The position numbers were made by a program, and so were the translations under genes. Source: an uncultured Candidatus Saccharibacteria bacterium (lineage in GTDB: Bacteria; Patescibacteriota; Minisyncoccia; Phycocordibacterales; JAKFXT01). From it: DNA of 64,000 nt. The DNA lies in NCBI GenBank assembly GCA_964541455.1, contig CAZIPS010000003.1:2663-66662 (forward strand), written 5' to 3'. Below, piece after piece: positions 1-64,000 of this stretch (position 1 is its first letter; the number at the start of each line of letters is the position of its first letter). The notes under the pieces are model-generated. The model saw only the letters and a list, made by a program, of their open reading frames with translations. It had not been told where the DNA came from and did not search any database.

Positions 1-711
1 CACCTTATCTGGTTTTACCTTGCTATAGACCGCTACACCACTATAGCCCTTACGGGTTTGAGATGAAGAGAAGTACTTGTGATAACCAACAAGTGAGATA
101 AGCTCTTCTGGCGCCTGACTCTCCTCGCATTTTGTCTCTTGAAAACAGAAAATGTCTGGAGATTCTTTAATAAGCCAAGCGAGTGCCCCCTTCCTATGCA
201 CTGCCCGTAGCCCGTTTACATTCCATGAGATAATGTTCATTCTGCCAATTTTAGCATATGCTTATGTGAGTCACTTACTTACGAGGAGTAAGTCGTGTAC
301 CTATACGTTCTGCAACTGGGAGAAAACGGCCCCTGGGCCTGTAACATCAAAATGATCGAAAGGGTAATCGATCACCTTGGTGTTGTCCCCTTTGGGGTAT
401 GGCTTATCGAAGATGACAGGGGTCCTTCACTTTACTTTGGGGAAAAGCCAACTTTTTGTGCCGACCCAGAACTTCTCACTTCCTACACTTCCATACGAGC
501 GGCAGTATGGGGAGAATATGGTGAATTTGGGTATGAAGAGCTCTATCTTACCTTTGGCTTCTATGAAACAGAGACAGGGGAAGAAGAGTATCAATGGACC
601 ATAAGCCTGAACAACGAACTAATCGTCATGAGAAGAGAAGCGAGAAAGGAAGGTCTTCGGGAACAGACAATTCGAATCAAGATCTGAAACGCGAGGGAGG
701 CCTCGCGTTAT

Positions 712-1629
712 TTATTTTCCACCACTATGAAACTTTTTATGAATTTCACGAAGATGTGAGTCCGTAACGTGTGTATATATTTGCGTGGTGCCAATATTAG
801 CGTGTCCTAGAAGTGCCTGTACACTACGTAGATCCGCACCATTACTAAGTAAGTCAGTGGCGAATGCATGACGAAGGGTGTGGGGAGTGACTTTACTTGT
901 GATCCCAGCTCTCGCTACATATTTTTTCAAATGTCGCTGCACATCACGAGGAATAATGCGGTGCACCTTCTTGTCTCTTCCATCCACAAACAAAGCTTCC
1001 TCCATATCGCTCCTTGCCTTTAAATATTCTCGCACCGCCTCCTTAGCAATAGGGGAGAGGAACACTACGCGCACCTTTTCTCCCTTACCACGTACCGAGA
1101 CCTCATCACGAGAGAGGTCTATATCACTATTGAGCGCACAAAGTTCAGAAACGCGAAGCCCTGTTGAAAAAAGAAGTTCGAGAATTGCTCGATCACGCAA
1201 TAGCGCTCGGCGTTTATGAGGATCTTTTTCTTTGGCAAGCGCCTCACTTGGTGCATTGCGTAGTCGCTCAAACTCACTCTGCGTCATAAGATCAAGTTGT
1301 CTTTCAGGGAGCTTCGGTAGCTCTATTTTCTCAGGGGAAACCGCGGCAATATCGCGCTTACGCAAAAACTTAAGGAAGGCGCGAATAGCAATGATGTAAT
1401 AGTTCTGTGTACGCCGCTTCATAGAGTCTCGCCCCGTACCCGCTTGCCTATTGAGCCAAAGCCTGAAATCACGGATATTTTGCTCAGTGATATCCGCTGC
1501 CCTAGCAAGCTTCATTTGACTGAAATAACGCGTAAGGTAGCGATCATAGTTCTCGATCGTTTTGACCGCTCGTCCCTTTTCTATTTCGAGATATTCAAGG
1601 AATTGGCGTTTAAGAGTTTCGATTTCCAT
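712..1629 (-). CDS. Tyrosine site-specific recombinase, XerC/XerD family
   Basis: 305 aa. N-terminal SAM-like core-binding domain and C-terminal catalytic motifs (HTLRHAFATDLL ... LLGHANIGTTQIYTHV) typical of Xer recombinases. Confidence 0.85.
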   Translation of the reverse strand: MEIETLKRQFLEYLEIEKGRAVKTIENYDRYLTRYFSQMKLARAADITEQNIRDFRLWLNRQAGTGRDSMKRRTQNYYIIAIRAFLKFLRKRDIAAVSPEKIELPKLPERQLDLMTQSEFERLRNAPSEALAKEKDPHKRRALLRDRAILELLFSTGLRVSELCALNSDIDLSRDEVSVRGKGEKVRVVFLSPIAKEAVREYLKARSDMEEALFVDGRDKKVHRIIPRDVQRHLKKYVARAGITSKVTPHTLRHAFATDLLSNGADLRSVQALLGHANIGTTQIYTHVTDSHLREIHKKFHSGGK

Positions 1630-1634
1630 AGGCT

Positions 1635-2099
1635 TTATTTTTTAGTTAAAACAAGAACAACTCGGGGCTCCCCATCACCAAAATAATTTTCCTTTCTCGA
1701 CTCAAGAGTAAATCCAAAAGAATTGTATAAGCTAAGAGCGACCTTGTTGTTAGGGTGAGTAACCAAATCAATCCTTTTGAAATCTTCCAGCATTTCTAGT
1801 AATTTAGCTAAAGCCGCCCGAGCAATGCCGCGACCCTGAAAAAGAGGGTCAACTACCAAACCACTAATATAAGCATGGTCGTTTTCTTTTTTTTGGTAAG
1901 AAATACTACCAACTATCGTATTTTCATAAACTATAAAATACACAATTCCATTTTTTAGCTCTTCTTCCCACTCTTCGTAGGTTAGTAATGCACTGTAAAG
2001 AGGAGTTACTCCAATACTCTTCTCAACATCTATTAGACTTGAAATGTCTTCCTTTGCGGCTCTCTTTAAATCAATTGGCATAATTTTAGTTTGTCGCAC
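1635..2099 (-). CDS. GNAT family N-acetyltransferase (RimI-like)
   Basis: 154 aa with the acetyl-CoA binding motif LVVDPLFQGRGIARAAL. The start may instead be an internal Met (MPIDL). Confidence 0.7.
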   Translation of the reverse strand: MRQTKIMPIDLKRAAKEDISSLIDVEKSIGVTPLYSALLTYEEWEEELKNGIVYFIVYENTIVGSISYQKKENDHAYISGLVVDPLFQGRGIARAALAKLLEMLEDFKRIDLVTHPNNKVALSLYNSFGFTLESRKENYFGDGEPRVVLVLTKK

Positions 2100-2388
2100 A
2101 ATAATTTTACCATACGATCTACTCTAGTTTCTGTGCTACACTTATTCATATGATAGAAAACCCACTTGAAAACCCTCGACGAGAGGCTATTAGGAACGCA
2201 GGGGATGAGGAGCTGGCTCTTTGGGAAGAAATAACGCGTGACGAAGGGGAGGTATCTCCTTTTGCCGCAAATATTCCCTTCGACCGACCAGAAATTGTCG
2301 CCGAAATAACCCGCCGCCGAGAAGAAATGGAGGACGAGGGCACCTCAATACCCGCAACTTCCTAGTAAATACCCCCTAGAGCTAAGGG

Positions 2389-2417
2389 TTGTCAAAGTGG
2401 GGTAAACCTGCTAGTAT
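2389..2417 (+). promoter_or_regulatory. Putative sigma70 promoter of rpsO (TTGTCA-17-TAGTAT) ending about 7 nt before the ATG, implying a leaderless or near-leaderless transcript
   Basis: -35 TTGTCA at 2389-2394, a 17-nt spacer, -10 TAGTAT at 2412-2417. The ATG is at 2425 and no Shine-Dalgarno sits between. Confidence 0.45.
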
Positions 2418-2424
2418 AGTCCCA

Positions 2425-2688
2425 ATGCTTACTAAGAAGAAAAAGGAAAAAGTAATCAAAGAAGTCCAGCTTCATAAGAATGATACTGGGTCTCCTGAAG
2501 TGCAAATTTCAATACTTTCAAAGAGTATCGACGAACTTGCTTCCCACCTTAAGAAAAATCCTAAGGACAAGCATAGTCGTCGTGGACTCCTCCAAATGGT
2601 TGCTGACCGCCGTGTTCATCTTGCCTACCTTAAAAAGAAAAGCGAGAAGCGTTACAACGTGGTAGTACGCAAACTTGAGCTTAAGTAA
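2425..2688 (+). CDS. rpsO: 30S ribosomal protein S15
   Basis: Translation MLTKKKKEKVIKEVQLHKNDTGSPEVQISILSKSIDELASHLKKNPKDKHSRRGLLQMVADRRVHLAYLKK is a clear S15. The ORF-track start at 2389 is an upstream extension. Confidence 0.9.
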   Translation: MLTKKKKEKVIKEVQLHKNDTGSPEVQISILSKSIDELASHLKKNPKDKHSRRGLLQMVADRRVHLAYLKKKSEKRYNVVVRKLELK

Positions 2689-2796
2689 GCAGTAGAGACG
2701 AAACACTTTTCGCCTCGTATTCGAAAATATTTTAATACGTATAGATCGCTATTTTTCGAATAGCACTTTTAATACATTAGTGCGATCTTTAAATAC

Positions 2797-3405
2797 ATGA
2801 GTGTTATAAAACACAAAGAACAGCGCGTAGGAATGTTTATAGACGCGCAGAACCTTTATCACAGCGCCAAGAATCTCTATCATGGCAAAGTAAACTTTGG
2901 CAATGTTGTGAAGGACGCTATTGCTGGCCGCTCTGTTATCCGCGTAGTAGCGTATGTTATTACTACTGAGTCAGGTGAAGAGAAAACTTTTTTCGAAGCA
3001 CTTGAGAAACTTGGTATCGAAACTAAAACCAAGGACCTCCAGATTTTCTGGGGCGGTGCTAAAAAAGCTGATTGGGATGTAGGACTTGCGGTAGATGCTA
3101 TCCGTCTTGCACCGAAGCTTGATACGGTTATTTTAGCAACTGGAGACGGAGACTTCTGTCCACTTGTTGAATATTTGAAACATAATGAGGGCTGTCAGGT
3201 AGAAGTAGTTTCATTCGGTAAATCTACTTCAAGCAAACTCAAAGAAGTGGCTGATGACTTCTTTGACCTTTCAGAAAACCCCCGCAAGTATCTTATAGGC
3301 GGCAACACGCGTAGTGGGGGGAGTCGTCGCGGCTACCGCACTCCGGAGCAAATCCTTGCAGAAGCAGAAGAGAAAGGCGATATTGAAGAAATAACTGAAG
3401 CGTAG
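2797..3405 (+). CDS. NYN-domain (LabA-like, PIN-fold) putative ribonuclease
   Basis: 202 aa with NYN hallmarks: FIDAQNLYHS, VVAYV, the LATGDGDF acidic motif and VVSFG. Confidence 0.7.
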   Translation: MSVIKHKEQRVGMFIDAQNLYHSAKNLYHGKVNFGNVVKDAIAGRSVIRVVAYVITTESGEEKTFFEALEKLGIETKTKDLQIFWGGAKKADWDVGLAVDAIRLAPKLDTVILATGDGDFCPLVEYLKHNEGCQVEVVSFGKSTSSKLKEVADDFFDLSENPRKYLIGGNTRSGGSRRGYRTPEQILAEAEEKGDIEEITEA

Positions 3406-3418
3406 ATCATAAAAGTAA

Positions 3419-3450
3419 AACCCCTCCGCCACAAAGTGGCGGAGGGGTTT
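3419..3450 (+). terminator. Rho-independent terminator downstream of the NYN gene
   Basis: Inverted repeat CCCCTCCGCC ... GGCGGAGGGG followed by a T-run. Confidence 0.7.
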
Positions 3451-3523
3451 TACTTTTAACCTATTTTATGGCAGAATATAAAAAGTCAAATTTTGTTCCG
3501 GCCCTAAAAGGAGGGGTCACACA

Positions 3524-3958
3524 ATGGAATTGCAGCCAATAAACCAGTTTGCCTTTGCCCGAGCCGTGGCAGAGCTTTCTGGTGAAGGACCAGAGGTGGG
3601 GAGAAGCGGACTCTACACAACCTTCCCACAAGTCCCCGGGAAACCGGAGCTCCACTGCCTCACCACCGCCATGAAGTGGATTGGCGGACCGCGGCAGTCG
3701 GGCGAAGCCCAGCTCGTCGTCGTCGACAAGCTCCGCGAGCAGCCGGTTGCGGCGCTCATGTGGACCATGACTACATCAGGACCCACACGAGAGTTCGTCG
3801 TCGACCTCGGATTCGGAGTTTCCTCCGACCCGAAGTGGAACCTCTTCCTTGGAAAGCTCAAGGAAATCGCCGAGCAAATCGGCGAGCCGCCCGAACGTTT
3901 CCGGCAAGAAGTCGGCGAGATCCTGTCCATCATCCACATGCTCGGTGTGGCGGCCTAA
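3524..3958 (+). CDS. Hypothetical protein, GC-rich cassette A (144 aa, cytoplasmic, no recognisable domain)
   Basis: ORF of about 62% GC against a background near 42%. A strong SD (AAAGGAGGGG) lies 7 nt upstream of the ATG and the cassette has its own terminator. The antisense ORFs in this region are GC artefacts. Confidence 0.6.
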   Translation: MELQPINQFAFARAVAELSGEGPEVGRSGLYTTFPQVPGKPELHCLTTAMKWIGGPRQSGEAQLVVVDKLREQPVAALMWTMTTSGPTREFVVDLGFGVSSDPKWNLFLGKLKEIAEQIGEPPERFRQEVGEILSIIHMLGVAA

Positions 3959-3979
3959 CCGCCCCATCGAGCAAAACCC

Positions 3980-4006
3980 CGCCCGTCAAGGGCGGTTTTT
4001 TTATGT
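3980..4006 (+). terminator. Intrinsic terminator of cassette A
   Basis: CCGCCCGTCAAGGGCGG followed by TTTTTTT. Confidence 0.75.
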
Positions 4007-4081
4007 TACTTTTATTTTCGCCCTATTTAAGGTAAGAATAGTGAAGCTTATTTGTTCCTAGGCCCCACGAGGTGGCCATAC

Positions 4082-4519
4082 ATGGATCCCGCTGAACTTA
4101 CCCGAATCACAGTTCGTCTTTTCAATCGACTCGTCTTCAAGTATGAAGGGACCCTTCCCAAGAAAAGTAGTGGGGACGTTGTTTCAACCCTTGTTTTAAC
4201 TGGGGAGAACCTCACCCTTAGCATCCACCCCTGGCGGCGCACATCAAGACCAGAAAAAATGGTGTATTTCTCGATTTCCTCGACAAGATGCCGCGTCCCC
4301 GTACTTTCGATCTGGCTTGATGACGAGGCTACCACCCGTATTTCGGTCGTTTCCGGCCCAACTGCCCTTAAGGGGAAGGAGTTTTCATTCCTTCTTACCC
4401 TCCAAAGGGAGGCTCTCGAAGTCTTTGACGATCACCCGTTCCTCTTCCCCGAAAACGACTTTGGGAAGTGGATACACCTCTGTGGGCACACCACCCTCCT
4501 TCTGATGCGAGGGAATTAA
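4082..4519 (+). CDS. Hypothetical protein, GC-rich cassette B (about 146 aa from ATG 4082; the ORF track starts at an upstream TTG)
   Basis: About 50% GC, with SD GAGGTGG 6 nt upstream of ATG 4082 and its own terminator. No recognisable domain. Confidence 0.5.
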   Translation: MDPAELTRITVRLFNRLVFKYEGTLPKKSSGDVVSTLVLTGENLTLSIHPWRRTSRPEKMVYFSISSTRCRVPVLSIWLDDEATTRISVVSGPTALKGKEFSFLLTLQREALEVFDDHPFLFPENDFGKWIHLCGHTTLLLMRGN

Positions 4520-4540
4520 GGTGAACCTATTCACTTAGCA

Positions 4541-4566
4541 TCACTGCCACGGCGCCAGAAAGACGG
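4541..4566 (+). terminator. Intrinsic terminator of cassette B
   Basis: GGCGCC-AGAAAGAC-GGCGCC followed by GTTTTTT. Confidence 0.7.
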
Positions 4567-4726
4567 CGCCGTTTTTTATTACAATAACGTACTCATAAAC
4601 AACTACCTTAAATTTTGCTACAGTAAGGACATTATTTATTAAAAAGGTCTTTCTATATGTAGATTTCAAAATAAGCTAACAGTAAGTGCTTATTTTTAAG
4701 TCTGACTTAGGAAGATCGTAAAACAT

Positions 4727-6871
4727 ATGCAGAAAAAAATATATAGTTGCGAGTGGGCAGGTAAAACATTGAGTGCTGAGTTTACTGATCTCGCTGATCA
4801 AACAAATGGGTCTGTCATGATCCGTTATGGAGCTACGGTTGTACTTGGTACCGTGGTCATGAGCAAACATGATAAAGAAGGGCTTGAGTATTTCCCCTTG
4901 ACTGTTGACTATGATGAAAAGTTTTATGCTTCAGGGCAAATATTAGGAAGCCAATATGTTCGCCGCGAAGGACGCCCCACCGAAGAAGCGATTCTTCGCG
5001 GTCGTATTGTTGATCGCACTATTCGTCCACTATTCCCCTCGCATATTCGCCGCGATGTGCATGTGGTTATCACAACGCTTGCTATCGACCAAGATGATCC
5101 TGATGTACTTGCAGTACTTGCTGCCTCCCTCTCACTTGCCATCTCTAATATCCCTTGGAATGGGCCGGTTGGAGCAGTGCGCATTAGCCGTAAAAGTGGA
5201 TCAACTGATTTTGAAATCAATCCCACCTTCAGCAATCGCCCCGATGATGAGATGGATATTGAAATGATCTGTTGCGGCAAAGAAGGCAATATCAATATGA
5301 TTGAAGTAGGAGCTAAGGAGATATCTGAAGCTGATATCGCTAAAGCATTCGATCTTGCAGCAACACATTTAAAAGTAATAGAGGATTTCCAACACAAAAT
5401 CATTGCCGAGCTTGGAAAAACAAAGCAAGAGTTTGTTAAAGAAGTACTTGGTAAAGAGGAGATTGCTTATTTTAATGAAATCATTACTCCAAAAATCGAT
5501 GCAGCCGTATTTTCTGGTCCTGGAGGAAAAGAAATCAATGCACTAAAAGATGAGTGGCTCACACTGTTTGCTGAAAAATTTCCAGAAGGGAAGAGGGTGC
5601 TTGCAGAAGAACACTATGAGGAAATTATTAACGAGGTTATTCATAAGGAAGCCATTCTTAATCAGCGCCGTGCTGATGGGCGAGGACTCGATGAAGTGCG
5701 CCCACTTTTTGCACAAGCGGGCGGTATTTCAGAAGCGCTCCATGGTACTGGTATTTTTTACCGTGGTGGAACACACATTTTCTCAGCGCTTACACTTGGA
5801 GGACCGGAAGACGCAATGACGCTCGACACTCTTATTGGCGTTGAGAAAAAACGTCACTTTATGCTCCACTACAACTTCCCACCTTTTTCTTCAGGTGAGA
5901 CCGGACGCATGGGGGGCACCAATCGTCGTATGATTGGACATGGTGCACTTGCTGAAAAAGCACTTAGAGCAGTCGTTCCTGAACGAGAAGTATTTCCCTA
6001 CACTATCCGTATTGTTTCTGAAAGCATGGCTTCAAATGGATCAACCTCGATGGGGTCAGTGTGTGCGGGAACATTAGCGCTCATGGATGGGGGAGTGCCT
6101 ATTACCGCCCCTGTTGCTGGTATTGCTTCAGGACTTATGATGGAAACGCCGGAGCATTACGCCCTCCTCACTGATATCCAAGGCCCAGAAGATCATCATG
6201 GGGACATGGATTTCAAAGTAGCGGGCACCACTAAAGGCGTTACTGCTATTCAAATGGATGTAAAAGTGGGCGGGATTCCAATTCCCATTCTTGTAGAAGC
6301 ACTCGAGAAAGCCCGTCTTGCACGACTCCATATTTTAAAGACTATGCTTGAAGCACTCCCTGAAGCACGCAAAGACATTTCACCAAGGGCACCAAAAATT
6401 GTAGTGCTAAAAATAAACAAAGAGCAGATTGGACTTGTTATTGGCAGCGGAGGAAAAACAATCAACGAGATCAGAGAAAAGACAGGAACTGAAATTACTA
6501 TTGAGGATGATGGAGTGGTGTATATCACCGGTAAAAACGGGGGGGCAGAAAAAGCCAAAGCGATTATTGAGGCTATGACCCATGAATACAGAGCAGGAGA
6601 AAAAGTGATGGGTACCATAACCAAAATAGTTGATTTTGGTGCTTTTGTTAAGTTTGGCTTTAACAACGAAGGCCTTGTGCACATTTCAGAAATTGCCCCT
6701 TTTCGCATAGAAGTGATAGGTAATCACTTAAAAGAGGGTATGGAGGTACCGCTTGTTATAAAAGGAACCGATGAGCGTGGGAAAATTTCCCTCTCCATAA
6801 AACAAGCTGATGCAACATTCGCAGAAAAGGTTGGCTTTGCCCCCAAGGCAACACCAGAGCAAAAGAATTAG
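4727..6871 (+). CDS. pnp: Polynucleotide phosphorylase (two RNase PH domains plus KH and S1)
   Basis: 714 aa with N-terminal PNPase motifs (FETGKLA-like core, GRPTEEAILRGRIVDRTIRPLFP), a C-terminal KH motif (GLVIGSGGKTINEI) and an S1 domain. Confidence 0.95.
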   Translation: MQKKIYSCEWAGKTLSAEFTDLADQTNGSVMIRYGATVVLGTVVMSKHDKEGLEYFPLTVDYDEKFYASGQILGSQYVRREGRPTEEAILRGRIVDRTIRPLFPSHIRRDVHVVITTLAIDQDDPDVLAVLAASLSLAISNIPWNGPVGAVRISRKSGSTDFEINPTFSNRPDDEMDIEMICCGKEGNINMIEVGAKEISEADIAKAFDLAATHLKVIEDFQHKIIAELGKTKQEFVKEVLGKEEIAYFNEIITPKIDAAVFSGPGGKEINALKDEWLTLFAEKFPEGKRVLAEEHYEEIINEVIHKEAILNQRRADGRGLDEVRPLFAQAGGISEALHGTGIFYRGGTHIFSALTLGGPEDAMTLDTLIGVEKKRHFMLHYNFPPFSSGETGRMGGTNRRMIGHGALAEKALRAVVPEREVFPYTIRIVSESMASNGSTSMGSVCAGTLALMDGGVPITAPVAGIASGLMMETPEHYALLTDIQGPEDHHGDMDFKVAGTTKGVTAIQMDVKVGGIPIPILVEALEKARLARLHILKTMLEALPEARKDISPRAPKIVVLKINKEQIGLVIGSGGKTINEIREKTGTEITIEDDGVVYITGKNGGAEKAKAIIEAMTHEYRAGEKVMGTITKIVDFGAFVKFGFNNEGLVHISEIAPFRIEVIGNHLKEGMEVPLVIKGTDERGKISLSIKQADATFAEKVGFAPKATPEQKN

Positions 6872-6931
6872 GAACCTTTTCACAAATACTTCTTAAAAGG
6901 GGAGGGGGTGCGATGCTATACTGAATAAATC

Positions 6932-8293
6932 ATGGCTGATGATCTCCAGAAACTTGTAGACTCGACACTTAAAGGCAGTTTGTCGCAGGCTTCGTCGCTT
7001 CCTAAAGAAGAGGAAGATGAGGACTCGAACCTCACTGCCGAAGAAAAGAAAGCAAAAGCCGATCTCCGCAAGGAAATAGAGAAGGATAACGACCAACCCT
7101 CAAAACAAGGAGATCGTGGAGAGAGCATACACCCCCCCACACCACAAGAAATCGCTGAAGCAGTCCGCCTTCACCAGACAAGAGCCCCTGAGGGAAAAGA
7201 GATTAGTGCCGAAATCGTTCCTCGCCCAAAAACAATTGCTGATCTTCTACACCTTGAAGCCGAAGTTGCCAAAAATCCTCCCAAAGCCGAGCCTGCCGGA
7301 ACTTCGAAAATCCGTGAGGGGCTTAAGAACATTACTGTCACTCAAAAAACAGATTCATCAATACTCAAAAAAATACGCACATTCAAGACAGATGTGGCCG
7401 AAGCCATGACGACAGGGAAGAGTACCTATATAGGTATAGCCACCGCCCAACTCCTCAAAAATAAAAAGGAGGAGACCTCCCAAGAAACGGTCATTGATAA
7501 AGAAAAACCAGCTCCGCCTCCTCGAGCACCTGAACCTGTTTTTGAAAAAGAACCTAGCCACTCTTTTACCCCATTTTTTATAGGTATTAGCCTTCTGCTT
7601 ATACTTTCAGGGGTTGGTGGGGTGGTGTATATACAATACATTAAAAACAGTCCTATAAGTGGCCCCGTAACTGCTGCTATTGCTTCACATTTTGTCCCCA
7701 CGCAATTTGAAACGATTATAGAAACAGAGGGAAAGAATGCTTCATATTTGCGTTCGGCTGTTGCTGCAGAACGCAAAGACGCGCCTGGTGAACTCAACAA
7801 CCTTGGCAATATCAAACTCGTAGAGAGTAAAGATGCCACTCCACTTAAAGAACTCACTACTTCTGATTTTATCGCCTCCTTTGGCATGCGCCCACCCACT
7901 GAACTACTGCGCACCCTTGATCCAACTTTTATCCTTGGTATACATCGATTCCCGGCAAATCAATCGTTTCTTATTTTTAAAACCGACACCTACGAAACCG
8001 CACGAGACGCCCTACGAGAGTGGGAAGTCACTACACTTGAAAGTGATGTGGCAAAATTACTCCGCTCTCCGTCTGACTTTGATCTGACAAGTGCCTCGAG
8101 TTCAAACCTTGTGCGCCAACCCTTTAGTGATCGCGTACTTAAAAACAAAGACTGCCGCGTACTCGTCGACAAACAGGGGGATGTTATTTTCTTCTATACC
8201 TTTATCGATCGTACGTATATTGTGTTTGGTAGTGATCCTGAAACACTTGGCGCCGTACTCACTAGCCTTGCGAGCCGCAAAGTAACACAATAA
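6932..8293 (+). CDS. Hypothetical single-pass membrane protein with a charged Lys/Glu-rich N-terminus and a Pro-rich segment
   Basis: 453 aa. Low-complexity acidic/basic N-terminus, PAPPPRAPEP stretch, one TM helix (FFIGISLLLILSGVGGVVYI), and a C-terminal globular part with no recognisable family. Confidence 0.5.
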   Translation: MADDLQKLVDSTLKGSLSQASSLPKEEEDEDSNLTAEEKKAKADLRKEIEKDNDQPSKQGDRGESIHPPTPQEIAEAVRLHQTRAPEGKEISAEIVPRPKTIADLLHLEAEVAKNPPKAEPAGTSKIREGLKNITVTQKTDSSILKKIRTFKTDVAEAMTTGKSTYIGIATAQLLKNKKEETSQETVIDKEKPAPPPRAPEPVFEKEPSHSFTPFFIGISLLLILSGVGGVVYIQYIKNSPISGPVTAAIASHFVPTQFETIIETEGKNASYLRSAVAAERKDAPGELNNLGNIKLVESKDATPLKELTTSDFIASFGMRPPTELLRTLDPTFILGIHRFPANQSFLIFKTDTYETARDALREWEVTTLESDVAKLLRSPSDFDLTSASSSNLVRQPFSDRVLKNKDCRVLVDKQGDVIFFYTFIDRTYIVFGSDPETLGAVLTSLASRKVTQ

Positions 8294-8301
8294 GCCTTTC
8301 A

Positions 8302-8721
8302 TTGCTTTTACTTTCTGCTTTGCTATCATGGCCATATATGACCATAGATATCCTACATTTTAAAACAAAGTTACTTGAGGAAATGCAGACGCTCGAAGAG
8401 GAGCTTACTTCTATTGGAGAGCGTAATCCAGAAAATAAGAATGATTGGCAGGCAAAGCCATCAGACCTTGAAGCAAATCCTATTGATGAAATTGAGCAGG
8501 CGGATGCCTTCGAAGAATTCGAGGCAAACACTGCCATCTTAAAGCAACTTGAGATTCGCTATAACGATGTAAAACTTGCTCTTAAGAGAATTGAAGAAGG
8601 GGCTTATGGTACTTGTGAAGTGTGTGCCACCCCTATTGAAACAGAAAGACTCGAAGCCAACCCCGCGGCCCGCACCTGCATTGCACACAAAGAAAAAGAA
8701 GCCGAACTTCGTACCGAATAA
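8302..8721 (+). CDS. DksA/TraR-family C4 zinc-finger protein
   Basis: C-terminal CEVCATPIETERLEANPAARTCIAH (CxxC...CxxC) preceded by a coiled-coil region. The true start may be the internal Met near 8338. Confidence 0.7.
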   Translation: MLLLSALLSWPYMTIDILHFKTKLLEEMQTLEEELTSIGERNPENKNDWQAKPSDLEANPIDEIEQADAFEEFEANTAILKQLEIRYNDVKLALKRIEEGAYGTCEVCATPIETERLEANPAARTCIAHKEKEAELRTE

Positions 8722-8727
8722 GTCCTC

Positions 8728-10275
8728 ATGAGTAGCACGTTTGCGAAAGTTCACAGTGCCCAAACATTTCTCCTCGAAAGTTATATTGTTGATTGTGAAG
8801 TAGACCTTTCTTTAGGACTACATGCTTTCACTATTGTCGGACTCCCTGACAAGGCAGTGGAAGAAGCACGCGATCGTATTTCTGCTGCTATTAAGCATTC
8901 CGGTTTTGAATCACCAAAATCAAAAAACCAGAAAGTGGTTATTTCTCTCGCCCCCGCCCATCTTAAAAAAGAAGGTCCATCTTTTGATGTCCCTATGGCA
9001 CTTTCCTACCTTCTTGCAAGCGGTGAAATGCATTTTGATCCTCAACAAAAACTTTTTATTGGTGAACTTTCGCTCAACGGCGATATTCGAGGAGTACATG
9101 GAGTACTCCCACTTGTCCAAAAAGCCCTACAAAAAGGGTTTAAAGAAGTCTACGTTCCAAAAGAAAATGCCGAAGAGGCTGCACTTATTCGTGGTATTAC
9201 TATCTATGGTGTAGAAAACCTCAAGACACTTGTTGAACATCTTCATACGCCAACAAAAGGAGAGACGGGGGTAGCACATAAAAAGATACTTCCACAAAAA
9301 GAAACTGTTATTACTCCTTCCACACACCCGCATACAACAGATATAGCTGATATCAAAGGACAAGAAAGTGCCAAACGTGGACTTCTTATTGCGGCCGCAG
9401 GCGGGCACAACATCGCACTCTTCGGCCCGGCTGGCACTGGTAAAACAATGCTTGCTCGAGCAATGCAGGGAATACTGCCAACACTTTCCTATGAAGAAAT
9501 CCTTGAAGTAACGAGTATCTATTCAGTTGCTGGATTACTTAAGGAGCCATACATTACGACAACACCTTATCGCGCACCGCATCACACTGCTTCTTATGTA
9601 TCGCTTGTAGGTGGTGGTGCCTTTCCAAAACCAGGAGAAGTAACATTGGCTCATAGAGGAGTTCTTTTTATGGATGAATTCCCTGAATTCGAAAGGCGCG
9701 TTATTGATGCGCTAAGACAGCCTCTTGAAGATAGAGTTGTTTCGATCAATAGACAAAGAGGGTCTGGCGTATTTCCTGCAAATTTTATTTTAATCGTGGC
9801 CTTTAACCCATGTCCTTGTGGGAATTATGGTTCTCAAAAACCTTGCCGCTGTAATCCAGGGGACATCATACGCTACCAAAAGAAAATCTCGGGACCCATC
9901 GCAGACCGTATCGATATGTGGATTGAAGTTCCTCTTCTTGCATACGACACACTTACCCAAAAACAACATACCGACGACTCGGCCACCTATACAAAGAAAA
10001 TAATTGCCGCAAAAGAAAGGGCGGGGAAGCGCTATAGTGCGCTAGGCAAGACTCGTTCAGCGGATCTTTCAGCAAAAGAATTAGAAATGTATGTCCCTCT
10101 ACATGAGACAGTTCGAAAACTTCTCATACGCTCATCAGAAAAACTAATGCTTTCTGCCAGAAGCTACCACAAAGTAATAAAAGTAGCGCGTACCATAGCA
10201 GATCTTGAAGAAAGTAAGAACATTACCGAAGCCCATCTCCTTGAAGCGCTGCAATATCGTCAGAAAATACACTAG
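8728..10275 (+). CDS. YifB/ComM family Mg-chelatase-like AAA+ ATPase
   Basis: 515 aa with an N-terminal Lon-like domain, Walker A (LFGPAGTGKTMLARA), a zinc-ribbon CPCGNYGS...CRC segment and the C-terminal ComM domain. Confidence 0.9.
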   Translation: MSSTFAKVHSAQTFLLESYIVDCEVDLSLGLHAFTIVGLPDKAVEEARDRISAAIKHSGFESPKSKNQKVVISLAPAHLKKEGPSFDVPMALSYLLASGEMHFDPQQKLFIGELSLNGDIRGVHGVLPLVQKALQKGFKEVYVPKENAEEAALIRGITIYGVENLKTLVEHLHTPTKGETGVAHKKILPQKETVITPSTHPHTTDIADIKGQESAKRGLLIAAAGGHNIALFGPAGTGKTMLARAMQGILPTLSYEEILEVTSIYSVAGLLKEPYITTTPYRAPHHTASYVSLVGGGAFPKPGEVTLAHRGVLFMDEFPEFERRVIDALRQPLEDRVVSINRQRGSGVFPANFILIVAFNPCPCGNYGSQKPCRCNPGDIIRYQKKISGPIADRIDMWIEVPLLAYDTLTQKQHTDDSATYTKKIIAAKERAGKRYSALGKTRSADLSAKELEMYVPLHETVRKLLIRSSEKLMLSARSYHKVIKVARTIADLEESKNITEAHLLEALQYRQKIH

Positions 10276-10287
10276 CCGAAAAAAAAG

Positions 10288-10325
10288 AAACACCGGCGAT
10301 TACTCATCGCCGGTGTTTCTTTTTT
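10288..10325. terminator. Bidirectional intrinsic terminator between the convergent comM-like and M23 peptidase genes
   Basis: AAACACCGGCGAT-TACTC-ATCGCCGGTGTTT with A-runs on one side and T-runs on the other. Confidence 0.75.
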
Positions 10326-10329
10326 TTAT

Positions 10330-11343
10330 TTAAAAAGGATTGGCTGCACCGCGAATTTCAAAGTGTAGATGCACCCCAGTTGCCTTGCCTGTGCGTCCCA
10401 TTTCTCCAATAATCTGCCCTTGAGTAACTATTTCTCCAACCCCTACAAGGTTTTTACTCAAGTGACCATAAAGTGTTTGCGTCCCATTATCATGCTTAAC
10501 CACAATATAATTTCCATATCCAGCATTCCATCCCGACGTACGACTGATAATAACTACGCCTGAAGCTGAAGCCATGATGGGTGCCCCAAAATAACTTGCG
10601 AGATCCACTCCGTTGTATCCATGTAACCCTTGTGTTTTGACTCCTCCTAGAATAGGCCGAGCGTAATAATTCTCGATAAGTGGACCGCTTGCACTCCTCC
10701 TCCATGGGTTAGTTCCGCTTGATGTTCTTCCTACACCAGAAGATTGTGGTTGTGGCGCAATTTCACCATCAGGAACGATGATGGTATCCCCAACAGCAAG
10801 ATCACCTCCTATTTCGATATTGTTATATTGTGCAATTTCATCCGCATCAGCTTTATACTTTTTGGCGAGCGTTTTTAGAGTATCACCCTTAACTACTGTG
10901 TGACGCACCCCTGAAATAGGGAGGATGACGAGGGTGTCGCCTGGTTTTACCACCCCACCTTTAATATCGTTGGCCCAGGCTATAGTATTTTTTGAAACAT
11001 TGAACATCTTTGCAATTGAAGAAAGAGAATCTCCGGCGCGCACCACGTAGAGACTAATATGGCTACTTTCTCCGTCTTTTTCCTCCACTTCAAGCGCTGT
11101 TCCCGAAGGACCGTCCTCTGACAAAAGGGCTGTTCCTCCAACCACGGTAATATCCCCCCCACCCTTAGCTGGGTTAGGGTCTAGGTTTACTGCTGCCTGC
11201 AAAAGCGTCATGTTCTGGCTATTTACAGAGCGTTCTTCGGTACTTGTGCTCTTATTTTTTGCAAAAAGGTTAGTAAAAGCCGAAAAAACCCCCGCTTCTG
11301 CAGAAAAAGGCGCCAACAAAGAAATGAGGAGTGAAAAAAACAC
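10330..11343 (-). CDS. Secreted LysM-domain M23 family metallopeptidase (peptidoglycan endopeptidase)
   Basis: Signal peptide, two LysM-like segments (GDSLSSIAKMFNVS, GDTLKTLAKKYKADADEIAQYNN), and M23 motifs (HGYNGVDLA ... GRTGKATGVHLHFEI). Confidence 0.9.
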   Translation of the reverse strand: MFFSLLISLLAPFSAEAGVFSAFTNLFAKNKSTSTEERSVNSQNMTLLQAAVNLDPNPAKGGGDITVVGGTALLSEDGPSGTALEVEEKDGESSHISLYVVRAGDSLSSIAKMFNVSKNTIAWANDIKGGVVKPGDTLVILPISGVRHTVVKGDTLKTLAKKYKADADEIAQYNNIEIGGDLAVGDTIIVPDGEIAPQPQSSGVGRTSSGTNPWRRSASGPLIENYYARPILGGVKTQGLHGYNGVDLASYFGAPIMASASGVVIISRTSGWNAGYGNYIVVKHDNGTQTLYGHLSKNLVGVGEIVTQGQIIGEMGRTGKATGVHLHFEIRGAANPF

Positions 11344-11609
11344 CCCATTTCGTAGGAAAATAGTGAAAAACGTACTATGTGGCTCTTCCTGTGTAGACGT
11401 AGAAAGAGTGTGTGAAATGTCTTTTTTTATAAGCCGATGAATATTAGGGTCTCTCCTTACAGCAATATATGGCTCTAATAAGCCATAGCAACCTCTCCGT
11501 ATTCCTTCTTTATATAAACTATAGACCTCCTGCCACGTAAGTCAACCTTGACGAAATGGGGTTGTGGATAAATAAAATAAGGCCTACATAGTGCTATACT
11601 ATTACTGTT

Positions 11610-14600
11610 ATGTCTACAAATCCTCCTCCTGGTGATCCTGCGATTGAAAAAGGTGCCACCCTTTCGTCAAAAACCCTCGTCGAACAGGCGCTTTCCGTTC
11701 TTCAAGACAAGGAAGATCTCGAAATTAAGGATATCCTCGCTGAACTTAGCAAAAACAATACCCCCCTTGAAGAAGGCGAGGTGATTAAGGAACTCGAAGA
11801 GCTTGGGTATGATATTGAAATAGTCGACCCTCCAACTAAAACTAAGGCTTCAAACACTGAAATTCCTCCTACCCACCATACACCCTCACCAGTAAAAAAA
11901 ATTCCTTCACTTAAAGAACTAAATGCTAGGGTCAAGACGGTCGTTGATGAAAAGTATGAAGGGAAAAGACCTCCAGCACTAGAAAAGGATGTAGCGAGGA
12001 TAATGAGGGATATTTCAAACACTCTCAAGCTTATTGACGCACGTGAGGGAAAGAAAAAAACACCAGAAGACAAAGAAAAGCTCGATGATCTGTATCTTGC
12101 CTTTGAACGCCTTGTTGAGGATTTTGAAAAACATACTCCAAGCCTAGAGGAGCCAAAAAAAGAGCCGCACACAGAAAAAGACCCAGCGAAGACCGCTGCG
12201 CACCGTACCATCCCCACCCTTAAAGAACTCCGAGCTCGTGTACAGACTGTTGTTGATGAAAAGTATGGAGGGGAGAATCCTCCGGCCCTTGAGCAAGACA
12301 TCCGCGGCATAGTCAAAAATATTACTGACATTCTTGCGGAAGTCGAAAAGCGCAAAGGTAAAAGAAAAACGCGCGAAGAAAAAGAGGAGCTTGATAATCT
12401 GTATCTTGCTTTTGAACGCCTTGTTGAGGATTTTGAGAAACATACTCCGAACCTTGAAGGAGCGAAAACAGAAACTGGAGACACAACAGAGCCCGCAAAG
12501 AGAGGATGGAGTAGGGAAATGCAGCTACATACAGAACCAGCACATACCGAGGAAGAAATAGTGTTTTTGCGGAGTAAGGGATGGACTGATGATGATTTCA
12601 AACGACACAAAGAAGCTCACATAAGTGAGGAATTACTACGCGCTGAAAAAGCCCGTCTTGAGCGAGAAATTAAGCGTCTCGAAGAAAGGGACGCTCTTAC
12701 TCCCAGTGCTCTTTTTGAAGGTGAGAAATGGCTTTTGAAATACAACCTTAGACCAAATCTAGCCGAAATTAACAAAACCTTAGCCAAAATAGAGGCTAAA
12801 AAAAGTCCTGCCATACCAAGCGCTGTTGCTACACCCTCGCCAGTTGATACCTCACCTAACAGTACCCCCTCAAAAACACCCGAGACTTCAAATGATCTAT
12901 TGGAGATTGCTGAACTAGCTAAACTCCACCAAAAAAGACTTTCACTTCAACAACTTGTTGAAAGTACCATGGACCTCGACGCTCGAACTCTTTTTGAAGA
13001 AGACTTACAAAAGGTTGAGGAAGAAATACAAGAGCGCATGAAAACTGCTCCACAAGGAGGAGCGTATGAAGCGAGTGCCCGTATTGAACATGAACTTATT
13101 TCGACACCTTCCTCCCCACACGCAACTAATCCCGACCTTCTTACGCTTGAAGGACAGAAACAGGCGCGCATCGATGCCCTCCTTAATCGTCTTACCGAAA
13201 ACCCCGATGACGTAGCTGTCCTTACCGAAGTTGCTATAGGCCTTGCCAAAGAAACCAATGACCCTGATACTATCGCCGAAAACAATTTAGTAGTCACCAT
13301 GGCACAAGATGAAACAGGCCCCTCCGCACTTAGTCACCAACAAGAGATGTTAAGGGAGGAGATAGGTATACTTCAAGCAAAGCTTACTGCATTAGGATTT
13401 ATTGCCCATAAACACCCTGTAAACATTGCCACCCCCCCTTCGCCAGAAACTGAAACACAAGGAGAAACTGCCGCACTTGAAAAAGCGGCTACTGCGGGAA
13501 TCGAGCACATAGAGCGTATGCTCGATGAAAATATGGCCAATGCAAAAAAGAATTGGACTACCTACGGCAAAGCATGGGCCTTAAATGCTTTTACCGAAAT
13601 TGGCGAGCAGTATAGTAAAGCCCCCTTGAAATTAAAACTTGCCCTTTCTGCCACCCTTATTGGGGCAGGATTATTTGGTGGGGGAGCAGTGGCTGGAGCT
13701 ATCGGCAGTATTGCTCTTGCACAAAGAGCATTTGGTTTTGCAGGCACTTATGTTGGTGTAGAGGCTGTTCTTGCGCGTGTCCGTGAACAAAAATTTAGAA
13801 AAGGAAAAGAGTTAGGACTTTTTACGAGTCACACAAAAGCGACCGCTTCAGTACTCGCTGCGCTTCTCGGTTCCGCTGCGCCATACGCTTTTAGTTATGC
13901 TATGGAAGCAAGTGAAAGACAGATCGGATCACTCATCTCGAGCCCCGAAGGACAGAAAATTTTAGCTGCCTTTTTTAGCAATGAATATGTGCAGACCATC
14001 AAAGGTGCCATTCAAGACAATCTCCCTTCTCCAAAAGGAGTACCGGTTGAACGGGTAACTACAGCGTCAACTACAACTGCTGCCGAACCATCAGATGCTA
14101 CACATCAAATATCACCTACAACAAATGTCGAACATGCAACTTCTACCATTAAACAATTTACTGATGCCATCGATCGACCAGGGGACTCTGTGTGGCGCTC
14201 GATGAAAGAAATTATCCGCAACAATGCAGAAGATTTCGGTTGGAAAGAAAACAACATCACAAGCAAAGAATTGTGGCTTGATCGTCGTGTTGCCGAAATC
14301 ATGCAAAACAATCCTGACATTGCGCAGCAAAACTTAGTCCACGAAGGGGGCCAAGTACATCTTGAAATTGTTGATGGAAATATAAACGCCTACTACGAAC
14401 CCGCCAAAGGTTTTGAAAATGCCCCACAAAGTCTTCCAGAAAAAATTATGCCAACACCTGTAACCACTGAGTACGCACCACAAGAAACCTCTCTCTCCAC
14501 AACACCTACATCCCCAGTTGAACAGACTGATGTGCCGATCATTATCCATCCAACTGATATACCGGACGAAACTCCTCCAGCTTCGGAAGATGGGCAAATC

Positions 14601-15041
14601 TTTGAAGGGGCAGGGAATCGTACTTCAACCTCTATTGAAACAAAAGTTGCTGACACTCCGAAAACAACAGTGGAGCAAGTACTTTCAAAGGCAGAACTTT
14701 TACATGTTCAAACAGAAGTGGTTACCCGCATCGATAGTGAGTTTGCAAAACCATCTTTCTTTGGGTTTGGTGGAGTTCCAGGAGTTAATACCACTGAATG
14801 GTCAGACATCCAAAAAATTCCCGCAAGTGAAATTCTCGCTGCGCCAAGTTTTGAAAAATTAAATATTCGATTTAAAGAACTTGTTCCAGACCTCACCCCA
14901 TATGCATATGAAAAAGCGCACCACCTTCTTCTTGAAGCAAGTAAACAAAGTGGTACCATTCCAGTAAGTTCAGAAGATTCTTATACATACCTTACCCGAT
15001 CAGTTAAAGAACAATTTATTAAAAGTAAATACATCGCATAA
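11610..15041 (+). CDS. Giant hypothetical protein (1143 aa) with an internal tandem repeat, coiled-coil regions and a Gly-rich TM segment
   Basis: Continuous ORF. Two consecutive ~97-aa repeat units (IPSLKELNARVKTVVDEKYEGKRPPALEKD... and IPTLKELRARVQTVVDEKYGGENPPALEQD...), then a Gly/Ala-rich hydrophobic stretch (LIGAGLFGGGAVAGAIGSIALA). No recognisable catalytic domain. Confidence 0.6.
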   Translation: MSTNPPPGDPAIEKGATLSSKTLVEQALSVLQDKEDLEIKDILAELSKNNTPLEEGEVIKELEELGYDIEIVDPPTKTKASNTEIPPTHHTPSPVKKIPSLKELNARVKTVVDEKYEGKRPPALEKDVARIMRDISNTLKLIDAREGKKKTPEDKEKLDDLYLAFERLVEDFEKHTPSLEEPKKEPHTEKDPAKTAAHRTIPTLKELRARVQTVVDEKYGGENPPALEQDIRGIVKNITDILAEVEKRKGKRKTREEKEELDNLYLAFERLVEDFEKHTPNLEGAKTETGDTTEPAKRGWSREMQLHTEPAHTEEEIVFLRSKGWTDDDFKRHKEAHISEELLRAEKARLEREIKRLEERDALTPSALFEGEKWLLKYNLRPNLAEINKTLAKIEAKKSPAIPSAVATPSPVDTSPNSTPSKTPETSNDLLEIAELAKLHQKRLSLQQLVESTMDLDARTLFEEDLQKVEEEIQERMKTAPQGGAYEASARIEHELISTPSSPHATNPDLLTLEGQKQARIDALLNRLTENPDDVAVLTEVAIGLAKETNDPDTIAENNLVVTMAQDETGPSALSHQQEMLREEIGILQAKLTALGFIAHKHPVNIATPPSPETETQGETAALEKAATAGIEHIERMLDENMANAKKNWTTYGKAWALNAFTEIGEQYSKAPLKLKLALSATLIGAGLFGGGAVAGAIGSIALAQRAFGFAGTYVGVEAVLARVREQKFRKGKELGLFTSHTKATASVLAALLGSAAPYAFSYAMEASERQIGSLISSPEGQKILAAFFSNEYVQTIKGAIQDNLPSPKGVPVERVTTASTTTAAEPSDATHQISPTTNVEHATSTIKQFTDAIDRPGDSVWRSMKEIIRNNAEDFGWKENNITSKELWLDRRVAEIMQNNPDIAQQNLVHEGGQVHLEIVDGNINAYYEPAKGFENAPQSLPEKIMPTPVTTEYAPQETSLSTTPTSPVEQTDVPIIIHPTDIPDETPPASEDGQIFEGAGNRTSTSIETKVADTPKTTVEQVLSKAELLHVQTEVVTRIDSEFAKPSFFGFGGVPGVNTTEWSDIQKIPASEILAAPSFEKLNIRFKELVPDLTPYAYEKAHHLLLEASKQSGTIPVSSEDSYTYLTRSVKEQFIKSKYIA
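11898..12480 (+). repeat. In-frame tandem duplication (two copies of about 290-310 bp) within the giant ORF
   Basis: Near-identical nucleotide stretches, for example CTTGC(C/T)TTTGAACGCCTTGTTGAGGATTTTGA(A/G)AAACATACTCC at about 12091 and 12401. The protein repeat units are about 60% identical. Confidence 0.8.
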
Positions 15042-15043
15042 GT

Positions 15044-15349
15044 ATGAATGAACAAGACATCGCAGCACTCGCCGCAAAAGATCTCGGAATTGAAACATTA
15101 AGCCCAGACATGCAAAAAGATGTTTTAGCGCGCCTCGGAGAAGCATCACTTAAAGGAGCGCTCCTTGAAATATTTGAAAAGCTCCCGCCAAGCGCTGAAG
15201 AAGAATTCAAGAAAATTTCTGAAAGCGGTGATCTTGCAAAGACACAATATTTTTTGAAACAACAGATTCCTGACTACGAGTCCATTATGAAACGGCACAT
15301 CACAAAAACCGTTGAAGAATTCAAGCGAGTAAAAGCTGGACTTTCCTAA
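15044..15349 (+). CDS. Small hypothetical protein (101 aa) immediately downstream of the giant ORF, probably co-transcribed
   Basis: Its ATG sits 3 nt after the giant ORF stop. Predicted alpha-helical, no recognisable domain. Confidence 0.45.
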   Translation: MNEQDIAALAAKDLGIETLSPDMQKDVLARLGEASLKGALLEIFEKLPPSAEEEFKKISESGDLAKTQYFLKQQIPDYESIMKRHITKTVEEFKRVKAGLS

Positions 15350-15356
15350 CAAAAAT

Positions 15357-15386
15357 CCCCTTTCTTTAGAAAAGAGAGAGGGGTGT
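15357..15386 (+). terminator. Intrinsic terminator after the giant-ORF operon
   Basis: CCCCTTTCTTTAGAAAAGAGAGAGGGG hairpin. Confidence 0.5.
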
Positions 15387-15498
15387 CCGCTTAGTTTCAC
15401 AATTAAAACTCCCTAGAGAAAGCCATGTGATCTAACATGCGCTTTTTTGTTTTACGCCATAAGTTACACACCAGCTTCTCCGTGTTACACTTCTTCTC

Positions 15499-17448
15499 AT
15501 GTCGGAAACTCATACACTAAATAGTGAGCAACAAAAAGCCGTGGCTCACACAGAGGGTCCCCTTCTTATCCTCGCGGGAGCAGGGGCAGGCAAAACAAAA
15601 ACCATCGCCCACCGCATACTTCATCTTGTAAAAAAGGGAGTGGCTCCACACACTATTTTGGCAGTTACCTTCACCAACAAATCAGCAAGTGAAATGCGCG
15701 AACGCATCCATGGACTTATTGAGCATGATGCTACATTACATCTCCCTGTTTCTTCTCATGAACTTCCTTTTGTCTCAACATTCCACGCGCTTGGTGTCTA
15801 CATTATTAAAAGGGAAGCGGCACGCCTTAACCTTCCACGCCACTTCACTATCTTTGATCGCAGTGACTCACTCTCTGCGGTCAAAGAAGGACTAAAGCAA
15901 CTTTCTCTTGACCCAAAACAATTTGAGCCAACAAAATTTCTCAGCATTATTTCACGCAAAAAAGGGGAGGGTATTTCACTCCATGAATATGAAAGTGTCG
16001 CCACTGAAAATTATATTGATCGACTTTTATTGAGTGTATGGCAACACTACGAAAAAAAACTAAAAGAAGAAAAAGCGCTCGACTTTGACGACCTGCTTCT
16101 AAAAACAAAAAATTTGTTGCGCGACACTCCTGAAGTGCGAAAGACTTACCAAACAATGTGGCAATACATTCACATTGATGAGTATCAAGATACAAACCGT
16201 GTGCAATACGAGATCACCAAACTTCTTGCTGGAGACCAACATAATATCTGTGTTGTCGGAGACATTGATCAGAGTATTTATTCTTGGCGCGGCGCTGATT
16301 TTAAAAATATTATGCGCTTTGAAAAAGATTATCCAGAAACAGAAACTATTCTCCTTGAACAAAACTATCGTTCGAGTAAAACGATTTTGAAAGCCGCCAA
16401 CATGATCATTGAAAAGAATACGCTGCGCAAAGAAAAAAATCTTTTCACTGAAAACGAAGAAGGGGAGAAACTACTTCTTTTTGGTGCATATGATGAAGCA
16501 CAAGAAGCAGCATACATTGCTGGCAAAGCACGCAGCCTTATCGAAACGGGAGTACAAGCTTCAGAGATTGCAATACTATACCGTGCCAACTTTCAATCAC
16601 GCATCCTCGAAGAAAAATTTTTGCACGCTGACATTCCTTATCAAGTGCTCGGCGTACGCTTCTTTGAGCGCAAAGAAGTGCGCGAAGTGATTTCATATCT
16701 TCAAGCTGCTTTTAACGAAGAGAGTACTGCTGATATAAAACGCACGATCAACATGCCACCACGCGGCATCGGTAAAACAACGCTTCTTAAAATTTTTGCG
16801 CACGATGAAAAAAGTTTACCCGCGAGCACCCGCGCAAAAATTGAAACATATCGAAGCATGCTTCGTCGCATCAAAGAGGTAGCGCTTTCAACACCACTTT
16901 CAGAAACATTGCATTTCATTATCGAAGAGTCACAACTTAAAACGTATTACGAGGAAGCGGGCACTGATGGGGAAGAGCGATTAGAAAATATGTATGAACT
17001 TATTGCTGTGGGAAGTAAGTATGACCTCTTTCCTTCTGAAGAAGCGGTGGATAAATTTTTGACCGACACCGCGCTTGCAAGCGATCAAGATGATTTAAAC
17101 GAAAAGAAAAATGGGGTACGCCTCATGACCGTGCATGCTTCAAAAGGGTTGGAGTTTGATTATGTGTTTATTTCAGGGCTTGAAGAAGATTTGTTCCCAC
17201 ACGGAAAACCGGATGGTGGGAAGAAAAATATGGAAGAAAGTGAGGAAGAGCGACGCCTGTTTTACGTGGCACTCACACGCGCACGCAAAAAACTTTTCCT
17301 TACTTATGCCTCGATTCGTAGTATGTTTGGGAACCGTATGATTAACGCCCCCTCATCATTTCTCGACGACCTTGCACCGGAAATACTTGAAAGCGAGCAT
17401 GACGGACCTGACAACTACCACGGCAAAGTTATTTATCTTGAAGATTAG
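15499..17448 (+). CDS. UvrD/PcrA family ATP-dependent DNA helicase
   Basis: 649 aa with LNSEQQKAVAH...LILAGAGAGKTKTIAHRI (motifs Q, I), a DEYQDTN motif and a C-terminal UvrD_C segment (VRLMTVHASKGLEFDYVFI). Confidence 0.9.
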   Translation: MSETHTLNSEQQKAVAHTEGPLLILAGAGAGKTKTIAHRILHLVKKGVAPHTILAVTFTNKSASEMRERIHGLIEHDATLHLPVSSHELPFVSTFHALGVYIIKREAARLNLPRHFTIFDRSDSLSAVKEGLKQLSLDPKQFEPTKFLSIISRKKGEGISLHEYESVATENYIDRLLLSVWQHYEKKLKEEKALDFDDLLLKTKNLLRDTPEVRKTYQTMWQYIHIDEYQDTNRVQYEITKLLAGDQHNICVVGDIDQSIYSWRGADFKNIMRFEKDYPETETILLEQNYRSSKTILKAANMIIEKNTLRKEKNLFTENEEGEKLLLFGAYDEAQEAAYIAGKARSLIETGVQASEIAILYRANFQSRILEEKFLHADIPYQVLGVRFFERKEVREVISYLQAAFNEESTADIKRTINMPPRGIGKTTLLKIFAHDEKSLPASTRAKIETYRSMLRRIKEVALSTPLSETLHFIIEESQLKTYYEEAGTDGEERLENMYELIAVGSKYDLFPSEEAVDKFLTDTALASDQDDLNEKKNGVRLMTVHASKGLEFDYVFISGLEEDLFPHGKPDGGKKNMEESEEERRLFYVALTRARKKLFLTYASIRSMFGNRMINAPSSFLDDLAPEILESEHDGPDNYHGKVIYLED

Positions 17449-17485
17449 CCATCCTTAGTGAGGTTAATTATCCACCATAGAATCA

Positions 17486-17514
17486 TTGACTTTTTAAGTC
17501 TTTTGCGGTTTAAT
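17486..17514 (+). promoter_or_regulatory. Near-consensus sigma70 promoter of cassette C (TTGACT-17-TTTAAT)
   Basis: -35 TTGACT at 17486-17491, 17-nt spacer, -10 TTTAAT at 17509-17514. SD AGGAGG lies 6 nt before ATG 17548. Confidence 0.6.
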
Positions 17515-17547
17515 TTACGTAAACTAACCACACCTAGGAGGTGTGCC

Positions 17548-18138
17548 ATGAAGTTCTTCAGAATCACACTGTTCGCGGCTTTCGGCCTCGGCCTGACGTA
17601 TACTTCGTCGTTCGGGCAACAGCTCGCAGCTCTGGCCCCCACAAGCGAAGCGGTGAAGTGCCAGGCCAAACTCTCCCTCGAGGAAACCCCCGAAACAAAG
17701 GTGGCGCTCGAGGAAAACGAGTACCCAGAAACCGCGACCCCCGTTCTCGCATACGCCCTGCGGCAAATCGCTTGCCTTGAAGGCGAGTCCGAGGTCCAGA
17801 TCTCCCTCAAGATCCTCTCTATCGACTGGGACTGGACACCGGGAGGAGCGTTTGTTTCGGTCTTCACCGGCATCTTCGGTGGACCAAGCAACTCACTGGG
17901 GTCCATCAAGGGGAAGGCGGCAGTTGAAATAACTGTTCGCACCAAGGGAAAGGTGGTCACGGCACAAGGCGCAGCAGAGGAGAAAACCCTCTACAAGCCC
18001 GAACCGAAAATGATCATCGACGATCGCCCAGCACTCCCCATCGGCGGCGGATGGTCACGGCCGAACAACAAGGTTGGGGGAATGCTCCTCAATCAAGCAA
18101 TCGGCCAGGCCCTCAAGAAGGCCTTCGAGCAACTGTAG
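17548..18138 (+). CDS. Hypothetical secreted protein, GC-rich cassette C (196 aa, N-terminal signal peptide)
   Basis: About 58% GC. Signal peptide MKFFRITLFAAFGLGLTYTSSFGQQ, strong SD and its own terminator. The fold family is not recognisable. The ORF track starts at an upstream GTG at 17458. Confidence 0.6.
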   Translation: MKFFRITLFAAFGLGLTYTSSFGQQLAALAPTSEAVKCQAKLSLEETPETKVALEENEYPETATPVLAYALRQIACLEGESEVQISLKILSIDWDWTPGGAFVSVFTGIFGGPSNSLGSIKGKAAVEITVRTKGKVVTAQGAAEEKTLYKPEPKMIIDDRPALPIGGGWSRPNNKVGGMLLNQAIGQALKKAFEQL

Positions 18139-18152
18139 AGGCGATGCCACTA

Positions 18153-18180
18153 CAGCCCCCGGGTTCGCCCGGGGGTTTTA
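18153..18180 (+). terminator. Intrinsic terminator of cassette C
   Basis: CCCCCGGG-TTCG-CCCGGGGG followed by TTTT. Confidence 0.8.
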
Positions 18181-18186
18181 CATTAT

Positions 18187-18972
18187 ATGAAACCAAAAAA
18201 ACAATTAGGGCAAAATTTCCTTACCTCTTCTCAAGTAGTAGAGGATATTGTGCGTGCAGGAGATATTGGGAGCAATGATATTGTCCTTGAAATTGGCCCT
18301 GGAAAGGGATTTTTAACACAAAAACTCCTTGAAAAGGCAAAAAAAGTGATCGCCATTGAGAAAGACAGGGAGCTTATCCCATTTTTGCAAGAAAAATTTG
18401 CTTTTTTTATAGAAAATGGACAACTTGAGCTTGTTGAAGCTGACATCCTCCTCTATGACCCTGCCCTACACAGCCTAAAGGCACAAGGGTATAAGCTTAT
18501 TGCAAACATTCCATACTATATTACAGGGGAAATCCTCCAAAAATTCCTAGAAACCCCTCTTCACCCCTCACTTATGGTGCTTATGGTCCAAAAAGAGGTG
18601 GCGGCCCGCATTATAGCTACAAACAAGAAAGAAAGCCTTTTGTCTCTGAGTGTAAAAGCTTATGGCACGCCCTCTATAGTACGAAAAGTAGGAAAGGGGA
18701 GCTTTTACCCATCCCCGTCTGTTGATTCAGCGGTTATCAAAATAGCCACTATTTCTAAAAATTTCTTTGGAAAAGTAGGCGAGAAAGCCTTTTTTACCAC
18801 CCTAAAAACTGGTTTTTCTCACAAAAGAAAGTTTTTAATCAACAATCTAACTCCACTTGCTGAAAAAGTGGTTCTCGAAACACTTTTTGCCGATCTTGAG
18901 CTCCCACTCACTATCCGAGCTGAAGATGTGTCATTAGAAAACTGGAAGCAACTCACTTCTCACCTTTCTTGA
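18187..18972 (+). CDS. rsmA: 16S rRNA (adenine1518/1519-N6)-dimethyltransferase
   Basis: 261 aa beginning KKQLGQNFLTSSQVVEDIV..LEIGPGKGFLT, the KsgA/RsmA signature. Confidence 0.9.
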   Translation: MKPKKQLGQNFLTSSQVVEDIVRAGDIGSNDIVLEIGPGKGFLTQKLLEKAKKVIAIEKDRELIPFLQEKFAFFIENGQLELVEADILLYDPALHSLKAQGYKLIANIPYYITGEILQKFLETPLHPSLMVLMVQKEVAARIIATNKKESLLSLSVKAYGTPSIVRKVGKGSFYPSPSVDSAVIKIATISKNFFGKVGEKAFFTTLKTGFSHKRKFLINNLTPLAEKVVLETLFADLELPLTIRAEDVSLENWKQLTSHLS

Positions 18973-19063
18973 TTTTTCCCTTGCCAGAAAAGCTGCGCAA
19001 TCCACAAAAAACGTTTTATATAAGCCATTAAAGACAACATGTCTGATATACTTTATGTAGGCT

Positions 19064-20128
19064 ATGGAAAGCTTTGCAAAATTTTTGCCGAGCCGGCAGT
19101 TTGGGGTTGTTATTGCCTCGATCTTTTTAGCCTGCGCATTAGTAGGTAGCGTGTTCTATCTCAAAAAAAATAAGGAACAGAAAAGTGACATTGCACTTTT
19201 AAATGGGCCGAGTATCGAAGCGGTAACTGATGCTACTAAAAATCTAAGTGATGATGTTGCTGATATCGATACTGACCATGATGGCCTTAAGGATTGGGAA
19301 GAAGTCCTATGGGAAACCGACCCTAAAAACCCCGACACCGATCATGATGGCACCCCTGATGGGGAAGAAGTAAGACTTGGGAGAAATCCTCTAGTAAAGG
19401 GACCTAACGACAGTCTCAAAGAGGTGAGTAAAAATATAAGTACTGCATCATCCGCCCCGATTGTACTCACCCCCACTGATATCGTGGCACGTGATTTTTT
19501 CTCAAAATATCTTGAGGCTAAGCAAACAGGAAAAGATATTGATGCCAAGACCCAAGAGGAAATCATTGCTTCTGTTATTTCACGCCAAGACCTCGTGCAG
19601 AGCGCCAAAGCATATAGCAAAGAACAGCTAACCATAAGTACTAAAAATGATGAGGCGTCACTAAGGGCATATGGCAACGCTATGGGGCTTATTTTTAAAA
19701 ACACTGCCACTTGGAAAGAAAGTGAGATAGACATCATGCAAGAAGCTCTTAACAAAAATGATGAAAAAAGACTTGAGGCACTGGATACTAACATTAATGG
19801 ATACCAATCTATTCTTAATCAAAGCCTAAAAGTGGTTGTACCAAGCAAAGCAGTTGATGTCCATCTCCGCTATATAAACGCTTATAGCAAAATCGTCACC
19901 GCACTTACTGCTATGAAAAATACATTTAAAGACCCCGTAAGTGCCCTTATCCTTCTTGGTAAATACCCAGATGCTATTACCGAACTCCACCAGTCTTTTA
20001 TCGACGCGAGAAGTTTTTTTACCCGAAACAATATTACCTTTGACCTAAAAACTGAAACAGGAATTTTCTTTGCTAATTTTGCTGATGCAGTCGACATCAA
20101 GACAAAGGAGAATGCTGGAACCCAATAA
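19064..20128 (+). CDS. Membrane-anchored protein with thrombospondin-type-3-like Ca-binding repeats (DTDHDG...DPKNPDTDHDGTPDGEE)
   Basis: 354 aa with an N-terminal TM helix and two DxDxDG calcium-binding-like repeats. The remainder is unrecognisable. First gene of the T4SS-like block. Confidence 0.5.
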   Translation: MESFAKFLPSRQFGVVIASIFLACALVGSVFYLKKNKEQKSDIALLNGPSIEAVTDATKNLSDDVADIDTDHDGLKDWEEVLWETDPKNPDTDHDGTPDGEEVRLGRNPLVKGPNDSLKEVSKNISTASSAPIVLTPTDIVARDFFSKYLEAKQTGKDIDAKTQEEIIASVISRQDLVQSAKAYSKEQLTISTKNDEASLRAYGNAMGLIFKNTATWKESEIDIMQEALNKNDEKRLEALDTNINGYQSILNQSLKVVVPSKAVDVHLRYINAYSKIVTALTAMKNTFKDPVSALILLGKYPDAITELHQSFIDARSFFTRNNITFDLKTETGIFFANFADAVDIKTKENAGTQ

Positions 20129-20133
20129 TCTAT

Positions 20134-21747
20134 ATGCTAGAACTTCTTTTTAAAATTAAAAAATCTTTTTACGCAAAAATTCTTGTATCTTTTCTTATTA
20201 TCGCCTTTTTCGCTCCCATGGCACTCCCACCAAAAGCAGATGCAGGGGGAATGGCAGTCTTCGATTCAATTGGTGCAGCTCTTAAAACCGCCGGTAATGC
20301 AATTTTGACTATTATAAGCACTATTTCAAATGCGATTATTGGTGCCGGTATCCAAGCTCTTGTTACTGCCAAATACATCTTAGGCCCCCTTGCCACAACA
20401 ATTGCGAAAATGATCCTGCGGGGTATTACGGCAAGTATTATCGCTTGGATAAGTAATGGGTTCCAAGGAAGCCCCTCCTTTATCCAAGATCCCAAACGAT
20501 TCTTCACTAATGTAGCTGATCAGGCAATCGGTGCAGTTCTACTATCAAATGAAGCAACTAAATGGATGTGTACCCCATTTGCAATCAATATAAAACGAGC
20601 CCTTATCTACAATCGCTCTTTCTATCAACGTTCTCAGTGTAGCCTCACGCAAGTCGTAAATAACTTCAAAGGCTTTGCAAGTGGACTTAATAACCAATTC
20701 GGCAGTCTTGGTGGTTGGACTGCGTGGAACACTATGACATACGAGCCACAAAATAATCCCTACGGAGCCTATGCCCTCTTTAATATGCAGGTTGATGTAC
20801 AAGTAACCGGCGCCATCAATACCCAAGCCCGCTTACTCGACTGGGGTAAAGGTTTTCTTTCCTGGAAAGACCCAACATGTGTCGAAAATGCTAAAAGAAA
20901 TTCCGACCTTGAGGGCTATAAAACAGGCGATGAAATCGTTCCCCTTGAAGAAAGTGAGGGCAATACCATTAGTCCAAACACTGACCCAAATACCTGCCCG
21001 ATTCTTACTCCAGGTGATGTTATTGCAAATCAAATAAACAAGACTATCGGAAGCGATGTTGATCAGCTTGTAGGTGCACAAGAGATCAATCAGATTATTA
21101 GTGCACTCCTTTACCAACTTGCAGTTAAAGCACTTGGTGGCTCTGGCCTTCTTGGACTTGGCGCTTCATACTCCGATCCTTACGGCACAAATGGAAGCTA
21201 TGCTCAACAACTTCTCGCAAATGATCAACAGGTATTCAATCAAACTCGCAGTGACTTAAACCAACAAATATACAACCGCATCACCACCGAAAACAACTAC
21301 TCTGCAACAAAAAACCAAACACTTTCTCTTATAGATCTTTCTGCTAATAAAGCGTTTTCAGTCCTTAATTGCTACTTTGCAACTTCTTCTACTCCACTTG
21401 GTATCAACAACAGCATGCGTGCTACTGATATAGCAGGAGCTTCAAGTTCACTTGCCTTTATAAACGGCTTCAAGCGTTCTATACAACGTGACGTCGACAT
21501 ATCAGATATAAACATCAGTAACCTCCAACGCCTTGTTGATGCCTCAAACGCCTTAGACTACAGCCACAGAGATACTCTGCAACAAATCTCATCACAATTC
21601 TCACAACTCATCACGCAAATCCACTCTGACGGCGATGTTATAAACGCCCAGTTTGAACGTGACCAGACTATACCTGACGCCATGAAAGCTCCTGATGCCG
21701 ACAATGACACTCGCCTTAATCGCTGTTACACCGAACCTATTAACTAG
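20134..21747 (+). CDS. Hypothetical exported protein (537 aa) in the T4SS-like cluster
   Basis: N-terminal hydrophobic anchor or signal, then a Cys-containing Gly/Ala-rich region. No recognisable domain. Confidence 0.45.
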   Translation: MLELLFKIKKSFYAKILVSFLIIAFFAPMALPPKADAGGMAVFDSIGAALKTAGNAILTIISTISNAIIGAGIQALVTAKYILGPLATTIAKMILRGITASIIAWISNGFQGSPSFIQDPKRFFTNVADQAIGAVLLSNEATKWMCTPFAINIKRALIYNRSFYQRSQCSLTQVVNNFKGFASGLNNQFGSLGGWTAWNTMTYEPQNNPYGAYALFNMQVDVQVTGAINTQARLLDWGKGFLSWKDPTCVENAKRNSDLEGYKTGDEIVPLEESEGNTISPNTDPNTCPILTPGDVIANQINKTIGSDVDQLVGAQEINQIISALLYQLAVKALGGSGLLGLGASYSDPYGTNGSYAQQLLANDQQVFNQTRSDLNQQIYNRITTENNYSATKNQTLSLIDLSANKAFSVLNCYFATSSTPLGINNSMRATDIAGASSSLAFINGFKRSIQRDVDISDINISNLQRLVDASNALDYSHRDTLQQISSQFSQLITQIHSDGDVINAQFERDQTIPDAMKAPDADNDTRLNRCYTEPIN

Positions 21748-21749
21748 CT

Positions 21750-24218
21750 ATGTTACGCACTGCAAAAAAAGCTCTTCTTACGTCCGTCTTTCTTGCAGGA
21801 GCTTTTTTGCCTTTTACTACTTTTGCGCAAACAATTAATGATAGTGATACTGGCGGGGGAGTAAGTGTTAGTGCACTCAAAAACACTTCTGCTCAAACCG
21901 TCACCGCGTCAGAAATACAACTGCAAGCAAGAGAGAATGCTCGTGACGCATCACTACAACAATCCCTTGGCAACGGGAACGTCACTGACCCAGGGGTAGC
22001 TGCTGCAGCTCCCTCTGGTACATTTTCTGCCCCAGGAACCGCTCCCTCGCTCTCTTCTTCGGGGGCCCAAGCAACTAAAGACCTCAACCTTGCTTCAGTT
22101 GACCTTTGTTCAATTAGCTTTACAGGAACCTTCCAACCACTCAACTGTCTCGGGTACGGACTTCTCAAAATAGGGGGGTGGGTAGCAACGGTAGGCGGTG
22201 TCTTTCTCAACCTCTCGATTGATTTTACTGTGCTTAAAATGTCTACCGTCATTAACGGCACTGGTGCTATTAATGCTGCTTGGAAAGTGTTCCGCGATCT
22301 TTCAAATATTTTCTTTATTTTTATCCTTATTTATATCGCTATAAGCACTATTATCGGGACCGCTGGAGGACAAACCAAAAAAATGCTGATCAATGTCATC
22401 ATTGTGGCACTTCTCATCAACTTCAGCATGTTTTTTACTAAAGTTGCAGTCGACACCTCAAATATTCTCACCATTCAGTTCTTCAACTCTATTAGCAAAG
22501 GAGACAATAGCTGGGACAACGGCCTCTCTTGGGTCTTTATGAATGCCTCGCGCCTCACTACCATCTACCAAGCGGGGAACACCATCGCCACAAGTCCAAA
22601 TGGCAAAGCGTTTCTTAGTTACAACTTTCTCATTGTTGGGATTATGGGGCTCGCCTTTGCCCTCGTGCTTGCTTTTGTGTTTATGGCGATTGCCATTATG
22701 TTTATTTCTCGTTTTGTCACTATTATTTTCCTTATTGTACTTTCACCGCTCGCTTTTATGGGCTTTGCGGTGAGCAAATTAAGTGGCAAATGGCATCAAT
22801 GGCTCTCTGTGCTCACAGAACAAATCTTCTTCGCTCCTGTTATGATGGCTATGCTTTGGACTGTTGCGGTTATTATAAATAGTGACGGCTTCCGTGCAGC
22901 AGTTGCCTTTTCTGACCCGGCCAATAACTTCGCCGACCTCTTCACCCTTTCTTCCGTTACAGGGTCTATATATATAGTCTTAAACTTTAGCCTCCTTGTT
23001 GCCCTTCTTATTGGTGGCCTCCTTATATCAAAGAACTTTAGTCATACAAGTGCGAACTTTGCAATGAAACTCGCAGGGGGGGCCTCTTTTGGGGCAGCGG
23101 CGTGGATTGGGCGCAAAACAGGAGGGTGGGCTGGAAACAAACTTGCCAAATCAGAACGCTTGCAGAAATTTGCAGCTAATAATCCTACTGTTGGTATGTT
23201 TGCACTTAAAGCGGTCAAGGGGGTTGCTTCTGCCAGCTTTGACGCTCGCAATATTCCCCACGCAAGCGACTATCTCGGCAAGGGACCTGGGACAGGGGGT
23301 TATGTTGGCGAACTTGAAGCTCAAGTAAAGAAACGTCAAGAGGATGCAAAACTTCTCAAAGACCTCAAGCTATATCAAGACTCGAAAACTGAAGGGGAGG
23401 CAAAGGCTCACAAAGAAACAGTTGAGGAGAAAGACAAAAAAGTGGTTGAGCTTAACAAGCAGATGGCTAACTTTATTGCCGCTGGCAACAACCTTAACGA
23501 TACACGCTACAAGGAGTTTGAGAGGGAGAAAGCTGAAGCGGTTAAGGCACGTGATGAAGCTAAGAAAAAACTTGAGACCCTCAATAAGGACCAGACCAAG
23601 ACCCAAACAGGGGAGCAGACCTATGCTAAGAATCTTACTAAGGGCACCATTGCTGCTATCATGACTCGCCTTGCTGCAGAGCGTGAAAAATCTCAAGAGA
23701 AGATTGAGGAATCATATACCAAGGACCGTCAAAAGAAAGACAGCGAATGGGCCAAAGAATTTAATCTTAAGGAGATTAACCGACAAATTGCTTCTCTTGA
23801 TGCAGAAATCGAGTCTCTTGGGAGCTCGGTCTTGAATGTCACCGAAGAGGTAAAAAACTGGAATGAGCAGATTGCTAAAAATAACAAAGAAATTGAAAAA
23901 ATAACTCTAGACCAAAAAAATAATCCAAATGTTGATATCATCGCTTCAAACAAAAGAAGAAAGATTATTGCGGAGGAAAACGGAAAAATACAGGAAAGCA
24001 TCAATGCAGTAAAAGCTAATGAGTCAACTATTGCCGAACAAAAGAAAATTCGACTCATAGCAGAAAGAGAAAAGCTTATTAATCAACGAAAAGAGATTCA
24101 AAATAAAAAGGATAGAGATGCTCTTCTAAAAACACTTGTTGACGCAACAAAACCGGAAGAGGCTCAAGGAGAAGAAAAGAAGGGTGAGGATAAGCCAAAA
24201 AAGGATGATGCACACTAA
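21750..24218 (+). CDS. VirB6/TrbL-like polytopic membrane protein with a C-terminal Lys/Glu-rich coiled-coil extension
   Basis: 822 aa with a signal peptide, at least 6 TM helices in a TrbL/VirB6-like arrangement (LIVGIMGLAFALVLAFVFMAIAIMFISRFVTIIFLIVLSPLAFMGF) and a long charged coiled-coil tail. Confidence 0.55.
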   Translation: MLRTAKKALLTSVFLAGAFLPFTTFAQTINDSDTGGGVSVSALKNTSAQTVTASEIQLQARENARDASLQQSLGNGNVTDPGVAAAAPSGTFSAPGTAPSLSSSGAQATKDLNLASVDLCSISFTGTFQPLNCLGYGLLKIGGWVATVGGVFLNLSIDFTVLKMSTVINGTGAINAAWKVFRDLSNIFFIFILIYIAISTIIGTAGGQTKKMLINVIIVALLINFSMFFTKVAVDTSNILTIQFFNSISKGDNSWDNGLSWVFMNASRLTTIYQAGNTIATSPNGKAFLSYNFLIVGIMGLAFALVLAFVFMAIAIMFISRFVTIIFLIVLSPLAFMGFAVSKLSGKWHQWLSVLTEQIFFAPVMMAMLWTVAVIINSDGFRAAVAFSDPANNFADLFTLSSVTGSIYIVLNFSLLVALLIGGLLISKNFSHTSANFAMKLAGGASFGAAAWIGRKTGGWAGNKLAKSERLQKFAANNPTVGMFALKAVKGVASASFDARNIPHASDYLGKGPGTGGYVGELEAQVKKRQEDAKLLKDLKLYQDSKTEGEAKAHKETVEEKDKKVVELNKQMANFIAAGNNLNDTRYKEFEREKAEAVKARDEAKKKLETLNKDQTKTQTGEQTYAKNLTKGTIAAIMTRLAAEREKSQEKIEESYTKDRQKKDSEWAKEFNLKEINRQIASLDAEIESLGSSVLNVTEEVKNWNEQIAKNNKEIEKITLDQKNNPNVDIIASNKRRKIIAEENGKIQESINAVKANESTIAEQKKIRLIAEREKLINQRKEIQNKKDRDALLKTLVDATKPEEAQGEEKKGEDKPKKDDAH

Positions 24219-24233
24219 TATATAATAGAGAAT

Positions 24234-25397
24234 ATGGAAGACACGAGTGTTCAACAGAAATTTGAAAAACTGCCGGCAGTTATTCGCGAAGCGATTACTT
24301 CTGTTGATTTTGCAGAAAAACTTCAAAACATAGGCAAGGCAAACAGCCTCCACCTCGATGAACTTGACGCGCTTTTTGAAGAAGTGGGATTTGTGATGCT
24401 TGGGGACACTCGCACGCAAGATTTTGGAGCTAAAATAAGCGAACGTCTCTCGCTTCGCCCAGATCAAGTTGCTCCTATAGTTAAAAGTGTTGATGAGGAA
24501 ATATTCCGCCCGATCCGCACTGCGCTCATCAGCCTCCACGACAATGAACCTCGTCGCATTACCGACGTCCCACTCCCTGCAGCAAGTGCACCTTCATATG
24601 TTCCCCCAGTTCCACAAAAAAACTCTTTACCCACAACCCCCGAAAGTAATCTTGCGCCAAAACCAATAACCGTTAAGGAGGAGTTGTCAGCTCCAACCAT
24701 ACACCCTATATACAATGATAAAAGTATAGAAACTCAAATACCAAGTTCCCCACAGACCCTAGGGGATGGAGTAGTGGTTACTCCAGAAATAAGCGCCCTA
24801 AACGAAGAAACGCCAACTCGCGAAAACCTTCTTAATGCTATTGAAGGGGAGAAAGAAATGGACCCCGCTCTCCTTACCCCACATCGCCAACTTGAATCCC
24901 AAGATCCACGCACCTATCTCATAGACAAAGAAGAATTTCTGAAGAAAATCACTGAACCAAGCAGTGGCTCCACCCCCGCAACACTTACCCCCAAAAAACG
25001 TTCGTTAGCCGAAGAAGCGGTGTTAGTAGCAAAGCGAAAAGTAGACCCAACTGCTCTAAATATGCAGAGCATTATAGCCAAAACACCGAAACCAACTACA
25101 GAATCAGCTCCTATTACTACTATCCCTCCTGTCCCCGCCACTCCTCCCACAATTACGTTGGATATTCCTCGCACTGAAGAACAGGCGTCTGTGCAAACAC
25201 CTCCCGAAGCAATCTATACACTTCCAAAAGAAATAGCCCCCACCCAACCCATCACCCTTGAAGCAAAACAGAAACTTACCTCCATGGTTCAGGTTCCTCG
25301 CGTCACAAGTAGAGTGAGCGCCCCGCTCACCGCTACTTCAACTGTCACTACAGAAACTACAGGAAGTAGGGTAGACCCATATCGCGAACCTATATAA
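24234..25397 (+). CDS. Hypothetical Pro/Thr-rich protein (387 aa) in the T4SS-like cluster
   Basis: Low-complexity P/T/S-rich C-terminal two thirds. The N-terminal 100 aa are globular and unrecognisable. Confidence 0.4.
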   Translation: MEDTSVQQKFEKLPAVIREAITSVDFAEKLQNIGKANSLHLDELDALFEEVGFVMLGDTRTQDFGAKISERLSLRPDQVAPIVKSVDEEIFRPIRTALISLHDNEPRRITDVPLPAASAPSYVPPVPQKNSLPTTPESNLAPKPITVKEELSAPTIHPIYNDKSIETQIPSSPQTLGDGVVVTPEISALNEETPTRENLLNAIEGEKEMDPALLTPHRQLESQDPRTYLIDKEEFLKKITEPSSGSTPATLTPKKRSLAEEAVLVAKRKVDPTALNMQSIIAKTPKPTTESAPITTIPPVPATPPTITLDIPRTEEQASVQTPPEAIYTLPKEIAPTQPITLEAKQKLTSMVQVPRVTSRVSAPLTATSTVTTETTGSRVDPYREPI

Positions 25398-25529
25398 AGC
25401 GTAAGCTTTGTGTTGTTTATACCACCCACCCTTAATCAACACGACATATCCTCTTATCTGCGCGACAAAGAGCGCAATCTCTTATATTATTAGAGATACC
25501 AAGCGCATTGTCGTTTCAGTATTTTTTAT

Positions 25530-26051
25530 ATGCAATTCCAAGTTCCTCAATTTATTGAAGTAGAAGACAAGCTTTTTGGTCCTCTTACCCTTAAACAATT
25601 CATTTATCTTGCTGGGGGAATAGGTGTTTCGGCGATCTTCTACCTTGTTATTCCTTACCACTTTATTGCCATAGTTCTTGCGGTTCCTTTCGTTGTTTTT
25701 GCGATTGCCTTAGCTTTCTACCGCATTAACAGTAAACCATTTGTTGAGGTGCTTGAGGCAGCACTTTCCTACTACTTTAAAAACAAGCTTTATATATGGA
25801 AGAAATCCGACAAGAAAATTGAGGATCGTCCAAAAGAAGAAGTATCTGAACCCTCTCTCGATACACTTTTTGCCCCACGCCTCTCTGAAAGCAAGCTCAA
25901 AGATCTCGCGTGGAGCCTTGATGTTACTGATAAAGTAATAAACAAAGAGGTTCAAAGGGGAGGGGGGTCCCGCATTACGTATAACGAAGACGAGCGCGAG
26001 AAAGTTGAGTTCCAGAAAAACTACGAAATTGGAGCTAAGGGGCACCTATAG
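25530..26051 (+). CDS. PrgI/VirB3-like small membrane protein
   Basis: 173 aa with two adjacent N-terminal TM helices (LAGGIGVSAIFYLVIPYHFIAIVLAVPFVVFAIALAFY) directly upstream of the VirB4 ATPase, matching typical PrgI-family topology and placement. Confidence 0.5.
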   Translation: MQFQVPQFIEVEDKLFGPLTLKQFIYLAGGIGVSAIFYLVIPYHFIAIVLAVPFVVFAIALAFYRINSKPFVEVLEAALSYYFKNKLYIWKKSDKKIEDRPKEEVSEPSLDTLFAPRLSESKLKDLAWSLDVTDKVINKEVQRGGGSRITYNEDEREKVEFQKNYEIGAKGHL

Positions 26052-26056
26052 AACAT

Positions 26057-26692
26057 ATGGCTACTGAACAAACATCAGCAACACAAGAATTCGTCCCTAT
26101 CAAAGAGGTACGTGACGGCATTGTCCTCCTTAAAGACGGAGGTCTGCGTGCAATTCTTCTAACCTCTTCTATTAACTTCGCCCTCAAATCACAGGACGAG
26201 CAAAATTCCGTTATTTTCCAATTCCAAAACTTCCTTAACTCTTTAGACTTTCCTGTAGAAATCTTCATTCAATCAAGGAAACTCGATATTCGCCCCTACA
26301 TTGCTCTCCTCGAAGACCGCTATCGAGATCAAGTTAATGATCTACTTAAAATACAGACTCGTGAGTACATCGAGTTCATAAAAAGCTTTACTGAAAGTGC
26401 TAATATCATGACTAAAAGCTTCTTTATTATTGTCCCCTACAATCCAGCAAGCCTTACCGCTGAATCAGTTGGTGGGTTCTTTAGTAAGAAAAAAGATGAA
26501 GACAAAACAAAGGATGCGGCTGCACGCTTCGAAGAAAACCGCAGCCAACTCGAGCAACGCATTGCTGTTATCGAACAAGGACTTATACGTACAGGAGTTC
26601 GTGTCGTACAATTAGGTACTGAAGAAATTATTGAACTTTACTACAAGATCTTTAACCCTGGAGAGCAGGACAAGCCAATTAAGTTGCCATAA
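26057..26692 (+). CDS. Putative N-terminal segment of the VirB4-like ATPase (split gene), or a separate T4SS accessory protein
   Basis: 211 aa ending at a TAA 2 nt before the ATG of the Walker-A-containing ORF, which is in a different frame. Combined length of about 817 aa matches full-length VirB4/TrbE. Confidence 0.4.
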   Translation: MATEQTSATQEFVPIKEVRDGIVLLKDGGLRAILLTSSINFALKSQDEQNSVIFQFQNFLNSLDFPVEIFIQSRKLDIRPYIALLEDRYRDQVNDLLKIQTREYIEFIKSFTESANIMTKSFFIIVPYNPASLTAESVGGFFSKKKDEDKTKDAAARFEENRSQLEQRIAVIEQGLIRTGVRVVQLGTEEIIELYYKIFNPGEQDKPIKLP

Positions 26693-26694
26693 TT

Positions 26695-28515
26695 ATGGGT
26701 GTTTTCGATTTCCTTATTACGAATAAGAAAAAAGAAGCAGGGAATGCGCTCACCGCTATTTTGCCGCGAGACATCTATGAATCTGGTGTTTTGGAACTTA
26801 AAGACATTATTGCCCCCTCTGCACTTAAAATCACGCCCAAAGAGCTCAATTTGGGCGAGAAAATTATTCGTACCTTTTTTGTTATCTCTTATCCTCGTTT
26901 TCTTTCGGAAAGTTGGTTTGCGCCGATTATTAACCTCGACAAGGTGTTTGACGCTTCTATTTTTATTCACCCTATTGAAACCGCTCGCATTTTAAGGCAA
27001 TTCCAGAAAAAAGTAGCGGAGGTACAAAGCCAAATCCACGAGAGAGAGGAGAAGGGGTTAGTGCGTGATCCCGTGCTTGATACCGCCTACCAAGACCTTG
27101 AACAGCTTCGTGACGGCCTTCAGCAAGCACAAGAACGTATTTTTGATGTTGGGCTCTATATATCTATTTACGGTGATTCTGATGCCGAACTTGATAAGGT
27201 AGAGTCTGAAATTAAATCTATCCTCGAATCAAAGTTGGTGTATATAAAACCAGCCCTCTTTCAACAAGAACAAGGGTTTAAAAGCGTTATTCCTCTTGGA
27301 AATGATGAGTTAGCAGTTCATTCAAAACTTAACTCTTCGCCACTTTCAAGTGTTTTTCCTTTCATCTCTTTTGACCTCACTTCAGACAAGGGAATTCTTT
27401 ATGGCATCAACCGACACAATGCAAGTTTGGTACTTTTTGACCGCTTCTCTCTTGAAAATTACAACTCTGTCGTCTTTGCGAAGTCTGGATCTGGTAAGTC
27501 CTACACCACCAAACTCGAGATCCTCCGTACCCTTATGTTTGACACTGAAGTGATTGTTATTGATCCCGAGCGCGAATACGAATATTTAGCCGAAGCCACC
27601 GGCGGACGCTATTTTAATGTTTCGCTTAATTCTGAACACCACATTAACCCTTTTGATCTTCCCATCCCACGCGAAGACGAATCCCCAGCTGATATTCTTC
27701 GCAGCAACATTGTAAACCTCGTAGGGCTTTTCCGTATCATGATGGGGGGGCTCACTCCCGAAGAAGATGCCATTATTGACCGCGCAATTACTGAAACCTA
27801 TGCCCTCAAAGACATTACCCCTGAATCAGACTTTACTGCTATCGAACCCCCACTTATGGCTGACTTTGAACTTGTGCTTTCGGGCATGGAAGGAGGGGAT
27901 TCCTTGGCACAACGACTTACTAAATACACTAAGGGAACATGGGCTGGCTTTATCAACAAGCCGACAAACGTCGACATTAATAAAAAGTTTGTTGTGTTTT
28001 CTGTGCGTGATATGGAGGATGAGCTTAAACCTGTTGCCATGTATATCATTACGCACTTTATTTGGAATGCTATACGCAAAGAAATTCGAAAACGTCTCCT
28101 TGTTATCGATGAAGCATGGTGGATGATGAAATCAGATGATACTGCCTCTTTCCTCTATAGTCTTGTAAAACGTGGTCGTAAATACTTCCTTGGAGTAGCG
28201 ACAATTACCCAAGACGTCGATGACTTCCTTAAAAGCCAGTATGGGCTCCCCATTATCACCAACTCATCGCTTCAACTTCTCCTTAAACAATCTCCATCAT
28301 CAATCGATAATGTTCAAAAGATATTTAACCTTACCGAAGAAGAGAAATATCTACTCCTTGAGTCAGACGTAGGGGAGGGGATTTTCTTCGCAGGACTAAA
28401 ACACGTGGCGATTAAGATCATTGCCTCATACACCGAGGACCAGATTATTACCTCTGACCCTTCTCAAGTGCTTTCGATCAGAAAAGCCAAAAATGATTTG
28501 CGCCTTGCTTCTTAA
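26695..28515 (+). CDS. VirB4/TrbE/CagE-family type IV secretion ATPase (C-terminal NTPase portion)
   Basis: 606 aa with Walker A (VVFAKSGSGKSYTTK) and a Walker B-like motif (LLVIDEAWWMM). Confidence 0.8.
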   Translation: MGVFDFLITNKKKEAGNALTAILPRDIYESGVLELKDIIAPSALKITPKELNLGEKIIRTFFVISYPRFLSESWFAPIINLDKVFDASIFIHPIETARILRQFQKKVAEVQSQIHEREEKGLVRDPVLDTAYQDLEQLRDGLQQAQERIFDVGLYISIYGDSDAELDKVESEIKSILESKLVYIKPALFQQEQGFKSVIPLGNDELAVHSKLNSSPLSSVFPFISFDLTSDKGILYGINRHNASLVLFDRFSLENYNSVVFAKSGSGKSYTTKLEILRTLMFDTEVIVIDPEREYEYLAEATGGRYFNVSLNSEHHINPFDLPIPREDESPADILRSNIVNLVGLFRIMMGGLTPEEDAIIDRAITETYALKDITPESDFTAIEPPLMADFELVLSGMEGGDSLAQRLTKYTKGTWAGFINKPTNVDINKKFVVFSVRDMEDELKPVAMYIITHFIWNAIRKEIRKRLLVIDEAWWMMKSDDTASFLYSLVKRGRKYFLGVATITQDVDDFLKSQYGLPIITNSSLQLLLKQSPSSIDNVQKIFNLTEEEKYLLLESDVGEGIFFAGLKHVAIKIIASYTEDQIITSDPSQVLSIRKAKNDLRLAS

Positions 28516-28520
28516 TATTC

Positions 28521-29192
28521 ATGCCTCCCGAGCTTAAAGAAAATCGAATACCCACTCATACTGCGGGGTTTATGCTCGCCGTAGCCGCTTTTTTTGACCT
28601 TTTACAAATATTTTTTAACCTTATTCTAATCGGTTTTCTCATAAACTGGACGATTACCCTTATTTCATTTTTAACCTTTTTTGTTTGGTTTAAACTTTAT
28701 GGTGTAAACCTAGGCGATAGCGCTAAGAAAATAGCGCTTTGGCTCACCGACTATGCCTTCGATATTTTTAGTGGAGGGATTTTCCCTTCGATTTTTATTA
28801 GCACCCTTATCACTATTCTTATAGTTAAGTCAGACGATGCGCTTCGTAACCAAGGTATTGACCTCAACCTCTCAACCTCTGCCTCTTATCGCAAAAAAGT
28901 GGCGGAAAACAGGAGGGCATACCAAGCATCACTACAAAGTAACGAAGAGGAGAGTGCAGAGGGTGGGGAAGAGTCTCCCGAGCGTTTCAAAGAAACATTA
29001 TCTCGTGTTTCCCGTAGTGGAGCAGTCCCAGGGAACGAGAAAGGGGCTGCTACCACACGGGTACCCCTCACCTCAAGCGCCCCCACAGTTATCCCAAACA
29101 ATAATCAAAAAACAGAAAATAATAGCGGAATTCTTGGTAGAATAAATAGAACTTCAAACAAAAGCAGTGAACCCTATGTTAAAGCCGTTTAA
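28521..29192 (+). CDS. Hypothetical polytopic membrane protein (223 aa) in the T4SS-like cluster
   Basis: At least 3 TM helices followed by a charged C-terminal tail. Overlaps the next gene by about 26 nt. Confidence 0.45.
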   Translation: MPPELKENRIPTHTAGFMLAVAAFFDLLQIFFNLILIGFLINWTITLISFLTFFVWFKLYGVNLGDSAKKIALWLTDYAFDIFSGGIFPSIFISTLITILIVKSDDALRNQGIDLNLSTSASYRKKVAENRRAYQASLQSNEEESAEGGEESPERFKETLSRVSRSGAVPGNEKGAATTRVPLTSSAPTVIPNNNQKTENNSGILGRINRTSNKSSEPYVKAV

Positions 29193-30195
29193 TATATACC
29201 GCTCTCTTAAAAAAAGCCTTGTTTTTTTAGCGCTTTTTATGCCTTTTGTTTTTGCACGCGCCGAAGCTTCTCTTACTCCCTATGCTGAGGGAGTAAGTAC
29301 TGTTGTTACCCCCCAAAATCCTGGCCCTAATACCCTTATAACTATCCAACTGCAAAGTTCATTGGTGAACCTTGAGGCCTCGACTGTTATTTGGAGCGTT
29401 AACGGTAAGGTTATTCAATCGGGTAAAGATAGTCGCAGCTTTTCCCTTCGCCTTGGCGGTATAGGGAGTAAGAGTGTTGTTGATATCTATATCAAAAGTG
29501 ATAATTTTGGCACTATCAGCAAAACTCTAACTTTTGCCCCAACAAGTGTTGAACTCCTTTACCAAGCCTCTTCTTATACCCCACCCTTCTACAAAGGAAA
29601 GGCGCTCATCCCCTCGGAAGGCGTTGTTACCCTCTACGCACTTCCAAACTTTAAAACAAGTTCTGGATCAATTCCTCAAACAGCAAGTCTTGTTTTTACA
29701 TGGAAAAAGGATGGGGTTGTTGACGGAAATAATTCTGGACTTGGAAAAAATAGCTATCGCTATGTTAATGGAAGACTACCAGAAGATGGTCCTTCAATTG
29801 AAGTCTCTGTTGTTGATCCTAAGAGTAACTTACAAGGCTATGCCGCCTTTGCTGCCTCAACAGTTAACCCTGAAGTTGTTTTTTACGAGAATAACCCCAT
29901 TTTAGGAGTTAACCTCAATCAAAGTATTCAGAAGGACTACGCCCTTACCAAGCAAGAACTTTCTCTTATTGCCTACCCTTATTACTTTGGTACCAAAAAT
30001 AGAAATGCTCTAGGGCTTTCCTATACTTGGAATATCAACGATAACCCGGTTGCAAACAGTGCATCTGACAAGGGAACATTAACCGTGCGTAGTCCTGGGG
30101 GGAAGGGGGTTGCAAACATTTCACTTGGTGTTGAGAATAAACTAAGACTCCTTCAAACAGCGTCAAGTATTCTTTCTATTACCTACGGTCAATAA
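29167..30195 (+). CDS. Hypothetical secreted protein (342 aa), probably beta-rich
   Basis: Signal peptide (LVFLALFMPFVFARAEAS) and an Ig- or beta-sandwich-like composition. Confidence 0.45.
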   Translation: MNPMLKPFNIYRSLKKSLVFLALFMPFVFARAEASLTPYAEGVSTVVTPQNPGPNTLITIQLQSSLVNLEASTVIWSVNGKVIQSGKDSRSFSLRLGGIGSKSVVDIYIKSDNFGTISKTLTFAPTSVELLYQASSYTPPFYKGKALIPSEGVVTLYALPNFKTSSGSIPQTASLVFTWKKDGVVDGNNSGLGKNSYRYVNGRLPEDGPSIEVSVVDPKSNLQGYAAFAASTVNPEVVFYENNPILGVNLNQSIQKDYALTKQELSLIAYPYYFGTKNRNALGLSYTWNINDNPVANSASDKGTLTVRSPGGKGVANISLGVENKLRLLQTASSILSITYGQ

Positions 30196-30199
30196 TTTT

Positions 30200-30832
30200 A
30201 TGAAAAAATTTCACCCACATCTTCCACGCCCTTCTGTGTTAGCGATATTTTTCGTTTCTTTTGTTCCTTTTGCTTCACTTTTTGCTGCAACTGGCGACTA
30301 CCAATTACTTGCCCCCCTTCCTTCTTTTGGTTCTTCATACAATCCAGGACTTTTTGTAAACTACGTCCAAACTTTTATTAAACTTTCAATCACTCTTTCA
30401 GCTATTTTAGCGGTTGCTTTTATCACTATAGGTGGCTTTCAGTGGATGGGGGGAGATTCAATGCAAATGAAGTCTGATGGTAGGAAAAAGATAGAAGATG
30501 CTGTACTTGGCCTTGTTATATTAGGAGCTTCTTTTCTTATTCTTAATACCATTAACCCTGCGCTTCTCAGCTTTAAACTAGAGGTTCCTACTCTCATTAC
30601 TGGAGACACGTCCAACCAAACACAAACAAGTTACCAAGTTGATGATCTAACTAATGTTGGTCAGCAAATTCAAAACCAAATGAATCAGAATCCAAACGCT
30701 TCACCAACAGTTCAAATACGAAGTGGGACAGCTGATGAACAAAGTAATATCAGTGCTCAATGTAAGGCAAATAAACCAGGGTCAATCGGTGCCATAAAAG
30801 ACCCTACAGGGAAGTTTTATACTTGTATGTAA
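30200..30832 (+). CDS. VirB2/TrbC-like pilin subunit candidate
   Basis: 210 aa with a signal peptide, then two hydrophobic helices (IKLSITLSAILAVAFITIGGFQWMGG ... AVLGLVILGASFLILNTI) typical of T4SS pilins, and a C-terminal extension. Confidence 0.5.
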   Translation: MKKFHPHLPRPSVLAIFFVSFVPFASLFAATGDYQLLAPLPSFGSSYNPGLFVNYVQTFIKLSITLSAILAVAFITIGGFQWMGGDSMQMKSDGRKKIEDAVLGLVILGASFLILNTINPALLSFKLEVPTLITGDTSNQTQTSYQVDDLTNVGQQIQNQMNQNPNASPTVQIRSGTADEQSNISAQCKANKPGSIGAIKDPTGKFYTCM

Positions 30833-30835
30833 TAT

Positions 30836-32116
30836 ATGTCTAAAACTACAGCTATTAGTATCGTTATTGGTTTCATTCTCCTTTTGGGTGGGGGGTTAGC
30901 TTATTGGTACTACACTATAGGTCCTAAAAATCCAAGTCAACAAAACCCCCAAACAAACACCGGGGGCAATAACCTTTTCCCGTTTGGGAACACTAATCAA
31001 TCAAATAATGGCACCACTTCAACAAGCACCAATCAAACTGTAGTGAGTAAAGAACCCTCTCCCCAAGTTCGTAAGGTGTCAGCTACCCCAATTGCCGGCT
31101 TTTCTCCTCTAAATGATAAAACGTTAGGGGCGTCAGTCCGCTATATGGAAGTTGAAACAGGCAACATCTATGAAGCCCCTCTCCAAGTACTTTCAACTCG
31201 ACGCATCAGTAACACCACTATTCCAAAAGTACGAAGTGTCCTTTGGCTTCCGCAAGCGAGAGCTTTTATTGCTCAATACCTTGGTGGCGATGATGAGACG
31301 ATCCAGAGTTTTTACGGTGATATTAACCCTCCACAGAACGAAGGACAGGAAGGTAACGTAACAGGGAAGTTTATGGATGATGGCATTACCGCACTTGCCT
31401 CACTTACCCCGTTTTCTGCGAGCACTACCCTTAAAAATCCTGGTAAAATTTTCTATCTTAAAAACACCACAAACGGTGCGGAGGGTTTCAGTGCCTTACA
31501 AAATGGTAGTAAACCAACTTCCGTATTTAACTCTCCACTTTCTGAATGGCTTCTTCTTAACAGTGGGGGAGACGCCCTTTTCCTTCAAACTAAGTCCTCC
31601 GCACTTGCTTCCTCGTATCTTTTTAGTCTAAACCCTTCAACAGGCGCTTTGAGTAAAGTGCTTGGAAACATTGTTGGCCTCTCTTCATTACCAAACCAAA
31701 AGGGGGATATGGTGCTTTATTCCGAAACACTAAACAAGAAACCTCTACTTCACCTCTACAATGTAGGTAAAAATACTTTCCAAACCATTCCTCTTAATAC
31801 CTTTGCTGACAAATGCGCATGGCTTGAAAGTACTACCACTAAAGCAACAAACTCCTCACGCATCTATTGTGGCGTTCCTTCTTTAATGCTTTCACAAGTC
31901 CTATACCCTGATAGTTGGTACCAAGGAAAGACAACTTTTAATGATGACATTTGGGAGATCAACCCAACAACACTTGAGTTAAACAAACTTGTTCCACTTG
32001 TTGATAGTGGGTCATACCTCGATGTTTGGAACCCTTCCTTAAGTAGCGATAGCGCCTATTTTATCTTTATAAACAAAAGGGATTTAACTTTGTGGAGTAT
32101 TAAGCTAAGGGGGTAG
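30836..32116 (+). CDS. Hypothetical exported protein with an N-terminal TM anchor (426 aa), last gene of the T4SS-like block
   Basis: N-terminal TM helix, a Gln/Asn/Thr-rich linker and a large extracellular domain. Confidence 0.45.
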   Translation: MSKTTAISIVIGFILLLGGGLAYWYYTIGPKNPSQQNPQTNTGGNNLFPFGNTNQSNNGTTSTSTNQTVVSKEPSPQVRKVSATPIAGFSPLNDKTLGASVRYMEVETGNIYEAPLQVLSTRRISNTTIPKVRSVLWLPQARAFIAQYLGGDDETIQSFYGDINPPQNEGQEGNVTGKFMDDGITALASLTPFSASTTLKNPGKIFYLKNTTNGAEGFSALQNGSKPTSVFNSPLSEWLLLNSGGDALFLQTKSSALASSYLFSLNPSTGALSKVLGNIVGLSSLPNQKGDMVLYSETLNKKPLLHLYNVGKNTFQTIPLNTFADKCAWLESTTTKATNSSRIYCGVPSLMLSQVLYPDSWYQGKTTFNDDIWEINPTTLELNKLVPLVDSGSYLDVWNPSLSSDSAYFIFINKRDLTLWSIKLRG

Positions 32117-32576
32117 GGGGTACACTTTCTTTTTTCCCATACACAATAACTACTCTTCTTGAGGGACCTTCTCCTCGTGATTCTGTGTAGAGTTGTGGGT
32201 GGCCTACAAAAAAATTGTGCACAAGAAGTCTTTCGTATGGGCCCATAGGCTCCATCTCTACTTCCTGTTTAAACGCAAGCACCTGCTCTCCTAGTAGTTT
32301 TGCGCTTTCTTTAATTCTTTCTTCTTCTTTTTCACGGTACTTATTAACATCAATACTTATACTTTCCTCAATCCCGGCTTTCTCTGCCATTCTTCGCACA
32401 AGGTGATTTATAGCTGAAAGTGTTGCCCCATTAGCCCCGATTAGTCTTTCTGGATCGCTACTTTTAATAGCAACCTTAAGAGAAGCTTCGGTTGCCACAA
32501 CATCTCCCACTTCAGTATCGAAGGGAATATACGAGAGAAACTTTTTTACTATATCTTTGAGTTTCTCTTCTTTCAT
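32100..32576 (-). CDS. jag: Jag/SpoIIIJ-associated RNA-binding protein (KH plus R3H domains)
   Basis: 158 aa with GANGATLSAINHLV (KH-like) and LLVHNFF..HPQLYTESRGEGPSRRVVI (R3H). Conserved position downstream of yidC. Confidence 0.8.
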   Translation of the reverse strand: MKEEKLKDIVKKFLSYIPFDTEVGDVVATEASLKVAIKSSDPERLIGANGATLSAINHLVRRMAEKAGIEESISIDVNKYREKEEERIKESAKLLGEQVLAFKQEVEMEPMGPYERLLVHNFFVGHPQLYTESRGEGPSRRVVIVYGKKESVPPTPLA

Positions 32577-32578
32577 AT

Positions 32579-33298
32579 CTATACTGCCTTTTTATGCTTA
32601 CGTAATGCCAATTCCTGTCCGATGGTAAAAATATTACTGACACAGAAATAGAGTGCTACCACCGAAGAAAGGCTGTGACTGATAAAAATAATAATCAAGG
32701 GAAATATGTACTTCATTTGAAGATTCATACTCCGCGCAAGGTCGTTTTTTAAAGAAACCTCGTTTGTTTGTGGAAGGGGAGGCATAGCAAGTTGCGCTTG
32801 GATAAACTGTGCTCCGCCAGCAATGAGGGCGAGTGTCCAGCTCTTTTCTGCCATATGGAACATAAGAAATTCCATAGAAACAGTGCCTGTTGGGAGATGT
32901 ATAAAACTATACAGATCAGCGGTGTGTATTGTTGGAAACCCTCCTTTATAGAAAATAAAGTAAAGCGCAAAAATAACCGGGAGTTGAATAAAAAGCGCAA
33001 GGATGCTTGAAAACGGGTTCACTCCCTCATCTTTATATACTTGCATAGTTGCAACAGCTGCAGCTTGCTTGTCGTTTTTGTACTTTTCGCGTATTGCTTC
33101 CAGTTTTGGCTCTATATCCCTCATTTTCATTTGAGTGATAAGTGCTTTTTTAGTTAGAGGAAAAAGGGCGAATTTAACTAGAAGGGTTGTTGCAATAACC
33201 GCAAGGGCTACTGAGTGGTTGGGGAGTATAGTAATTAAAAAAACAGCCACATTATAGATCGGCTGATAAAAAACTGTATGAAAAAATCCCCCGCTCAT
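32579..33298 (-). CDS. yidC: Membrane protein insertase YidC/Oxa1 (short form)
   Basis: 239 aa, five TM segments, LLVKFALFPLTKK and VNPFSSILALFIQLPVIFALYFIF motifs. Conserved rnpA-yidC-jag synteny. Confidence 0.9.
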   Translation of the reverse strand: MSGGFFHTVFYQPIYNVAVFLITILPNHSVALAVIATTLLVKFALFPLTKKALITQMKMRDIEPKLEAIREKYKNDKQAAAVATMQVYKDEGVNPFSSILALFIQLPVIFALYFIFYKGGFPTIHTADLYSFIHLPTGTVSMEFLMFHMAEKSWTLALIAGGAQFIQAQLAMPPLPQTNEVSLKNDLARSMNLQMKYIFPLIIIFISHSLSSVVALYFCVSNIFTIGQELALRKHKKAV

Positions 33299-33322
33299 AA
33301 GGGATATTCTACCCTACTTTAG

Positions 33323-33664
33323 TTAGTTTAAAAGCCTTGCTTTAGCAAAAAGCATTTTTAGCTCGTTTTCTAACGCTTTATAGGGTATTTCAAGACCCTC
33401 TTTTTTTACAAAGACAATACCGGCTACGCTAGCCCTAAGTGAGGGGTAGAAACTTTGAATTATAGTGTATACACGCCTTTTCACTGTATTCCTTTTTGGT
33501 TTATTTCTAGTCACTTTTGCTGGGACCACTACTGAAAAACGGCTTATTTCGTGGGTTTTTAAGGGGTTTACCCTTAAAGAGAGGGTGGGGGAGGAAACAA
33601 AAAAACCCTCTCCAAAGTGTTTGGTGAAGGACTTTTTGTCTAGGCGCCTTGTTTTAGGCAACAT
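33323..33664 (-). CDS. rnpA: Ribonuclease P protein component
   Basis: 113 aa, basic, with the RNR-like motif (KVTRNKPKRNTVKRRV). Located downstream of rpmH. Confidence 0.85.
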   Translation of the reverse strand: MLPKTRRLDKKSFTKHFGEGFFVSSPTLSLRVNPLKTHEISRFSVVVPAKVTRNKPKRNTVKRRVYTIIQSFYPSLRASVAGIVFVKKEGLEIPYKALENELKMLFAKARLLN

Positions 33665-33670
33665 ACGTCT

Positions 33671-33805
33671 TTAGACACTTAGCTTCTTTCTTCCTTGGGC
33701 TCGGCGGCGGGCAAGCACTTTCTTACCCCCAGCAGTTGCACTACGGACCAAAAAACCATGTGTGGTGGCTCTTTTCTTCTTTTTTGGTTGATATGTTTTT
33801 GACAT
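33671..33805 (-). CDS. rpmH: 50S ribosomal protein L34
   Basis: 44-aa ORF absent from the ORF track. Translates to [44 protein letters not shown], a canonical L34 immediately upstream of rnpA. Confidence 0.9.
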
Positions 33806-33974
33806 TGGGGTGTAGTATAGCCTATTCTCGCTCTTTTGGAAATAGCTTCGCTTTTTAAAAAGGTTTAATTACTTACCCACATGTTATACCCATATTTATC
33901 ACCATAACCCTCCTTTTCTGGTAAGTGTTGCAGTTTTCTAAGAAGAGTATAATAGGGGACACTAATATATTCTT

Positions 33975-35315
33975 ATGCTTGATAACAAACAATTGTGGGA
34001 AAGTGTTTTAACTGATATTGAGCAAAATGTTTCAAAGGCGACCTTTACTACTTGGTTTAAAGATACAGGAATAATGAAACAAGATGAGGGGGTGGTGTTC
34101 CTTTCAGTCCCTAACCAATTTGTAAAAGAGTGGCTTTATAATAAATACCATAAGACTATTTTAAAAAACCTTCGAGATTTAAACGAACAAGTCCGTAATA
34201 TTGAATATGTGGTTAACAAGGAACCACCTAAGATGGTCGAGACTATCCGAAAGGTCGACAACCCCACTAATGAGCTCCCCCTTGCTGACCATTATGTTAA
34301 TAAAGAAGATAATCTAAACCCTCGCTATACATTCGACTCTTTTGTTGTGGGATCTTTTAATGATATGGCCTTTGCCGCTGCTCAAGCGGTTATGAAAAAA
34401 CCTGGTATTGCGTACAACCCTCTTTTTATCTATGGAAATACTGGGCATGGGAAAACACACTTAATTCAAGCAATAGGGAATTATATTAAGCACGCTTCTC
34501 CAAACAATAAGGTGTACTATATTACTTCCGAAAATTTCTACCTTGGGCTTGTTAATGCAATGCAAGAAAACAAAATTCTTTTGTTTAAAGAAAAGTACCG
34601 TAAATACGATGTTTTTATTATGGATGACGTACAGTTTTTATCTAATAAAGAAAAAACTCAAGAAGAACTTTTTCATCTTTTTAACACCCTCTATGATAAT
34701 AATAAACAAATTATATTCTCTTCAGATAAACATATAAACCAAATCCCTAATTTAGAGGATAGAATTAAATCTCGCTTTGGAGCAGGGATGATTGTTGATA
34801 TTCAGGCCCCTGACTATGATTCTCGTGTCGCAATTATCAAAACAAAGTGTGCTGTACAAGGGATTCTTCTCCCTGAGGAAATAGTGTCTTACCTCGCTGC
34901 TTCTGATAACAGTATCCGTGAGTTAGAGGGGGCCTTAAACACCATTACCTACCAAATCCAACTTAAAAATAAAGTCCTTTCGTTAGCTGAGATAAAAAAC
35001 ATTATTAAAGAGACGAGTAAACCTAAAAAAATGTTTTCTGTTAAGGAAATCATAAAAACTATCGCTGATTTTTACGACATCCCTGAAACAAGTATTTACG
35101 AAAAAACAAGAAGAAAAGAAGTGGTAAAACCAAGGCAAATTATTATGTATATCTTAAGAGAAGATTTTAAGGTGTCATATCCAACTATCGGAGAAAAGTT
35201 GGGGGGAAGAGATCATACCACTGTTATCCACTCATGTGAAAAAATTAAACATGATATTAAAGAGGATCTTCAGTTAAGTGAGGAAATTGATCGGATTAAG
35301 ACATTATTAAAATAA
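33975..35315 (+). CDS. dnaA: Chromosomal replication initiator protein DnaA
   Basis: 446 aa. Walker A (IYGNTGHGKTHL), sensor/Box VII, and a C-terminal DNA-binding domain (KPRQIIMYILREDFKVSYPTIGEKLGGRDHTTVIHSCEKI). Confidence 0.97.
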   Translation: MLDNKQLWESVLTDIEQNVSKATFTTWFKDTGIMKQDEGVVFLSVPNQFVKEWLYNKYHKTILKNLRDLNEQVRNIEYVVNKEPPKMVETIRKVDNPTNELPLADHYVNKEDNLNPRYTFDSFVVGSFNDMAFAAAQAVMKKPGIAYNPLFIYGNTGHGKTHLIQAIGNYIKHASPNNKVYYITSENFYLGLVNAMQENKILLFKEKYRKYDVFIMDDVQFLSNKEKTQEELFHLFNTLYDNNKQIIFSSDKHINQIPNLEDRIKSRFGAGMIVDIQAPDYDSRVAIIKTKCAVQGILLPEEIVSYLAASDNSIRELEGALNTITYQIQLKNKVLSLAEIKNIIKETSKPKKMFSVKEIIKTIADFYDIPETSIYEKTRRKEVVKPRQIIMYILREDFKVSYPTIGEKLGGRDHTTVIHSCEKIKHDIKEDLQLSEEIDRIKTLLK

Positions 35316-35474
35316 GTATGTGGAAAATATGTTGGTAATAACTGAAAAAGGTGAGGGAAAGTATGTAAGTTATCCAGTGATTAAAAAAAGCTAGAGGTAT
35401 ATTCCACAAAAAAGAATGGTAGTTATAAAAAAATATAAGATAAAAAACCTATATACCACCTACTATAATAACCT

Positions 35475-35490
35475 TATCCACTTATCCACT
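35475..35490 (+). promoter_or_regulatory. Two tandem perfect DnaA boxes (TTATCCAC TTATCCAC) in the AT-rich dnaA-dnaN intergenic region, the putative oriC
   Basis: CCTTATCCACTTATCCACTACG within the 192-bp AT-rich spacer 35316-35507. Confidence 0.7.
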
Positions 35491-35507
35491 ACGTAATTAT
35501 CTGTTGT

Positions 35508-36602
35508 ATGAAATTTGAATGTAATAAAGAAAAACTACAAGAGTTAGTAGTTAAAATAGAAAAAACAACAAGTCGGAACGCAACACTTCCCATTCTTAGT
35601 TGTATTCTTTTGGTGGTTAAAGATAAAACACTTACACTTAAAGCCACTAATTTAGAAGTAGGAAGTGAGCTTATACTCCCTGTAAGGGTGGAAAAAGAAG
35701 GAGTGGTTGCAGTTTCTGGTTCTCTTTTTTCTCAAATCCTCTCCTCCTTAAAAACAAATAAAAACCTTACTATAGAAGAGAAGGATGGGGGGGTAGAAAT
35801 AAAAACAATAGAAACAACTGTTTTTTTAAAAACAAATCCTTATGAAGAGTTTCCGCTTATCCCTCGTATTGAGGCAGATAAAAAAATAGTTATAAAAGTT
35901 AAAGATATTATTCTTGGGATAAAAAGTGTGGTGTATAGTGCTTCTCTTTCTACTATTAAACCAGAACTTGGAAGCATCTATATTTACCAAGAAACAAATA
36001 CACTTATTTTTGTTGCAACAGACTCTTTTAGATTGGCAGAGAAAAAAATTGTTGTTAAAAATATAGAACAATTTCCTTCAATACTTATTCCCTACAAAAA
36101 TGCCTTAGAAATTGTAAGGCTTTTTGAAGGTGTTGATGAAGAGGTGGAGTTTTTAATCACTAAAAATCAAATTAGTCTCGAACATCAACATATATTTATT
36201 ACCTCAAGAGTTGTTGATGGAGTCTTTCCTGATTACACACAAATAATACCAAAAGAAAATATCGCCACAGCGTTAGTGTTAAAACAAGATATTATTAACG
36301 GTATTAAAAGTCTCTCAGTGTTTTCTGATAAGTTTAATCAAATTATTTTTACTCTTACAAAAGAGGGAATAGTGCTTGAAACGAAAAATAACGATATTGG
36401 AGAAGGAAAAACAGTAGTGGTGGGGAAAGTAACAGGAGAGATGGTTAAAGTTAAGTTTAATCAAAAATATATCACTGATGCTTTTTCTACACTAACCGAT
36501 GAATCAATCCTCCTTTCTTTTTCTGAAGAAAGAAAACCACTTGTTATAGAAGGTGCTTCAAATAAGAGCTTTAAGTATCTTGTTATGCCAATGAATAACT
36601 AA
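35508..36602 (+). CDS. dnaN: DNA polymerase III beta sliding clamp
   Basis: 364 aa in a three-domain clamp architecture, conserved position after dnaA, and C-terminal motif LVMPM. Confidence 0.9.
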   Translation: MKFECNKEKLQELVVKIEKTTSRNATLPILSCILLVVKDKTLTLKATNLEVGSELILPVRVEKEGVVAVSGSLFSQILSSLKTNKNLTIEEKDGGVEIKTIETTVFLKTNPYEEFPLIPRIEADKKIVIKVKDIILGIKSVVYSASLSTIKPELGSIYIYQETNTLIFVATDSFRLAEKKIVVKNIEQFPSILIPYKNALEIVRLFEGVDEEVEFLITKNQISLEHQHIFITSRVVDGVFPDYTQIIPKENIATALVLKQDIINGIKSLSVFSDKFNQIIFTLTKEGIVLETKNNDIGEGKTVVVGKVTGEMVKVKFNQKYITDAFSTLTDESILLSFSEERKPLVIEGASNKSFKYLVMPMNN

Positions 36603-36604
36603 AC

Positions 36605-36859
36605 ATGTTTGAAATTAAAGATATTATTGCCAGGTTTTCTTTAAAAATTTCTCCAGAAAGAAAGGTTAATCTCGCATTAAAAGATTATTTTAAAGAAAAA
36701 AATATTCCTTATACTGGCGTTGCTCCAAAAATCTCACAACAAACAGTGTTTATCCATGGGGATAGTTATACAAAAATGTATATACAAACATATCAAAAAG
36801 AGATACTCGCACTTATACAAAAAGTACTGCCAGAAAGTAACATACAAACGATTAAATAA
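36605..36859 (+). CDS. Small protein downstream of dnaN, possibly DUF721/DciA-like
   Basis: 84 aa. Position and size are reminiscent of DUF721 proteins near dnaN. Sequence similarity cannot be verified here. Confidence 0.3.
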   Translation: MFEIKDIIARFSLKISPERKVNLALKDYFKEKNIPYTGVAPKISQQTVFIHGDSYTKMYIQTYQKEILALIQKVLPESNIQTIK

Positions 36860-36864
36860 AAAAC

Positions 36865-39369
36865 TTAACGTTTAAGGTCGATAAGGAGGGGAACTTCTTT
36901 TTCACTACTATCAAGAGAAGTATTATAACCAACTATTTTTAACGTATTACGCTCACCTACAAGACCAGTAATATTCCGAGGAAGAATAGAGAAATAAAAA
37001 GGTTTTTGCGAAAGGGATCCGTAAAATCGATTGTTTATATATACATCAACCTTACTTAAACCAACGCCATCAACAGAAAAAGAGAAAGCTTGCGAGTAGG
37101 GGTGAACCGCTGTTTCATCATACCCACTAAAAGAGATAGGCTCTTGATTTTGAGTAATTGGAGCATTATCAACCCCAACAGTTCCACCACTTACTAAACT
37201 ATGCTCATTGGCGTACTTAACAACAGCAGTTTCCCAGTAGTTAAACTGAGGATCAGAAGCGGGGTTTTGTGGACGGATGCCGCTTGTAGGGTTGTCTTTA
37301 TCAACCCAATAAAGAATAGAATGAATATTTGGAATAACAATTTCTTTTTGATCTTCTTGAGGTGTCCCTTCGGTTGCCCTTGCCCCTGTTCTTATATCTA
37401 TAGTATATGACTCACCTCCTTGCCATATACCACGAAGTACTGGAGGGAACTTGCTCTTATCTACTGGGTCTGGTTGCTTAAAACGCTCATTAGGAAGGTT
37501 TTGTAGTGCATAAGCCATATATTCGTGCCACATAGGAGCAACGACCTGGCCAGCAACTTTTTTCTGCATAGGCCTATTATTGTTATTTCCTGCCCAAGCC
37601 CCTGTGACGAAAGAGGGGGTATAACCGACTACCCAAGCATCACGATAATCGTTAGTAGTACCTGTCTTAACCGCCACCTGGTTTCCTGGGAAATAAAGGG
37701 CAGAGCGCTCCCCAAAAGTAGGAACACGAGCGTCATTATCAGAGAGCATATCTGAAATAGTACGCGCAATATTACTATCAATTGCCACACTATCCTGTTG
37801 CTCATACTCTTCAAGGGTAGTGTTACTGCTGTCAGTAACTTTTAATATACCAACATAGGGATTTTTAACCCCATCATTAGCAAAAGCTCCATAAGCATTA
37901 GTAAGCTCAAGAAGGGTAACCTCTCCACCCCCCAGTACGAGTGTAAGGCCATAACGATCTTTGTCAGTAAGGGTGGTAATCCCCATATCTTTTGCTGTTT
38001 GAAGTGCATTGTCTACTCCCGCAAGGTAAAGCACTTTAACCGCAACAACGTTTAAAGATTGTGCCAAGGCATCACGAAGGGTTACAGGGCCACGGAATAG
38101 GTTGTCGTAGTTGTTAGGACTGTAGCACACCGCATCAGGGCTAAGGGGCTTACTGTCGGGGCTACAGTAAGTAGAAAACTCCGTCTTAACATCAAAAAGC
38201 ACTGTTTCAGGGGTGTATCCTTTTTTAAAAGCAGTGGCATACACAAACGGTTTAAAAGAAGAACCAGGCTGCCTTTTAGCAAGAGTAATATTTACATTGC
38301 CATCAATAGTTTTGTCGAAGTAATCTCTGGAACCCACCATAGCAAGTATTTGTCCAGTTTTTGGGTCAATTGATACTAATCCGGCGTTTTCAGCATCAAA
38401 CTTTTCTTTGTTTGAAAGCGCATATTTTTTAACTATTTCTTCGGCTTTAGCTTGAAGTCCTGCATCAATAGTGGTGATGATTTTTAAACCATCTTCGTTA
38501 AGTGCCTGCTCACCGTACTTAGAAGCTAAATAGTCTCTAAGGTAGAAAACAAAATGAGGGGCGATCGATCCACTGTGGAGTGGGGGATAGAAAACTACAT
38601 TTTCGGCCATAGCTTTCGTATACTCATCCTCGGTGATATATCCCTGCTCCTTCATTTTAAGGAGAACCAAATTTTTCCTTTTATCAAGATCCCCCTTGTG
38701 TGTGCCGTAAGGAGAGTAGTAGGTAGGGGCTTGGGGGAGTGAAGCTAGGTACGCTGCTTCTGCAAGAGTAAGGTCGCGAGCATCTTTTTTAAAAAAAGTT
38801 TGTGAAGCCTCTTCAACACCATAAATATTCCCCCCATAGGGAGCGTCATTAAGGTAGATATTTAAAATCTCATCCTTTGAAAGCACCTGCTCAAGCTTGA
38901 TAGCAAGCACCCATTCTTTAAGTTTTCTAGAAATACTCTTGTCTTTAGTAAGAAGGGAGTTTTTAACCACTTGCTGGGTAATGGTAGACCCCCCTTGGCT
39001 ATACCCAAGAGAGGTAACGTTGGCAAAAATAGCACGAATAATGGAGGTTGGCTTAATACCGTGGTGTTGGTAAAACTCAGCGTCCTCTATAGCAATAGCT
39101 GCCTTTTTAACAAAAGGGGAGATTTGGTTAAAGGGAAGCTCGGTGCGAGCAACATCTTGATGAAGGTTAAAAAGCTCAACTGTCCCTGTACGATCATAAA
39201 ACTTAGCAGCAGCAGAGACAACGCGGTCATTAAAAGAGGTAACATCAGGGAGTTTAAGGGTTGAGGCCCAAAGGAGAAAAGCCCCACTGCAAAAAAGGAT
39301 AAGACTAAAAGCGATAAGGAAAAAGTGGATTTTCCTAACCCTTTTTTTGTGTGGGTGGGAGCCCTTCAT
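36865..39369 (-). CDS. Class A penicillin-binding protein 1A (glycosyltransferase GT51 plus transpeptidase)
   Basis: GT51 motifs (AIEDAEFYQHHGI, QGGSTITQQ), transpeptidase motifs (SSFKPF, SLN, KTGT). Start placed at the internal Met (MKGSHPHKKR) that precedes the TM anchor. The ORF track extends to 39447. Confidence 0.9.
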   Translation of the reverse strand: MKGSHPHKKRVRKIHFFLIAFSLILFCSGAFLLWASTLKLPDVTSFNDRVVSAAAKFYDRTGTVELFNLHQDVARTELPFNQISPFVKKAAIAIEDAEFYQHHGIKPTSIIRAIFANVTSLGYSQGGSTITQQVVKNSLLTKDKSISRKLKEWVLAIKLEQVLSKDEILNIYLNDAPYGGNIYGVEEASQTFFKKDARDLTLAEAAYLASLPQAPTYYSPYGTHKGDLDKRKNLVLLKMKEQGYITEDEYTKAMAENVVFYPPLHSGSIAPHFVFYLRDYLASKYGEQALNEDGLKIITTIDAGLQAKAEEIVKKYALSNKEKFDAENAGLVSIDPKTGQILAMVGSRDYFDKTIDGNVNITLAKRQPGSSFKPFVYATAFKKGYTPETVLFDVKTEFSTYCSPDSKPLSPDAVCYSPNNYDNLFRGPVTLRDALAQSLNVVAVKVLYLAGVDNALQTAKDMGITTLTDKDRYGLTLVLGGGEVTLLELTNAYGAFANDGVKNPYVGILKVTDSSNTTLEEYEQQDSVAIDSNIARTISDMLSDNDARVPTFGERSALYFPGNQVAVKTGTTNDYRDAWVVGYTPSFVTGAWAGNNNNRPMQKKVAGQVVAPMWHEYMAYALQNLPNERFKQPDPVDKSKFPPVLRGIWQGGESYTIDIRTGARATEGTPQEDQKEIVIPNIHSILYWVDKDNPTSGIRPQNPASDPQFNYWETAVVKYANEHSLVSGGTVGVDNAPITQNQEPISFSGYDETAVHPYSQAFSFSVDGVGLSKVDVYINNRFYGSLSQKPFYFSILPRNITGLVGERNTLKIVGYNTSLDSSEKEVPLLIDLKR

Positions 39370-39464
39370 ATCTACGTATCCTAACAAAAAATAAGTGTTC
39401 AAAGTAGGGGAAACCAGAAAAAGAAGTGGGTAGCAAAAACAAAGCACTGTGCTAAAGTACTAGT

Positions 39465-40658
39465 ATGTTTTTAGGAGAGAAAAAAAGAAAAATAATTACA
39501 GAGAGGGAGGCTATTGAGGAAGTACTCACAAGAGGGGTTGATAAACTTGTAAACGAGGAAGTGTTGAGGGGGGCATTGTCAGAAGGGCAGCCACTTCGTA
39601 TTAAACTAGGTATAGATCCAACAAGCCCACATATCCATATTGGACGGGCTGTAGTATTGCGTAAGCTTAAGGCATTTCAAGACTTAGGGCACACCCCGGT
39701 ATTTATTGTGGGCGATTTTACGGGGGTTATTGGGGATACATCGGACAAAGATGCAGAAAGACCAATGCTCACTCCAGAAAAAATAAAAGAAAACCTAAAG
39801 AGCTATTTTGCCCAAGCAGGGAAAATTATAGATCTAAAAAAAGCAGAGACACATTACAACTCAACATGGCTTTCAAAACTTACCTACAAAGAGATAGGGC
39901 AACAGGCTGACTGGGTTAGTGTTGCCGATTTTATCTCACGCGACGTTATTAAAAGAAGACTCGATCAGGGTTCGCGGGTGTCGCTCCGAGAAATGCTCTA
40001 CCCCCTAATGCAAGGATATGATTCAGTGGCAGTTAAAGCCGATGTTGAGCTTGGGGGGGTTGATCAGTGGTTTAACCTCCTTTCAGGGAGAGTAATGCAG
40101 GAGCACTATAAACAAAAACCACAGAACATTCTTACCACCAAACTTCTTATGGGGCTTGATGGGCGCAAAATGAGCTCAAGTTGGGGGAACACGATAAATA
40201 TCACCGAAACACCAAATGAAATGTTTGGGAAAACAATGAGTCTAAAAGATGAATTGCTCTCTGAATACTTCACACTTGCAACTGACCTTAAAGAGGAGGC
40301 CATTAAAGAAGCCCTTCTTAAGGGTCCGCGTGATGCTAAGGTAATACTGGCACGCACGCTTGTCGCCCAATATCATGGAGAAAAAGAAGCAGAAAAGGCC
40401 GAACACTATTTCATCGAAACATTTAGTCAAAAAAAGATTCCAGACAATGTGCCTTCTATAGAAGGAAAGGAGGGAGAGGTGTTAGGGGATATATTAGTAC
40501 GTGGGGGCTTCCTCCCTTCAAAGTCAGAATGGACGAGGTTGGTGGACCAAGGCGCCGTAGTGCTCCTCCCAGAAAACAAAGTGACCGACAGTAAAGAAAT
40601 TGCTGTTAAAGGGGCTGTATATAAAATAGGAAAGCATCGATTTGTAAAAATCATATAA
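39465..40658 (+). CDS. tyrS: Tyrosine--tRNA ligase
   Basis: 397 aa with a HIGH-like motif (PHIHIGRAV), a KMSKS-like KMSSS motif and a C-terminal S4-like domain. Confidence 0.9.
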   Translation: MFLGEKKRKIITEREAIEEVLTRGVDKLVNEEVLRGALSEGQPLRIKLGIDPTSPHIHIGRAVVLRKLKAFQDLGHTPVFIVGDFTGVIGDTSDKDAERPMLTPEKIKENLKSYFAQAGKIIDLKKAETHYNSTWLSKLTYKEIGQQADWVSVADFISRDVIKRRLDQGSRVSLREMLYPLMQGYDSVAVKADVELGGVDQWFNLLSGRVMQEHYKQKPQNILTTKLLMGLDGRKMSSSWGNTINITETPNEMFGKTMSLKDELLSEYFTLATDLKEEAIKEALLKGPRDAKVILARTLVAQYHGEKEAEKAEHYFIETFSQKKIPDNVPSIEGKEGEVLGDILVRGGFLPSKSEWTRLVDQGAVVLLPENKVTDSKEIAVKGAVYKIGKHRFVKII

Positions 40659-40664
40659 ATATAA

Positions 40665-40694
40665 AAATCCCCCACAGAAGTGGGGGATTTTTAT
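40665..40694. terminator. Bidirectional intrinsic terminator between tyrS and the convergent acidic-protein gene
   Basis: ATCCCCCAC-AGAAG-TGGGGGAT flanked by A- and T-runs. Confidence 0.75.
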
Positions 40695-40700
40695 ATTGTA

Positions 40701-40913
40701 CTAGAGTAGATCTTTTTCCTCTGGCTCAAAGTCCATTTTGTCAGTTTCAAGCTCGTCATCTTCACCTCCTGAAAACTCATCAAGCTCTGGATCAGAGGCG
40801 GCCTCATCTGCTACTTCATCATCCGCCATATCATCGTCATCTGGGTGAGTGAGCGCACTTGCAGTGATCTCAATATTCTCATCTTTCAAATCGCCATTTA
40901 AATCGTCAGACAT
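40701..40913 (-). CDS. Small highly acidic protein (70 aa, about 45% Asp/Glu)
   Basis: MSDDLNGDLKDENIEITASALTHPDDDDMADDEVADEAASDPELDEFSGGEDDELETDKMDFEPEEKDLL. It sits immediately upstream of ruvC on the same strand. No recognisable family. Confidence 0.45.
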   Translation of the reverse strand: MSDDLNGDLKDENIEITASALTHPDDDDMADDEVADEAASDPELDEFSGGEDDELETDKMDFEPEEKDLL

Positions 40914-40996
40914 ATCCTTAAACAGAAAAAATTATCTTTTATGGGATTGTTGTATCATGGTCACTTTTCTTTGTAAACACCTTTTGTGAACAGGGG

Positions 40997-41473
40997 TTAT
41001 AACCCGCGGTGGCAGGCCGAAGCAGTGAGTGCAAGGGCAATGGCATCATACTCATCATCTATCCTTTTGCCCTTTGGGACTTTAATAAGGCGCTCTACCA
41101 TATGCGCCACCTGGTCCTTACTGCTCTTGCCATAGCCAACAATAGCGTCCTTTACTTGCAGTGGAGTGAACTCAACAATAGGGATATTATTCCTCTGTGC
41201 TATGTAGAGGAGCGCCCCTCGCGTTTCAGCAACGCGCATAGCGGTTTTTTGATTATTGCTAATAAAAAGATTTTCTATTGAGAGAAGTTCGGGGGAGTAT
41301 TGGGCAATGGTTTTTTCAAAATGGGTACCCAACAAAAGGAGGCGTTCGGCAAAGGGAAGTGCAGCACTTGTTTTAAAGCATTCAGAATGAAGGAGTGTTT
41401 CTTTAGTCCGCTCTCCTTCGATCACTGCGATGCCAAGACGTTCATATCCTGGGTCGATACCTATAATCCGCAT
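40997..41473 (-). CDS. ruvC: Crossover junction endodeoxyribonuclease RuvC
   Basis: 158 aa starting MRIIGIDPGYERLGIAVIE with catalytic acidic residues. Part of the ruvC-yebC-ruvB cluster. Confidence 0.9.
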   Translation of the reverse strand: MRIIGIDPGYERLGIAVIEGERTKETLLHSECFKTSAALPFAERLLLLGTHFEKTIAQYSPELLSIENLFISNNQKTAMRVAETRGALLYIAQRNNIPIVEFTPLQVKDAIVGYGKSSKDQVAHMVERLIKVPKGKRIDDEYDAIALALTASACHRGL

Positions 41474-41484
41474 AGAGGAATAAA

Positions 41485-42024
41485 TTATGTATTAAACTCT
41501 GCGTTCGTAAAAACCTCCTGCACTTCGTCATTATCTTCAAGTTCTTCCATGATAGTAATAAGCGTTGCACTATCCGCTTCGTTTAGCGGAACACTGAGAT
41601 TGGGCATCCATGTACCCTGTGCCTTAGTAAAGGCCCATGTGGCAGAACCTATGGCACCAAGCGACCCTCCGTTTTTTGAAAGAATGTGTTTTACCTCCTG
41701 TGCTGCTTTATTACGATTGTCGGTAAGGGCTTCGATGATAAGGGCTGCTCCGCCTGGGCCGTACCCCTCATAGGTAATAGCTTCCATAGAGCCAGCTTCT
41801 CCCCCAAGACCTTTTTTAATAGCACGCTCAATGGTGTCCTTACTCATATTTTCTTTTTTGGCCTTTTCGATAATAGCTCGAAGTGAGGGTGCGTTCACAT
41901 CCCCCTTAACCCTTTTTGATTCTGTAGCAAGGAGACGGCCGAATTTACTAAAGAGTTTGCTGCGAGCAGCATCTGTCGCCCCTTTAGCGCGTTTTATTTG
42001 CTCCCATTTAGAATGTCCTGCCAT
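41485..42024 (-). CDS. YebC/PmpR family DNA-binding protein (short, 179 aa)
   Basis: MAGHSKWEQIKRAKGATDAARSKLFSKFGR... is a canonical YebC N-terminus. It is shorter than the usual ~240 aa. Confidence 0.8.
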   Translation of the reverse strand: MAGHSKWEQIKRAKGATDAARSKLFSKFGRLLATESKRVKGDVNAPSLRAIIEKAKKENMSKDTIERAIKKGLGGEAGSMEAITYEGYGPGGAALIIEALTDNRNKAAQEVKHILSKNGGSLGAIGSATWAFTKAQGTWMPNLSVPLNEADSATLITIMEELEDNDEVQEVFTNAEFNT

Positions 42025-42041
42025 AGTAGTATGTGTATAAT

Positions 42042-43058
42042 TTATAAATTAAGGGGAACTTGATGTTGTTTTGGAGCTTTTTTCTCTAAATGCTCATACC
42101 CTCGAGTAGTCACCACGCGGCCACGAGGAGTTCTTTCCAAAAGCCCGAGTTGCATAAGGTAGGGCTCATGTACATCTTCTACAGTTCCTTCGTCTTCAGA
42201 AAGTGCCGCGGCGATAGTGGTAAGCCCCACAGGACCTCCTTTGAACTTATCAATAAGGACCTCAAGAAGTAAGCGATCGGCCGGCATAAGTCCGAGCGTA
42301 TCAACCCCTAAGAGCTCAAGCGCTTCTTTGACTGCTCCTTCAGAAAGAATTTTCTTAGAAACCTGTGCAAAATCACGACTTCGTTTGAGGAGGTAATTTG
42401 CCGTGCGAGGAGTAAAGCGGCTTCGCTTGGCGATTTCCATAATTCCTTCCTTAGTACTTTCGATATTAAGGAGTGCTGCAGAACGTTTGATAATAGAAGC
42501 TATTTCTTCTTCGGTATAAAATTCGAGGCGAAAAACGCCGCCTGAAAAACGACTCCGTAGCGGGGCTGAAAGAAGTGCCATGCGCGTTGTTGCAGCAATA
42601 AGTGTGAAAGGAGGGAGTTCTAACTGAATGGTGCGCGCCGAGGGACCCTTGCCGATAATAATATCAAGCACTCCTGATTCCATGGCAGGGTAGAGCACTT
42701 CCTCAATAGTTTTGTTGAGGCGGTGGATCTCGTCTATGAACAGAACATCACGAGGTGAGAGGTTGGTGAGTATTGAAGCAAGGTCCCCCACCTTTTCTAT
42801 AGCAGGGCCTGAAGTGATTTTGATACCACTTCCTATTTCTTTGGCGATAAGGTGTGCAAGCGTTGTTTTCCCAAGTCCTGGAGGACCGTAGAAGAGCACG
42901 TGCTCTGGGGCATGGTTACGTTCTTTGGCAGCACCTAGTAGGATACGGAGATTTTTTTTGATTTGCTCTTGGCCAATATACTCATCCCAAGAAGAGGGGC
43001 GAAGCGCTTGGTCTAAGTAGACCTCATCTTTTCCATGTTGTGCCTCTTTTTTACTCAT
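42042..43058 (-). CDS. ruvB: Holliday junction branch-migration ATPase RuvB
   Basis: 338 aa with Walker A ([15 protein letters not shown]), Walker B (LFIDEIHRL), sensor motifs and a C-terminal winged helix. Confidence 0.95.
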
Positions 43059-43635
43059 AGCAATGTTTCAATTGTACCATTTTAGAAAAGGAGGGTGGGG
43101 GAGGGGTCAAAAAAGACCACAGGAAAAGGTACTTGACAAGAATGAGCTAGTATGCTAGACTTAACCTCAGCCTGATTAAGAGGGCCTTTTTATTTAAAGG
43201 CAGCAGTGTCTAGAAATAGAGGAGCTTTCTTTACAAAAAACGGGCATTTTTTGTTGGCTATCCAGCATATTGCTCTCTAAGAAATTGGGTCCCCGTGACC
43301 TACTGGTGTTCCTGCAAGGACTTCCTGGTGCTTATCTTTACGATAAACCGCTGGCAATCTCCTCAGAGGAATTCTTAACTTTTGATACTTCGTATTAAAA
43401 GTATTTCTTAGAGAGTAATCGGCTGGATAGAGCGCTCAATATTAAGAACCTAGGGTCTATATAAAGAAAAAGTCCTCATGTGTGGGGGCTTTTTCTTTTT
43501 CACTTTGCTACTTAAAAAAGATTACTCCTCTTTTTTGTTTAGGACAACTAGACGTTACCGGTTTTCAGTTTCTAATACAAAAATAACAAGATCTAAAATT
43601 TTTTTGTGCAGACGTCAACTTTGTTGTTAAACATG

Positions 43636-45303
43636 TTAGAGACCGAGGTCAATTACACGAGCAAGTTCTTCAAGTGTGGTGGTGCCTTGTAGTATTTTTA
43701 TAAAGCCATCTTGCTTTAGACTAAGCATGTGTTGCGATGCGGCTGCTTTCATAATATCTTCTTCGCCCGGGTTTTCATTAATCGCTTTGTTTACTTCCGG
43801 TGTCATGAGAATCGCTTCAAAAATTCCAACGCGCCCTTTGTAGCCAACACCACTACACTCGGAGCACCCCACCGCTTCAAACACATGCTCCATCTGTAGG
43901 TTATCTGGTTTTTCTGTGGCCTCTGCAAGTTCTGTCTCTATGATGGTTTTAGTTTCAGGGGGGAGAGGAATTTCTTTGGCACAATTTTTGCAAAGTTTTC
44001 TTACGAGGCGTTGTGCGATAGCAACATTTACCGCAGAGCTAATCACTTTTGGATTAACCCCAAGATCGATAAGGCGGGGAAAGGCTCCTGCGGCGTTATT
44101 GGTGTGGAGTGTTGAAAGCACAAGGTGTCCGGTGAGCCCCGCGTTAATAGCAATCTCTGCAGTTTCATCATCACGTATTTCACCCACCATGATGACATCA
44201 GGATCTTGGCGAAGGACCGAACGAAGTCCTTGTGAAAAGTTATAATTTTTATGATCTACCTGTGTCTGGACGATACCAGGGAGGTGATACTCGATAGGGT
44301 CCTCGATAGTAATGATTTTTATTTCAGGGTTGTGCACTTTTCGCAAGAAGGCGTAGAGCGTGGTGGTCTTACCACTTCCTGTGGGGCCGGTGTTTAAGAT
44401 CATACCGTTTGGACGGTGGATTTCATGATCCAATATTTTAAAAAGTTTTGGAGAAATGCCGAGTTCCTCCATGGGAACTTGGATAGACTTTGGGTTCAGG
44501 ATACGAAGCACGATTGATTCGTTGTATGCCCCAGGAAGTAGCGAGGTGCGGATTTCAATTTCACTATCTGCTATTTTGATGGAGAAGCGCCCATCTTGTG
44601 CCTCATTTTTAACGTTAAGCTTAAGGCGAGAAAGAAGTTTGATGCGAGAGAGGAGAAGCGCAAAGGTCTCATGGTCGAAGTTTAAAATATGCGTAAGCAC
44701 GCCATCCAGGCGATAACGAAGTCGCACATACTCTTCTTCGGGTTCAACGTGTATGTCGGACGCCCCCATAGAAAGTGCACCAGCGAGCACAATTTCAAGA
44801 ATACGGGAAATACGATACGCCTTTTTTTCAACAAGCACATCTTCGATAAGTTTTTGCACGTCGTCAAGCGAGCGCACGCGCGAAACAAAGCCCTCTATTT
44901 CTTCGCTTGATATATCAAGTACTCCCGCCTTACTTTCCGAAGCAAAGGATATTTCTTTATACCTCCCCCATGCGCGCTCAAGACTTCCTTTAGAGACAAT
45001 ATAGGGAGTGACGTTATAGTTGCGGCGTTTTAGGTCTTCAAGTATCGCCCTAGTTTCGTCGCTATCGGGGGCGAGCACGGCAATCCGAAGCTTTCTTCCG
45101 GTGGCGTCAAAAATCGCTACTTTAGCAGCGCGTGCCTCGTCTTCCGGTATGAGTCGTAGCGCATCGGTCTCTATAGACATGCGGGAGAGGTCGAGGTACT
45201 CGATGCCATATTTCCCCGAAAGGATCATGGCAAGCTCCTCCTCTTCTTTTTTGAGCAGTTCGTCTATTTTCTTATCCTGCTTGTCTTCGTCAAATGTAAG
45301 CAT
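43636..45303 (-). CDS. Type II/IV secretion system ATPase, GspE/PilB family
   Basis: 555 aa with an N-terminal GSPII_E_N-like domain, Walker A (TGPTGSGKTTTLYAFL), Asp box, Walker B (IMVGEIRDDETA) and a tetracysteine motif (CKNCAKE...CSECSGVG). Confidence 0.9.
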   Translation of the reverse strand: MLTFDEDKQDKKIDELLKKEEEELAMILSGKYGIEYLDLSRMSIETDALRLIPEDEARAAKVAIFDATGRKLRIAVLAPDSDETRAILEDLKRRNYNVTPYIVSKGSLERAWGRYKEISFASESKAGVLDISSEEIEGFVSRVRSLDDVQKLIEDVLVEKKAYRISRILEIVLAGALSMGASDIHVEPEEEYVRLRYRLDGVLTHILNFDHETFALLLSRIKLLSRLKLNVKNEAQDGRFSIKIADSEIEIRTSLLPGAYNESIVLRILNPKSIQVPMEELGISPKLFKILDHEIHRPNGMILNTGPTGSGKTTTLYAFLRKVHNPEIKIITIEDPIEYHLPGIVQTQVDHKNYNFSQGLRSVLRQDPDVIMVGEIRDDETAEIAINAGLTGHLVLSTLHTNNAAGAFPRLIDLGVNPKVISSAVNVAIAQRLVRKLCKNCAKEIPLPPETKTIIETELAEATEKPDNLQMEHVFEAVGCSECSGVGYKGRVGIFEAILMTPEVNKAINENPGEEDIMKAAASQHMLSLKQDGFIKILQGTTTLEELARVIDLGL

Positions 45304-45386
45304 TTCCCTTAAATCATAGCATGGGAGTGTCGTAAAAGAGGCCGAGGCAGAGCCATTTTTAGGGGATAAGGGAGAGAGGAGGAGGG

Positions 45387-45415
45387 TTGACTTTTAGCAA
45401 TTTTTCGTGTATAAT
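45387..45415 (+). promoter_or_regulatory. Perfect-consensus sigma70 promoter of cassette D (TTGACT-17-TATAAT)
   Basis: -35 TTGACT at 45387-45392, 17-nt spacer, -10 TATAAT at 45410-45415. SD AGGAGAAGG lies upstream of ATG 45470. Confidence 0.7.
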
Positions 45416-45469
45416 ATCAACCATCAAGCTTGGGAAGGGTCCCAGGCTCGCACATTACAGGAGAAGGTC

Positions 45470-45955
45470 ATGTATACTCGCTTTGCAGTTCCGGTGGTTC
45501 TCGTGCTCGTCGCCCTCTTCGGGGGTTGTGCGGGCATCAACTCGATAGACCCGCAAGTCTATCGTTACGGGGGCGGCTTTCAGTCCGATTTCGTCGTCAC
45601 AGCTCCGCCTTGTAAGCAATTGCAGGCGGAAGGTAAGTCGTGGCAGGCAATTCAATGTCAAAGTGGCGTCAACGCGCAGGCGCGCGACAATGCGACGACG
45701 GTTTTCCTAGAGGAGGCCCGCCAGGCAGAGCTCATCTACTGGCAGGCCTATAACTCGGTCCGTGTTGGGCCGGAAGGGTTCGGTGTCAGTCAGTTCAGCT
45801 GCCGCCCGTTTCGTATCTCCCTCGTTAAGTTCAGTCGTTGCAACGACGGCCTGCGCGAGGGGGCGCAAAACGCCATCCGCAATGCCTACTGGCAGAGCGA
45901 GCGCGACATGCAAGCCGCGCGCGAGGTGGGGAGAACGCACACTAATAGCCGATGA
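45470..45955 (+). CDS. Hypothetical lipoprotein, GC-rich cassette D (161 aa; signal peptide with lipobox-like LFGGC)
   Basis: About 59% GC with its own promoter, SD and terminator. N-terminal MYTRFAVPVVLVLVALFGGCAG and four further Cys residues. No recognisable domain. The ORF track starts at 45407. Confidence 0.6.
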   Translation: MYTRFAVPVVLVLVALFGGCAGINSIDPQVYRYGGGFQSDFVVTAPPCKQLQAEGKSWQAIQCQSGVNAQARDNATTVFLEEARQAELIYWQAYNSVRVGPEGFGVSQFSCRPFRISLVKFSRCNDGLREGAQNAIRNAYWQSERDMQAAREVGRTHTNSR

Positions 45956-45983
45956 GGCTTGGACCTTCTCCTTCCAGTTTCAA

Positions 45984-46008
45984 GGCGTCCTTTCGGGGAT
46001 GCCTTTTT
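45984..46008 (+). terminator. Intrinsic terminator of cassette D
   Basis: GGCGTCC-TTTCGG-GGATGCC (one G-U pair) followed by TTTTT. Confidence 0.6.
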
Positions 46009-46048
46009 CATTTCCCCTTACATTTTCGAGAGGTTGGTGCATGGTAGA

Positions 46049-46486
46049 ATGGGGGCAATGAAACGTCTTGTTAAAAGTTTGGAGGAAATGGACCTTTTTG
46101 CCGAAGAAGTGTTGGCAAGCCTTCCTTTAGAGAAGGAGGCGACACTTCTTACCCTTAAAGGAGAACTTGGGGCAGGGAAAACGGCTTTTACTAAAGCTAT
46201 AGCGAAACATTTAGGGGTGGTTGAGGTCGTAAATAGCCCTACGTTCGTGGTCATGAAATCTTATGATCTTGTAGGGCGCGCGTATAAAAAACTCATTCAC
46301 ATTGATGCGTATCGTATTGAAGACATATCTGAACTTAAGCCTCTTAAGTTCGAAACATTACTAAAAGACCCGTCGAACCTCATAGTGCTTGAGTGGCCAG
46401 AACGCATAAGTGAAGCGTTGCCTAAAGATGCGCGGACTATCAAGTTTACGTTTGTGGATGAGACGACGCGTGAAGTGGAATATTAA
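46049..46486 (+). CDS. tsaE: tRNA threonylcarbamoyladenosine biosynthesis ATPase TsaE (YjeE)
   Basis: P-loop LKGELGAGKTAFTKAIAKHLGV and downstream VNSPTFVVMKSY, the TsaE signature. The start is taken at an internal Met. The ORF track begins at 45959 and overlaps the cassette D terminator. Confidence 0.85.
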   Translation: MGAMKRLVKSLEEMDLFAEEVLASLPLEKEATLLTLKGELGAGKTAFTKAIAKHLGVVEVVNSPTFVVMKSYDLVGRAYKKLIHIDAYRIEDISELKPLKFETLLKDPSNLIVLEWPERISEALPKDARTIKFTFVDETTREVEY

Positions 46487-46489
46487 GGT

Positions 46490-48877
46490 ATGGCAAAAAG
46501 TATCAAGAAAGAAAAAAAAATACGCATTGTTTTGCTCGATGTGCACGCCATTCTTCATAGGGCCTATCATGCATTGCCTGATTTTGCGACGTCCGACGGT
46601 AAGCCAACAGGAGCGCTTTATGGACTTTCAACCATGCTCCTTAAAATAGTAAACGATTTGAAGCCAGATTATATTGCAGCTTGTTACGATCTCCCAGGGC
46701 CAACATTCAGGCACGAGGCTTACGAAGCGTATAAGGGGACACGAAGTAAAACTGACGATGCACTTGTTTCTCAATTGGAGAAGAGTCGCGATGTGTTTAA
46801 GGCCTTCAACATCCCAATGTATGAGGCGCCGGGGTTTGAGGCTGATGATATGTTGGGCACTATTGTTGAGCAGTTGAAAAAGAAAGATATACAAGTGGTG
46901 ATCGCTTCGGGGGATATGGACACCATGCAGCTTATTGATGATGAAAAGGTGGTGGTCTATACCTTAAAGAAAGGGATTAACGACACTATTCTCTACGATG
47001 AAAAGGCGGTGATTGAGCGTTTCGGCTTTCCGCCAAAACTTTTGCCAGACTACAAGGGACTTCGTGGTGATCCGTCTGATAACATTATCGGTATTAAAGG
47101 TATTGGGGAGAAAACAGCAACAGAACTCATTGTTGCTTTTGGGAGTATTGAAAAAATGTATAAGCAGCTTAAGAAAGAGCGAGGTGCTTTTTTGAAAGCG
47201 GGAATCAAGGAGCGCATCATCACACTCCTTGAAGAGGGACACGATGAGGCTCTTTTTTCAAAAACACTTGCAACTATTCGTCGAGATGCCCCTATTGTAT
47301 TCACGCTTCCTCAAAAAACATGGAGAGAAGGTATTGAAGTGTCGAAGATGCTTGAATTATTTACGGAACTACAATTCCGTGCACTTTCTGTGCGGGTGAG
47401 AGATCTCTTTGGGCAGAATACGCTTCTAGCAGGAGTTTCTGATGAACCAATAGAACAATTCGAAGAGAAAGAGGAAGTACAAGAAAAAGAACTTGAAGAA
47501 ACAGCGCTAGCGTTGTTCGTGCTTGATTCCAACTACCTTGATCCAGGGATTGAGGACATTTTAAATTTTGCTAAAACTGAAAGTTTCGCCAAAGCAAGGG
47601 AAATTATTTTTGAAGGATTAAAGCAAAGAGGGGTTTTAAAGGTGTATGAAGAAATAGAGAAACCACTTCTTCCGGTGGTTAAGAGAATGGAGGCGTGGGG
47701 AATTGCCATCGATACTCCTTATTTTAAAAAGTTAGGCGAAACGTACCACAAAGAACTTTCTAAGATTGAAGGAAAGATATTTGAGCTTGCCGGAACAGAG
47801 TTTAATGTTAATTCACCCAAACAGTTAAGTGAGATATTGTTTGATAAGTTGGGACTTGCACTCAAAAATCACAAAAAAACCGCAGGGGGAGTGAAGTCTA
47901 CTCGTGAGTCGGAGCTTGAGAAGATGAAGGAGCTTCATCCTATTGTTAACTTCATTCTCTCTTATCGAGAACTACAGAAATTGCTTTCTACCTATATAGA
48001 TACGATTCCTGCGCTTGTGGGGAATGATGGGAGACTTCATGCGCGGTTTGTGTTAGCAGGGGCGGCGACGGGGCGTATGTCTTCTCAGAATCCAAACCTT
48101 CAGAATATTCCTGTAAAAACAGAACTTGGAAGAAATATCCGTCCAGGGTTTGTGGCGGAAAAAGGATATAAACTTGTCACCTTCGATTATGCTCAAATTG
48201 AACTTAAAATTGCCGCTTTTCTTTCAAAAGATAAAAAACTTATAGAGATTTTCAAAAACGGAGAAGATATCCATGAGCAGGTAGCTTCAGAAGTGTTTAA
48301 GGTACCTCCTCAAAAAGTTGATAAGGAAATGAGGCGCAAGGCCAAGGTGATTAACTTCGGTATTCTCTATGGGATGGGGGTTAATGCGCTTAAGGAAAAT
48401 TTGGGAACTGATAGAGCTGAAGCGCAGGAATTTTATAATAAGTATTTTGAAAGTTTTAAAGGGCTTGCTGAGTACCTAAACCATATTAAAGAAGAAGCTC
48501 ATCGACTTGGCTATACTGAGACATACTTTGGACGCAGGCGTTATTTTGAAGGGATTCGCTCCGCACTCCCTTTTATAAAAGCAGCAGCAGAACGTATGGC
48601 AATTAATGCCCCTATCCAAGGGACAAGCGCTGATATTGTAAAGATCGCTATGGCGCGCATCTACGCTATGACCCTTAAAGAGGGGATCGATAAAGAGGTG
48701 AGGCCACTTCTCCAGATACACGATGAGCTTATGTATGAAGTAAAGGAAGACCTTATTGATACTGTTGTTCCGAAAATTCGCGCTATTATGGAGGATATCA
48801 TCCCTCCCAAAGATATTTTCGGTATAACGCTCACAACTGGTTTTGCGGAAGGAAAAAACTGGGGTGAGTTATACTAA
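46490..48877 (+). CDS. polA: DNA polymerase I (5'-3' exonuclease plus polymerase; 3'-5' exonuclease domain reduced)
   Basis: 795 aa with an N-terminal FEN-like nuclease (IVLLDVHAILHRAYHAL, HhH GIKGIGEKTA), pol A motifs (DYAQIELKIAAFLS; motif C QIHDELMYEV). Confidence 0.95.
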   Translation: MAKSIKKEKKIRIVLLDVHAILHRAYHALPDFATSDGKPTGALYGLSTMLLKIVNDLKPDYIAACYDLPGPTFRHEAYEAYKGTRSKTDDALVSQLEKSRDVFKAFNIPMYEAPGFEADDMLGTIVEQLKKKDIQVVIASGDMDTMQLIDDEKVVVYTLKKGINDTILYDEKAVIERFGFPPKLLPDYKGLRGDPSDNIIGIKGIGEKTATELIVAFGSIEKMYKQLKKERGAFLKAGIKERIITLLEEGHDEALFSKTLATIRRDAPIVFTLPQKTWREGIEVSKMLELFTELQFRALSVRVRDLFGQNTLLAGVSDEPIEQFEEKEEVQEKELEETALALFVLDSNYLDPGIEDILNFAKTESFAKAREIIFEGLKQRGVLKVYEEIEKPLLPVVKRMEAWGIAIDTPYFKKLGETYHKELSKIEGKIFELAGTEFNVNSPKQLSEILFDKLGLALKNHKKTAGGVKSTRESELEKMKELHPIVNFILSYRELQKLLSTYIDTIPALVGNDGRLHARFVLAGAATGRMSSQNPNLQNIPVKTELGRNIRPGFVAEKGYKLVTFDYAQIELKIAAFLSKDKKLIEIFKNGEDIHEQVASEVFKVPPQKVDKEMRRKAKVINFGILYGMGVNALKENLGTDRAEAQEFYNKYFESFKGLAEYLNHIKEEAHRLGYTETYFGRRRYFEGIRSALPFIKAAAERMAINAPIQGTSADIVKIAMARIYAMTLKEGIDKEVRPLLQIHDELMYEVKEDLIDTVVPKIRAIMEDIIPPKDIFGITLTTGFAEGKNWGELY

Positions 48878-48893
48878 CCTGCAAAAAACTTTT

Positions 48894-49583
48894 ATGCTCT
48901 ACGTTTACTATGGCAATGATCGGGTGAAGGCTCTACTTAAGGCCCAGAAGGTGTTGGAGAAAAGTGGGGCAGAGGAAGTGGTGCGGCTCGATGACACAAC
49001 AGCCACTCTTTCAGAGATATTTTCTCTTGTAGAACAAAGCAGCCTTTTTGGTGGTGTGAAAGCTGTGAAGTGCGATCAGGTGCTACAAAGTGAGGAGGTG
49101 GGTGAGGATGTGCTCAAGAGGATTGAAGCGCTCGCTAAGTCTTCTACTATTTTTGTTTTTCTTGAGGACAAAATCTTGGCTGAACCACTACGTACGATCA
49201 AAAAATATGCAACTGAAGTTGAAGAGTATAAGTTAACTGAAAAGAAAGAAGCTTTTAATACGTTCGCATTAGCAGATGTATTCCTTATGAGAGATAAGAA
49301 AGCCCTTTGGGTACTTCTCATGCGGGCGTTTAAGGCAGAGAAGACGGCTGAAGAAATTATCGGGACACTCTTTTGGCAAATGAAAAGCTTTATGATTATT
49401 GAGGAAGGAGGTGGGACAACACTTTCTCCATATGTTGTAGGGAAGACAAAAAGGCAACAAAAAAATTTCGCACCGGGAGAAATGAAACGTTTAACTAATC
49501 AGCTTCTCATTTCTTACCACGAAGCAAGACGAGGAAAAGGGGATATGGAAACAGTGCTTGAACGATTTGTGCTTGGAGTCTAA
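48894..49583 (+). CDS. DNA polymerase III delta subunit-like protein (HolA), short form
   Basis: An N-terminal MLYVYYGNDRVKA... resembles the HolA start, with an AAA-lid-like alpha-helical C-terminus. Placement after polA. Start taken at the internal Met. Confidence 0.45.
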   Translation: MLYVYYGNDRVKALLKAQKVLEKSGAEEVVRLDDTTATLSEIFSLVEQSSLFGGVKAVKCDQVLQSEEVGEDVLKRIEALAKSSTIFVFLEDKILAEPLRTIKKYATEVEEYKLTEKKEAFNTFALADVFLMRDKKALWVLLMRAFKAEKTAEEIIGTLFWQMKSFMIIEEGGGTTLSPYVVGKTKRQQKNFAPGEMKRLTNQLLISYHEARRGKGDMETVLERFVLGV

Positions 49584-49608
49584 TGAATTTTTGCAAAACG
49601 TCTTCTTA

Positions 49609-50019
49609 TTAAACTTGTGGAGGTACGGGTTTAAATCCTCTAACTGTTTTAGTGCTAAAGTAAAAAGCAACGAGAAAAACAATAGCTGTCACTTGTCTAA
49701 AGATAAAGACACCGCGAGTGATCTCCTGATGCGTTGAATATTCTCTAAGGGCGAGATATTCAAAAAAGAGGAACGAAACGGCAGTAAATACCATGTTCCA
49801 CACAATGACCTTGCGACTTTCGGGGCTTGTGTAGCCGGCAAGCAACGTTAAGATGAGTACGCCGAAAATACCAAAACTAAGATTGAGCCCTAAAAGCTGC
49901 TGGTCGAGAAGAAACTCGACAAGGAGTACAGCACTTGCTCCGAGCAAAAGCTTACGTACAAAATCGCCGTAGTAATGAGGGATGGGATTCTTTTTGTTTG
50001 TTTTTTGATCTTGGTCCAT
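49609..50019 (-). CDS. Hypothetical membrane protein (136 aa, 3-4 TM)
   Basis: Hydrophobic helices. No recognisable family. Confidence 0.4.
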   Translation of the reverse strand: MDQDQKTNKKNPIPHYYGDFVRKLLLGASAVLLVEFLLDQQLLGLNLSFGIFGVLILTLLAGYTSPESRKVIVWNMVFTAVSFLFFEYLALREYSTHQEITRGVFIFRQVTAIVFLVAFYFSTKTVRGFKPVPPQV

Positions 50020-50048
50020 GTGGATATTATGCTCCTATTTAGGGATTT

Positions 50049-50906
50049 TTGGTAGGACTCTTTTGGTACAATGCGGCAATGACCTTTTTTCTTCTTTATA
50101 CCTGTATTGGGGCAATAGGGGGAGTAGTAGTTTTGTTTTTTGCATTGCGACTACTCACCAGCCCTTCAAATAATAGAGATTGGGCGCCGGACCAAAAAAT
50201 TCTTCCTTATGGGGTTATAGAGGGTGACAATGTTTCGCTTTTTAATATTCGTAATTTTGCCTACATTTCAGTAACAAAGTACAAAGAACAGTATTATGAC
50301 AAAATTTTTGACGTACGTACTATAAAAAGAGTGTGGTATGTCGTCGAGCCTTTTTCTGGAATTCCAGGTTCGGCACACACTTTTCTTAGCTTTGAATTTG
50401 AAGAGGGAGTATTTTTGGCTTTTTCAATTGAGATTAGGAAGAGGAAGGGACAGGAGTTTCACCCTATTAAGGGATTGTTTAACCAGTATGAGCTGATGTA
50501 TGTTATTGCTGATGAAAATGATGTGGTGAAGTTGCGTTCAAATTATCGCAAGGACCCTGTCTATGTGTACCCTGCAAGAGCACCACAAGAAAAAGTAAAA
50601 ATGTTATTTTTACATATGGTTAAGAGTGCGAATATGCTCCGTGAACATCCTCAGTTTTATAACACCATAACGCATAATTGTACGACCGAAATTGTGCGCC
50701 ATATTAATGCCATCACTCCCAAAAGCGTACCTCTTTTTAGTTTGGCGATTCTTTTTCCGGAGTATTCTGATAAGTTAGCTTATAACTTGGGACTCCTGGA
50801 CACCACGCTTTCTTTTGAAAAGGCGCGGGAGAAGTTTCGCATAAATGAAAGAGCGGAGAAGTATAAGGATGACCCACATTTTTCGGGAAAGATAAGGGAG
50901 GGGTAG
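50049..50906 (+). CDS. DUF4105 (Lnb-like N-terminal domain) membrane-anchored protein
   Basis: 285 aa with an N-terminal TM and conserved DUF4105-like motifs (DWAPDQ, SFEFEEGVFLAFSIEIRK, YNTITHNCTTEIVRHIN). Confidence 0.6.
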   Translation: MVGLFWYNAAMTFFLLYTCIGAIGGVVVLFFALRLLTSPSNNRDWAPDQKILPYGVIEGDNVSLFNIRNFAYISVTKYKEQYYDKIFDVRTIKRVWYVVEPFSGIPGSAHTFLSFEFEEGVFLAFSIEIRKRKGQEFHPIKGLFNQYELMYVIADENDVVKLRSNYRKDPVYVYPARAPQEKVKMLFLHMVKSANMLREHPQFYNTITHNCTTEIVRHINAITPKSVPLFSLAILFPEYSDKLAYNLGLLDTTLSFEKAREKFRINERAEKYKDDPHFSGKIREG

Positions 50907-51070
50907 GGGGTACAGGGATCTTTCGCTGTACGAATAGTATAGCTTCCCCATTTTTTGTAACAGGAATTTGTCGTCACGGATAATTTTGTTTTCGTCAAAA
51001 CAAAATTTCCTTGACCACGACTCGCGGTTTTGCGTACTCGCAAAACATCGCTCCGTCTCGGACTTGTAGT

Positions 51071-51098
51071 AAAAAACAGTGCGCAGGCACTGTTTTTT
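51071..51098. terminator. Palindromic terminator hairpin downstream of tRNA-Lys; an identical element recurs at 63283-63320
   Basis: AAAAAACAGTGC-GCAG-GCACTGTTTTTT. The reverse-complement-identical copy follows tRNA-Arg(TCT). Confidence 0.75.
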
Positions 51099-51104
51099 CT
51101 CAAG

Positions 51105-51176
51105 TCCGCCCAGCAGGGATCGAACCTGCGACCAATTGCTTAAAAGGCAACTGCTCTACCACTGAGCTATGGGCGG
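51105..51176 (-). tRNA. tRNA-Lys (anticodon UUU)
   Basis: Manual cloverleaf: acceptor CCGCCCA/UGGGCGG, D-arm GCUC-AGUGGUA-GAGC, anticodon loop CUUUUAA, T-arm GCAGGUUCGAUCCCUGC. Confidence 0.85.
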
Positions 51177-51220
51177 AATATCCCCTAACTTACAACAAAA
51201 ACCTCTAAAAGAGAAGCTGT

Positions 51221-51670
51221 CTAGAGAGGGAGGTCAAAGGCATACATCCCAGGGCCAATGAAGAGAAGTGAGAAAGTAATAATAAAAAGGAGGGCGTAAA
51301 ATGAGCGAGGGTGAGGGGTTACCGATTTTCCTATGAGATTAAGGACGAGGAGTTTGAGCGCAATTAAGGCTCCAATAAGAGCGCCTATTTGGGTGTAGAG
51401 GCCAGCAAGGAGGGAGAGGGCAACTATAGTTTCAAATGCTGCAAGAAGGATAAGGAAAAAGAGAGGGCGAAAATACTTAAACTTTCTAATATCAGAAAGA
51501 ATGCCACTGCGTTCCTTGGTAAGCGTGCGGTATCCAAGAGTAAGGAAGGTGATGCCGATAGAGACACGAACAATAGTGATACCGAAAAATCCGTAGGCAA
51601 GAAGTGTTGGAAATATGCTTAACATGGAGATTATTCTAGCATAAGAGGCATTTGTGCTATAGTCTCCCAA
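51221..51670 (-). CDS. DoxX-like small membrane protein
   Basis: 149 aa with four TM helices of DoxX-like composition. The true start may be the internal Met. Confidence 0.4.
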   Translation of the reverse strand: MGDYSTNASYARIISMLSIFPTLLAYGFFGITIVRVSIGITFLTLGYRTLTKERSGILSDIRKFKYFRPLFFLILLAAFETIVALSLLAGLYTQIGALIGALIALKLLVLNLIGKSVTPHPRSFYALLFIITFSLLFIGPGMYAFDLPL

Positions 51671-52159
51671 ATGAAAACAAAGAAAAAAGAGACAGAAGCA
51701 TACTTGGCTTTGGTGGACATACGTAGTGCTGAAAATGTCGGGGCCATATTTAGGACAGCCGATGCTTTAGGGATAAGTACCATCTATCTCGTAGGGTATA
51801 CTCCAGACCCTATCGATCGTTTCAACAGAGCAAGAAAGGATGTGGCAAAAGCAGCACTTGGAGCAGAGAAAACGGTTCCTTGGGAGCATGTAAAGGACAC
51901 CGCCACTCTTTTCAAACTACTCAAGAAGAACCGGCTTCAAGGTATTGCCATCGAACAAGATAAGCGAGCGGTAGATTATAAAAAAGTAACCCTTGAAGGA
52001 CCAACATGTTTTTTGGTGGGGAATGAAGTTACAGGGCTCCCAAAAAATATTTTAAAAAAGGTGGATATTATTGCCGAAATCCCCATGCAAGGGAAAAAAG
52101 AGTCACTTAATGTAAGTGTGGCAACAGGGATAGCACTGGCACGAATACTTAATCTTTAG
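51671..52159 (+). CDS. SpoU/TrmH-family RNA 2'-O-methyltransferase
   Basis: 162 aa with SPOUT motifs (SAENVGAIFRTADALGI; LVGNEVTGLP; SLNVSVATGIAL). Confidence 0.85.
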   Translation: MKTKKKETEAYLALVDIRSAENVGAIFRTADALGISTIYLVGYTPDPIDRFNRARKDVAKAALGAEKTVPWEHVKDTATLFKLLKKNRLQGIAIEQDKRAVDYKKVTLEGPTCFLVGNEVTGLPKNILKKVDIIAEIPMQGKKESLNVSVATGIALARILNL

Positions 52160-52168
52160 TGGTATTGA

Positions 52169-53074
52169 TTAGTACGTTTTAAAATAGGCCGCAGTATTGC
52201 CGCTTAGATCAATTACTTTTACAAGTTCGCGTTGATTTTGCCAGAGATTTTCTGGTTGCTTAAGATAAAGGCGCCATTCAGGTTTGTAAAAATCTGCATC
52301 AAGTTTGTGGTTTTCTACACAGGTATTGTAGTTAATCTTTGTTGCAACATATGAGGTGCACTCTGGACCCAAATCATTTGGAACATCGTTTAGTGGCATA
52401 GTGCAGGTGCCGATACTTTCGATGTAGTTAAGACAGGCATTTCGATAGTTTGCCCCTATGGTAGGTAGATCCTCATCTGATGCTCGAGGACATTCATAGG
52501 GGAGCGGGGGGTTAAAAGAGGCGCTTTGATTGAAGTATCCTGTACATTTATTGACGCGGAAGGAGTAGCCAACAGGTGAAGTTCCTGTGGTGATGTACGC
52601 AGTGTCTCCTGGTTGTAGATACACTGGGTCGTCATAATTGATGCGGCCGAAATCAGGACGATAGACTGCACGAGGAAGCGTACTCCCTCGTCCTGTAGGA
52701 GCGCTTTTAATTTGCATACCGGTGATAAGTACTCGATTTGGGGCGTCTGATGCAAGGTGAAGGGTAACGTACTCATCTCTTGGATTGTCTATCCCAATAC
52801 CGCCTTGGTAGAGCGTCATGTATTTATTTAATGAAGAGAGGGGGCCTGTGGCAGTTGATTCGGCAGTCGCTTTTTTGAGTTCAGTTGTTTCGTTGCTAAT
52901 GCGGTTCACTTCACTACTGATCCCTTCGATTGTTGAGGGGGCTTTGTAAGATCCATCTGGATTTCGGTTGGCGCCACTCATCCCCCCATTAACGCTCCAC
53001 ATTAAAAAGAGGATGCCAAAGAAAGCAATAAGAAAACCAAAGCCACTATCGCCACCTGATTTCGATTCCGCCAT
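52169..53074 (-). CDS. Hypothetical exported protein with an N-terminal TM anchor (301 aa)
   Basis: N-terminal hydrophobic helix, Cys-containing extracellular domain. No recognisable family. Confidence 0.4.
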   Translation of the reverse strand: MAESKSGGDSGFGFLIAFFGILFLMWSVNGGMSGANRNPDGSYKAPSTIEGISSEVNRISNETTELKKATAESTATGPLSSLNKYMTLYQGGIGIDNPRDEYVTLHLASDAPNRVLITGMQIKSAPTGRGSTLPRAVYRPDFGRINYDDPVYLQPGDTAYITTGTSPVGYSFRVNKCTGYFNQSASFNPPLPYECPRASDEDLPTIGANYRNACLNYIESIGTCTMPLNDVPNDLGPECTSYVATKINYNTCVENHKLDADFYKPEWRLYLKQPENLWQNQRELVKVIDLSGNTAAYFKTY

Positions 53075-53101
53075 GATGCACTTATCATACCTCCGAGGCC
53101 T

Positions 53102-53998
53102 TTACTTTAGAAGAGGTTGATGGATACTGCAGTAATGAGCGCTCCTCCCATTAACTACTTTGCGAAGAATGACACCTTTGCAACCTCTTTTCTCGCAGGG
53201 CTTACCTGTTTTCCTGTACGCATGATGTTTGTTTTGAAAGTTACCCTTTTCGCCATAGATATTTCGGTAATCTGAAGTAGAGTCTCCTCCAAAAGCAATG
53301 CCCCCTAAAAGGGTTGGTCTAATAACACTAAAAAGTTTTTTCAATTGTTGGGAGGTGAGGGAGGAGACTTTTTGCTCTGGGTGTATGCTAGAGCGCCAAA
53401 GCACTTCATCAGAGTAAATATTGCCGATCCCAGCAAGTACGCTTTGATCCATGAGGACTGTTTTTATTTTACCGTTTTTCTTTTTTAAAAGACGCTCCTT
53501 AAAGAGGTTAAATGTAAAAGCGGGAGAAAGAGGTTCTGGTCCAAGGTGTGAGAGGTGAGGGGAGTGCGAAAGAAGGGGGGTATTGATAAGAACAAGTTTA
53601 CCGAATTTGCGTGTGTCACAAAAGGCTAGATGTTTGCCGTTTGAAAGCGAGAAGAGGACATGAATAAAACGGTTGTACGGATCACGAAGTGCATCATTTT
53701 TCTCGCTTTCATGAGGAACCCATGTTTTAAGGTGTTCTTTGTAATGGCCATAGAGAAGATGGCCAGTCATTTTAAGGTGAATAAGAAGTGTGTAGTCGTT
53801 TTCGAAATGAATAAGGATATTTTTAGCGCGGCGCTCCACCCCTTTGATTTTTTTGTTAAGAATCGCTTTTTTAATTGTTGGGACAGTGGTTCCACGAAAC
53901 ATTTTTGGCCAATCGGTCCAAAGCGAAGTGAAAGAGAGTGTGGGAAGCACTTTCGCTAGTCCACTAACAGTGGTTTGGACCTCGGGTAGTTCAGGCAT
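53102..53998 (-). CDS. mutM: Formamidopyrimidine-DNA glycosylase (Fpg/Nei family)
   Basis: Starts MPELPEV (catalytic Pro2/Glu3), with an H2TH region and a C-terminal zinc finger (CEKRGC...CSIHQ). Confidence 0.9.
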   Translation of the reverse strand: MPELPEVQTTVSGLAKVLPTLSFTSLWTDWPKMFRGTTVPTIKKAILNKKIKGVERRAKNILIHFENDYTLLIHLKMTGHLLYGHYKEHLKTWVPHESEKNDALRDPYNRFIHVLFSLSNGKHLAFCDTRKFGKLVLINTPLLSHSPHLSHLGPEPLSPAFTFNLFKERLLKKKNGKIKTVLMDQSVLAGIGNIYSDEVLWRSSIHPEQKVSSLTSQQLKKLFSVIRPTLLGGIAFGGDSTSDYRNIYGEKGNFQNKHHAYRKTGKPCEKRGCKGVILRKVVNGRSAHYCSIHQPLLK

Positions 53999-54038
53999 AT
54001 ACTTTTTCTACAGGACGTACGTCTTTTCTGCAACTTGT

Positions 54039-54986
54039 ATGTATAAATACCCGCATACGACTTTTTTCTTCGCTACTCTTTTTGTAGCTAGTTTTTTAAG
54101 TGTGTTTTTAGGAAGTAAGCTCCCACTGCTCTATGAGAAAGGAACGGACATGCTTGCAGCGGTCTTTTTTACACCAAGTATTACCGTGCCAGAGCTCAAA
54201 GCAGCATACAATGGGACACACCCAACACACCGCACACTTAAGATACTCATTGTTCCAGGACACGAACCTTTTACTGGTGGAACTGAATATGGGGGAGTGA
54301 CGGAGCGGAACTTAACGGTGTTATTGGCAAACGATCTAAGAGACATATTAGGGAAAAATAAAAAGTATGAAGTCTTTGTAACAAGAAATCAGCTTTCTTG
54401 GCATGAACCACTTGTGTCGTACTTTAAAAATCAGGGTGAGGCCATTGATTCATGGCGCCGCGAAAAGCAACTTTCCATGAATGCGCTTGTTGCAAGTGGA
54501 ACAGTGACTCTCTCTATACCTATTGTCCATGGGAAAGCCAATAGTGATGATGCAAGAAGGCTCTATGGAGTGCAAAAGTGGGCGAATGAGCAGGACTATG
54601 ATGTAATCCTCCATATACATATAAATGATTATCCAAGGAAGGGAAAAGAAAAGAAATATACAGGACTCGCACTTTATGTGCCGGAGCATCAATACTCAAA
54701 TGCCGATGCTTCTCAAACACTCGCAGCATATATGTTTAAGGAGCTTAATACGGTGATAGGAACAAGTACACTAAAAGAGGAAAAAAGTGGGGTGGTTGAG
54801 GATCAAGAGCTTATTGCTATTGGCCGCTTTAATACAGCAGATACTGCCAATGTACTCATAGAATATGGGTATATTTACGAACCCCAGTATCAAGGAACTA
54901 ATGAGGTGCGAGACCAAGCGCTTTATACTTATGCGCTTAAAACGTACCAAGGACTCGAGGATTTTTTTGGAGATACTAAAAACTAA
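54039..54986 (+). CDS. N-acetylmuramoyl-L-alanine amidase (Amidase_3-like) with an N-terminal TM anchor
   Basis: LKILIVPGHEPFTGGTEYGGVTERNLTVLLANDL matches the amidase_3 Zn-binding start and a downstream HIHINDYP motif. Start set at the Met after the mutM overlap. The ORF track starts at 53844. Confidence 0.6.
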   Translation: MYKYPHTTFFFATLFVASFLSVFLGSKLPLLYEKGTDMLAAVFFTPSITVPELKAAYNGTHPTHRTLKILIVPGHEPFTGGTEYGGVTERNLTVLLANDLRDILGKNKKYEVFVTRNQLSWHEPLVSYFKNQGEAIDSWRREKQLSMNALVASGTVTLSIPIVHGKANSDDARRLYGVQKWANEQDYDVILHIHINDYPRKGKEKKYTGLALYVPEHQYSNADASQTLAAYMFKELNTVIGTSTLKEEKSGVVEDQELIAIGRFNTADTANVLIEYGYIYEPQYQGTNEVRDQALYTYALKTYQGLEDFFGDTKN

Positions 54987-56245
54987 ACTAGTTTTTGAAG
55001 TTCTTCTCTAGCTATTTCAGCGTCACTCCATGGAGTCCTTTTGTTTTTTGCTTCCATAATGTAAGGGTCGGTGCCCTTGCCACTAATGAGGACGGTTGAC
55101 CCAAGGTTTGCATGACGCAGTGCGGTGCGAATAGCTTCTCTGCGGTCCATGATAATCTCTATTTTTTTGTTCGTGATGCCTGCTTTAATATCAGCAACAA
55201 TGCTTTCGGGATCTTCGTCATACGGATCTTCATTGGTGAGGATAATTTCATCGCAATACGAGCTCGCCACTTTCCCCATCTTTTCGCGTTTTCCCTTATC
55301 TCTCCCGCCCCCTGTGCCACCTAGAACACAAATGCGACGCGTGCCACTGAAGGCCTCATAGAGTTTGGTGAGTGAGTCGACTGTATGGGCGTAGTCAACA
55401 ACGACAGTAAAATTTTGGCCAGCCTCGATGCGCTGTACTCGCCCAAGCGCACCTTTAAAAGATTCTACTGCATGCAATAGAACATCTGTTGGAATATGAA
55501 GTGCTTCTCCTAAGGTAAGTGCTGCAAGAGCGTTTAACATATTAAATGTTCCAGGAAGTGTAGTATGCACAGTGCGCCCATTCCACGAAAAGTATCCTCC
55601 TGAGTGGCCAAGTTCATATGGCTTAGCTTGCTCGAGACGGTAGGTATATTTTTTTGAATAGGGGAGTGAAGCAAAGAGTGAGGACTCAGCTTCGTCTCCA
55701 TTTAGAATCGCAATGCGTGTGTGTTTGCCACTTTGAGCACAGCGTTTTGCAATTTCAAACTTTGCTGCACGATACTTTTCGTATGATCCATGGCGTTCGA
55801 TATGTTCAGGAGAGAGGTTGGTGAAAACAAAGGCATCAAGATAGATAAAACGATGGCGGAATTGGAGCACCGCTTCGCTACTCATCTCTATAACTGCATA
55901 GGTACAGCCTTTCTTTATGGCGCGACGCAAAAGCTTTTGCAAAAAGAAGCGTCCAGGGGTTGTCATTTTAAAAAGGTTTCGCTCACTTTTTTCACCAATT
56001 TTGAATTGGATAGTTGAAACAAGTGCCGTTTTGTACCCCGCTTCAGTGAGAAGGTGGTGGATATATTCACTGGTGGTTGTTTTGCCTTTAGTTCCTGTGA
56101 CCCCAATTACAAATATTTCTTTAGAAGGAAATCTGTAGAGGATGGCGCCTGTGAGGGCGAGGAGGTAATGATACGCAGGCTGGAAAAAACGGTAGATAGA
56201 TTTCGGAATCAGTTTTTCTATAAAGCGAAGAATTTTTTCAAGCAT
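54983..56245 (-). CDS. Mur ligase family protein, MurE-like (lacks the N-terminal domain)
   Basis: Central-domain P-loop (IGVTGTKGKTTTSEYI) and C-terminal DYAHTVDSL motif typical of MurE. At 420 aa it is shorter than canonical MurE. Confidence 0.7.
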   Translation of the reverse strand: MLEKILRFIEKLIPKSIYRFFQPAYHYLLALTGAILYRFPSKEIFVIGVTGTKGKTTTSEYIHHLLTEAGYKTALVSTIQFKIGEKSERNLFKMTTPGRFFLQKLLRRAIKKGCTYAVIEMSSEAVLQFRHRFIYLDAFVFTNLSPEHIERHGSYEKYRAAKFEIAKRCAQSGKHTRIAILNGDEAESSLFASLPYSKKYTYRLEQAKPYELGHSGGYFSWNGRTVHTTLPGTFNMLNALAALTLGEALHIPTDVLLHAVESFKGALGRVQRIEAGQNFTVVVDYAHTVDSLTKLYEAFSGTRRICVLGGTGGGRDKGKREKMGKVASSYCDEIILTNEDPYDEDPESIVADIKAGITNKKIEIIMDRREAIRTALRHANLGSTVLISGKGTDPYIMEAKNKRTPWSDAEIAREELQKLV

Positions 56246-56273
56246 AGTGAAAGTATAGCAGTAGTTAGATTTC

Positions 56274-56846
56274 CTACCCTCGACCTAGTTGCTTTAGGGC
56301 CTCGCGAATAATGGCTTGGGTATCATTTGAGGAGGGGGTGATTGACTTCAATACTTCGCGTATATCGCGTTCACTATAGCCAAGGGACATAAGTGCAAGA
56401 AGTGCGTCAGACTCTTCTTTAAGGGCTCGGCCGGAGTTTTCTTCTATAAGACCAACTTTTTCTTTAAGTTCAAGCACAATCTTTTCGGCTGTTTTTTTGC
56501 CAATGCCTGATACTTTAGTGAGATACCCTGAATCCCCTGTAGTGATAGCTTGGCGTAAGGTAGGGAGTGCAACTGCCGAGAGAATGGCGAGCGCTGAACG
56601 AGGACCGATGCCGGAAATGGTAATAAGGAGTTCAAAAAAGGAAAGCTCTTCTTGGCTCTCAAAACCAAAGAGGTCAAGGGCGTTTTCGCGCACCGCCAAA
56701 TAGGTAAAAAGTGCTACAGATTCCTGCTCTTTATGCACCCTAAGTGCATCTTCGGTAACAAAGACTTTATAGCCGACACCTCCCACAAGGAGGGTGAGGG
56801 ACTTTTCGGTGTGTGCGATAACAGTGCCTGAAAGGTAGCCAATCAT
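56274..56846 (-). CDS. ruvA: Holliday junction DNA helicase RuvA
   Basis: 190 aa starting MIGYLSGTV with an OB fold, HhH motifs (ISGIGPRSALAIL, VSGIGKKTAEKIVLEL) and a C-terminal RuvB-interaction domain. Confidence 0.9.
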   Translation of the reverse strand: MIGYLSGTVIAHTEKSLTLLVGGVGYKVFVTEDALRVHKEQESVALFTYLAVRENALDLFGFESQEELSFFELLITISGIGPRSALAILSAVALPTLRQAITTGDSGYLTKVSGIGKKTAEKIVLELKEKVGLIEENSGRALKEESDALLALMSLGYSERDIREVLKSITPSSNDTQAIIREALKQLGRG

Positions 56847-56924
56847 GCGCTTAGTATAGCGTATTTAAGGAAGGACTGTCCCGTATTGCTTTTTGAGGGG
56901 GTTTTAGGTAATATCCTTTTACCT

Positions 56925-57188
56925 ATGGCAATAACTAAATCAGCAAAACGGGCAATCGGAGTTGCGGCACGTCGCCGTGTTTTCAACCTTCGTCGTAAGG
57001 ATGATCTCCGTACGACCCTTAAGGAGGTGAAGAAGTTGGTGGCGGCAGGCAAAAAGGCAGAGGCAACTAAAGCACTCGACGCAGCGTATAAGGCACTCGA
57101 CAAATCAGCTAAGACTAAGCTTATCAAGAAGGGGACAGCAGATCGAAAGAAGAGCCGGCTCGCTAAGCAGATTGCGAAGATCAAGTAA
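56925..57188 (+). CDS. rpsT: 30S ribosomal protein S20
   Basis: MAITKSAKRAIGVAARRRVFNLRRKDDLRTTLKEVKKLVAAGKKAEATKALDAAYKALDKSAKTKLIKKGTADRKKSRLAKQIAKIK, followed by terminator CCCCTTTCGGGG-TTTTTT. The ORF track begins upstream at 56886. Confidence 0.9.
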   Translation: MAITKSAKRAIGVAARRRVFNLRRKDDLRTTLKEVKKLVAAGKKAEATKALDAAYKALDKSAKTKLIKKGTADRKKSRLAKQIAKIK

Positions 57189-57368
57189 AAAATCCCCTTT
57201 CGGGGTTTTTTATTTTGGTCACAAGTCATTAAGTATTTTATTTCGCCCTGCAAGCAGGTTTCATAAAATACTAAGTGCTCGCGACCCCACCTCATATCGC
57301 TAAAGCGATATATTCCGGTTCACAAAAACTAAAAATGTGAAGCAGTTCACATTTTCTTAACGTTTTTG

Positions 57369-57440
57369 TGCTCCCGGTTGGAATTGAACCAGCATCGTCT
57401 CCTTCGGAGGGAGATATTCTATCCGTTGAACTACGGGAGC
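57369..57440 (-). tRNA. tRNA-Arg (anticodon CCG)
   Basis: Manual fold: acceptor GCUCCCG/CGGGAGC, anticodon stem UCUCC/GGAGA, loop CUCCGAA, T-loop GGUUCAAUUCC. A terminator hairpin AAAATGTGAA-GCAG-TTCACATTTT lies immediately downstream. Confidence 0.8.
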
Positions 57441-57447
57441 TTTATCC

Positions 57448-57885
57448 CTAGTGGTGTGCGAGGGACATAATAGCAATATAGCGAATATAGAACTCAAAAG
57501 TGACTGCCGCGATTAAGATAAGGATAAAAAAGGCACCAATTTTCTTATACCCATGTTCTCTAAAAAGGGCAATGAGGGCATAGATGAAAGAGAGGGCATA
57601 GCCGAAGATAAAGCCCCACGAAAGATGTCTAAAGAGTGGAGTAAAAATATCTTTAATAAAAAAAAGACTCATGAGAAAGCAAGTACCTGCAAAGAAGAAG
57701 AAAAAAGAAGCAAAGAAAAGAGGGAGAGATCGTCTTTGAGGTTTCATAGAGATAGTATAGCGTATGTTGGTTAAAAAAAGGGCTAGTAGTGCGAGGGAAG
57801 CACCCATTACACGGACAGTACACCTTTTGTGTCTGACTTTGCCAAAAAGCTCGCTCCCATATACCCAAGGCTTTCGATCTTGCAC
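57448..57885 (-). CDS. Hypothetical membrane protein (145 aa)
   Basis: 3-4 predicted TM helices. No recognisable family. The start is uncertain. Confidence 0.35.
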   Translation of the reverse strand: MQDRKPWVYGSELFGKVRHKRCTVRVMGASLALLALFLTNIRYTISMKPQRRSLPLFFASFFFFFAGTCFLMSLFFIKDIFTPLFRHLSWGFIFGYALSFIYALIALFREHGYKKIGAFFILILIAAVTFEFYIRYIAIMSLAHH

Positions 57886-58039
57886 GGAGTGTGTATGGGC
57901 ATAAGGAATCTCGACCTACGGTCGCAGGTGGTTTTCTATTTTTTTGCAATTTGATTGCTCAAAAATAAAGAAAACCCTTTCGATTCCTGCATGCAAGCAA
58001 AGCAGTTTGCTTGCTCTCGGGGAACAAAATGTTCCATTT

Positions 58040-58114
58040 TGGTCCCCTCGGCAGGAATCGAACCTGCATTGCAAGATCCGCAATCTTGCGTCCTATCCAT
58101 TGAACGACGAGGGG
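58040..58114 (-). tRNA. tRNA-Arg (anticodon read as GCG; CCA encoded)
   Basis: Manual fold: acceptor CCCCUCG/CGAGGGG plus ACCA, anticodon stem CAAGA/UCUUG, loop UUGCGGA, T-loop GGUUCGAUUCC. An unmodified G34 is unusual for bacterial Arg tRNA. Needs tRNAscan confirmation. Confidence 0.65.
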
Positions 58115-58174
58115 GGGAGTAGGTGAGTTATAGCAAAAAGTGCTCAATTTTACCACTCTTTTTTGAAAAGAGAT

Positions 58175-58630
58175 TTAAATGCCCAACCACTCAGCGAGCA
58201 TATAAGTGAGAGGTTCGTGGTGGGGGACTTCTTTAAGTTTGTGGATGAGTACTTCTTTTATATTGTCCCCGTTGTACTTTCGTATCGGAATAACCATAAG
58301 GGAGCCGAAAAATTTCTTTGGAGCCAAGATAAGTTTGTCTTCATGGTGCTGTTTATGGATGAAAAAGGATTCAAGTTCTTCGTAATGGTAAAAATCATCT
58401 CCAACTCCCACTCCTCTTTCGTTAATGGTGTAGAGCACTTCTTTAGGGAGGCGCACTGCAAAGAGGCCGATACTAATAGCACCTAAGATAAGAATAGCTG
58501 CAAGAAGGACATTGCTAAAATAAATAGAAACTCCCGCACTTATAAGGGTAATAAGTCCAAGTCCCCAAAACCAATCAACTGTTTTTGGTCGATGTGCGTA
58601 TTCGTATTCACTCCAACTAAGTTCCTCCAT
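58175..58630 (-). CDS. Hypothetical membrane protein (151 aa, 2 TM)
   Basis: Two adjacent TM helices near the N-terminus. No recognisable family. Confidence 0.4.
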   Translation of the reverse strand: MEELSWSEYEYAHRPKTVDWFWGLGLITLISAGVSIYFSNVLLAAILILGAISIGLFAVRLPKEVLYTINERGVGVGDDFYHYEELESFFIHKQHHEDKLILAPKKFFGSLMVIPIRKYNGDNIKEVLIHKLKEVPHHEPLTYMLAEWLGI

Positions 58631-58672
58631 GGAATTAGTGTAGCATGGGAAAGAATTATTTTATGGTAAGCG
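58629..58672 (+). repeat. 44-bp perfect direct repeat, copy 1 (ATGGAATTAGTGTAGCATGGGAAAGAATTATTTTATGGTAAGCG)
   Basis: Identical to 59504-59547. The two copies bracket the 273-aa secreted-protein gene. Confidence 0.9.
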
Positions 58673-59477
58673 AAACAGTAAGCGTTGTTTCGGGAAGAAT
58701 GTGACCCTCTGCGTCACGTAGAGAAACGAGCACCCTATATAATTGACCGGGCGCGTATGTTCCTGAGGATGTGTAACTATTAGGCTCGGTGTATGACCAT
58801 TTTCCATTTTTTACTTCTACGTCTTTGGAACTTAGGTTCACCCAATCACCTTCTTTTGCGGCGTTATAGGATTGGATGGTAACTGAAACTGTGTGGACCG
58901 AAGGGGCAGCGCTTCCTGTTATAGTTGGAATAGCTGAGGATGAGACAAGAGATGCTTTGTCGATAATTATAAATTGAGCCTTTACGGTTAATTTTGTTGA
59001 GGCCAAAAGCGACCCATCTTCTTCATTATAAAGGGCGACAGTGTATATACCCGGTTCAAGGATGACAGCACCACTCGGAGCTACAATGCCTGCATACCAG
59101 CGGCCATTTTTGATAGTAATCCCACCAGCGCCACTTGATTCACCGAGAGCGTAGTTCGGCATAGAGTCAGGACCAATTCTTTTTTGTGGTGGGGTTACTT
59201 CGCCCTTACCAACAAGGATAGAGACGGATGAGACTCCGCTAGGCATTGCCCCCTCAAGCGCTGCGTTTTGTGTGAGAATTAGGGTATCTTTTATTAAAGA
59301 AGTATCACTGTTTGTATTAGAAGGGGACTGTGTATTTTCTGCAAATAAACCACTATCTTGTTCAGCTGTTTGAACGGTTTTTTGGCTTAAGGTTACGTTT
59401 GTTTGATTAAGGCTCCACCATCTATATGTAAAAAGTGCTATTAAAAGAGCAACGCTTATCAAAATAGTCTTTTTCAT
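58656..59477 (-). CDS. Hypothetical secreted protein (273 aa) flanked by 44-bp direct repeats
   Basis: Signal peptide MKKTILISVALLIALFTY and a Ser/Thr/Gly-rich beta-type composition. No recognisable domain. Confidence 0.5.
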   Translation of the reverse strand: MKKTILISVALLIALFTYRWWSLNQTNVTLSQKTVQTAEQDSGLFAENTQSPSNTNSDTSLIKDTLILTQNAALEGAMPSGVSSVSILVGKGEVTPPQKRIGPDSMPNYALGESSGAGGITIKNGRWYAGIVAPSGAVILEPGIYTVALYNEEDGSLLASTKLTVKAQFIIIDKASLVSSSAIPTITGSAAPSVHTVSVTIQSYNAAKEGDWVNLSSKDVEVKNGKWSYTEPNSYTSSGTYAPGQLYRVLVSLRDAEGHILPETTLTVSLTIK

Positions 59478-59503
59478 ATGTTACTTAAAGTTAATGCTAC
59501 CGA

Positions 59504-59547
59504 TGGAATTAGTGTAGCATGGGAAAGAATTATTTTATGGTAAGCGG
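59504..59547 (+). repeat. 44-bp perfect direct repeat, copy 2
   Basis: Identical to 58629-58672. It lies about 25 bp from a duplicated 13-nt tRNA-Ser 3' end fragment (59573-59585). Confidence 0.9.
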
Positions 59548-59604
59548 TGAAGTGAGTGTTGTTAGATCACAAAGCGGAGGCGGTGGGTCAACTAAGTCTT
59601 ACAG

Positions 59605-59689
59605 CGGAGGCGGTGAGATTCGAACTCACGGTACCTTTCAGCACTCCTGTTTTCAAGACAGGTGCGATAGACCACTCTGCCACGCCTCC
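59605..59689 (-). tRNA. tRNA-Ser (anticodon UGA), long variable arm
   Basis: Acceptor GGAGGCG/CGCCUCC, D-arm GGCAGAGUGGUCUAUCGC, anticodon loop CUUGAAA, extended variable arm, T-loop GAGUUCGAAUCUC. Confidence 0.85.
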
Positions 59690-59846
59690 GCTCTAATACT
59701 TAGTTTTTAAATGAACTCACGTTTCGTTACACGAACGGTAGACCTTATGTATGTGTGGATACTACACCCACCAACTTACACTAAAAGTAGATTATTCTCA
59801 ACTACTTTCTTTTTCTAACGTATCGCTATAAGCTGGGGTGTATACG

Positions 59847-60227
59847 ATGAAAATCCTTGGAGTAGATTATGGGAAAAAGCGCGTGGGGATCGCACTTTCT
59901 GATGGAGAAGGTTCTTTTGCCTTTCCCAAAATGGTCCTATCAGAAAGTCCCCATCTCGCCAAAGAGATAGGAGAGTTAGCAAAACGCGAAGGGGTGAATA
60001 CTATTGTGATTGGTGAGTCAAAGGACTACGGGGGAAGAGAAAACCCACTACTTAAAGATATCCACCTCCTTGAACGAGTACTTATGGATGATGGGTTTAC
60101 AGTAGTGCTTGAGCCAGAGTACGGGAGCTCTCACGAAGCAGCACGTTTTCAGGGGAAAGGACCACTTCACGATGCGTCAGCGGCGGCGATAATTTTACAA
60201 AGGTATTTAGATAAACAAACGAGATAA
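59847..60227 (+). CDS. ruvX: YqgF/RuvX-family putative pre-16S rRNA nuclease / Holliday junction resolvase-like
   Basis: MKILGVDYGKKRVGIALSD... with an RNase H-like fold signature. Confidence 0.85.
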   Translation: MKILGVDYGKKRVGIALSDGEGSFAFPKMVLSESPHLAKEIGELAKREGVNTIVIGESKDYGGRENPLLKDIHLLERVLMDDGFTVVLEPEYGSSHEAARFQGKGPLHDASAAAIILQRYLDKQTR

Positions 60228-60234
60228 AAAATAT

Positions 60235-60561
60235 ATGATTTCGATTGATGATTTTGCAAAAGTAGAAATAAGGATTGGGGAGATAGTAAGCGCCGAACCG
60301 ATAGAGGGCTCGGAAAAGCTACTAAAGTTAAAGGTTAATTTTGGAGAAGAAGGAGAACGCCAGATACTTTCTGGTATCGCTAAGTACAAAACACCAGAAG
60401 AGCTCGTTGGAGTGAAATGTCCTTTTATTGTAAATCTGGAGCCTCGCATGATGATGGGGCTTGAAAGTCAGGGAATGATCATGGCAGCTTCAACTGATGA
60501 TGGGGTATTTACCTTGCTTGAGGCAAATAAGGCAATTCCTGCTGGAACAAAAGTAAAATAA
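60235..60561 (+). CDS. tRNA-binding domain protein (CsaA/Trbp111/EMAP-II-like OB fold)
   Basis: 108 aa, FAKVEIRIGEIVSAEPIEGSEKLLKLKVNFGEEGERQILSGIAKY is the canonical tRNA-binding OB domain. Confidence 0.85.
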   Translation: MISIDDFAKVEIRIGEIVSAEPIEGSEKLLKLKVNFGEEGERQILSGIAKYKTPEELVGVKCPFIVNLEPRMMMGLESQGMIMAASTDDGVFTLLEANKAIPAGTKVK

Positions 60562-60720
60562 GAAAAGTAATCCTCACCTTTTGCTATAAAAAGTGGGGGA
60601 GCGTAGCGTATACTGTAGGAGAAACAAACGTTTTTTAACTGTATGGCTTTTGGCTATTCTGCACATTCTAAAATGCATTCTGAAAAACCCTTTTTCAGAG
60701 TTTTCCCGCCGCCAGAAATT

Positions 60721-61764
60721 ATGCTCATGCCATCAGTCGGGCTTGATATTTCTGACCATACAGCTCGTTTTATAGAGCTCAAAACAAAAGCTGGCAAAAT
60801 AGAGATAGGGCGCCATGGGGAGAAGACTATTCCTGACAGCACACTTTCACTTGGAGAAATAAAAGACGCTGCAGCACTTAAAACAGCGCTAAGTGCGCTT
60901 GCAAAAGAGAATGATCTTTCTTTTGTGCGCATGTCTCTTCCTGAAGAGAAGGCATATTTGTTCCGTACCGAAGTGCCACTACTTTCTCCAGAGGAAACAA
61001 AAGAAAATATCGCTTTTCAACTCGAAGAGCATGTACCTATTGGGGCAGGGGATGCAGTGTTTGATTATGTTGTGGCGAATCCGCTTTTTGGCAAAATTGG
61101 TGGTGCTATGCGCGAGGTAGTAGTGTCAGTATTTCCGCGTGAGTTTATAGAAGGGTATGTTGATGTTCTGGCAGGAGCGGGACTTACCCCTCTTTCTTTT
61201 GAAATGGAGGCTTCAGCTATCGCTCGCTCTTTAGTTCCTGTGAATAATCTAAAGACGTATATGATCGTCGACTTCGGATATAAACGAACAGGGATCATTA
61301 TTGTGAGTAGAGGAGCGGTGCACCTTTCAACGACGGTAGATATTGGAGGCGAAGCTCTCACCGAGGCGATCGAAAAGAAACTTTCTATAACAAGGGACGA
61401 GGCAGAAGCTTTGAAAAGAGAAGGGGCTTTTTCACGCAATGGACGTTATCGAGAAATGTTCCCACTTTTGCTCGATGCGATTACTTCACTTAAAGATCAG
61501 GTTAATAAACTGTTTGTGTACTGGCATAATCATCCCGATAAAAAAGACGCAACACCGCCGCCTATTGAGCGTATTATTCTCACGGGAGGTGACGCCAACC
61601 TTGAGGGGCTTTCGGATCATTTTGCATTAGCCATGCGTGTACCAGCTGAAGTGGGCAATGTTTGGAGTAATATTTTGCGCACTAACGAGGAAGTACCTTC
61701 TATTTCATTCTCCGAATCACTTTCATACGCGGTAGCTATTGGGCTTGCAATGCGTGACCTGTAA
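60721..61764 (+). CDS. pilM: Type IV pilus assembly protein PilM (actin-like ATPase)
   Basis: VGLDISDHTARFIELK..., paired actin-like domains (IVDFGYKRTGIIIV ... DIGGEALTEAIEKKL). Start set at the internal Met. The ORF track starts at 60643. Confidence 0.8.
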   Translation: MLMPSVGLDISDHTARFIELKTKAGKIEIGRHGEKTIPDSTLSLGEIKDAAALKTALSALAKENDLSFVRMSLPEEKAYLFRTEVPLLSPEETKENIAFQLEEHVPIGAGDAVFDYVVANPLFGKIGGAMREVVVSVFPREFIEGYVDVLAGAGLTPLSFEMEASAIARSLVPVNNLKTYMIVDFGYKRTGIIIVSRGAVHLSTTVDIGGEALTEAIEKKLSITRDEAEALKREGAFSRNGRYREMFPLLLDAITSLKDQVNKLFVYWHNHPDKKDATPPPIERIILTGGDANLEGLSDHFALAMRVPAEVGNVWSNILRTNEEVPSISFSESLSYAVAIGLAMRDL

Positions 61765-61767
61765 TCT

Positions 61768-62295
61768 ATGTATAACCTTCTTCCAGAGCAACAAAAAGGG
61801 GAACTTAAAAGCGAGTATCGGTTTCGTGTAGCAGTTGTTGCGCTGCGCTTTCTGATACTTATCGTTTTTATCGCTGGAGCACTACTCACCCCGTCGTTTG
61901 TATTGCTCTATAGCAAGCGGAGCGATCTCGAAAATCAGATTGCAAGTAGCCAAAATCTCGAACAAGAAGCAAAAAAGACAGAAACAAGTGATAGCACCAA
62001 ACAGCTTGATGAAGAAATTTCAGTATTAAAAAATGTCGATACTAAAACGCATGGGGAAGAGCTTTTGCTTACAGTGATAAATGCCAAACCAAAGAATATT
62101 AGGCTTAACAAAACCGTGTTTACGATGAATGGTGCTTCTTCAACAGTAGTAGTGGAGGGGGTTGCAAAATCAGTTGATGATCTACTAGCCCTTAAAAAGG
62201 TACTTCTCACCATCCCCCCCTTTAAAACAGCGCAATTTCCAGTTGAGCTTCTCACTAAACATAGTGATATCCCCTTTGCTATGACACTGCAGTAA
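61768..62295 (+). CDS. PilN-like bitopic membrane protein
   Basis: 175 aa with an N-terminal TM after a short cytoplasmic segment and a periplasmic coiled-coil. Position after pilM. Confidence 0.6.
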   Translation: MYNLLPEQQKGELKSEYRFRVAVVALRFLILIVFIAGALLTPSFVLLYSKRSDLENQIASSQNLEQEAKKTETSDSTKQLDEEISVLKNVDTKTHGEELLLTVINAKPKNIRLNKTVFTMNGASSTVVVEGVAKSVDDLLALKKVLLTIPPFKTAQFPVELLTKHSDIPFAMTLQ

Positions 62296-62298
62296 TAT

Positions 62299-62841
62299 AT
62301 GGAACTATTTAAACGAACAAAACGTAAGCTAGTTATTACAGGGGTGACCGCAGTCCTTTTCTGTGGAGCTTTTGCACTTGTGGTGTATTACTTTACTACG
62401 GTGATGAGTGAGGTGGGTGATTTGGAAACTAAAGTTGAGCAAGCGAAGCAAGATGAAGAACAGTTGGTGCTTGTAAAGAAAACACTTCAGGACGTCGAAG
62501 GGAATAAGGACCTCCTCGATGCATTATTCATCACTGCTGATAACGAAGCAGACTTTGTTAAATCCATCGAAGGGTTAGCAAGTAGTACCAATGTAAGTTT
62601 AGATATCACCTCACTTCGCCATGATCCAGGGCCAGCAAAGACAAGGTTTGAGTATGTGGCTATGCAAGGAAATGTTGAAGGCTCTATAGAGCAGGTATAT
62701 CATTTTATGCATCTGCTCGGACGTTTTGGAAAAGCGCTTGAGATAAAGCAATTGCAGTTTGAAGTAATGCCGAATGATACAAAAAAGAAAGAAAATAAAT
62801 GGCGCGGCACCTTTGGCGTGAGGAGTCTAAAAATAAAATAA
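62299..62841 (+). CDS. PilO-like bitopic membrane protein
   Basis: 180 aa with an N-terminal TM, a coiled-coil and a C-terminal alpha/beta domain. Position after pilN. Confidence 0.55.
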   Translation: MELFKRTKRKLVITGVTAVLFCGAFALVVYYFTTVMSEVGDLETKVEQAKQDEEQLVLVKKTLQDVEGNKDLLDALFITADNEADFVKSIEGLASSTNVSLDITSLRHDPGPAKTRFEYVAMQGNVEGSIEQVYHFMHLLGRFGKALEIKQLQFEVMPNDTKKKENKWRGTFGVRSLKIK

Positions 62842-62843
62842 TT

Positions 62844-63176
62844 ATGGGAGCCTATATCGAAAAAATAAAAAAGATACTAAAGAGGGAAAAGAGGGTAGAG
62901 GAGAAAAAGCCTTCACGAAACCCCTATCGAGACTGGGCGATTATTTTTGTAAGTAGCGTGACCGTATGCCTCCTTCTTATGGGCGGAGCGGTGTATGTTT
63001 TCTTTGGTATACGAACTGGTGCTCTCCCCGGAGCAGATGATGTTAAGAGGGCAGTTACAGAAAAAAAGTTTAACGAAAAAAATCTCACTCATATGGTAGA
63101 ACTTTTCAAAAAAAGAGCCGAGGAATATGAGGCGTTTAAAACTGAAAAGGTGCAGATTGCTGATCCTTCGCTCTAA
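62844..63176 (+). CDS. Small bitopic membrane protein (about 110 aa), possibly a PilP/Q-replacing accessory of the pilMNO operon
   Basis: One TM helix (WAIIFVSSVTVCLLLMGGAVYVFF), downstream of pilO. The function is inferred from position only. Confidence 0.35.
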   Translation: MGAYIEKIKKILKREKRVEEKKPSRNPYRDWAIIFVSSVTVCLLLMGGAVYVFFGIRTGALPGADDVKRAVTEKKFNEKNLTHMVELFKKRAEEYEAFKTEKVQIADPSL

Positions 63177-63206
63177 TGGTAGCCTAACAACGTTAAGGAT
63201 ATATTC

Positions 63207-63281
63207 CTCCCCGTAGTTCAATGGATAGAACAGGAGACTTCTAAGCTTCTGATCGTGGTTCGATTCCACGCGGGGGGACCA
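63207..63281 (+). tRNA. tRNA-Arg (anticodon UCU), CCA encoded
   Basis: Acceptor CUCCCCG/CGGGGGG, D-arm GUUC-AAUGGAUA-GAAC, anticodon loop CUUCUAA, T-loop GGUUCGAUUCC, 3' ACCA. Confidence 0.8.
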
Positions 63282-63282
63282 T

Positions 63283-63320
63283 ACAAGAAAAAACAGTGCC
63301 TGCGCACTGTTTTTTCTTGT
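63283..63320. terminator. Palindromic terminator hairpin after tRNA-Arg(UCU); same element as 51071-51098
   Basis: ACAAGAAAAAACAGTGC-CTGC-GCACTGTTTTTTCTTGT. Confidence 0.75.
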
Positions 63321-63546
63321 ATGGTCCGGCCGCAGCTATATTTTGCTAGCGAGCAAAATTGTGCGAGGCGGGGTCGCGAAAAAAGCGAGTGGCGACGAGC
63401 TTTTATTCGTGACACAGAGAAGTAAAGAAACAAAGCGTCCACGCGGAACATTGCAAGCGACGGCGCGCAATGTATCTGTGACACAGAGTGGGGGGGTTCA
63501 CAGAGATAGTAAAAAACCGCCCGAAGGCGGTCGGTGAGTGGAGGGG

Positions 63547-63747
63547 TTATTCTCGAAATTCCCTCCACCAGATGATGGTCCAGGCGAGGCTTCCTATGAC
63601 GAAAGCCCCGGCGCTTATTGAAAGGAACCATACAAGTTCAGCTCCTTTGGGGGCAAGGATGCTGCCTGCCAAAAGCCCCAGAAAAAGGGAAAGCACAATG
63701 GCCGAGACGTACGGGCCCCACGCTTCCCCACGAATTATGTGTCTCAT
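63547..63747 (-). CDS. Small two-TM membrane protein, GC-rich cassette E (66 aa from ATG; the ORF track extends to an upstream TTG at 63801)
   Basis: MRHIIRGEAWGPYVSAIVLSLFLGLLAGSILAPKGAELVWFLSISAGAFVIGSLAWTIIWWREFRE. SD GGAGGA 5 nt upstream, sigma70-like promoter and a terminator CCGCC-TTCG-GGCGG-TTTTTT after the stop. Confidence 0.55.
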   Translation of the reverse strand: MRHIIRGEAWGPYVSAIVLSLFLGLLAGSILAPKGAELVWFLSISAGAFVIGSLAWTIIWWREFRE

Positions 63748-63773
63748 ACAGGTCCTCCATATTGTCTTCGGGC

Positions 63774-63801
63774 AGCATACTCTTTCTATCTGTCTAGTCA
63801 A
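63774..63801 (-). promoter_or_regulatory. Sigma70-like promoter of cassette E (TTGACT-16-TATGCT on the minus strand)
   Basis: Reverse complement of 63796-63801 is TTGACT and of 63774-63779 is TATGCT. The ORF track uses this TTG as an alternative start, but the ATG at 63747 with SD fits better. Confidence 0.5.
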
Positions 63802-63833
63802 ACAAAAGCCAAGGAAATTGCTATAATTCCCTT

Positions 63834-64000
63834 ATGTCTAAAGTTACTCGTGTTTTATCTATTCTTGCTGGTATCATCCTCATCTGCCTCTTTTTAGGTA
63901 TTACCTTTGGAAGGGCGAAGTTAATGGAGGGGCTTGTAACGCTCGCGCTCATCTATCTTTCGGTGCTTGTGTGGCGCACCAAACAAAAACTTTGGCTTGC
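63834..64000 (+). CDS. Partial ORF (5' end only) encoding a membrane protein, truncated by the window edge
   Basis: ATG at 63834 with TATAAT 6 nt upstream (63823-63828), so it may be leaderless. Translation MSKVTRVLSILAGIILICLFLGITFGRAKLMEGLVTLALIYLSVLVW... is hydrophobic. Confidence 0.4.
   Translation, partial: MSKVTRVLSILAGIILICLFLGITFGRAKLMEGLVTLALIYLSVLVWRTKQKLWL

Follow-up and report, generated by a model that had tools for sequence, protein, structure and literature searches.

The results of this analysis suggest that a single foreign gene was probably gained, recently, between a tRNA-Ser gene and the resident gene of a 151-aa membrane protein, and that non-site-specific recombination at this place probably duplicated the promoter of the resident gene. 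The locus lies in a 64-kb stretch of DNA, which was analysed as a whole and is called the window below. The gene, which encodes a 273-aa protein, stands between two identical 44-nt sequences, and closely related strains carry the same locus with one 44-nt sequence and without the gene.

Anatomy of the locus

The 44-nt sequence (ATGGAATTAGTGTAGCATGGGAAAGAATTATTTTATGGTAAGCG) is present exactly twice in the window, and the two copies agree at 44 of 44 positions. No further copy was found in the window when up to three mismatches were allowed, and the expectation from shuffled sequence was likewise zero. Perfect 44-bp direct repeats had already been reported in a preliminary description of this DNA, and a sequence search of the window recovered them; copy 1 lies where it had been placed, while copy 2, given there as 59504–59547, was one base off and lies at 59503–59546. 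Beyond the 44-mer, the two places remain similar over another 17 bases, of which 11 match; the chance probability of this extension is ca. 0.001–0.005. In total, 61 nt are alike at 90% (58629–58689 and 59503–59563). All genes at the locus are on the minus strand (Table 1). The same description had the repeats flank the 273-aa gene. They do bracket it, but they do not flank it strictly, as copy 1 contains the last five codons of the gene and its stop codon. Four independent assemblies, from two assemblers, agree fully in the structure of repeats and gene, as do L074 and L080; this structure is therefore not an assembly artefact. No other gene bracketed by long repeats was found in the window. 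The Amidase_3 gene (54039–54986), which is missing from the 77% relative L005, has no flanking repeat.

Table 1 Features of the locus, with positions counted from the first letter of the window
Feature	Position	Strand	Description
151-aa gene	58175..58630	-	Conserved membrane protein; resident gene whose promoter is present in duplicate
44-mer copy 1	58629..58672	-	Predicted promoter, -42 to +2, of the 151-aa gene; extended -10 box TGCTACACT at 58637-58645
273-aa ORF	58656..59477	-	Last five codons and stop codon supplied by 44-mer copy 1
h1'	58673..58689	-	Native 3' coding end of the 273-aa gene, AACAACGCTTACTGTTT; encodes the conserved last strand of the family, TTLTV
Inserted upstream DNA	59478..59502	-	25 nt, CGGTAGCATTAACTTTAAGTAACAT, preceding the 273-aa start codon; missing from the empty alleles
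44-mer copy 2	59503..59546	-	Duplicate of the predicted promoter, -42 to +2; extended -10 box TGCTACACT at 59511-59519; exact repeat
h1	59547..59563	-	Spacer of resident DNA, 17 nt, AACAACACTCACTTCAC, directly upstream of promoter copy 2
13-nt copy of tRNA-Ser 3' end	59573..59585	-	CACCGCCTCCGCT; 17 nt downstream of the tRNA 3' end on the tRNA strand; exact duplicate
tRNA-Ser(UGA)	59604..59689	-	No encoded CCA; ARAGORN, Rfam tRNA 56 bits

The 44-mer corresponds to positions -42 to +2 of the predicted promoter of the 151-aa gene. The extended -10 motif of this promoter (TGnTAnnnT) ends 6 nt before the ATG at 58630, and because of this short distance the mRNA of the 151-aa gene is predicted to be leaderless, with the A of the start codon as the transcription start. 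The TGnTAnnnT layout was seen at 15 of the 64 genes of the window, which are rough gene calls, against 0.06 expected per distance bin, and the motif is kept, ending 6–9 nt before the ATG, upstream of the 151-aa orthologues in L005, L012 and L015. By motif and distance the 151-aa gene would belong to the leaderless extended -10 genes, which it also resembles in the conservation of this layout among orthologues; it differs from them in that the whole unit from -42 to +2 is copied for a second gene, which is predicted to have a leader. A simple sigma-70 scan misses this promoter because it has no -35 match. Purifying selection was considered as the cause of the perfect identity of the two copies and was rejected, the orthologous promoter of L005 being only ca. 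70% identical (by eye) and carrying indels.

Orthologues of the 151-aa protein show 77%, 60% and 50% identity, and 33–41% in other CPR lineages. Downstream of their genes lies tRNA-Arg(GCG); the L011–L013 group is the exception, as this tRNA is on the opposite strand there. The genes around the locus (RuvX, a tRNA-binding protein, PilM, RuvA, S20 and a Mur ligase) are housekeeping genes and are syntenic with those of relatives.

The 273-aa protein is composed of an N-terminal membrane helix, a disordered linker and two beta-sandwich (Ig-like) domains, and it contains an internal repeat. An AlphaFold2 model (pLDDT 73) gave Ig-like matches by Foldseek, and no Pfam family was matched. A full HMMER search returned distant domain matches only (30–53% identical over residues 70–167). 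These homologues and the confident fold show that the gene is real, and its product is predicted to be a surface protein that is anchored in the membrane and carries the two beta-sandwich domains. When the source of the gene was sought by word-index search, the protein itself was the sole match; there were no phage or viral matches, and the window and the fetched loci contained no paralogue. Its 90% cluster holds NCBI/ENA sequences of filled strains only. The homologues P0006 and P0007 are both on short contigs, whose context is uninformative for this locus. The GC content of the insert (0.42–0.455 vs 0.39–0.48 in the surroundings) gave no compositional sign of foreign origin, and the argument for such an origin is therefore drawn only from the distribution of the gene. 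No Shine-Dalgarno motif was found in the 25 nt before the 273-aa start codon, which is normal here, as the motif precedes only 7 of the 64 genes of the window.

Filled and empty alleles

Four strains of ca. 99% identity (L073, L076, L077 and L078) have an empty site, in which the tRNA-Ser gene, the 13-nt copy of its 3' end, one 44-mer and the 151-aa gene are present. These empty alleles match the window at 98.8–100% and equal the window minus exactly 874 bp, that is, minus one repeat unit. In L078, the only 44-mer is identical to that of the window and position 59503 is joined directly to 58628; the other three strains have the same structure. The left flank of copy 2 joins the ancestral tRNA side directly in the empty alleles. 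Filled and empty alleles have identical flanks from 59820 to 57916, and the event is therefore considered recent. These alleles bear out the earlier view of the locus as a discrete repeat-flanked cassette or excision-prone unit: with repeats that are resident sequence and a sister allele holding one of them, it is a repeat-flanked insertion/deletion polymorphism.

The comparison with relatives, which had been proposed as a check, showed that the gene is present or absent among strains of ca. 99% identity and missing from more distant ones. L005 is collinear with the window at 75% nucleotide identity and lacks ca. 900 nt, the 273-aa gene included. In the L011–L013 group, no such gene was called and no similarity to it was detected, and no 273-like gene was found upstream of the 151-aa homologue in L015, L017 or L018. 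The spacer h1 is unchanged in the empty-site alleles of L073 and L078 and is missing from L005.

Since the relatives are without the gene, the filled contigs are near-clonal and the empty alleles occur on two different backgrounds, gain would be favoured over loss, a direction that rests on parsimony and on only ca. 12 kb of empty-strain sequence. In the opposite direction, the filled form with two repeats would be ancestral in the species and would become empty by homologous deletion between the 44-bp repeats. Direct repeats of such length promote deletion, and the empty allele looks exactly as recombination between the repeats predicts, down to its keeping the h1 of the upstream copy. However, all outgroups lack the gene, the distribution of filled and empty alleles over the backgrounds speaks against it, and the gene must in any case have been inserted after the divergence from L005, so that this course adds a step. 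We regard it as unlikely, though worth keeping in view.

How the gene may have been joined

The course of events that we propose is as follows. A segment of 874 bp (equivalently 58673–59546 or 58629–59502) would have been gained between the tRNA-Ser gene and the 151-aa gene and would have brought one foreign gene, that of the membrane-anchored surface protein. The insertion would have duplicated 44 bp of resident DNA, from -42 to +2 of the leaderless extended -10 promoter. Copy 1 would still drive the 151-aa gene from its start codon, and copy 2, now in front of the newcomer, would transcribe the 273-aa gene from a predicted start at 59504 with a 27-nt leader. The reading frame of the newcomer would run into the downstream promoter copy and take its last five codons and stop from there. 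The joining itself was most likely illegitimate, or a template switch, guided by microhomology; at one junction, the right-hand one, there is patchy homology between the 3' end of the incoming gene (h1') and the resident spacer (h1), which match at 11 of 17 positions. Through the two 44-bp repeats, ordinary homologous recombination could remove the unit again, and the empty allele of the sister strains would be either the product of such recombination or the state before the insertion.

The spacer h1 reads in frame TTLTSPLTIK followed by a stop codon, whereas the 273-aa gene ends in TTLTVSLTIK and a stop codon. Because of this resemblance, h1 could be the relic of an earlier member of the family at this site rather than a stretch of microhomology. 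Tandem duplication followed by partial deletion was tried as the main model and rejected, since it needs three events and leaves the coexistence of 44 identical positions with six differences in the adjoining 17 nt unexplained.

Further points count against the proposed course. To our knowledge, the footprint of a transposase never comes close to 44 bp, the length of the target duplication here, and a duplication of this length is unusual for illegitimate insertion. Besides, no donor sequence was found, the best homologues being partial and at most 53% identical. Illegitimate and homology-facilitated illegitimate recombination capture foreign DNA in transformable bacteria (PMC3240628), and such capture has been proposed for the displacement of gene modules at Vibrio T6SS loci (PMC5361080). 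The present locus resembles these cases in that a single non-mobile gene is found at a conserved locus without a recombinase and that one junction is partly homologous to resident DNA; h1, as a possible leftover of a 3' end, resembles the orphaned 3' regions of PMC5361080. It differs from them in that the classic outcome of illegitimate capture deletes resident DNA, whereas 44 bp are duplicated here, and in that no long homologous anchor is demonstrable, the donor not having been found.

A circle that carried the 273-aa gene and a copy of the 44-bp promoter could also have integrated, in the manner of Campbell, by one RecA-mediated crossover at the chromosomal 44-mer; the circle could have come, for instance, from a related strain whose DNA has the gene directly beside the 44-mer promoter. 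We consider this unlikely, to about the same degree as the reversed direction. As in Campbell-type integration, the direct repeats are exact and equal to resident sequence, and the insertion is reversible to a precise empty site, the empty allele being the precise reciprocal product. The stop codon of the gene inside the repeat is what would be expected if gene and 44-mer were adjacent in the donor. On the other hand, a homology of 44 bp, all there is here, is near the lower limit for a RecA-dependent crossover. A donor in which the gene lies beside an identical 44-mer is required, and no such genome was found. The sharp end of identity at 44 bp, with the next 17 nt 35% diverged, is left unexplained, and the similarity at 11 of 17 positions past the repeat is not predicted. 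With one-sided homology in E. coli, most of the recovered recombinants had duplications of 109–950 bp and arose by a single crossover with a circular molecule (PMC3240628); that duplications flanking inserted DNA arose in this way favours a crossover with a circle and also counts against illegitimate joining.

Mobile-element machinery and the tRNA-Ser fragment

A third possibility, a decayed or trans-mobilised site-specific cassette that would resemble a cis-mobilisable element or an integron cassette, have the 44-mer as attachment site and depend on a recombinase encoded elsewhere, appears very improbable. Blocks of identity of tens of bp, shared by element and target, are typical of the attachment sites of tyrosine integrases, and the presence/absence polymorphism with its precise empty site would fit. 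A Xer-like recombinase does exist in the window (712–1629), but this was the sole Phage_integrase match among the 28 ORFs scanned and is 57 kb away; the nearby integrase that the preliminary description had thought worth looking for was not found, and the insert holds one ORF, which is not a recombinase. An integron cassette would be expected to end in an attC-like imperfect palindrome and to go with an IntI integrase and an attI site; however, neither an inverted repeat of at least 12 nt in or next to the 44-mer, nor an inverted-repeat core, nor any structure in the region, nor an integron integrase nearby was found. The 44-mer consists of ordinary promoter DNA of the resident gene, and relatives have the orthologous sequence. 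A second cassette or other use of the 44-mer was found neither in the window nor, with its 20-nt core, in one metagenome collection, where of 11 matches only that in L024 was from this organism and the rest were chance matches or unrelated promoters. The 44-mer is thus not the widespread promoter or terminator motif that would have spoken against a discrete unit: the class of promoter is common, and the 44-mer itself is at two places only. Neither terminal inverted repeats at the ends of the insert nor a transposase were found, no second copy of the gene was found, the 44-mer occurs only here, and the 44-bp duplication compares with 2–15 bp, and several copies, expected of a transposable element.

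The 13-mer AGCGGAGGCGGTG is present at 59573–59585 and 59603–59615 (0.04 expected by chance), and the duplication of the tRNA-Ser 3' end that had been described is thus present and exact. Homologous copies of the tRNA-Ser end, 14–16 nt long, were found in L005, L012 and the empty-site strains L073 and L078. The carriers of the fragment include relatives with 77% and 60% identity in the 151-aa protein, and neither these nor the empty-site strains have the 273-aa gene. Since every empty-site genome carries it, the fragment predates the insertion; it is an older scar that had no part in it. No 3'-end fragment was found at the other tRNAs here. No hairpin or terminator is formed by the second tRNA-end copy, and no RNA structure involves this copy or the 44-mer (z-scores ca. 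0 or positive). The 5' leader and 3' trailer of tRNA-Ser (59683–59705 and 59590–59612) lengthen its acceptor stem by ca. 16 bp (inverted repeat I1; fold z = -3.6).

The duplicated tRNA end had been taken as the signature of an integrase, so that the fragment would be the scar of an attachment site used by an integrase at tRNA-Ser. As in the tRNA islands of tyrosine integrases, the site adjoins a tRNA gene and a partial duplicate of the tRNA 3' end is present, an exact 13-nt copy 17 nt past the tRNA. Furthermore, IMG/VR viral contigs contain 42 stretches that match 21 nt at the 3' end of tRNA-Ser exactly, and many of these stretches lie close to a contig end; however, they share only 25–30 nt of the tRNA 3' end and so come from other tRNA-Ser genes, and they are therefore uninformative here. 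Unlike in such islands, the tRNA repeat is older than the gene and does not bracket it, both copies lying 17 nt apart on its upstream side; the repeat that does flank the gene is a promoter, and no integrase is nearby. This origin is thus the least credible of those considered, and the empty-site alleles with the fragment contradict it. As a caution, where a partial tRNA 3' duplicate lies close to a variable gene, the two need not be related.

We regard the locus as a case of ordinary gene gain and not as an island made by an integrase. The finding is sound but ordinary, and no new kind of mobile element or mechanism is revealed. The data show the anatomy of the locus, its presence/absence polymorphism, that the repeat is homologous to the region upstream of the resident gene and that the tRNA fragment is older; the activity of the promoters, gain as the direction and the way of joining are inferred. 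It does give a cleanly resolved gain of a single surface-protein gene in the ultra-small genomes of CPR/Patescibacteria, with filled and empty alleles of identical flanks. As surface proteins are the likely interface with the host, gain and loss at the level of strains are biologically relevant. By the duplication of the promoter, the newcomer would be expressible at once and the leaderless resident gene would be undisturbed.

A much bolder reading, which we hold to be a long shot, is that the spacer after tRNA-Ser is a recurrent capture site, where genes are joined exactly at +2 of the leaderless promoter and the whole promoter is duplicated. If so, it would offer CPR bacteria a "plug-and-play" route to expression, with the capture possibly linked to the open complex at the promoter or to a recombinase acting in trans, and h1 would be what is left of a previous cassette whose right-hand junction was the same. 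The same geometry, new DNA plus a partial duplicate of the old, would then also explain the tRNA-Ser and tRNA-Arg 3'-fragment scars of the clade. Scars of tRNA-Arg 3' fragments, like those of tRNA-Ser, were seen in this clade.

The repeat unit and its filled and empty alleles

The 44-bp direct repeats around the 273-aa gene are exact, and the second copy lies one base away from where the preliminary description had placed it. No other copy of the 44-mer was found in the window, even with three mismatches allowed, and shuffled sequences gave an expectation of 0 matches. Beyond the 44-mer, a further 17 bases are alike at 11 positions, giving 61 nt at 90% (chance P for the extension, about 0.001-0.005). 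One of these 17-nt segments, h1, belongs to the resident spacer beside copy 2, and the other, h1' (58673-58689), is the 3' coding end of the 273-aa gene. Four independent assemblies, made with two assemblers, and further contigs all gave the same structure base for base; thus, the repeat arrangement is not an assembly artefact.

Features of the locus in reading order (window coordinates)
Feature	From	To	Strand	Remark
tRNA-Ser(UGA)	59689	59604	minus	first in reading order
13-nt copy of tRNA 3' end	59585	59573	minus	after a 17-nt spacer
26-nt spacer			minus	its end is h1
h1	59563	59547	minus
44-mer copy 2	59546	59503	minus
25-nt leader segment			minus	between 44-mer copy 2 and the 273-aa ORF
273-aa ORF	59477	58656	minus	last five codons and stop inside 44-mer copy 1
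44-mer copy 1	58672	58629	minus
151-aa ORF	58630	58175	minus	ATG overlaps the final two bases of copy 1
tRNA-Arg(GCG)			minus	after the 151-aa ORF; last in reading order

The exact 151-aa protein was also found on contigs lacking the 273-aa gene, from strains about 99% identical to that of the window (L073, L076, L077 (JGI) and L078 (Logan)). Their order is tRNA-Ser, 13-mer, TTGTGATCT, h1, a single 44-mer, and the ATG of the 151-aa gene. BLAST joined 59503 straight to 58628, and the difference from the window is exactly one 874-bp repeat unit. The 44-mer is identical to that of the window in L076, L077 and L078 and carries one SNP in L073. Outside the insert, filled and empty alleles do not differ anywhere between 59820 and 57916, despite a divergence of about 0.8-1% farther out, indicating that the insertion or deletion was recent.

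In L005, a MAG labelled uncultured Candidatus Saccharibacteria, the 151-aa protein is 77% identical and the region is collinear at 75% nucleotide identity, without the about 900 nt that hold copy 2 and the 273-aa gene. In the L011-L013 group (60%), the interval from tRNA-Ser to the 151-aa gene has no called gene, and no similarity to the 273-aa protein was detectable. No 273-like gene lies upstream of the 151-aa homologue in L015 (labelled Taylorbacteria), L017 and L018 (33-41%); in L016 (labelled Campbellbacteria), the upstream sequence is too short to show either state. The 90% cluster of the 273-aa protein holds only NCBI/ENA-source sequences, and none from the JGI and Logan samples with the empty allele. 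A rival explanation is that the empty strains lost the gene by recombination between the 44-bp repeats, which would permit such reversion. Since the relatives lack the gene, the filled contigs are near-clonal, and two backgrounds occur among the empty alleles downstream of tRNA-Arg(GCG), parsimony favours a recent gain in the strain of the window.

The 273-aa protein has no Pfam family, and a word-index search retrieved only the protein itself. HMMER, run in full over 1.8 billion cluster representatives, gave 15 matches; the best, with 30-53% identity over residues about 70-167, are to small proteins that are secreted or membrane-anchored. The AlphaFold2 model (pLDDT 73) has an N-terminal helix, a disordered linker and two beta-sandwich domains, which are internal repeats; Foldseek matched it to Ig-like domains. 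The C-terminal ...ETTLTV aligns with the conserved last strand of the family, and h1' is thus native coding sequence. In GC content, the insert does not differ from the host, and no phage or viral relative was found. In another contig, L030 (139-570), a 143-aa homologue of the first domain stands alone between the C-terminus of the ATP synthase alpha subunit and the gamma subunit, both identified by reading the translations. The placement is a hint that short members of this gene family commonly sit squeezed between conserved genes.

The 44-mer as a predicted promoter

The 44-mer contains an extended -10 box, TGCTACACT, whose end lies 6 nt upstream of the start codon of the 151-aa gene. At this distance, transcription is predicted to start at the A of that codon, and the 151-aa mRNA would be leaderless. 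Among 64 genes crudely called from the window, TGnTAnnnT ends 6-12 nt upstream of the ATG in 15 (expectation, 0.06 per distance bin), and only 7 have a Shine-Dalgarno-like motif. Four of the five tRNA genes also seem, by eye and without scoring, to bear TGnTAnnnT upstream. Motif and position are kept upstream of the 151-aa orthologues in L005 (TGCTAAACT), L012 (TGCTACACT) and L015 (TGATACAAT). Since this layout recurs in the window and among orthologues, the 44-mer appears to correspond to -42 to +2 of the promoter class usual for this organism. A simple sigma-70 scan did not flag it because it has no -35 match.

Each gene would thus have its own -42 to +2 promoter copy, the 151-aa gene staying leaderless and the 273-aa gene being transcribed with a 27-nt leader. 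The latter has no Shine-Dalgarno motif, as is normal for this genome. Because the duplication ends at +2, the start codon is lost in copy 2 (ATC), and no spurious leaderless translation start would arise. The 273-aa reading frame would terminate in resident sequence (LTIK*).

Extended -10 boxes 6-12 nt before an ATG occur, for example, at 2425, 6932, 8338, 11610, 15499, 39465, 43636-45303, 50079, 51221-51625, 51671 and 54983-56245. Their presence at roughly one in four of these gene calls would imply widespread leaderless mRNAs.

Proposed origin of the insertion

The duplication is exactly 44 bp, and the adjoining 17 nt differ at six positions; in frame, h1 reads TTLTSPLTIK* and the gene TTLTVSLTIK*. 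These differences cannot have built up since so recent an event, so the h1/h1' resemblance is either microhomology by which the incoming 3' end came to be joined at the resident spacer, or what is left of an older family member. We favour a one-step illegitimate or template-switch insertion, in which synthesis or joining would exit resident DNA at +2 and return at the h1/44-mer boundary, duplicating the promoter. Among named processes, the nearest is homology-facilitated illegitimate recombination, which PMC3240628 describes and PMC5361080 invokes. As the main alternative, one crossover with a circle that already bore the 44-mer could have given the arrangement; in one experimental study (PMC3240628), duplications flanking inserts usually arose from single crossovers with circular molecules. 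However, this presupposes a hypothetical donor with the gene already beside an identical 44-mer.

Site-specific or transpositional insertion is unsupported, since the inserted DNA has no terminal inverted repeats, recombinase or other copies, and the only tyrosine recombinase among the 28 ORFs scanned is Xer-like and 57 kb away. The preliminary description had taken the repeats to suggest a small duplicated or integrated cassette or an excision-prone unit, and the tRNA-Ser 3'-end duplicate as a classic hallmark of integrase-mediated insertion. The duplicate (AGCGGAGGCGGTG, also at 59603-59615; 0.04 expected) is real. However, the partial tRNA-Ser end also occurs in the empty-site strains, and homologous 14-16-nt copies lie at similar distances in L005 (one mismatch) and L012 (exact); the fragment is therefore older than the 273-aa gene. 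It is also on the same side of that gene as the tRNA itself and does not bracket it. The cassette part of that reading is supported by the one-unit difference between filled and empty alleles, and the tRNA and integrase part is not supported. The locus, although well documented, is an ordinary case of gene gain at strain level in a CPR bacterium, accompanied by promoter duplication.

tRNA-linked scars and other variable regions

The tRNA-Ser fragment forms no hairpin or terminator, and no other tRNA in the compared loci has an equivalent 14-nt 3'-end copy within 120 nt. In L005 (6949-6988; cf. window 57368-57440), a displaced tRNA-Arg(CCG) 3' half follows the divergent tRNA-Arg(CCG) native to L005 at a distance of 22 nt and is identical at 24/24 positions to the tRNA-Arg(CCG) of the window. 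This second tRNA-end scar in the clade suggests whole-tRNA replacement with partial duplication. Such scars look like old replacement or integration scars with no link to the 44-mer unit. The tRNA-Ser 5' leader and 3' trailer (59683-59705 and 59590-59612) pair over 23 nt at 91% complementarity, which lengthens the acceptor stem, through the discriminator base, by about 16 bp (pre-tRNA fold z = -3.6). This extended stem, kept in L005 and not in L012, may be a double-strand-specific processing site.

A module is repeated after several tRNA genes (window 63282-63660 and 51013-51100; L005 6575-6706 and 1936-2114; L073 3593-3725). It consists of a shared terminator hairpin (AAAAAACAGTGC...GCACTGTTTTTT), GTCCGGCC, a hairpin and GCGAGGCGGGGTCGCG, with no Rfam match even at E <= 1. 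After tRNA-Arg(TCT), it continues into about 380 nt of GC-rich sequence, which CTTGTATGGTCC/GGAACCATACAAG closes. The window and L078 have one form of deletion of the copy that follows tRNA-Arg(GCG), and L073 has another. The spacer between tRNA-Arg(GCG) and tRNA-Arg(CCG) (57442-58042) is a second region that varies between strains: in the window and L078, it carries about 460 nt with a 99-145-aa hydrophobic ORF (57448-57885), L005 has no counterpart, and L073 lacks most of the region together with the 99-aa gene call.

An Amidase_3 (N-acetylmuramoyl-L-alanine amidase) gene at 54039-54986, between the Mur ligase and Fpg genes, is absent from L005, and its flanks have no long direct repeats. 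A mostly unannotated gene block (20134-32116), a few kb from dnaA (33975-35315) and dnaN (35508-36602), includes a TraG P-loop/VirB4-like ATPase (26695-28515) and could be a type IV secretion-like or conjugative module.

Follow-up and report, generated by a model that had tools for sequence, protein, structure and literature searches.

Tandem copies of a palindromic repeat module at a tRNA-Arg gene, next to a lineage-restricted gene for a small membrane protein in a Saccharibacteria-like genome

What lies between a tRNA-Arg(TCT) gene and a divergent protein-coding gene at one end of a 64-kb stretch of DNA from an uncultured Candidatus Saccharibacteria bacterium (the whole 64,000-nucleotide stretch is called the window here)? 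A sequence-only reading of this locus had described a gene for a 66-aa hydrophobic protein next to a GC-rich noncoding stretch of about 180 bp, and had suggested that the stretch encodes a small structured RNA and that the two might form a type I toxin-antitoxin pair, or that the protein is holin-like. We find that the 180-bp stretch consists of two copies of a ~150-nt module, one complete and the other truncated, with a relic of the tRNA-Arg 3′ end between them. Our preferred explanation, to which we assign a probability of roughly 55%, is that the locus holds two independent features, an autonomous small membrane-protein gene and a tRNA-flank palindromic repeat module, and that the stretch does not serve the gene as an antisense partner.

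The expression signals of the small gene were all found on the minus strand where the sequence-only reading had placed them. The gene (63547–63747 including the stop codon; coding span 63747–63550, ATG at 63747, stop at 63549–63547) encodes a protein of 66 aa, for which two transmembrane segments are predicted (two hydrophobic segments in a Kyte-Doolittle profile); its N-terminus is charged, as is its short C-terminus. Upstream are a ribosome-binding site, GGAGGA (63758–63753, 6 bases ahead of the ATG), and a promoter-like TTGACT-16-TATGCT (63801–63774). This region (63753–63801) is ~97% identical in one relative, L006, and the promoter counterpart in another, L008, reads TTGACT-17-TATCCT. Downstream, an intrinsic terminator (63511–63532, minus strand) combines a CCGCC-TTCG-GGCGG hairpin, bearing a UUCG tetraloop, with a T-run, and is conserved in L006. 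The gene beyond the promoter is to be corrected from co-oriented to divergent: it lies on the plus strand and starts at 63834, with TGCTATAAT at 63819–63827 ending 6 bases ahead of its ATG. Its portion in the window (63819–64000) is outside the module, and in full-length contigs it encodes 247 aa. The surroundings of the small gene thus comprise pilM-like pilus-assembly genes, tRNAs and this 247-aa membrane/nuclease-like protein, a homologue of which lies near an integrase in L022. The islet between tRNA-Arg(TCT) and tRNA-Val(TAC) is variable, being empty in L011 and holding another small membrane ORF in L012.

Homologues of the 66-aa ORF were found at the syntenic site in a sister strain (98% amino acid identity), in a divergent strain (62% across 66 aligned residues; 67% in the local alignment of the search) and in a related species (47%), and the ORF has been kept vertically at this site in at least three lineages. 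For the ORF, dN was 0.23 and dS 0.80 (omega = 0.28), compared with a dS of 0.12–0.19 for the flanking gene. Relative to L006, the flanks are ~97% identical, the ORF 65–78% and the proximal module 93–100%. One strain carries, between near-identical flanks, a divergent allele in place of this ORF. As grounds for refutation, the sequence-only reading had named a noncoding stretch with no conserved structure or covariation together with a peptide ORF conserved nowhere; for the ORF, the syntenic homologues and a dN/dS of ~0.28 show instead that it is a real, conserved gene under selection, served by a promoter, a ribosome-binding site and a terminator of its own. The gene is also lineage-restricted and fast-evolving under purifying selection. 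No relatives outside a narrow Patescibacteria/Saccharibacteria-like clade were found in a 5.8-billion-protein database, an HMM search of 1.84 billion representatives, metagenome contigs or GTDB genomes; longer matches were repetitive or low-complexity proteins. The 66-aa, 70-aa and 106-aa proteins had no credible match in Pfam, PHROGs, NCBIfam or PADLOC, the best PHROG match of the 66-aa protein (E = 0.034) being to a family of unknown function. An exact look-up of the 66-aa product returned nothing because the ENA gene callers had not called the gene; gene callers instead predict a spurious 137-aa ORF that spans the repeat and the tRNA. That minus-strand ORF (63218–63631) overlaps the tRNA, and indels break its frame in relatives, as they do the frame of a 64-aa plus-strand ORF (63343–63537); we rejected both.

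The noncoding stretch beside the tRNA-Arg(UCU) terminator is GC-rich as described, with a GC content of 0.50–0.55 versus 0.37–0.47 nearby, and the palindrome and the repeated 11-mer noted within it are both present as parts of a larger unit. Read toward the tRNA, this module consists of box 1, hairpin 1, box 2, hairpin 2, box 3 and a long palindrome, hairpin 3, that has the form of a bidirectional terminator. The full copy at tRNA-Arg(TCT) occupies 63274–63422, and the final bases of the tRNA gene itself (63207–63281, plus strand; ARAGORN, and Rfam tRNA at 56.1 bits) are the foot of hairpin 3. Box 1 (63405–63419, minus strand) includes the first 11-mer (63409–63419), and hairpin 1 (63381–63404) pairs AAAAGC with GCTTTT around the loop TCGTCGCCACTC. 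Box 2 (63360–63380, minus strand), TTCGCGACCCCGCCTCGCACA, is the most conserved sequence block and is retained in L011, where PilM is only 56% identical. The noted palindrome is hairpin 2 (63340–63359), a perfect 8-bp stem, ATTTTGCT-AGCG-AGCAAAAT, and it is followed by box 3 (63328–63339), which reads ATAGCTGCGGCC on the minus strand and is conserved across the aligned copies. Distal to this copy, a tRNA-Arg(TCT) 3′-end relic, TCCACGCGG (63438–63446, plus strand), in the same orientation as the tRNA, marks the junction with the truncated copy (63449–63488, minus strand; nhmmer E = 4e-4). The latter retains hairpin 1′ (63449–63472) and box 1′ (63473–63488, with the second 11-mer) and lacks box 2, hairpin 2 and hairpin 3. 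A degenerate third box-1-like motif, CTCTGTGAAC (63496–63505, minus strand), was seen by repeat search and direct reading. Exact matches to the 11-mer, GTGACACAGAG, occur only at 63409 and 63478, in box 1 of the two successive copies; with one mismatch allowed, the window holds 3 matches where 0.43 are expected, a count that none of 100 shuffles attains.

Hairpin 3 (63276–63327) is a perfect 24-bp palindrome of A-run, GC core and T-run, with a loop that reads CTGC (plus strand) or GCAG (minus strand). Its stem holds AAAAAA ... TTTTTT, its folding energy is ~-40 kcal/mol on either strand, and both L008 and L018 preserve it through compensatory changes. On both strands, an A-run lies 5′ and a T-run 3′ of the GC-containing stem, as in an intrinsic terminator, and from these features we predict that hairpin 3 is a bidirectional intrinsic terminator common to the tRNA and the convergent gene. 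It resembles other bidirectional terminators in having an A-run, a GC-rich perfect stem and a T-run that are the same on both strands, and the window holds further long perfect palindromes of the terminator type (3410–3458, 10279–10327 and 40658–40697). Unlike in those, the loop of the tRNA-flank hairpins is a conserved GCAG, and only the tRNA-flank hairpins are preceded by boxes and two further hairpins.

Two other full copies were found in the window. One, on the plus strand, is convergent on tRNA-Lys(TTT) (50964–51110; found by blastn, nhmmer 2e-38, covariance model 143.5 bits), and a diverged full-length copy, also on the plus strand, lies between the rpsT terminator and tRNA-Arg(CCG) (57209–57372; covariance model 40.4 bits, E = 3e-9); blastn, nhmmer and the covariance model detected no full copies beyond these three in the 64 kb. 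Relatives carry copies at tRNA-Arg(GCG) and tRNA-Val as well. Every strong copy adjoins a tRNA gene, most abut the tRNA 3′ end or a displaced copy of it, and at no fewer than four further tRNA genes the module occurs without such an ORF. Species in which PilM is only 56% identical still share the three boxes and the GCAG loop of hairpin 3, and the orientation of the loop is constant relative to the tRNA. A combined box 2/box 3/A-run pattern gave 0 matches in IMG/VR viral contigs, and a literature search for a described tRNA-flank repeat or small RNA in Saccharibacteria/Patescibacteria yielded nothing relevant. We take the module to be an undescribed tRNA-flank palindromic repeat or recombination scar, situated beside an orphan membrane-protein gene.

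The conserved structure and covariation on which the proposal of a structured RNA had been made to depend were observed, since the hairpins are conserved with compensatory changes. Double substitutions account for variation at 33 of 42 stem pairs (including 8/8 pairs of hairpin 2), a number reached by 0 of 500 shuffles, and 88% of pair cells are paired, compared with 45–54% in slid controls; independent events are fewer than these cell counts suggest because there are only about 12 distinct copies and stem alleles are common to several loci. The stems are maintained equally well on either strand. Watson-Crick to G-U counts were 466:4 and 469:6 for the two strands (~99% Watson-Crick on both), and among copies no pair of hairpin 1 or 2 has changed on one side only.

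Do these hairpins act as RNA or as DNA? The copies could be sibling small-RNA genes, transcribed toward the tRNA and ending at the common terminator, hairpin 3; such an RNA would combine hairpins 1 and 2 with single-stranded, C-rich boxes that might pair with G-rich ribosome-binding sites. Covarying stems with conserved loops and boxes are what would be expected of an RNA family, yet a G-U share of ~1% of pairs on either strand and the lack of one-sided changes in hairpins 1 and 2 would be unusual for selection on a one-strand RNA. A fold more stable than that of shuffles (z = -3.2) and a GCAG loop in constant orientation relative to the tRNA favour the RNA, as does the position of each copy between two terminators, like a separate transcription unit. 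That same arrangement leaves little room for a promoter, because box 1 sits close behind the T-run of the upstream terminator, beginning a few to ~20 bases past it. Box 1 of the tRNA-Lys copy does carry a sigma-70-like TTGTAA-18-GATAAT, but a promoter-like site is missing from 2/3 of the window copies, none was found in 63334–63520 on either strand, and with box 1 as the -10 element the transcript would start inside hairpin 1, which could then not form in the RNA. In an Rfam scan, proposed earlier as a check, only tRNAs in the window reached the gathering score and nothing within 63334–63510 appeared at E ≤ 10; the sole match of the tRNA-Lys copy was TD-1 (19.7 bits against a gathering score of 64.5). 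We consider a family of sibling RNAs unlikely.

A type I toxin-antitoxin system, with the 66-aa peptide as membrane toxin and the adjacent structured segment as antitoxin RNA gene, would account for the presence, beside a structured noncoding segment, of a gene with good expression signals (promoter and ribosome-binding site) for a small hydrophobic protein, and it has precedent in the repeated intergenic modules SIB and LDR of E. coli, which proved to be type I loci. Like SIB/QUAD and LDR, the module is a multi-copy intergenic repeat in the range of ~150–500 nt, with a small hydrophobic ORF nearby in one instance only. Unlike them, it has no conserved small ORF of its own, and the 66-aa gene is single-copy, outside the repeat and without antisense overlap or complementarity. 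Such a pair is unlikely because the supposed noncoding RNA consists of copies of a repeat that accompanies several tRNA genes. This repeat is generic to tRNA flanks, occurring at tRNA-Lys, tRNA-Arg(CCG), tRNA-Arg(GCG) and tRNA-Val without such an ORF, and L018 has the tRNA-Arg(TCT) copy and no ORF. No promoter was found on either strand of the segment, and its hairpins are equally perfect on both strands instead of RNA-like on one. The segment does not overlap the ORF, from which a strong terminator separates it, and its RNAduplex energy to the ORF mRNA (63334–63510, either strand) was equalled or beaten by 163/200 and 91/200 shuffles. A 10-nt match between hairpin 3 (63316–63325) and the ORF (63627–63636) is not conserved in L008 and was put down to chance. 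Type I toxins are small and hydrophobic, typically of <60 aa with one transmembrane segment; the protein here is small and hydrophobic, but its 66 aa and two hydrophobic segments make an atypical architecture, its dN/dS is typical of an ordinary membrane protein, and in L008 and L014 its gene is the second in a two-gene unit, behind a 106-aa ORF. We give the toxin-antitoxin pair almost no credence. That the protein is instead a holin-like or phage-derived lysis/membrane protein on an integrated element also seems very improbable. Its two transmembrane segments and its charged termini, the C-terminal one short, would suit a holin, as would a location in the variable islet between tRNA-Arg(TCT) and tRNA-Val(TAC) and the integrase near the homologue of the 247-aa neighbour in L022. 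Endolysin, spanin and other phage genes are absent within several kb, however, no toxin or holin family was credibly matched in PHROG, Pfam, NCBIfam or PADLOC, and the gene is vertically retained at one site in at least three lineages.

A repeat module that is independent of the small gene can be compared with several DNA elements. tRNA gene fragments are known to arise widely from mobile-element integration (PMC9897764), and, as in such fragments and att scars, direct repeats of the 3′ end of the tRNA, with the break in the T-arm, surround the module, and tandem units build up at that end in a strain-variable state (PMC9897764). The repeated 3′ segment, TCCACGCGG, lies at 63265–63273 and again at 63438–63446; at the homologous junction the relic measures 9 nt in the window, 13 nt in L006 and 15 nt in L008, and similar tRNA-end repeats occur at other tRNAs in L009 and L011. 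Turnover is also apparent: L006 has a full second copy where the window has the truncated one, the 69 bp separating the two 11-mers are absent from L004 and L005, the module is present at tRNA-Arg(GCG) in L004 and absent at that site in the window, and module segments have been swapped between non-orthologous loci. Unlike att scars, the module spans only ~150–165 nt between repeats, with neither integrase nor cargo, sits at at least five different tRNA genes with differing 3′ ends, and has covarying perfect hairpins of a kind normally missing from att arms. We saw no integrase or transposase in the loci examined, and the ~165 nt between the tRNA and its displaced 3′ end, which hold no recombinase, are too small for a conventional integrative element.

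The module likewise recalls the REP/BIME, BOX and Correia repeats, which are short multi-copy modular palindromes between convergent genes, with stems kept though the sequence varies and copies that recombine and differ by strain. REP/BIME elements have a 20–40-nt imperfect palindrome, a conserved GTAG head, many copies and a RAYT transposase. The module differs from this group in its strict tie to tRNA 3′ flanks, its low copy number (3 in 64 kb), its three hairpins and three conserved boxes with the tRNA terminator incorporated, and the lack of a GTAG head, of terminal inverted repeats and of any associated transposase in the loci examined. A REP/BIME-type repeat was accordingly rejected for a ~150-nt unit with perfect hairpins and other boxes. 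Several further candidates were set aside. Integron attC sites have R″/R′ boxes (RYYYAAC ... GTTRRRY) and an imperfect hairpin with extrahelical bases, whereas the aligned copies have no such boxes and their stems are perfect. The module has no D-arm or T-arm features of a degenerate tRNA; breakpoints vary among tRNAs, unlike in an IS91-type insertion after GTTC; and the boxes are confined to modules, which does not fit a DNA-uptake sequence.

Apart from its terminator, then, we infer that the module, with its two palindromic hairpins and three boxes, may be a DNA-level or both-strand repeat/recombination element. The tandem copies with tRNA 3′-end relics between them look like an integration-type duplication at the tRNA T-arm, and later ectopic exchange and deletion between copies could have given rise to the 11-mer direct repeat and the 69-bp indel. 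Conservation of the boxes and the GCAG loop points to a sequence-specific, possibly strand-specific function that this DNA-level explanation does not name. As a more speculative and rather improbable extension, the module might be a hitherto undescribed miniature element that is specific to a Saccharibacteria-like CPR clade and has tRNA 3′ ends as its targets, an idea to which the sibling small-RNA family is a closely related alternative. Such an element would bring its own replacement tRNA 3′ end and a bidirectional terminator, and would spread or undergo gene conversion among tRNA genes by hairpin-dependent (single-strand DNA or cruciform) recombination, with the three conserved boxes as protein-recognition sites; as portable homology, it would let strains swap neighbouring small membrane-protein genes.

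For annotation, the locus illustrates how callers can place a spurious 137-aa ORF on a repeat and a tRNA while overlooking a real 66-aa gene. CPR/Patescibacteria genomes are ~1 Mb in size and are thought to be poor in repetitive or mobile DNA. If our explanation is true, the module would offer a handle on how these streamlined genomes recombine, and on the exchange of small membrane-protein genes that evolve fast and are candidate host-interaction genes in episymbionts.

The minus-strand elements listed by the sequence-only reading are all present: a promoter-like TTGACT-16-TATGCT (63801-63774, the sole such site on that strand in 62700-64000), a GGAGGA (63758-63753) upstream of the ATG at 63747, a 66-aa ORF ending at 63550 (stop 63549-63547), and a UUCG-loop hairpin with a T-run (63532-63511). 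One point needed correction, in that the gene beyond the promoter is divergent, with its start at 63834 on the plus strand. We then compared the small ORF across contigs of relatives: L001-L003, identical to the window; L004 and L005, a sister strain; L006, a divergent strain; L008 and L014-L017, a related species with PilM 84% identical; and the more distant species L018, L009, L011 and L012. The pilM relatives came from GTDB genomes, MAGs titled for instance "Patescibacteria group" or "Candidatus Saccharibacteria". The ORF is kept without frameshift at the syntenic site in L004, L006 and L008/L014. Its product is 98% identical to the window's in the sister strain and 62% identical over 66 aligned residues in L006 (67% in the local search alignment), and the 70-aa L008 form shows 47% identity (E = 2e-14). 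Between the window and L006, dN = 0.227 and dS = 0.80 (omega = 0.28). The small ORF is a real gene, and the proposed peptide is conserved.

The hydropathy profile of the small protein shows two hydrophobic segments, and its invariant residues include an N-terminal M-R...R-G-E-x-W-x-P and L-A-W near the C-terminus. The family is tiny, with only two clusters among 5.8 billion proteins. A profile search of 1.84 billion representatives added the L008 form alone, and translated scans of metagenome and GTDB contigs yielded no new relatives. With no family match in Pfam, PHROG, NCBIfam or PADLOC, it remains an orphan membrane protein. The ENA gene callers missed this gene and called instead a 137-aa ORF (63218-63631, minus strand), which is spurious, overrunning the repeat described below and running antisense through a tRNA gene. 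A 150-aa ORF (56843-57295, minus strand), likewise spurious, covers rpsT (plus strand, ~56925-57188) and starts within a copy of that repeat.

The noncoding stretch beyond the small ORF's terminator also proved as described earlier: it is GC-rich (0.50-0.55; surroundings ~0.37-0.47), holds a palindrome at 63340-63359, and carries the exact 11-mer GTGACACAGAG at 63409 and 63478. Tolerating a single mismatch raises its occurrences in the window to three (0.43 expected; 0/100 shuffles reach three). A perfect 24-bp palindrome (63276-63327) lies 3' of tRNA-Arg(TCT) (63207-63281, plus strand). Searching the window and the relatives' loci with this stretch (blastn) returned the same sequence beside other tRNAs, and these copies form a single alignable module. 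In the direction of the tRNA 3' end, it comprises box 1 (TGTGGTCACRRATAAT-like, holding the 11-mer), hairpin 1, TTCC and box 2 (GCGACCCCGCCTCGC), hairpin 2, box 3 (ATAGCTCCGGCCGGAC-like), hairpin 3 (a long A-run/T-run palindrome) and the tRNA 3' end itself. A census by nhmmer and by a covariance model derived from nine copies placed the module at tRNA-Arg(TCT) (63274-63422, minus strand; 147.6 bits), tRNA-Lys(TTT) (50964-51110, plus strand; 143.5 bits) and, after the rpsT terminator, tRNA-Arg(CCG) (57209-57372, plus strand; 40.4 bits, E = 3e-9), and no further copy within the 64 kb. Relatives carry copies at tRNA-Arg(GCG) (L004, L008, L009) and tRNA-Val (L008, L005, L011). A weak covariance-model match beside tRNA-His (L011 9081-9211, minus strand; E = 0.013) may be a further diverged copy.

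The stretch is a tandem of one complete copy (63276-63419) and one truncated copy retaining only the 5' part, box 1 and hairpin 1 (63449-63488; nhmmer E = 4e-4), and the repeated 11-mer is box 1 of these two successive copies. A degenerate third box-1-like motif follows at 63496-63505. L006 has two complete tandem copies at this site; L004 and L005 have a single 11-mer and lack the 69 bp separating the window's two, so that a 69-bp indel lies between the repeats. The noncoding part adjoining tRNA-Arg(TCT) is nearly invariant among relatives, and boxes 1-3 and a GCAG loop are highly conserved down to a species with PilM 56% identical.

Between the two copies, TCCACGCGG (63438-63446) duplicates part of the T-stem/acceptor of tRNA-Arg(TCT) (63265-63273). 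Taken alone, this 9-mer could be due to chance, but at the homologous junction the tRNA-end segment extends to 13 nt in L006 and to 15 nt in L008, with CGCTT following in both. At tRNA-Arg(GCG) in L009 and tRNA-Val in L011, the module is followed by a displaced tRNA 3' fragment, further sequence and then the real tRNA, and such flanks also include tRNA 3' halves in inverted copy. tRNA fragments of this sort are known in general to result from mobile-element integration (PMC9897764). The 3' end of tRNA-Ser(TGA) (AGCGGAGGCGGTG) is also directly copied at 59573-59590, ~30 nt beyond the real end, so module-bearing tRNAs are not alone in having duplicated ends. At the tRNA-Arg(GCG) 3' flank, where L004 has a full module (5664-5815), the window has a different hairpin-rich sequence (57890-58039) with an inverted tRNA T-arm copy (TTCGATTCCTGC) and a GCAG-loop hairpin (57993-58014), a strain-level replacement at one site.

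The earlier interpretation held in part, in that the gene is real and the hairpins are conserved. Of the pair cells in the alignment of nine copies, 88% hold standard pairs, compared with 45-54% when partners are slid by 1-3 columns, and both sides have changed in 33/42 pairs (values reached by 0/500 shuffles). Hairpins 1 and 2 show zero one-sided (G-U type) changes. When the hairpins of 16 copies were folded, Watson-Crick pairs outnumbered G-U pairs 466 to 4 on one strand and 469 to 6 on the opposite one; the stems are therefore perfect palindromes without strand asymmetry, which suggests to us a constraint acting on the DNA, or on transcripts from both strands, rather than on a single RNA. 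The folding z-scores of the stretch (-3.2 and -2.6 for the two strands) simply reflect the hairpins. The GCAG loop occurs only in tRNA-flank hairpins, always in the same orientation to the tRNA, and sequence criteria support hairpin 3 as a putative bidirectional terminator. Three very long (18-23 bp) perfect palindromes with A-run and T-run arms, unrelated to tRNAs, also occur at 3410-3458, 10279-10327 and 40658-40697; these are probably bidirectional terminators, and this genome seems to favour palindromes of this kind. In its central part, the window's tRNA-Arg(TCT) copy shares 87% identity with the L008 tRNA-Arg(GCG) copy and 77% with its own orthologue, and the L004 tRNA-Arg(GCG) copy shares 92% with the L008 tRNA-Arg(TCT) copy. 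This pattern indicates probable ectopic exchange of segments between non-orthologous loci, so the cell counts overstate the number of independent events behind the double substitutions.

A structured RNA beside a small hydrophobic protein had also raised the possibility of a type I toxin-antitoxin or a holin-like cassette. The module occurs at several tRNAs without any such ORF, L018 keeps it at tRNA-Arg(TCT) with the small ORF missing, and a terminator stands between the two. Neither strand of 63334-63520 has a promoter-like site, and neither strand of the stretch forms a duplex with the small-ORF mRNA better than shuffles. Box 1 starts within a few to ~20 bases of the upstream terminator's T-run at several loci, which leaves hardly any room for an independent promoter. 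A sigma-70-like match (TTGTAA-18-GATAAT) exists in the tRNA-Lys copy alone, and its predicted transcript would start inside hairpin 1. The small gene and the conserved hairpins are unlikely to form a toxin-antitoxin pair. The complementarity and co-occurrence expected of type I loci and the tested hallmarks of holin cassettes were absent, as were those of Rfam families, REP/BIME repeats and integron attC sites for the module. Of the features of integrative-element scars it has just one, the tRNA 3' end directly repeated. The module, which appears undescribed, is nearest to an intergenic palindromic repeat plus a tRNA att scar, bidirectional terminator included.

The small gene occupies a variable islet bounded by two tRNA genes, as the contents differ among relatives. 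In L008 (9266-9586) and L014 (3591-3911), a 106-aa ORF that matches no family and is missing from the window's lineage separates the conserved promoter from the small ORF, making a two-gene minus-strand unit; L018 lacks the small ORF; tRNA-Arg(TCT) directly adjoins tRNA-Val(TAC) in L011; and a different small membrane ORF separates them in L012. Between L006 and the window, the promoter and neighbouring gene are ~97% identical (dS of that gene only 0.12-0.19) and the proximal noncoding part 93-100%, compared with 65-78% for the small ORF and <50% for the distal noncoding part, which is longer and of different sequence in L006. The L006 allele is a mosaic, and we infer that a divergent allele has replaced a ~330-bp segment between conserved flanks. 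tRNA-Arg(CCG) and tRNA-Arg(GCG) enclose another small membrane-protein gene (57448-57885, minus strand; called as ~99 aa in L001), and the arrangement of a small membrane ORF with tRNAs and modules at its flanks recurs in the region. The divergent neighbour (63834-64000, plus strand; complete in L002, 2818-3561) encodes 247 aa, with a membrane-embedded N-terminus weakly matching DUF6804 and a C-terminal part with weak Mrr_cat_2 / PD-(D/E)xK-like matches (PDLILRN...IECKFR in L008). TGCTATAAT ends six bases ahead of its ATG, a position that suggests a leaderless mRNA. In L022, a homologue of this neighbour has a tyrosine integrase and a MazE-like gene close by.

We propose that tandem module copies arose through integration-type duplication at the tRNA T-arm, and that deletions would have come later through short homologies, such as CCGCG, which links the tRNA relic with hairpin 1 of the truncated copy, and the 11-mer, which would explain the L004 deletion. 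Copies may trade segments by ectopic recombination, and conserved flanks, the promoter on one side and the module on the other, may have permitted the allele replacement in L006. Beyond homing-endonuclease-like ORFs in L011 and part of a resolvase in L018, no recombinase was seen in the loci. The 100-aa resolvase-domain ORF of L018 (4941-5243) has directly upstream of it a module copy (4822-4900) that is fused to a 3' fragment of tRNA-Val, and in L011 HNH-like and LAGLIDADG-like ORFs (5399-5722 and 8103-8840) lie among tRNA genes; these are possible agents of local rearrangements. The module is of moderate interest for CPR genome dynamics.
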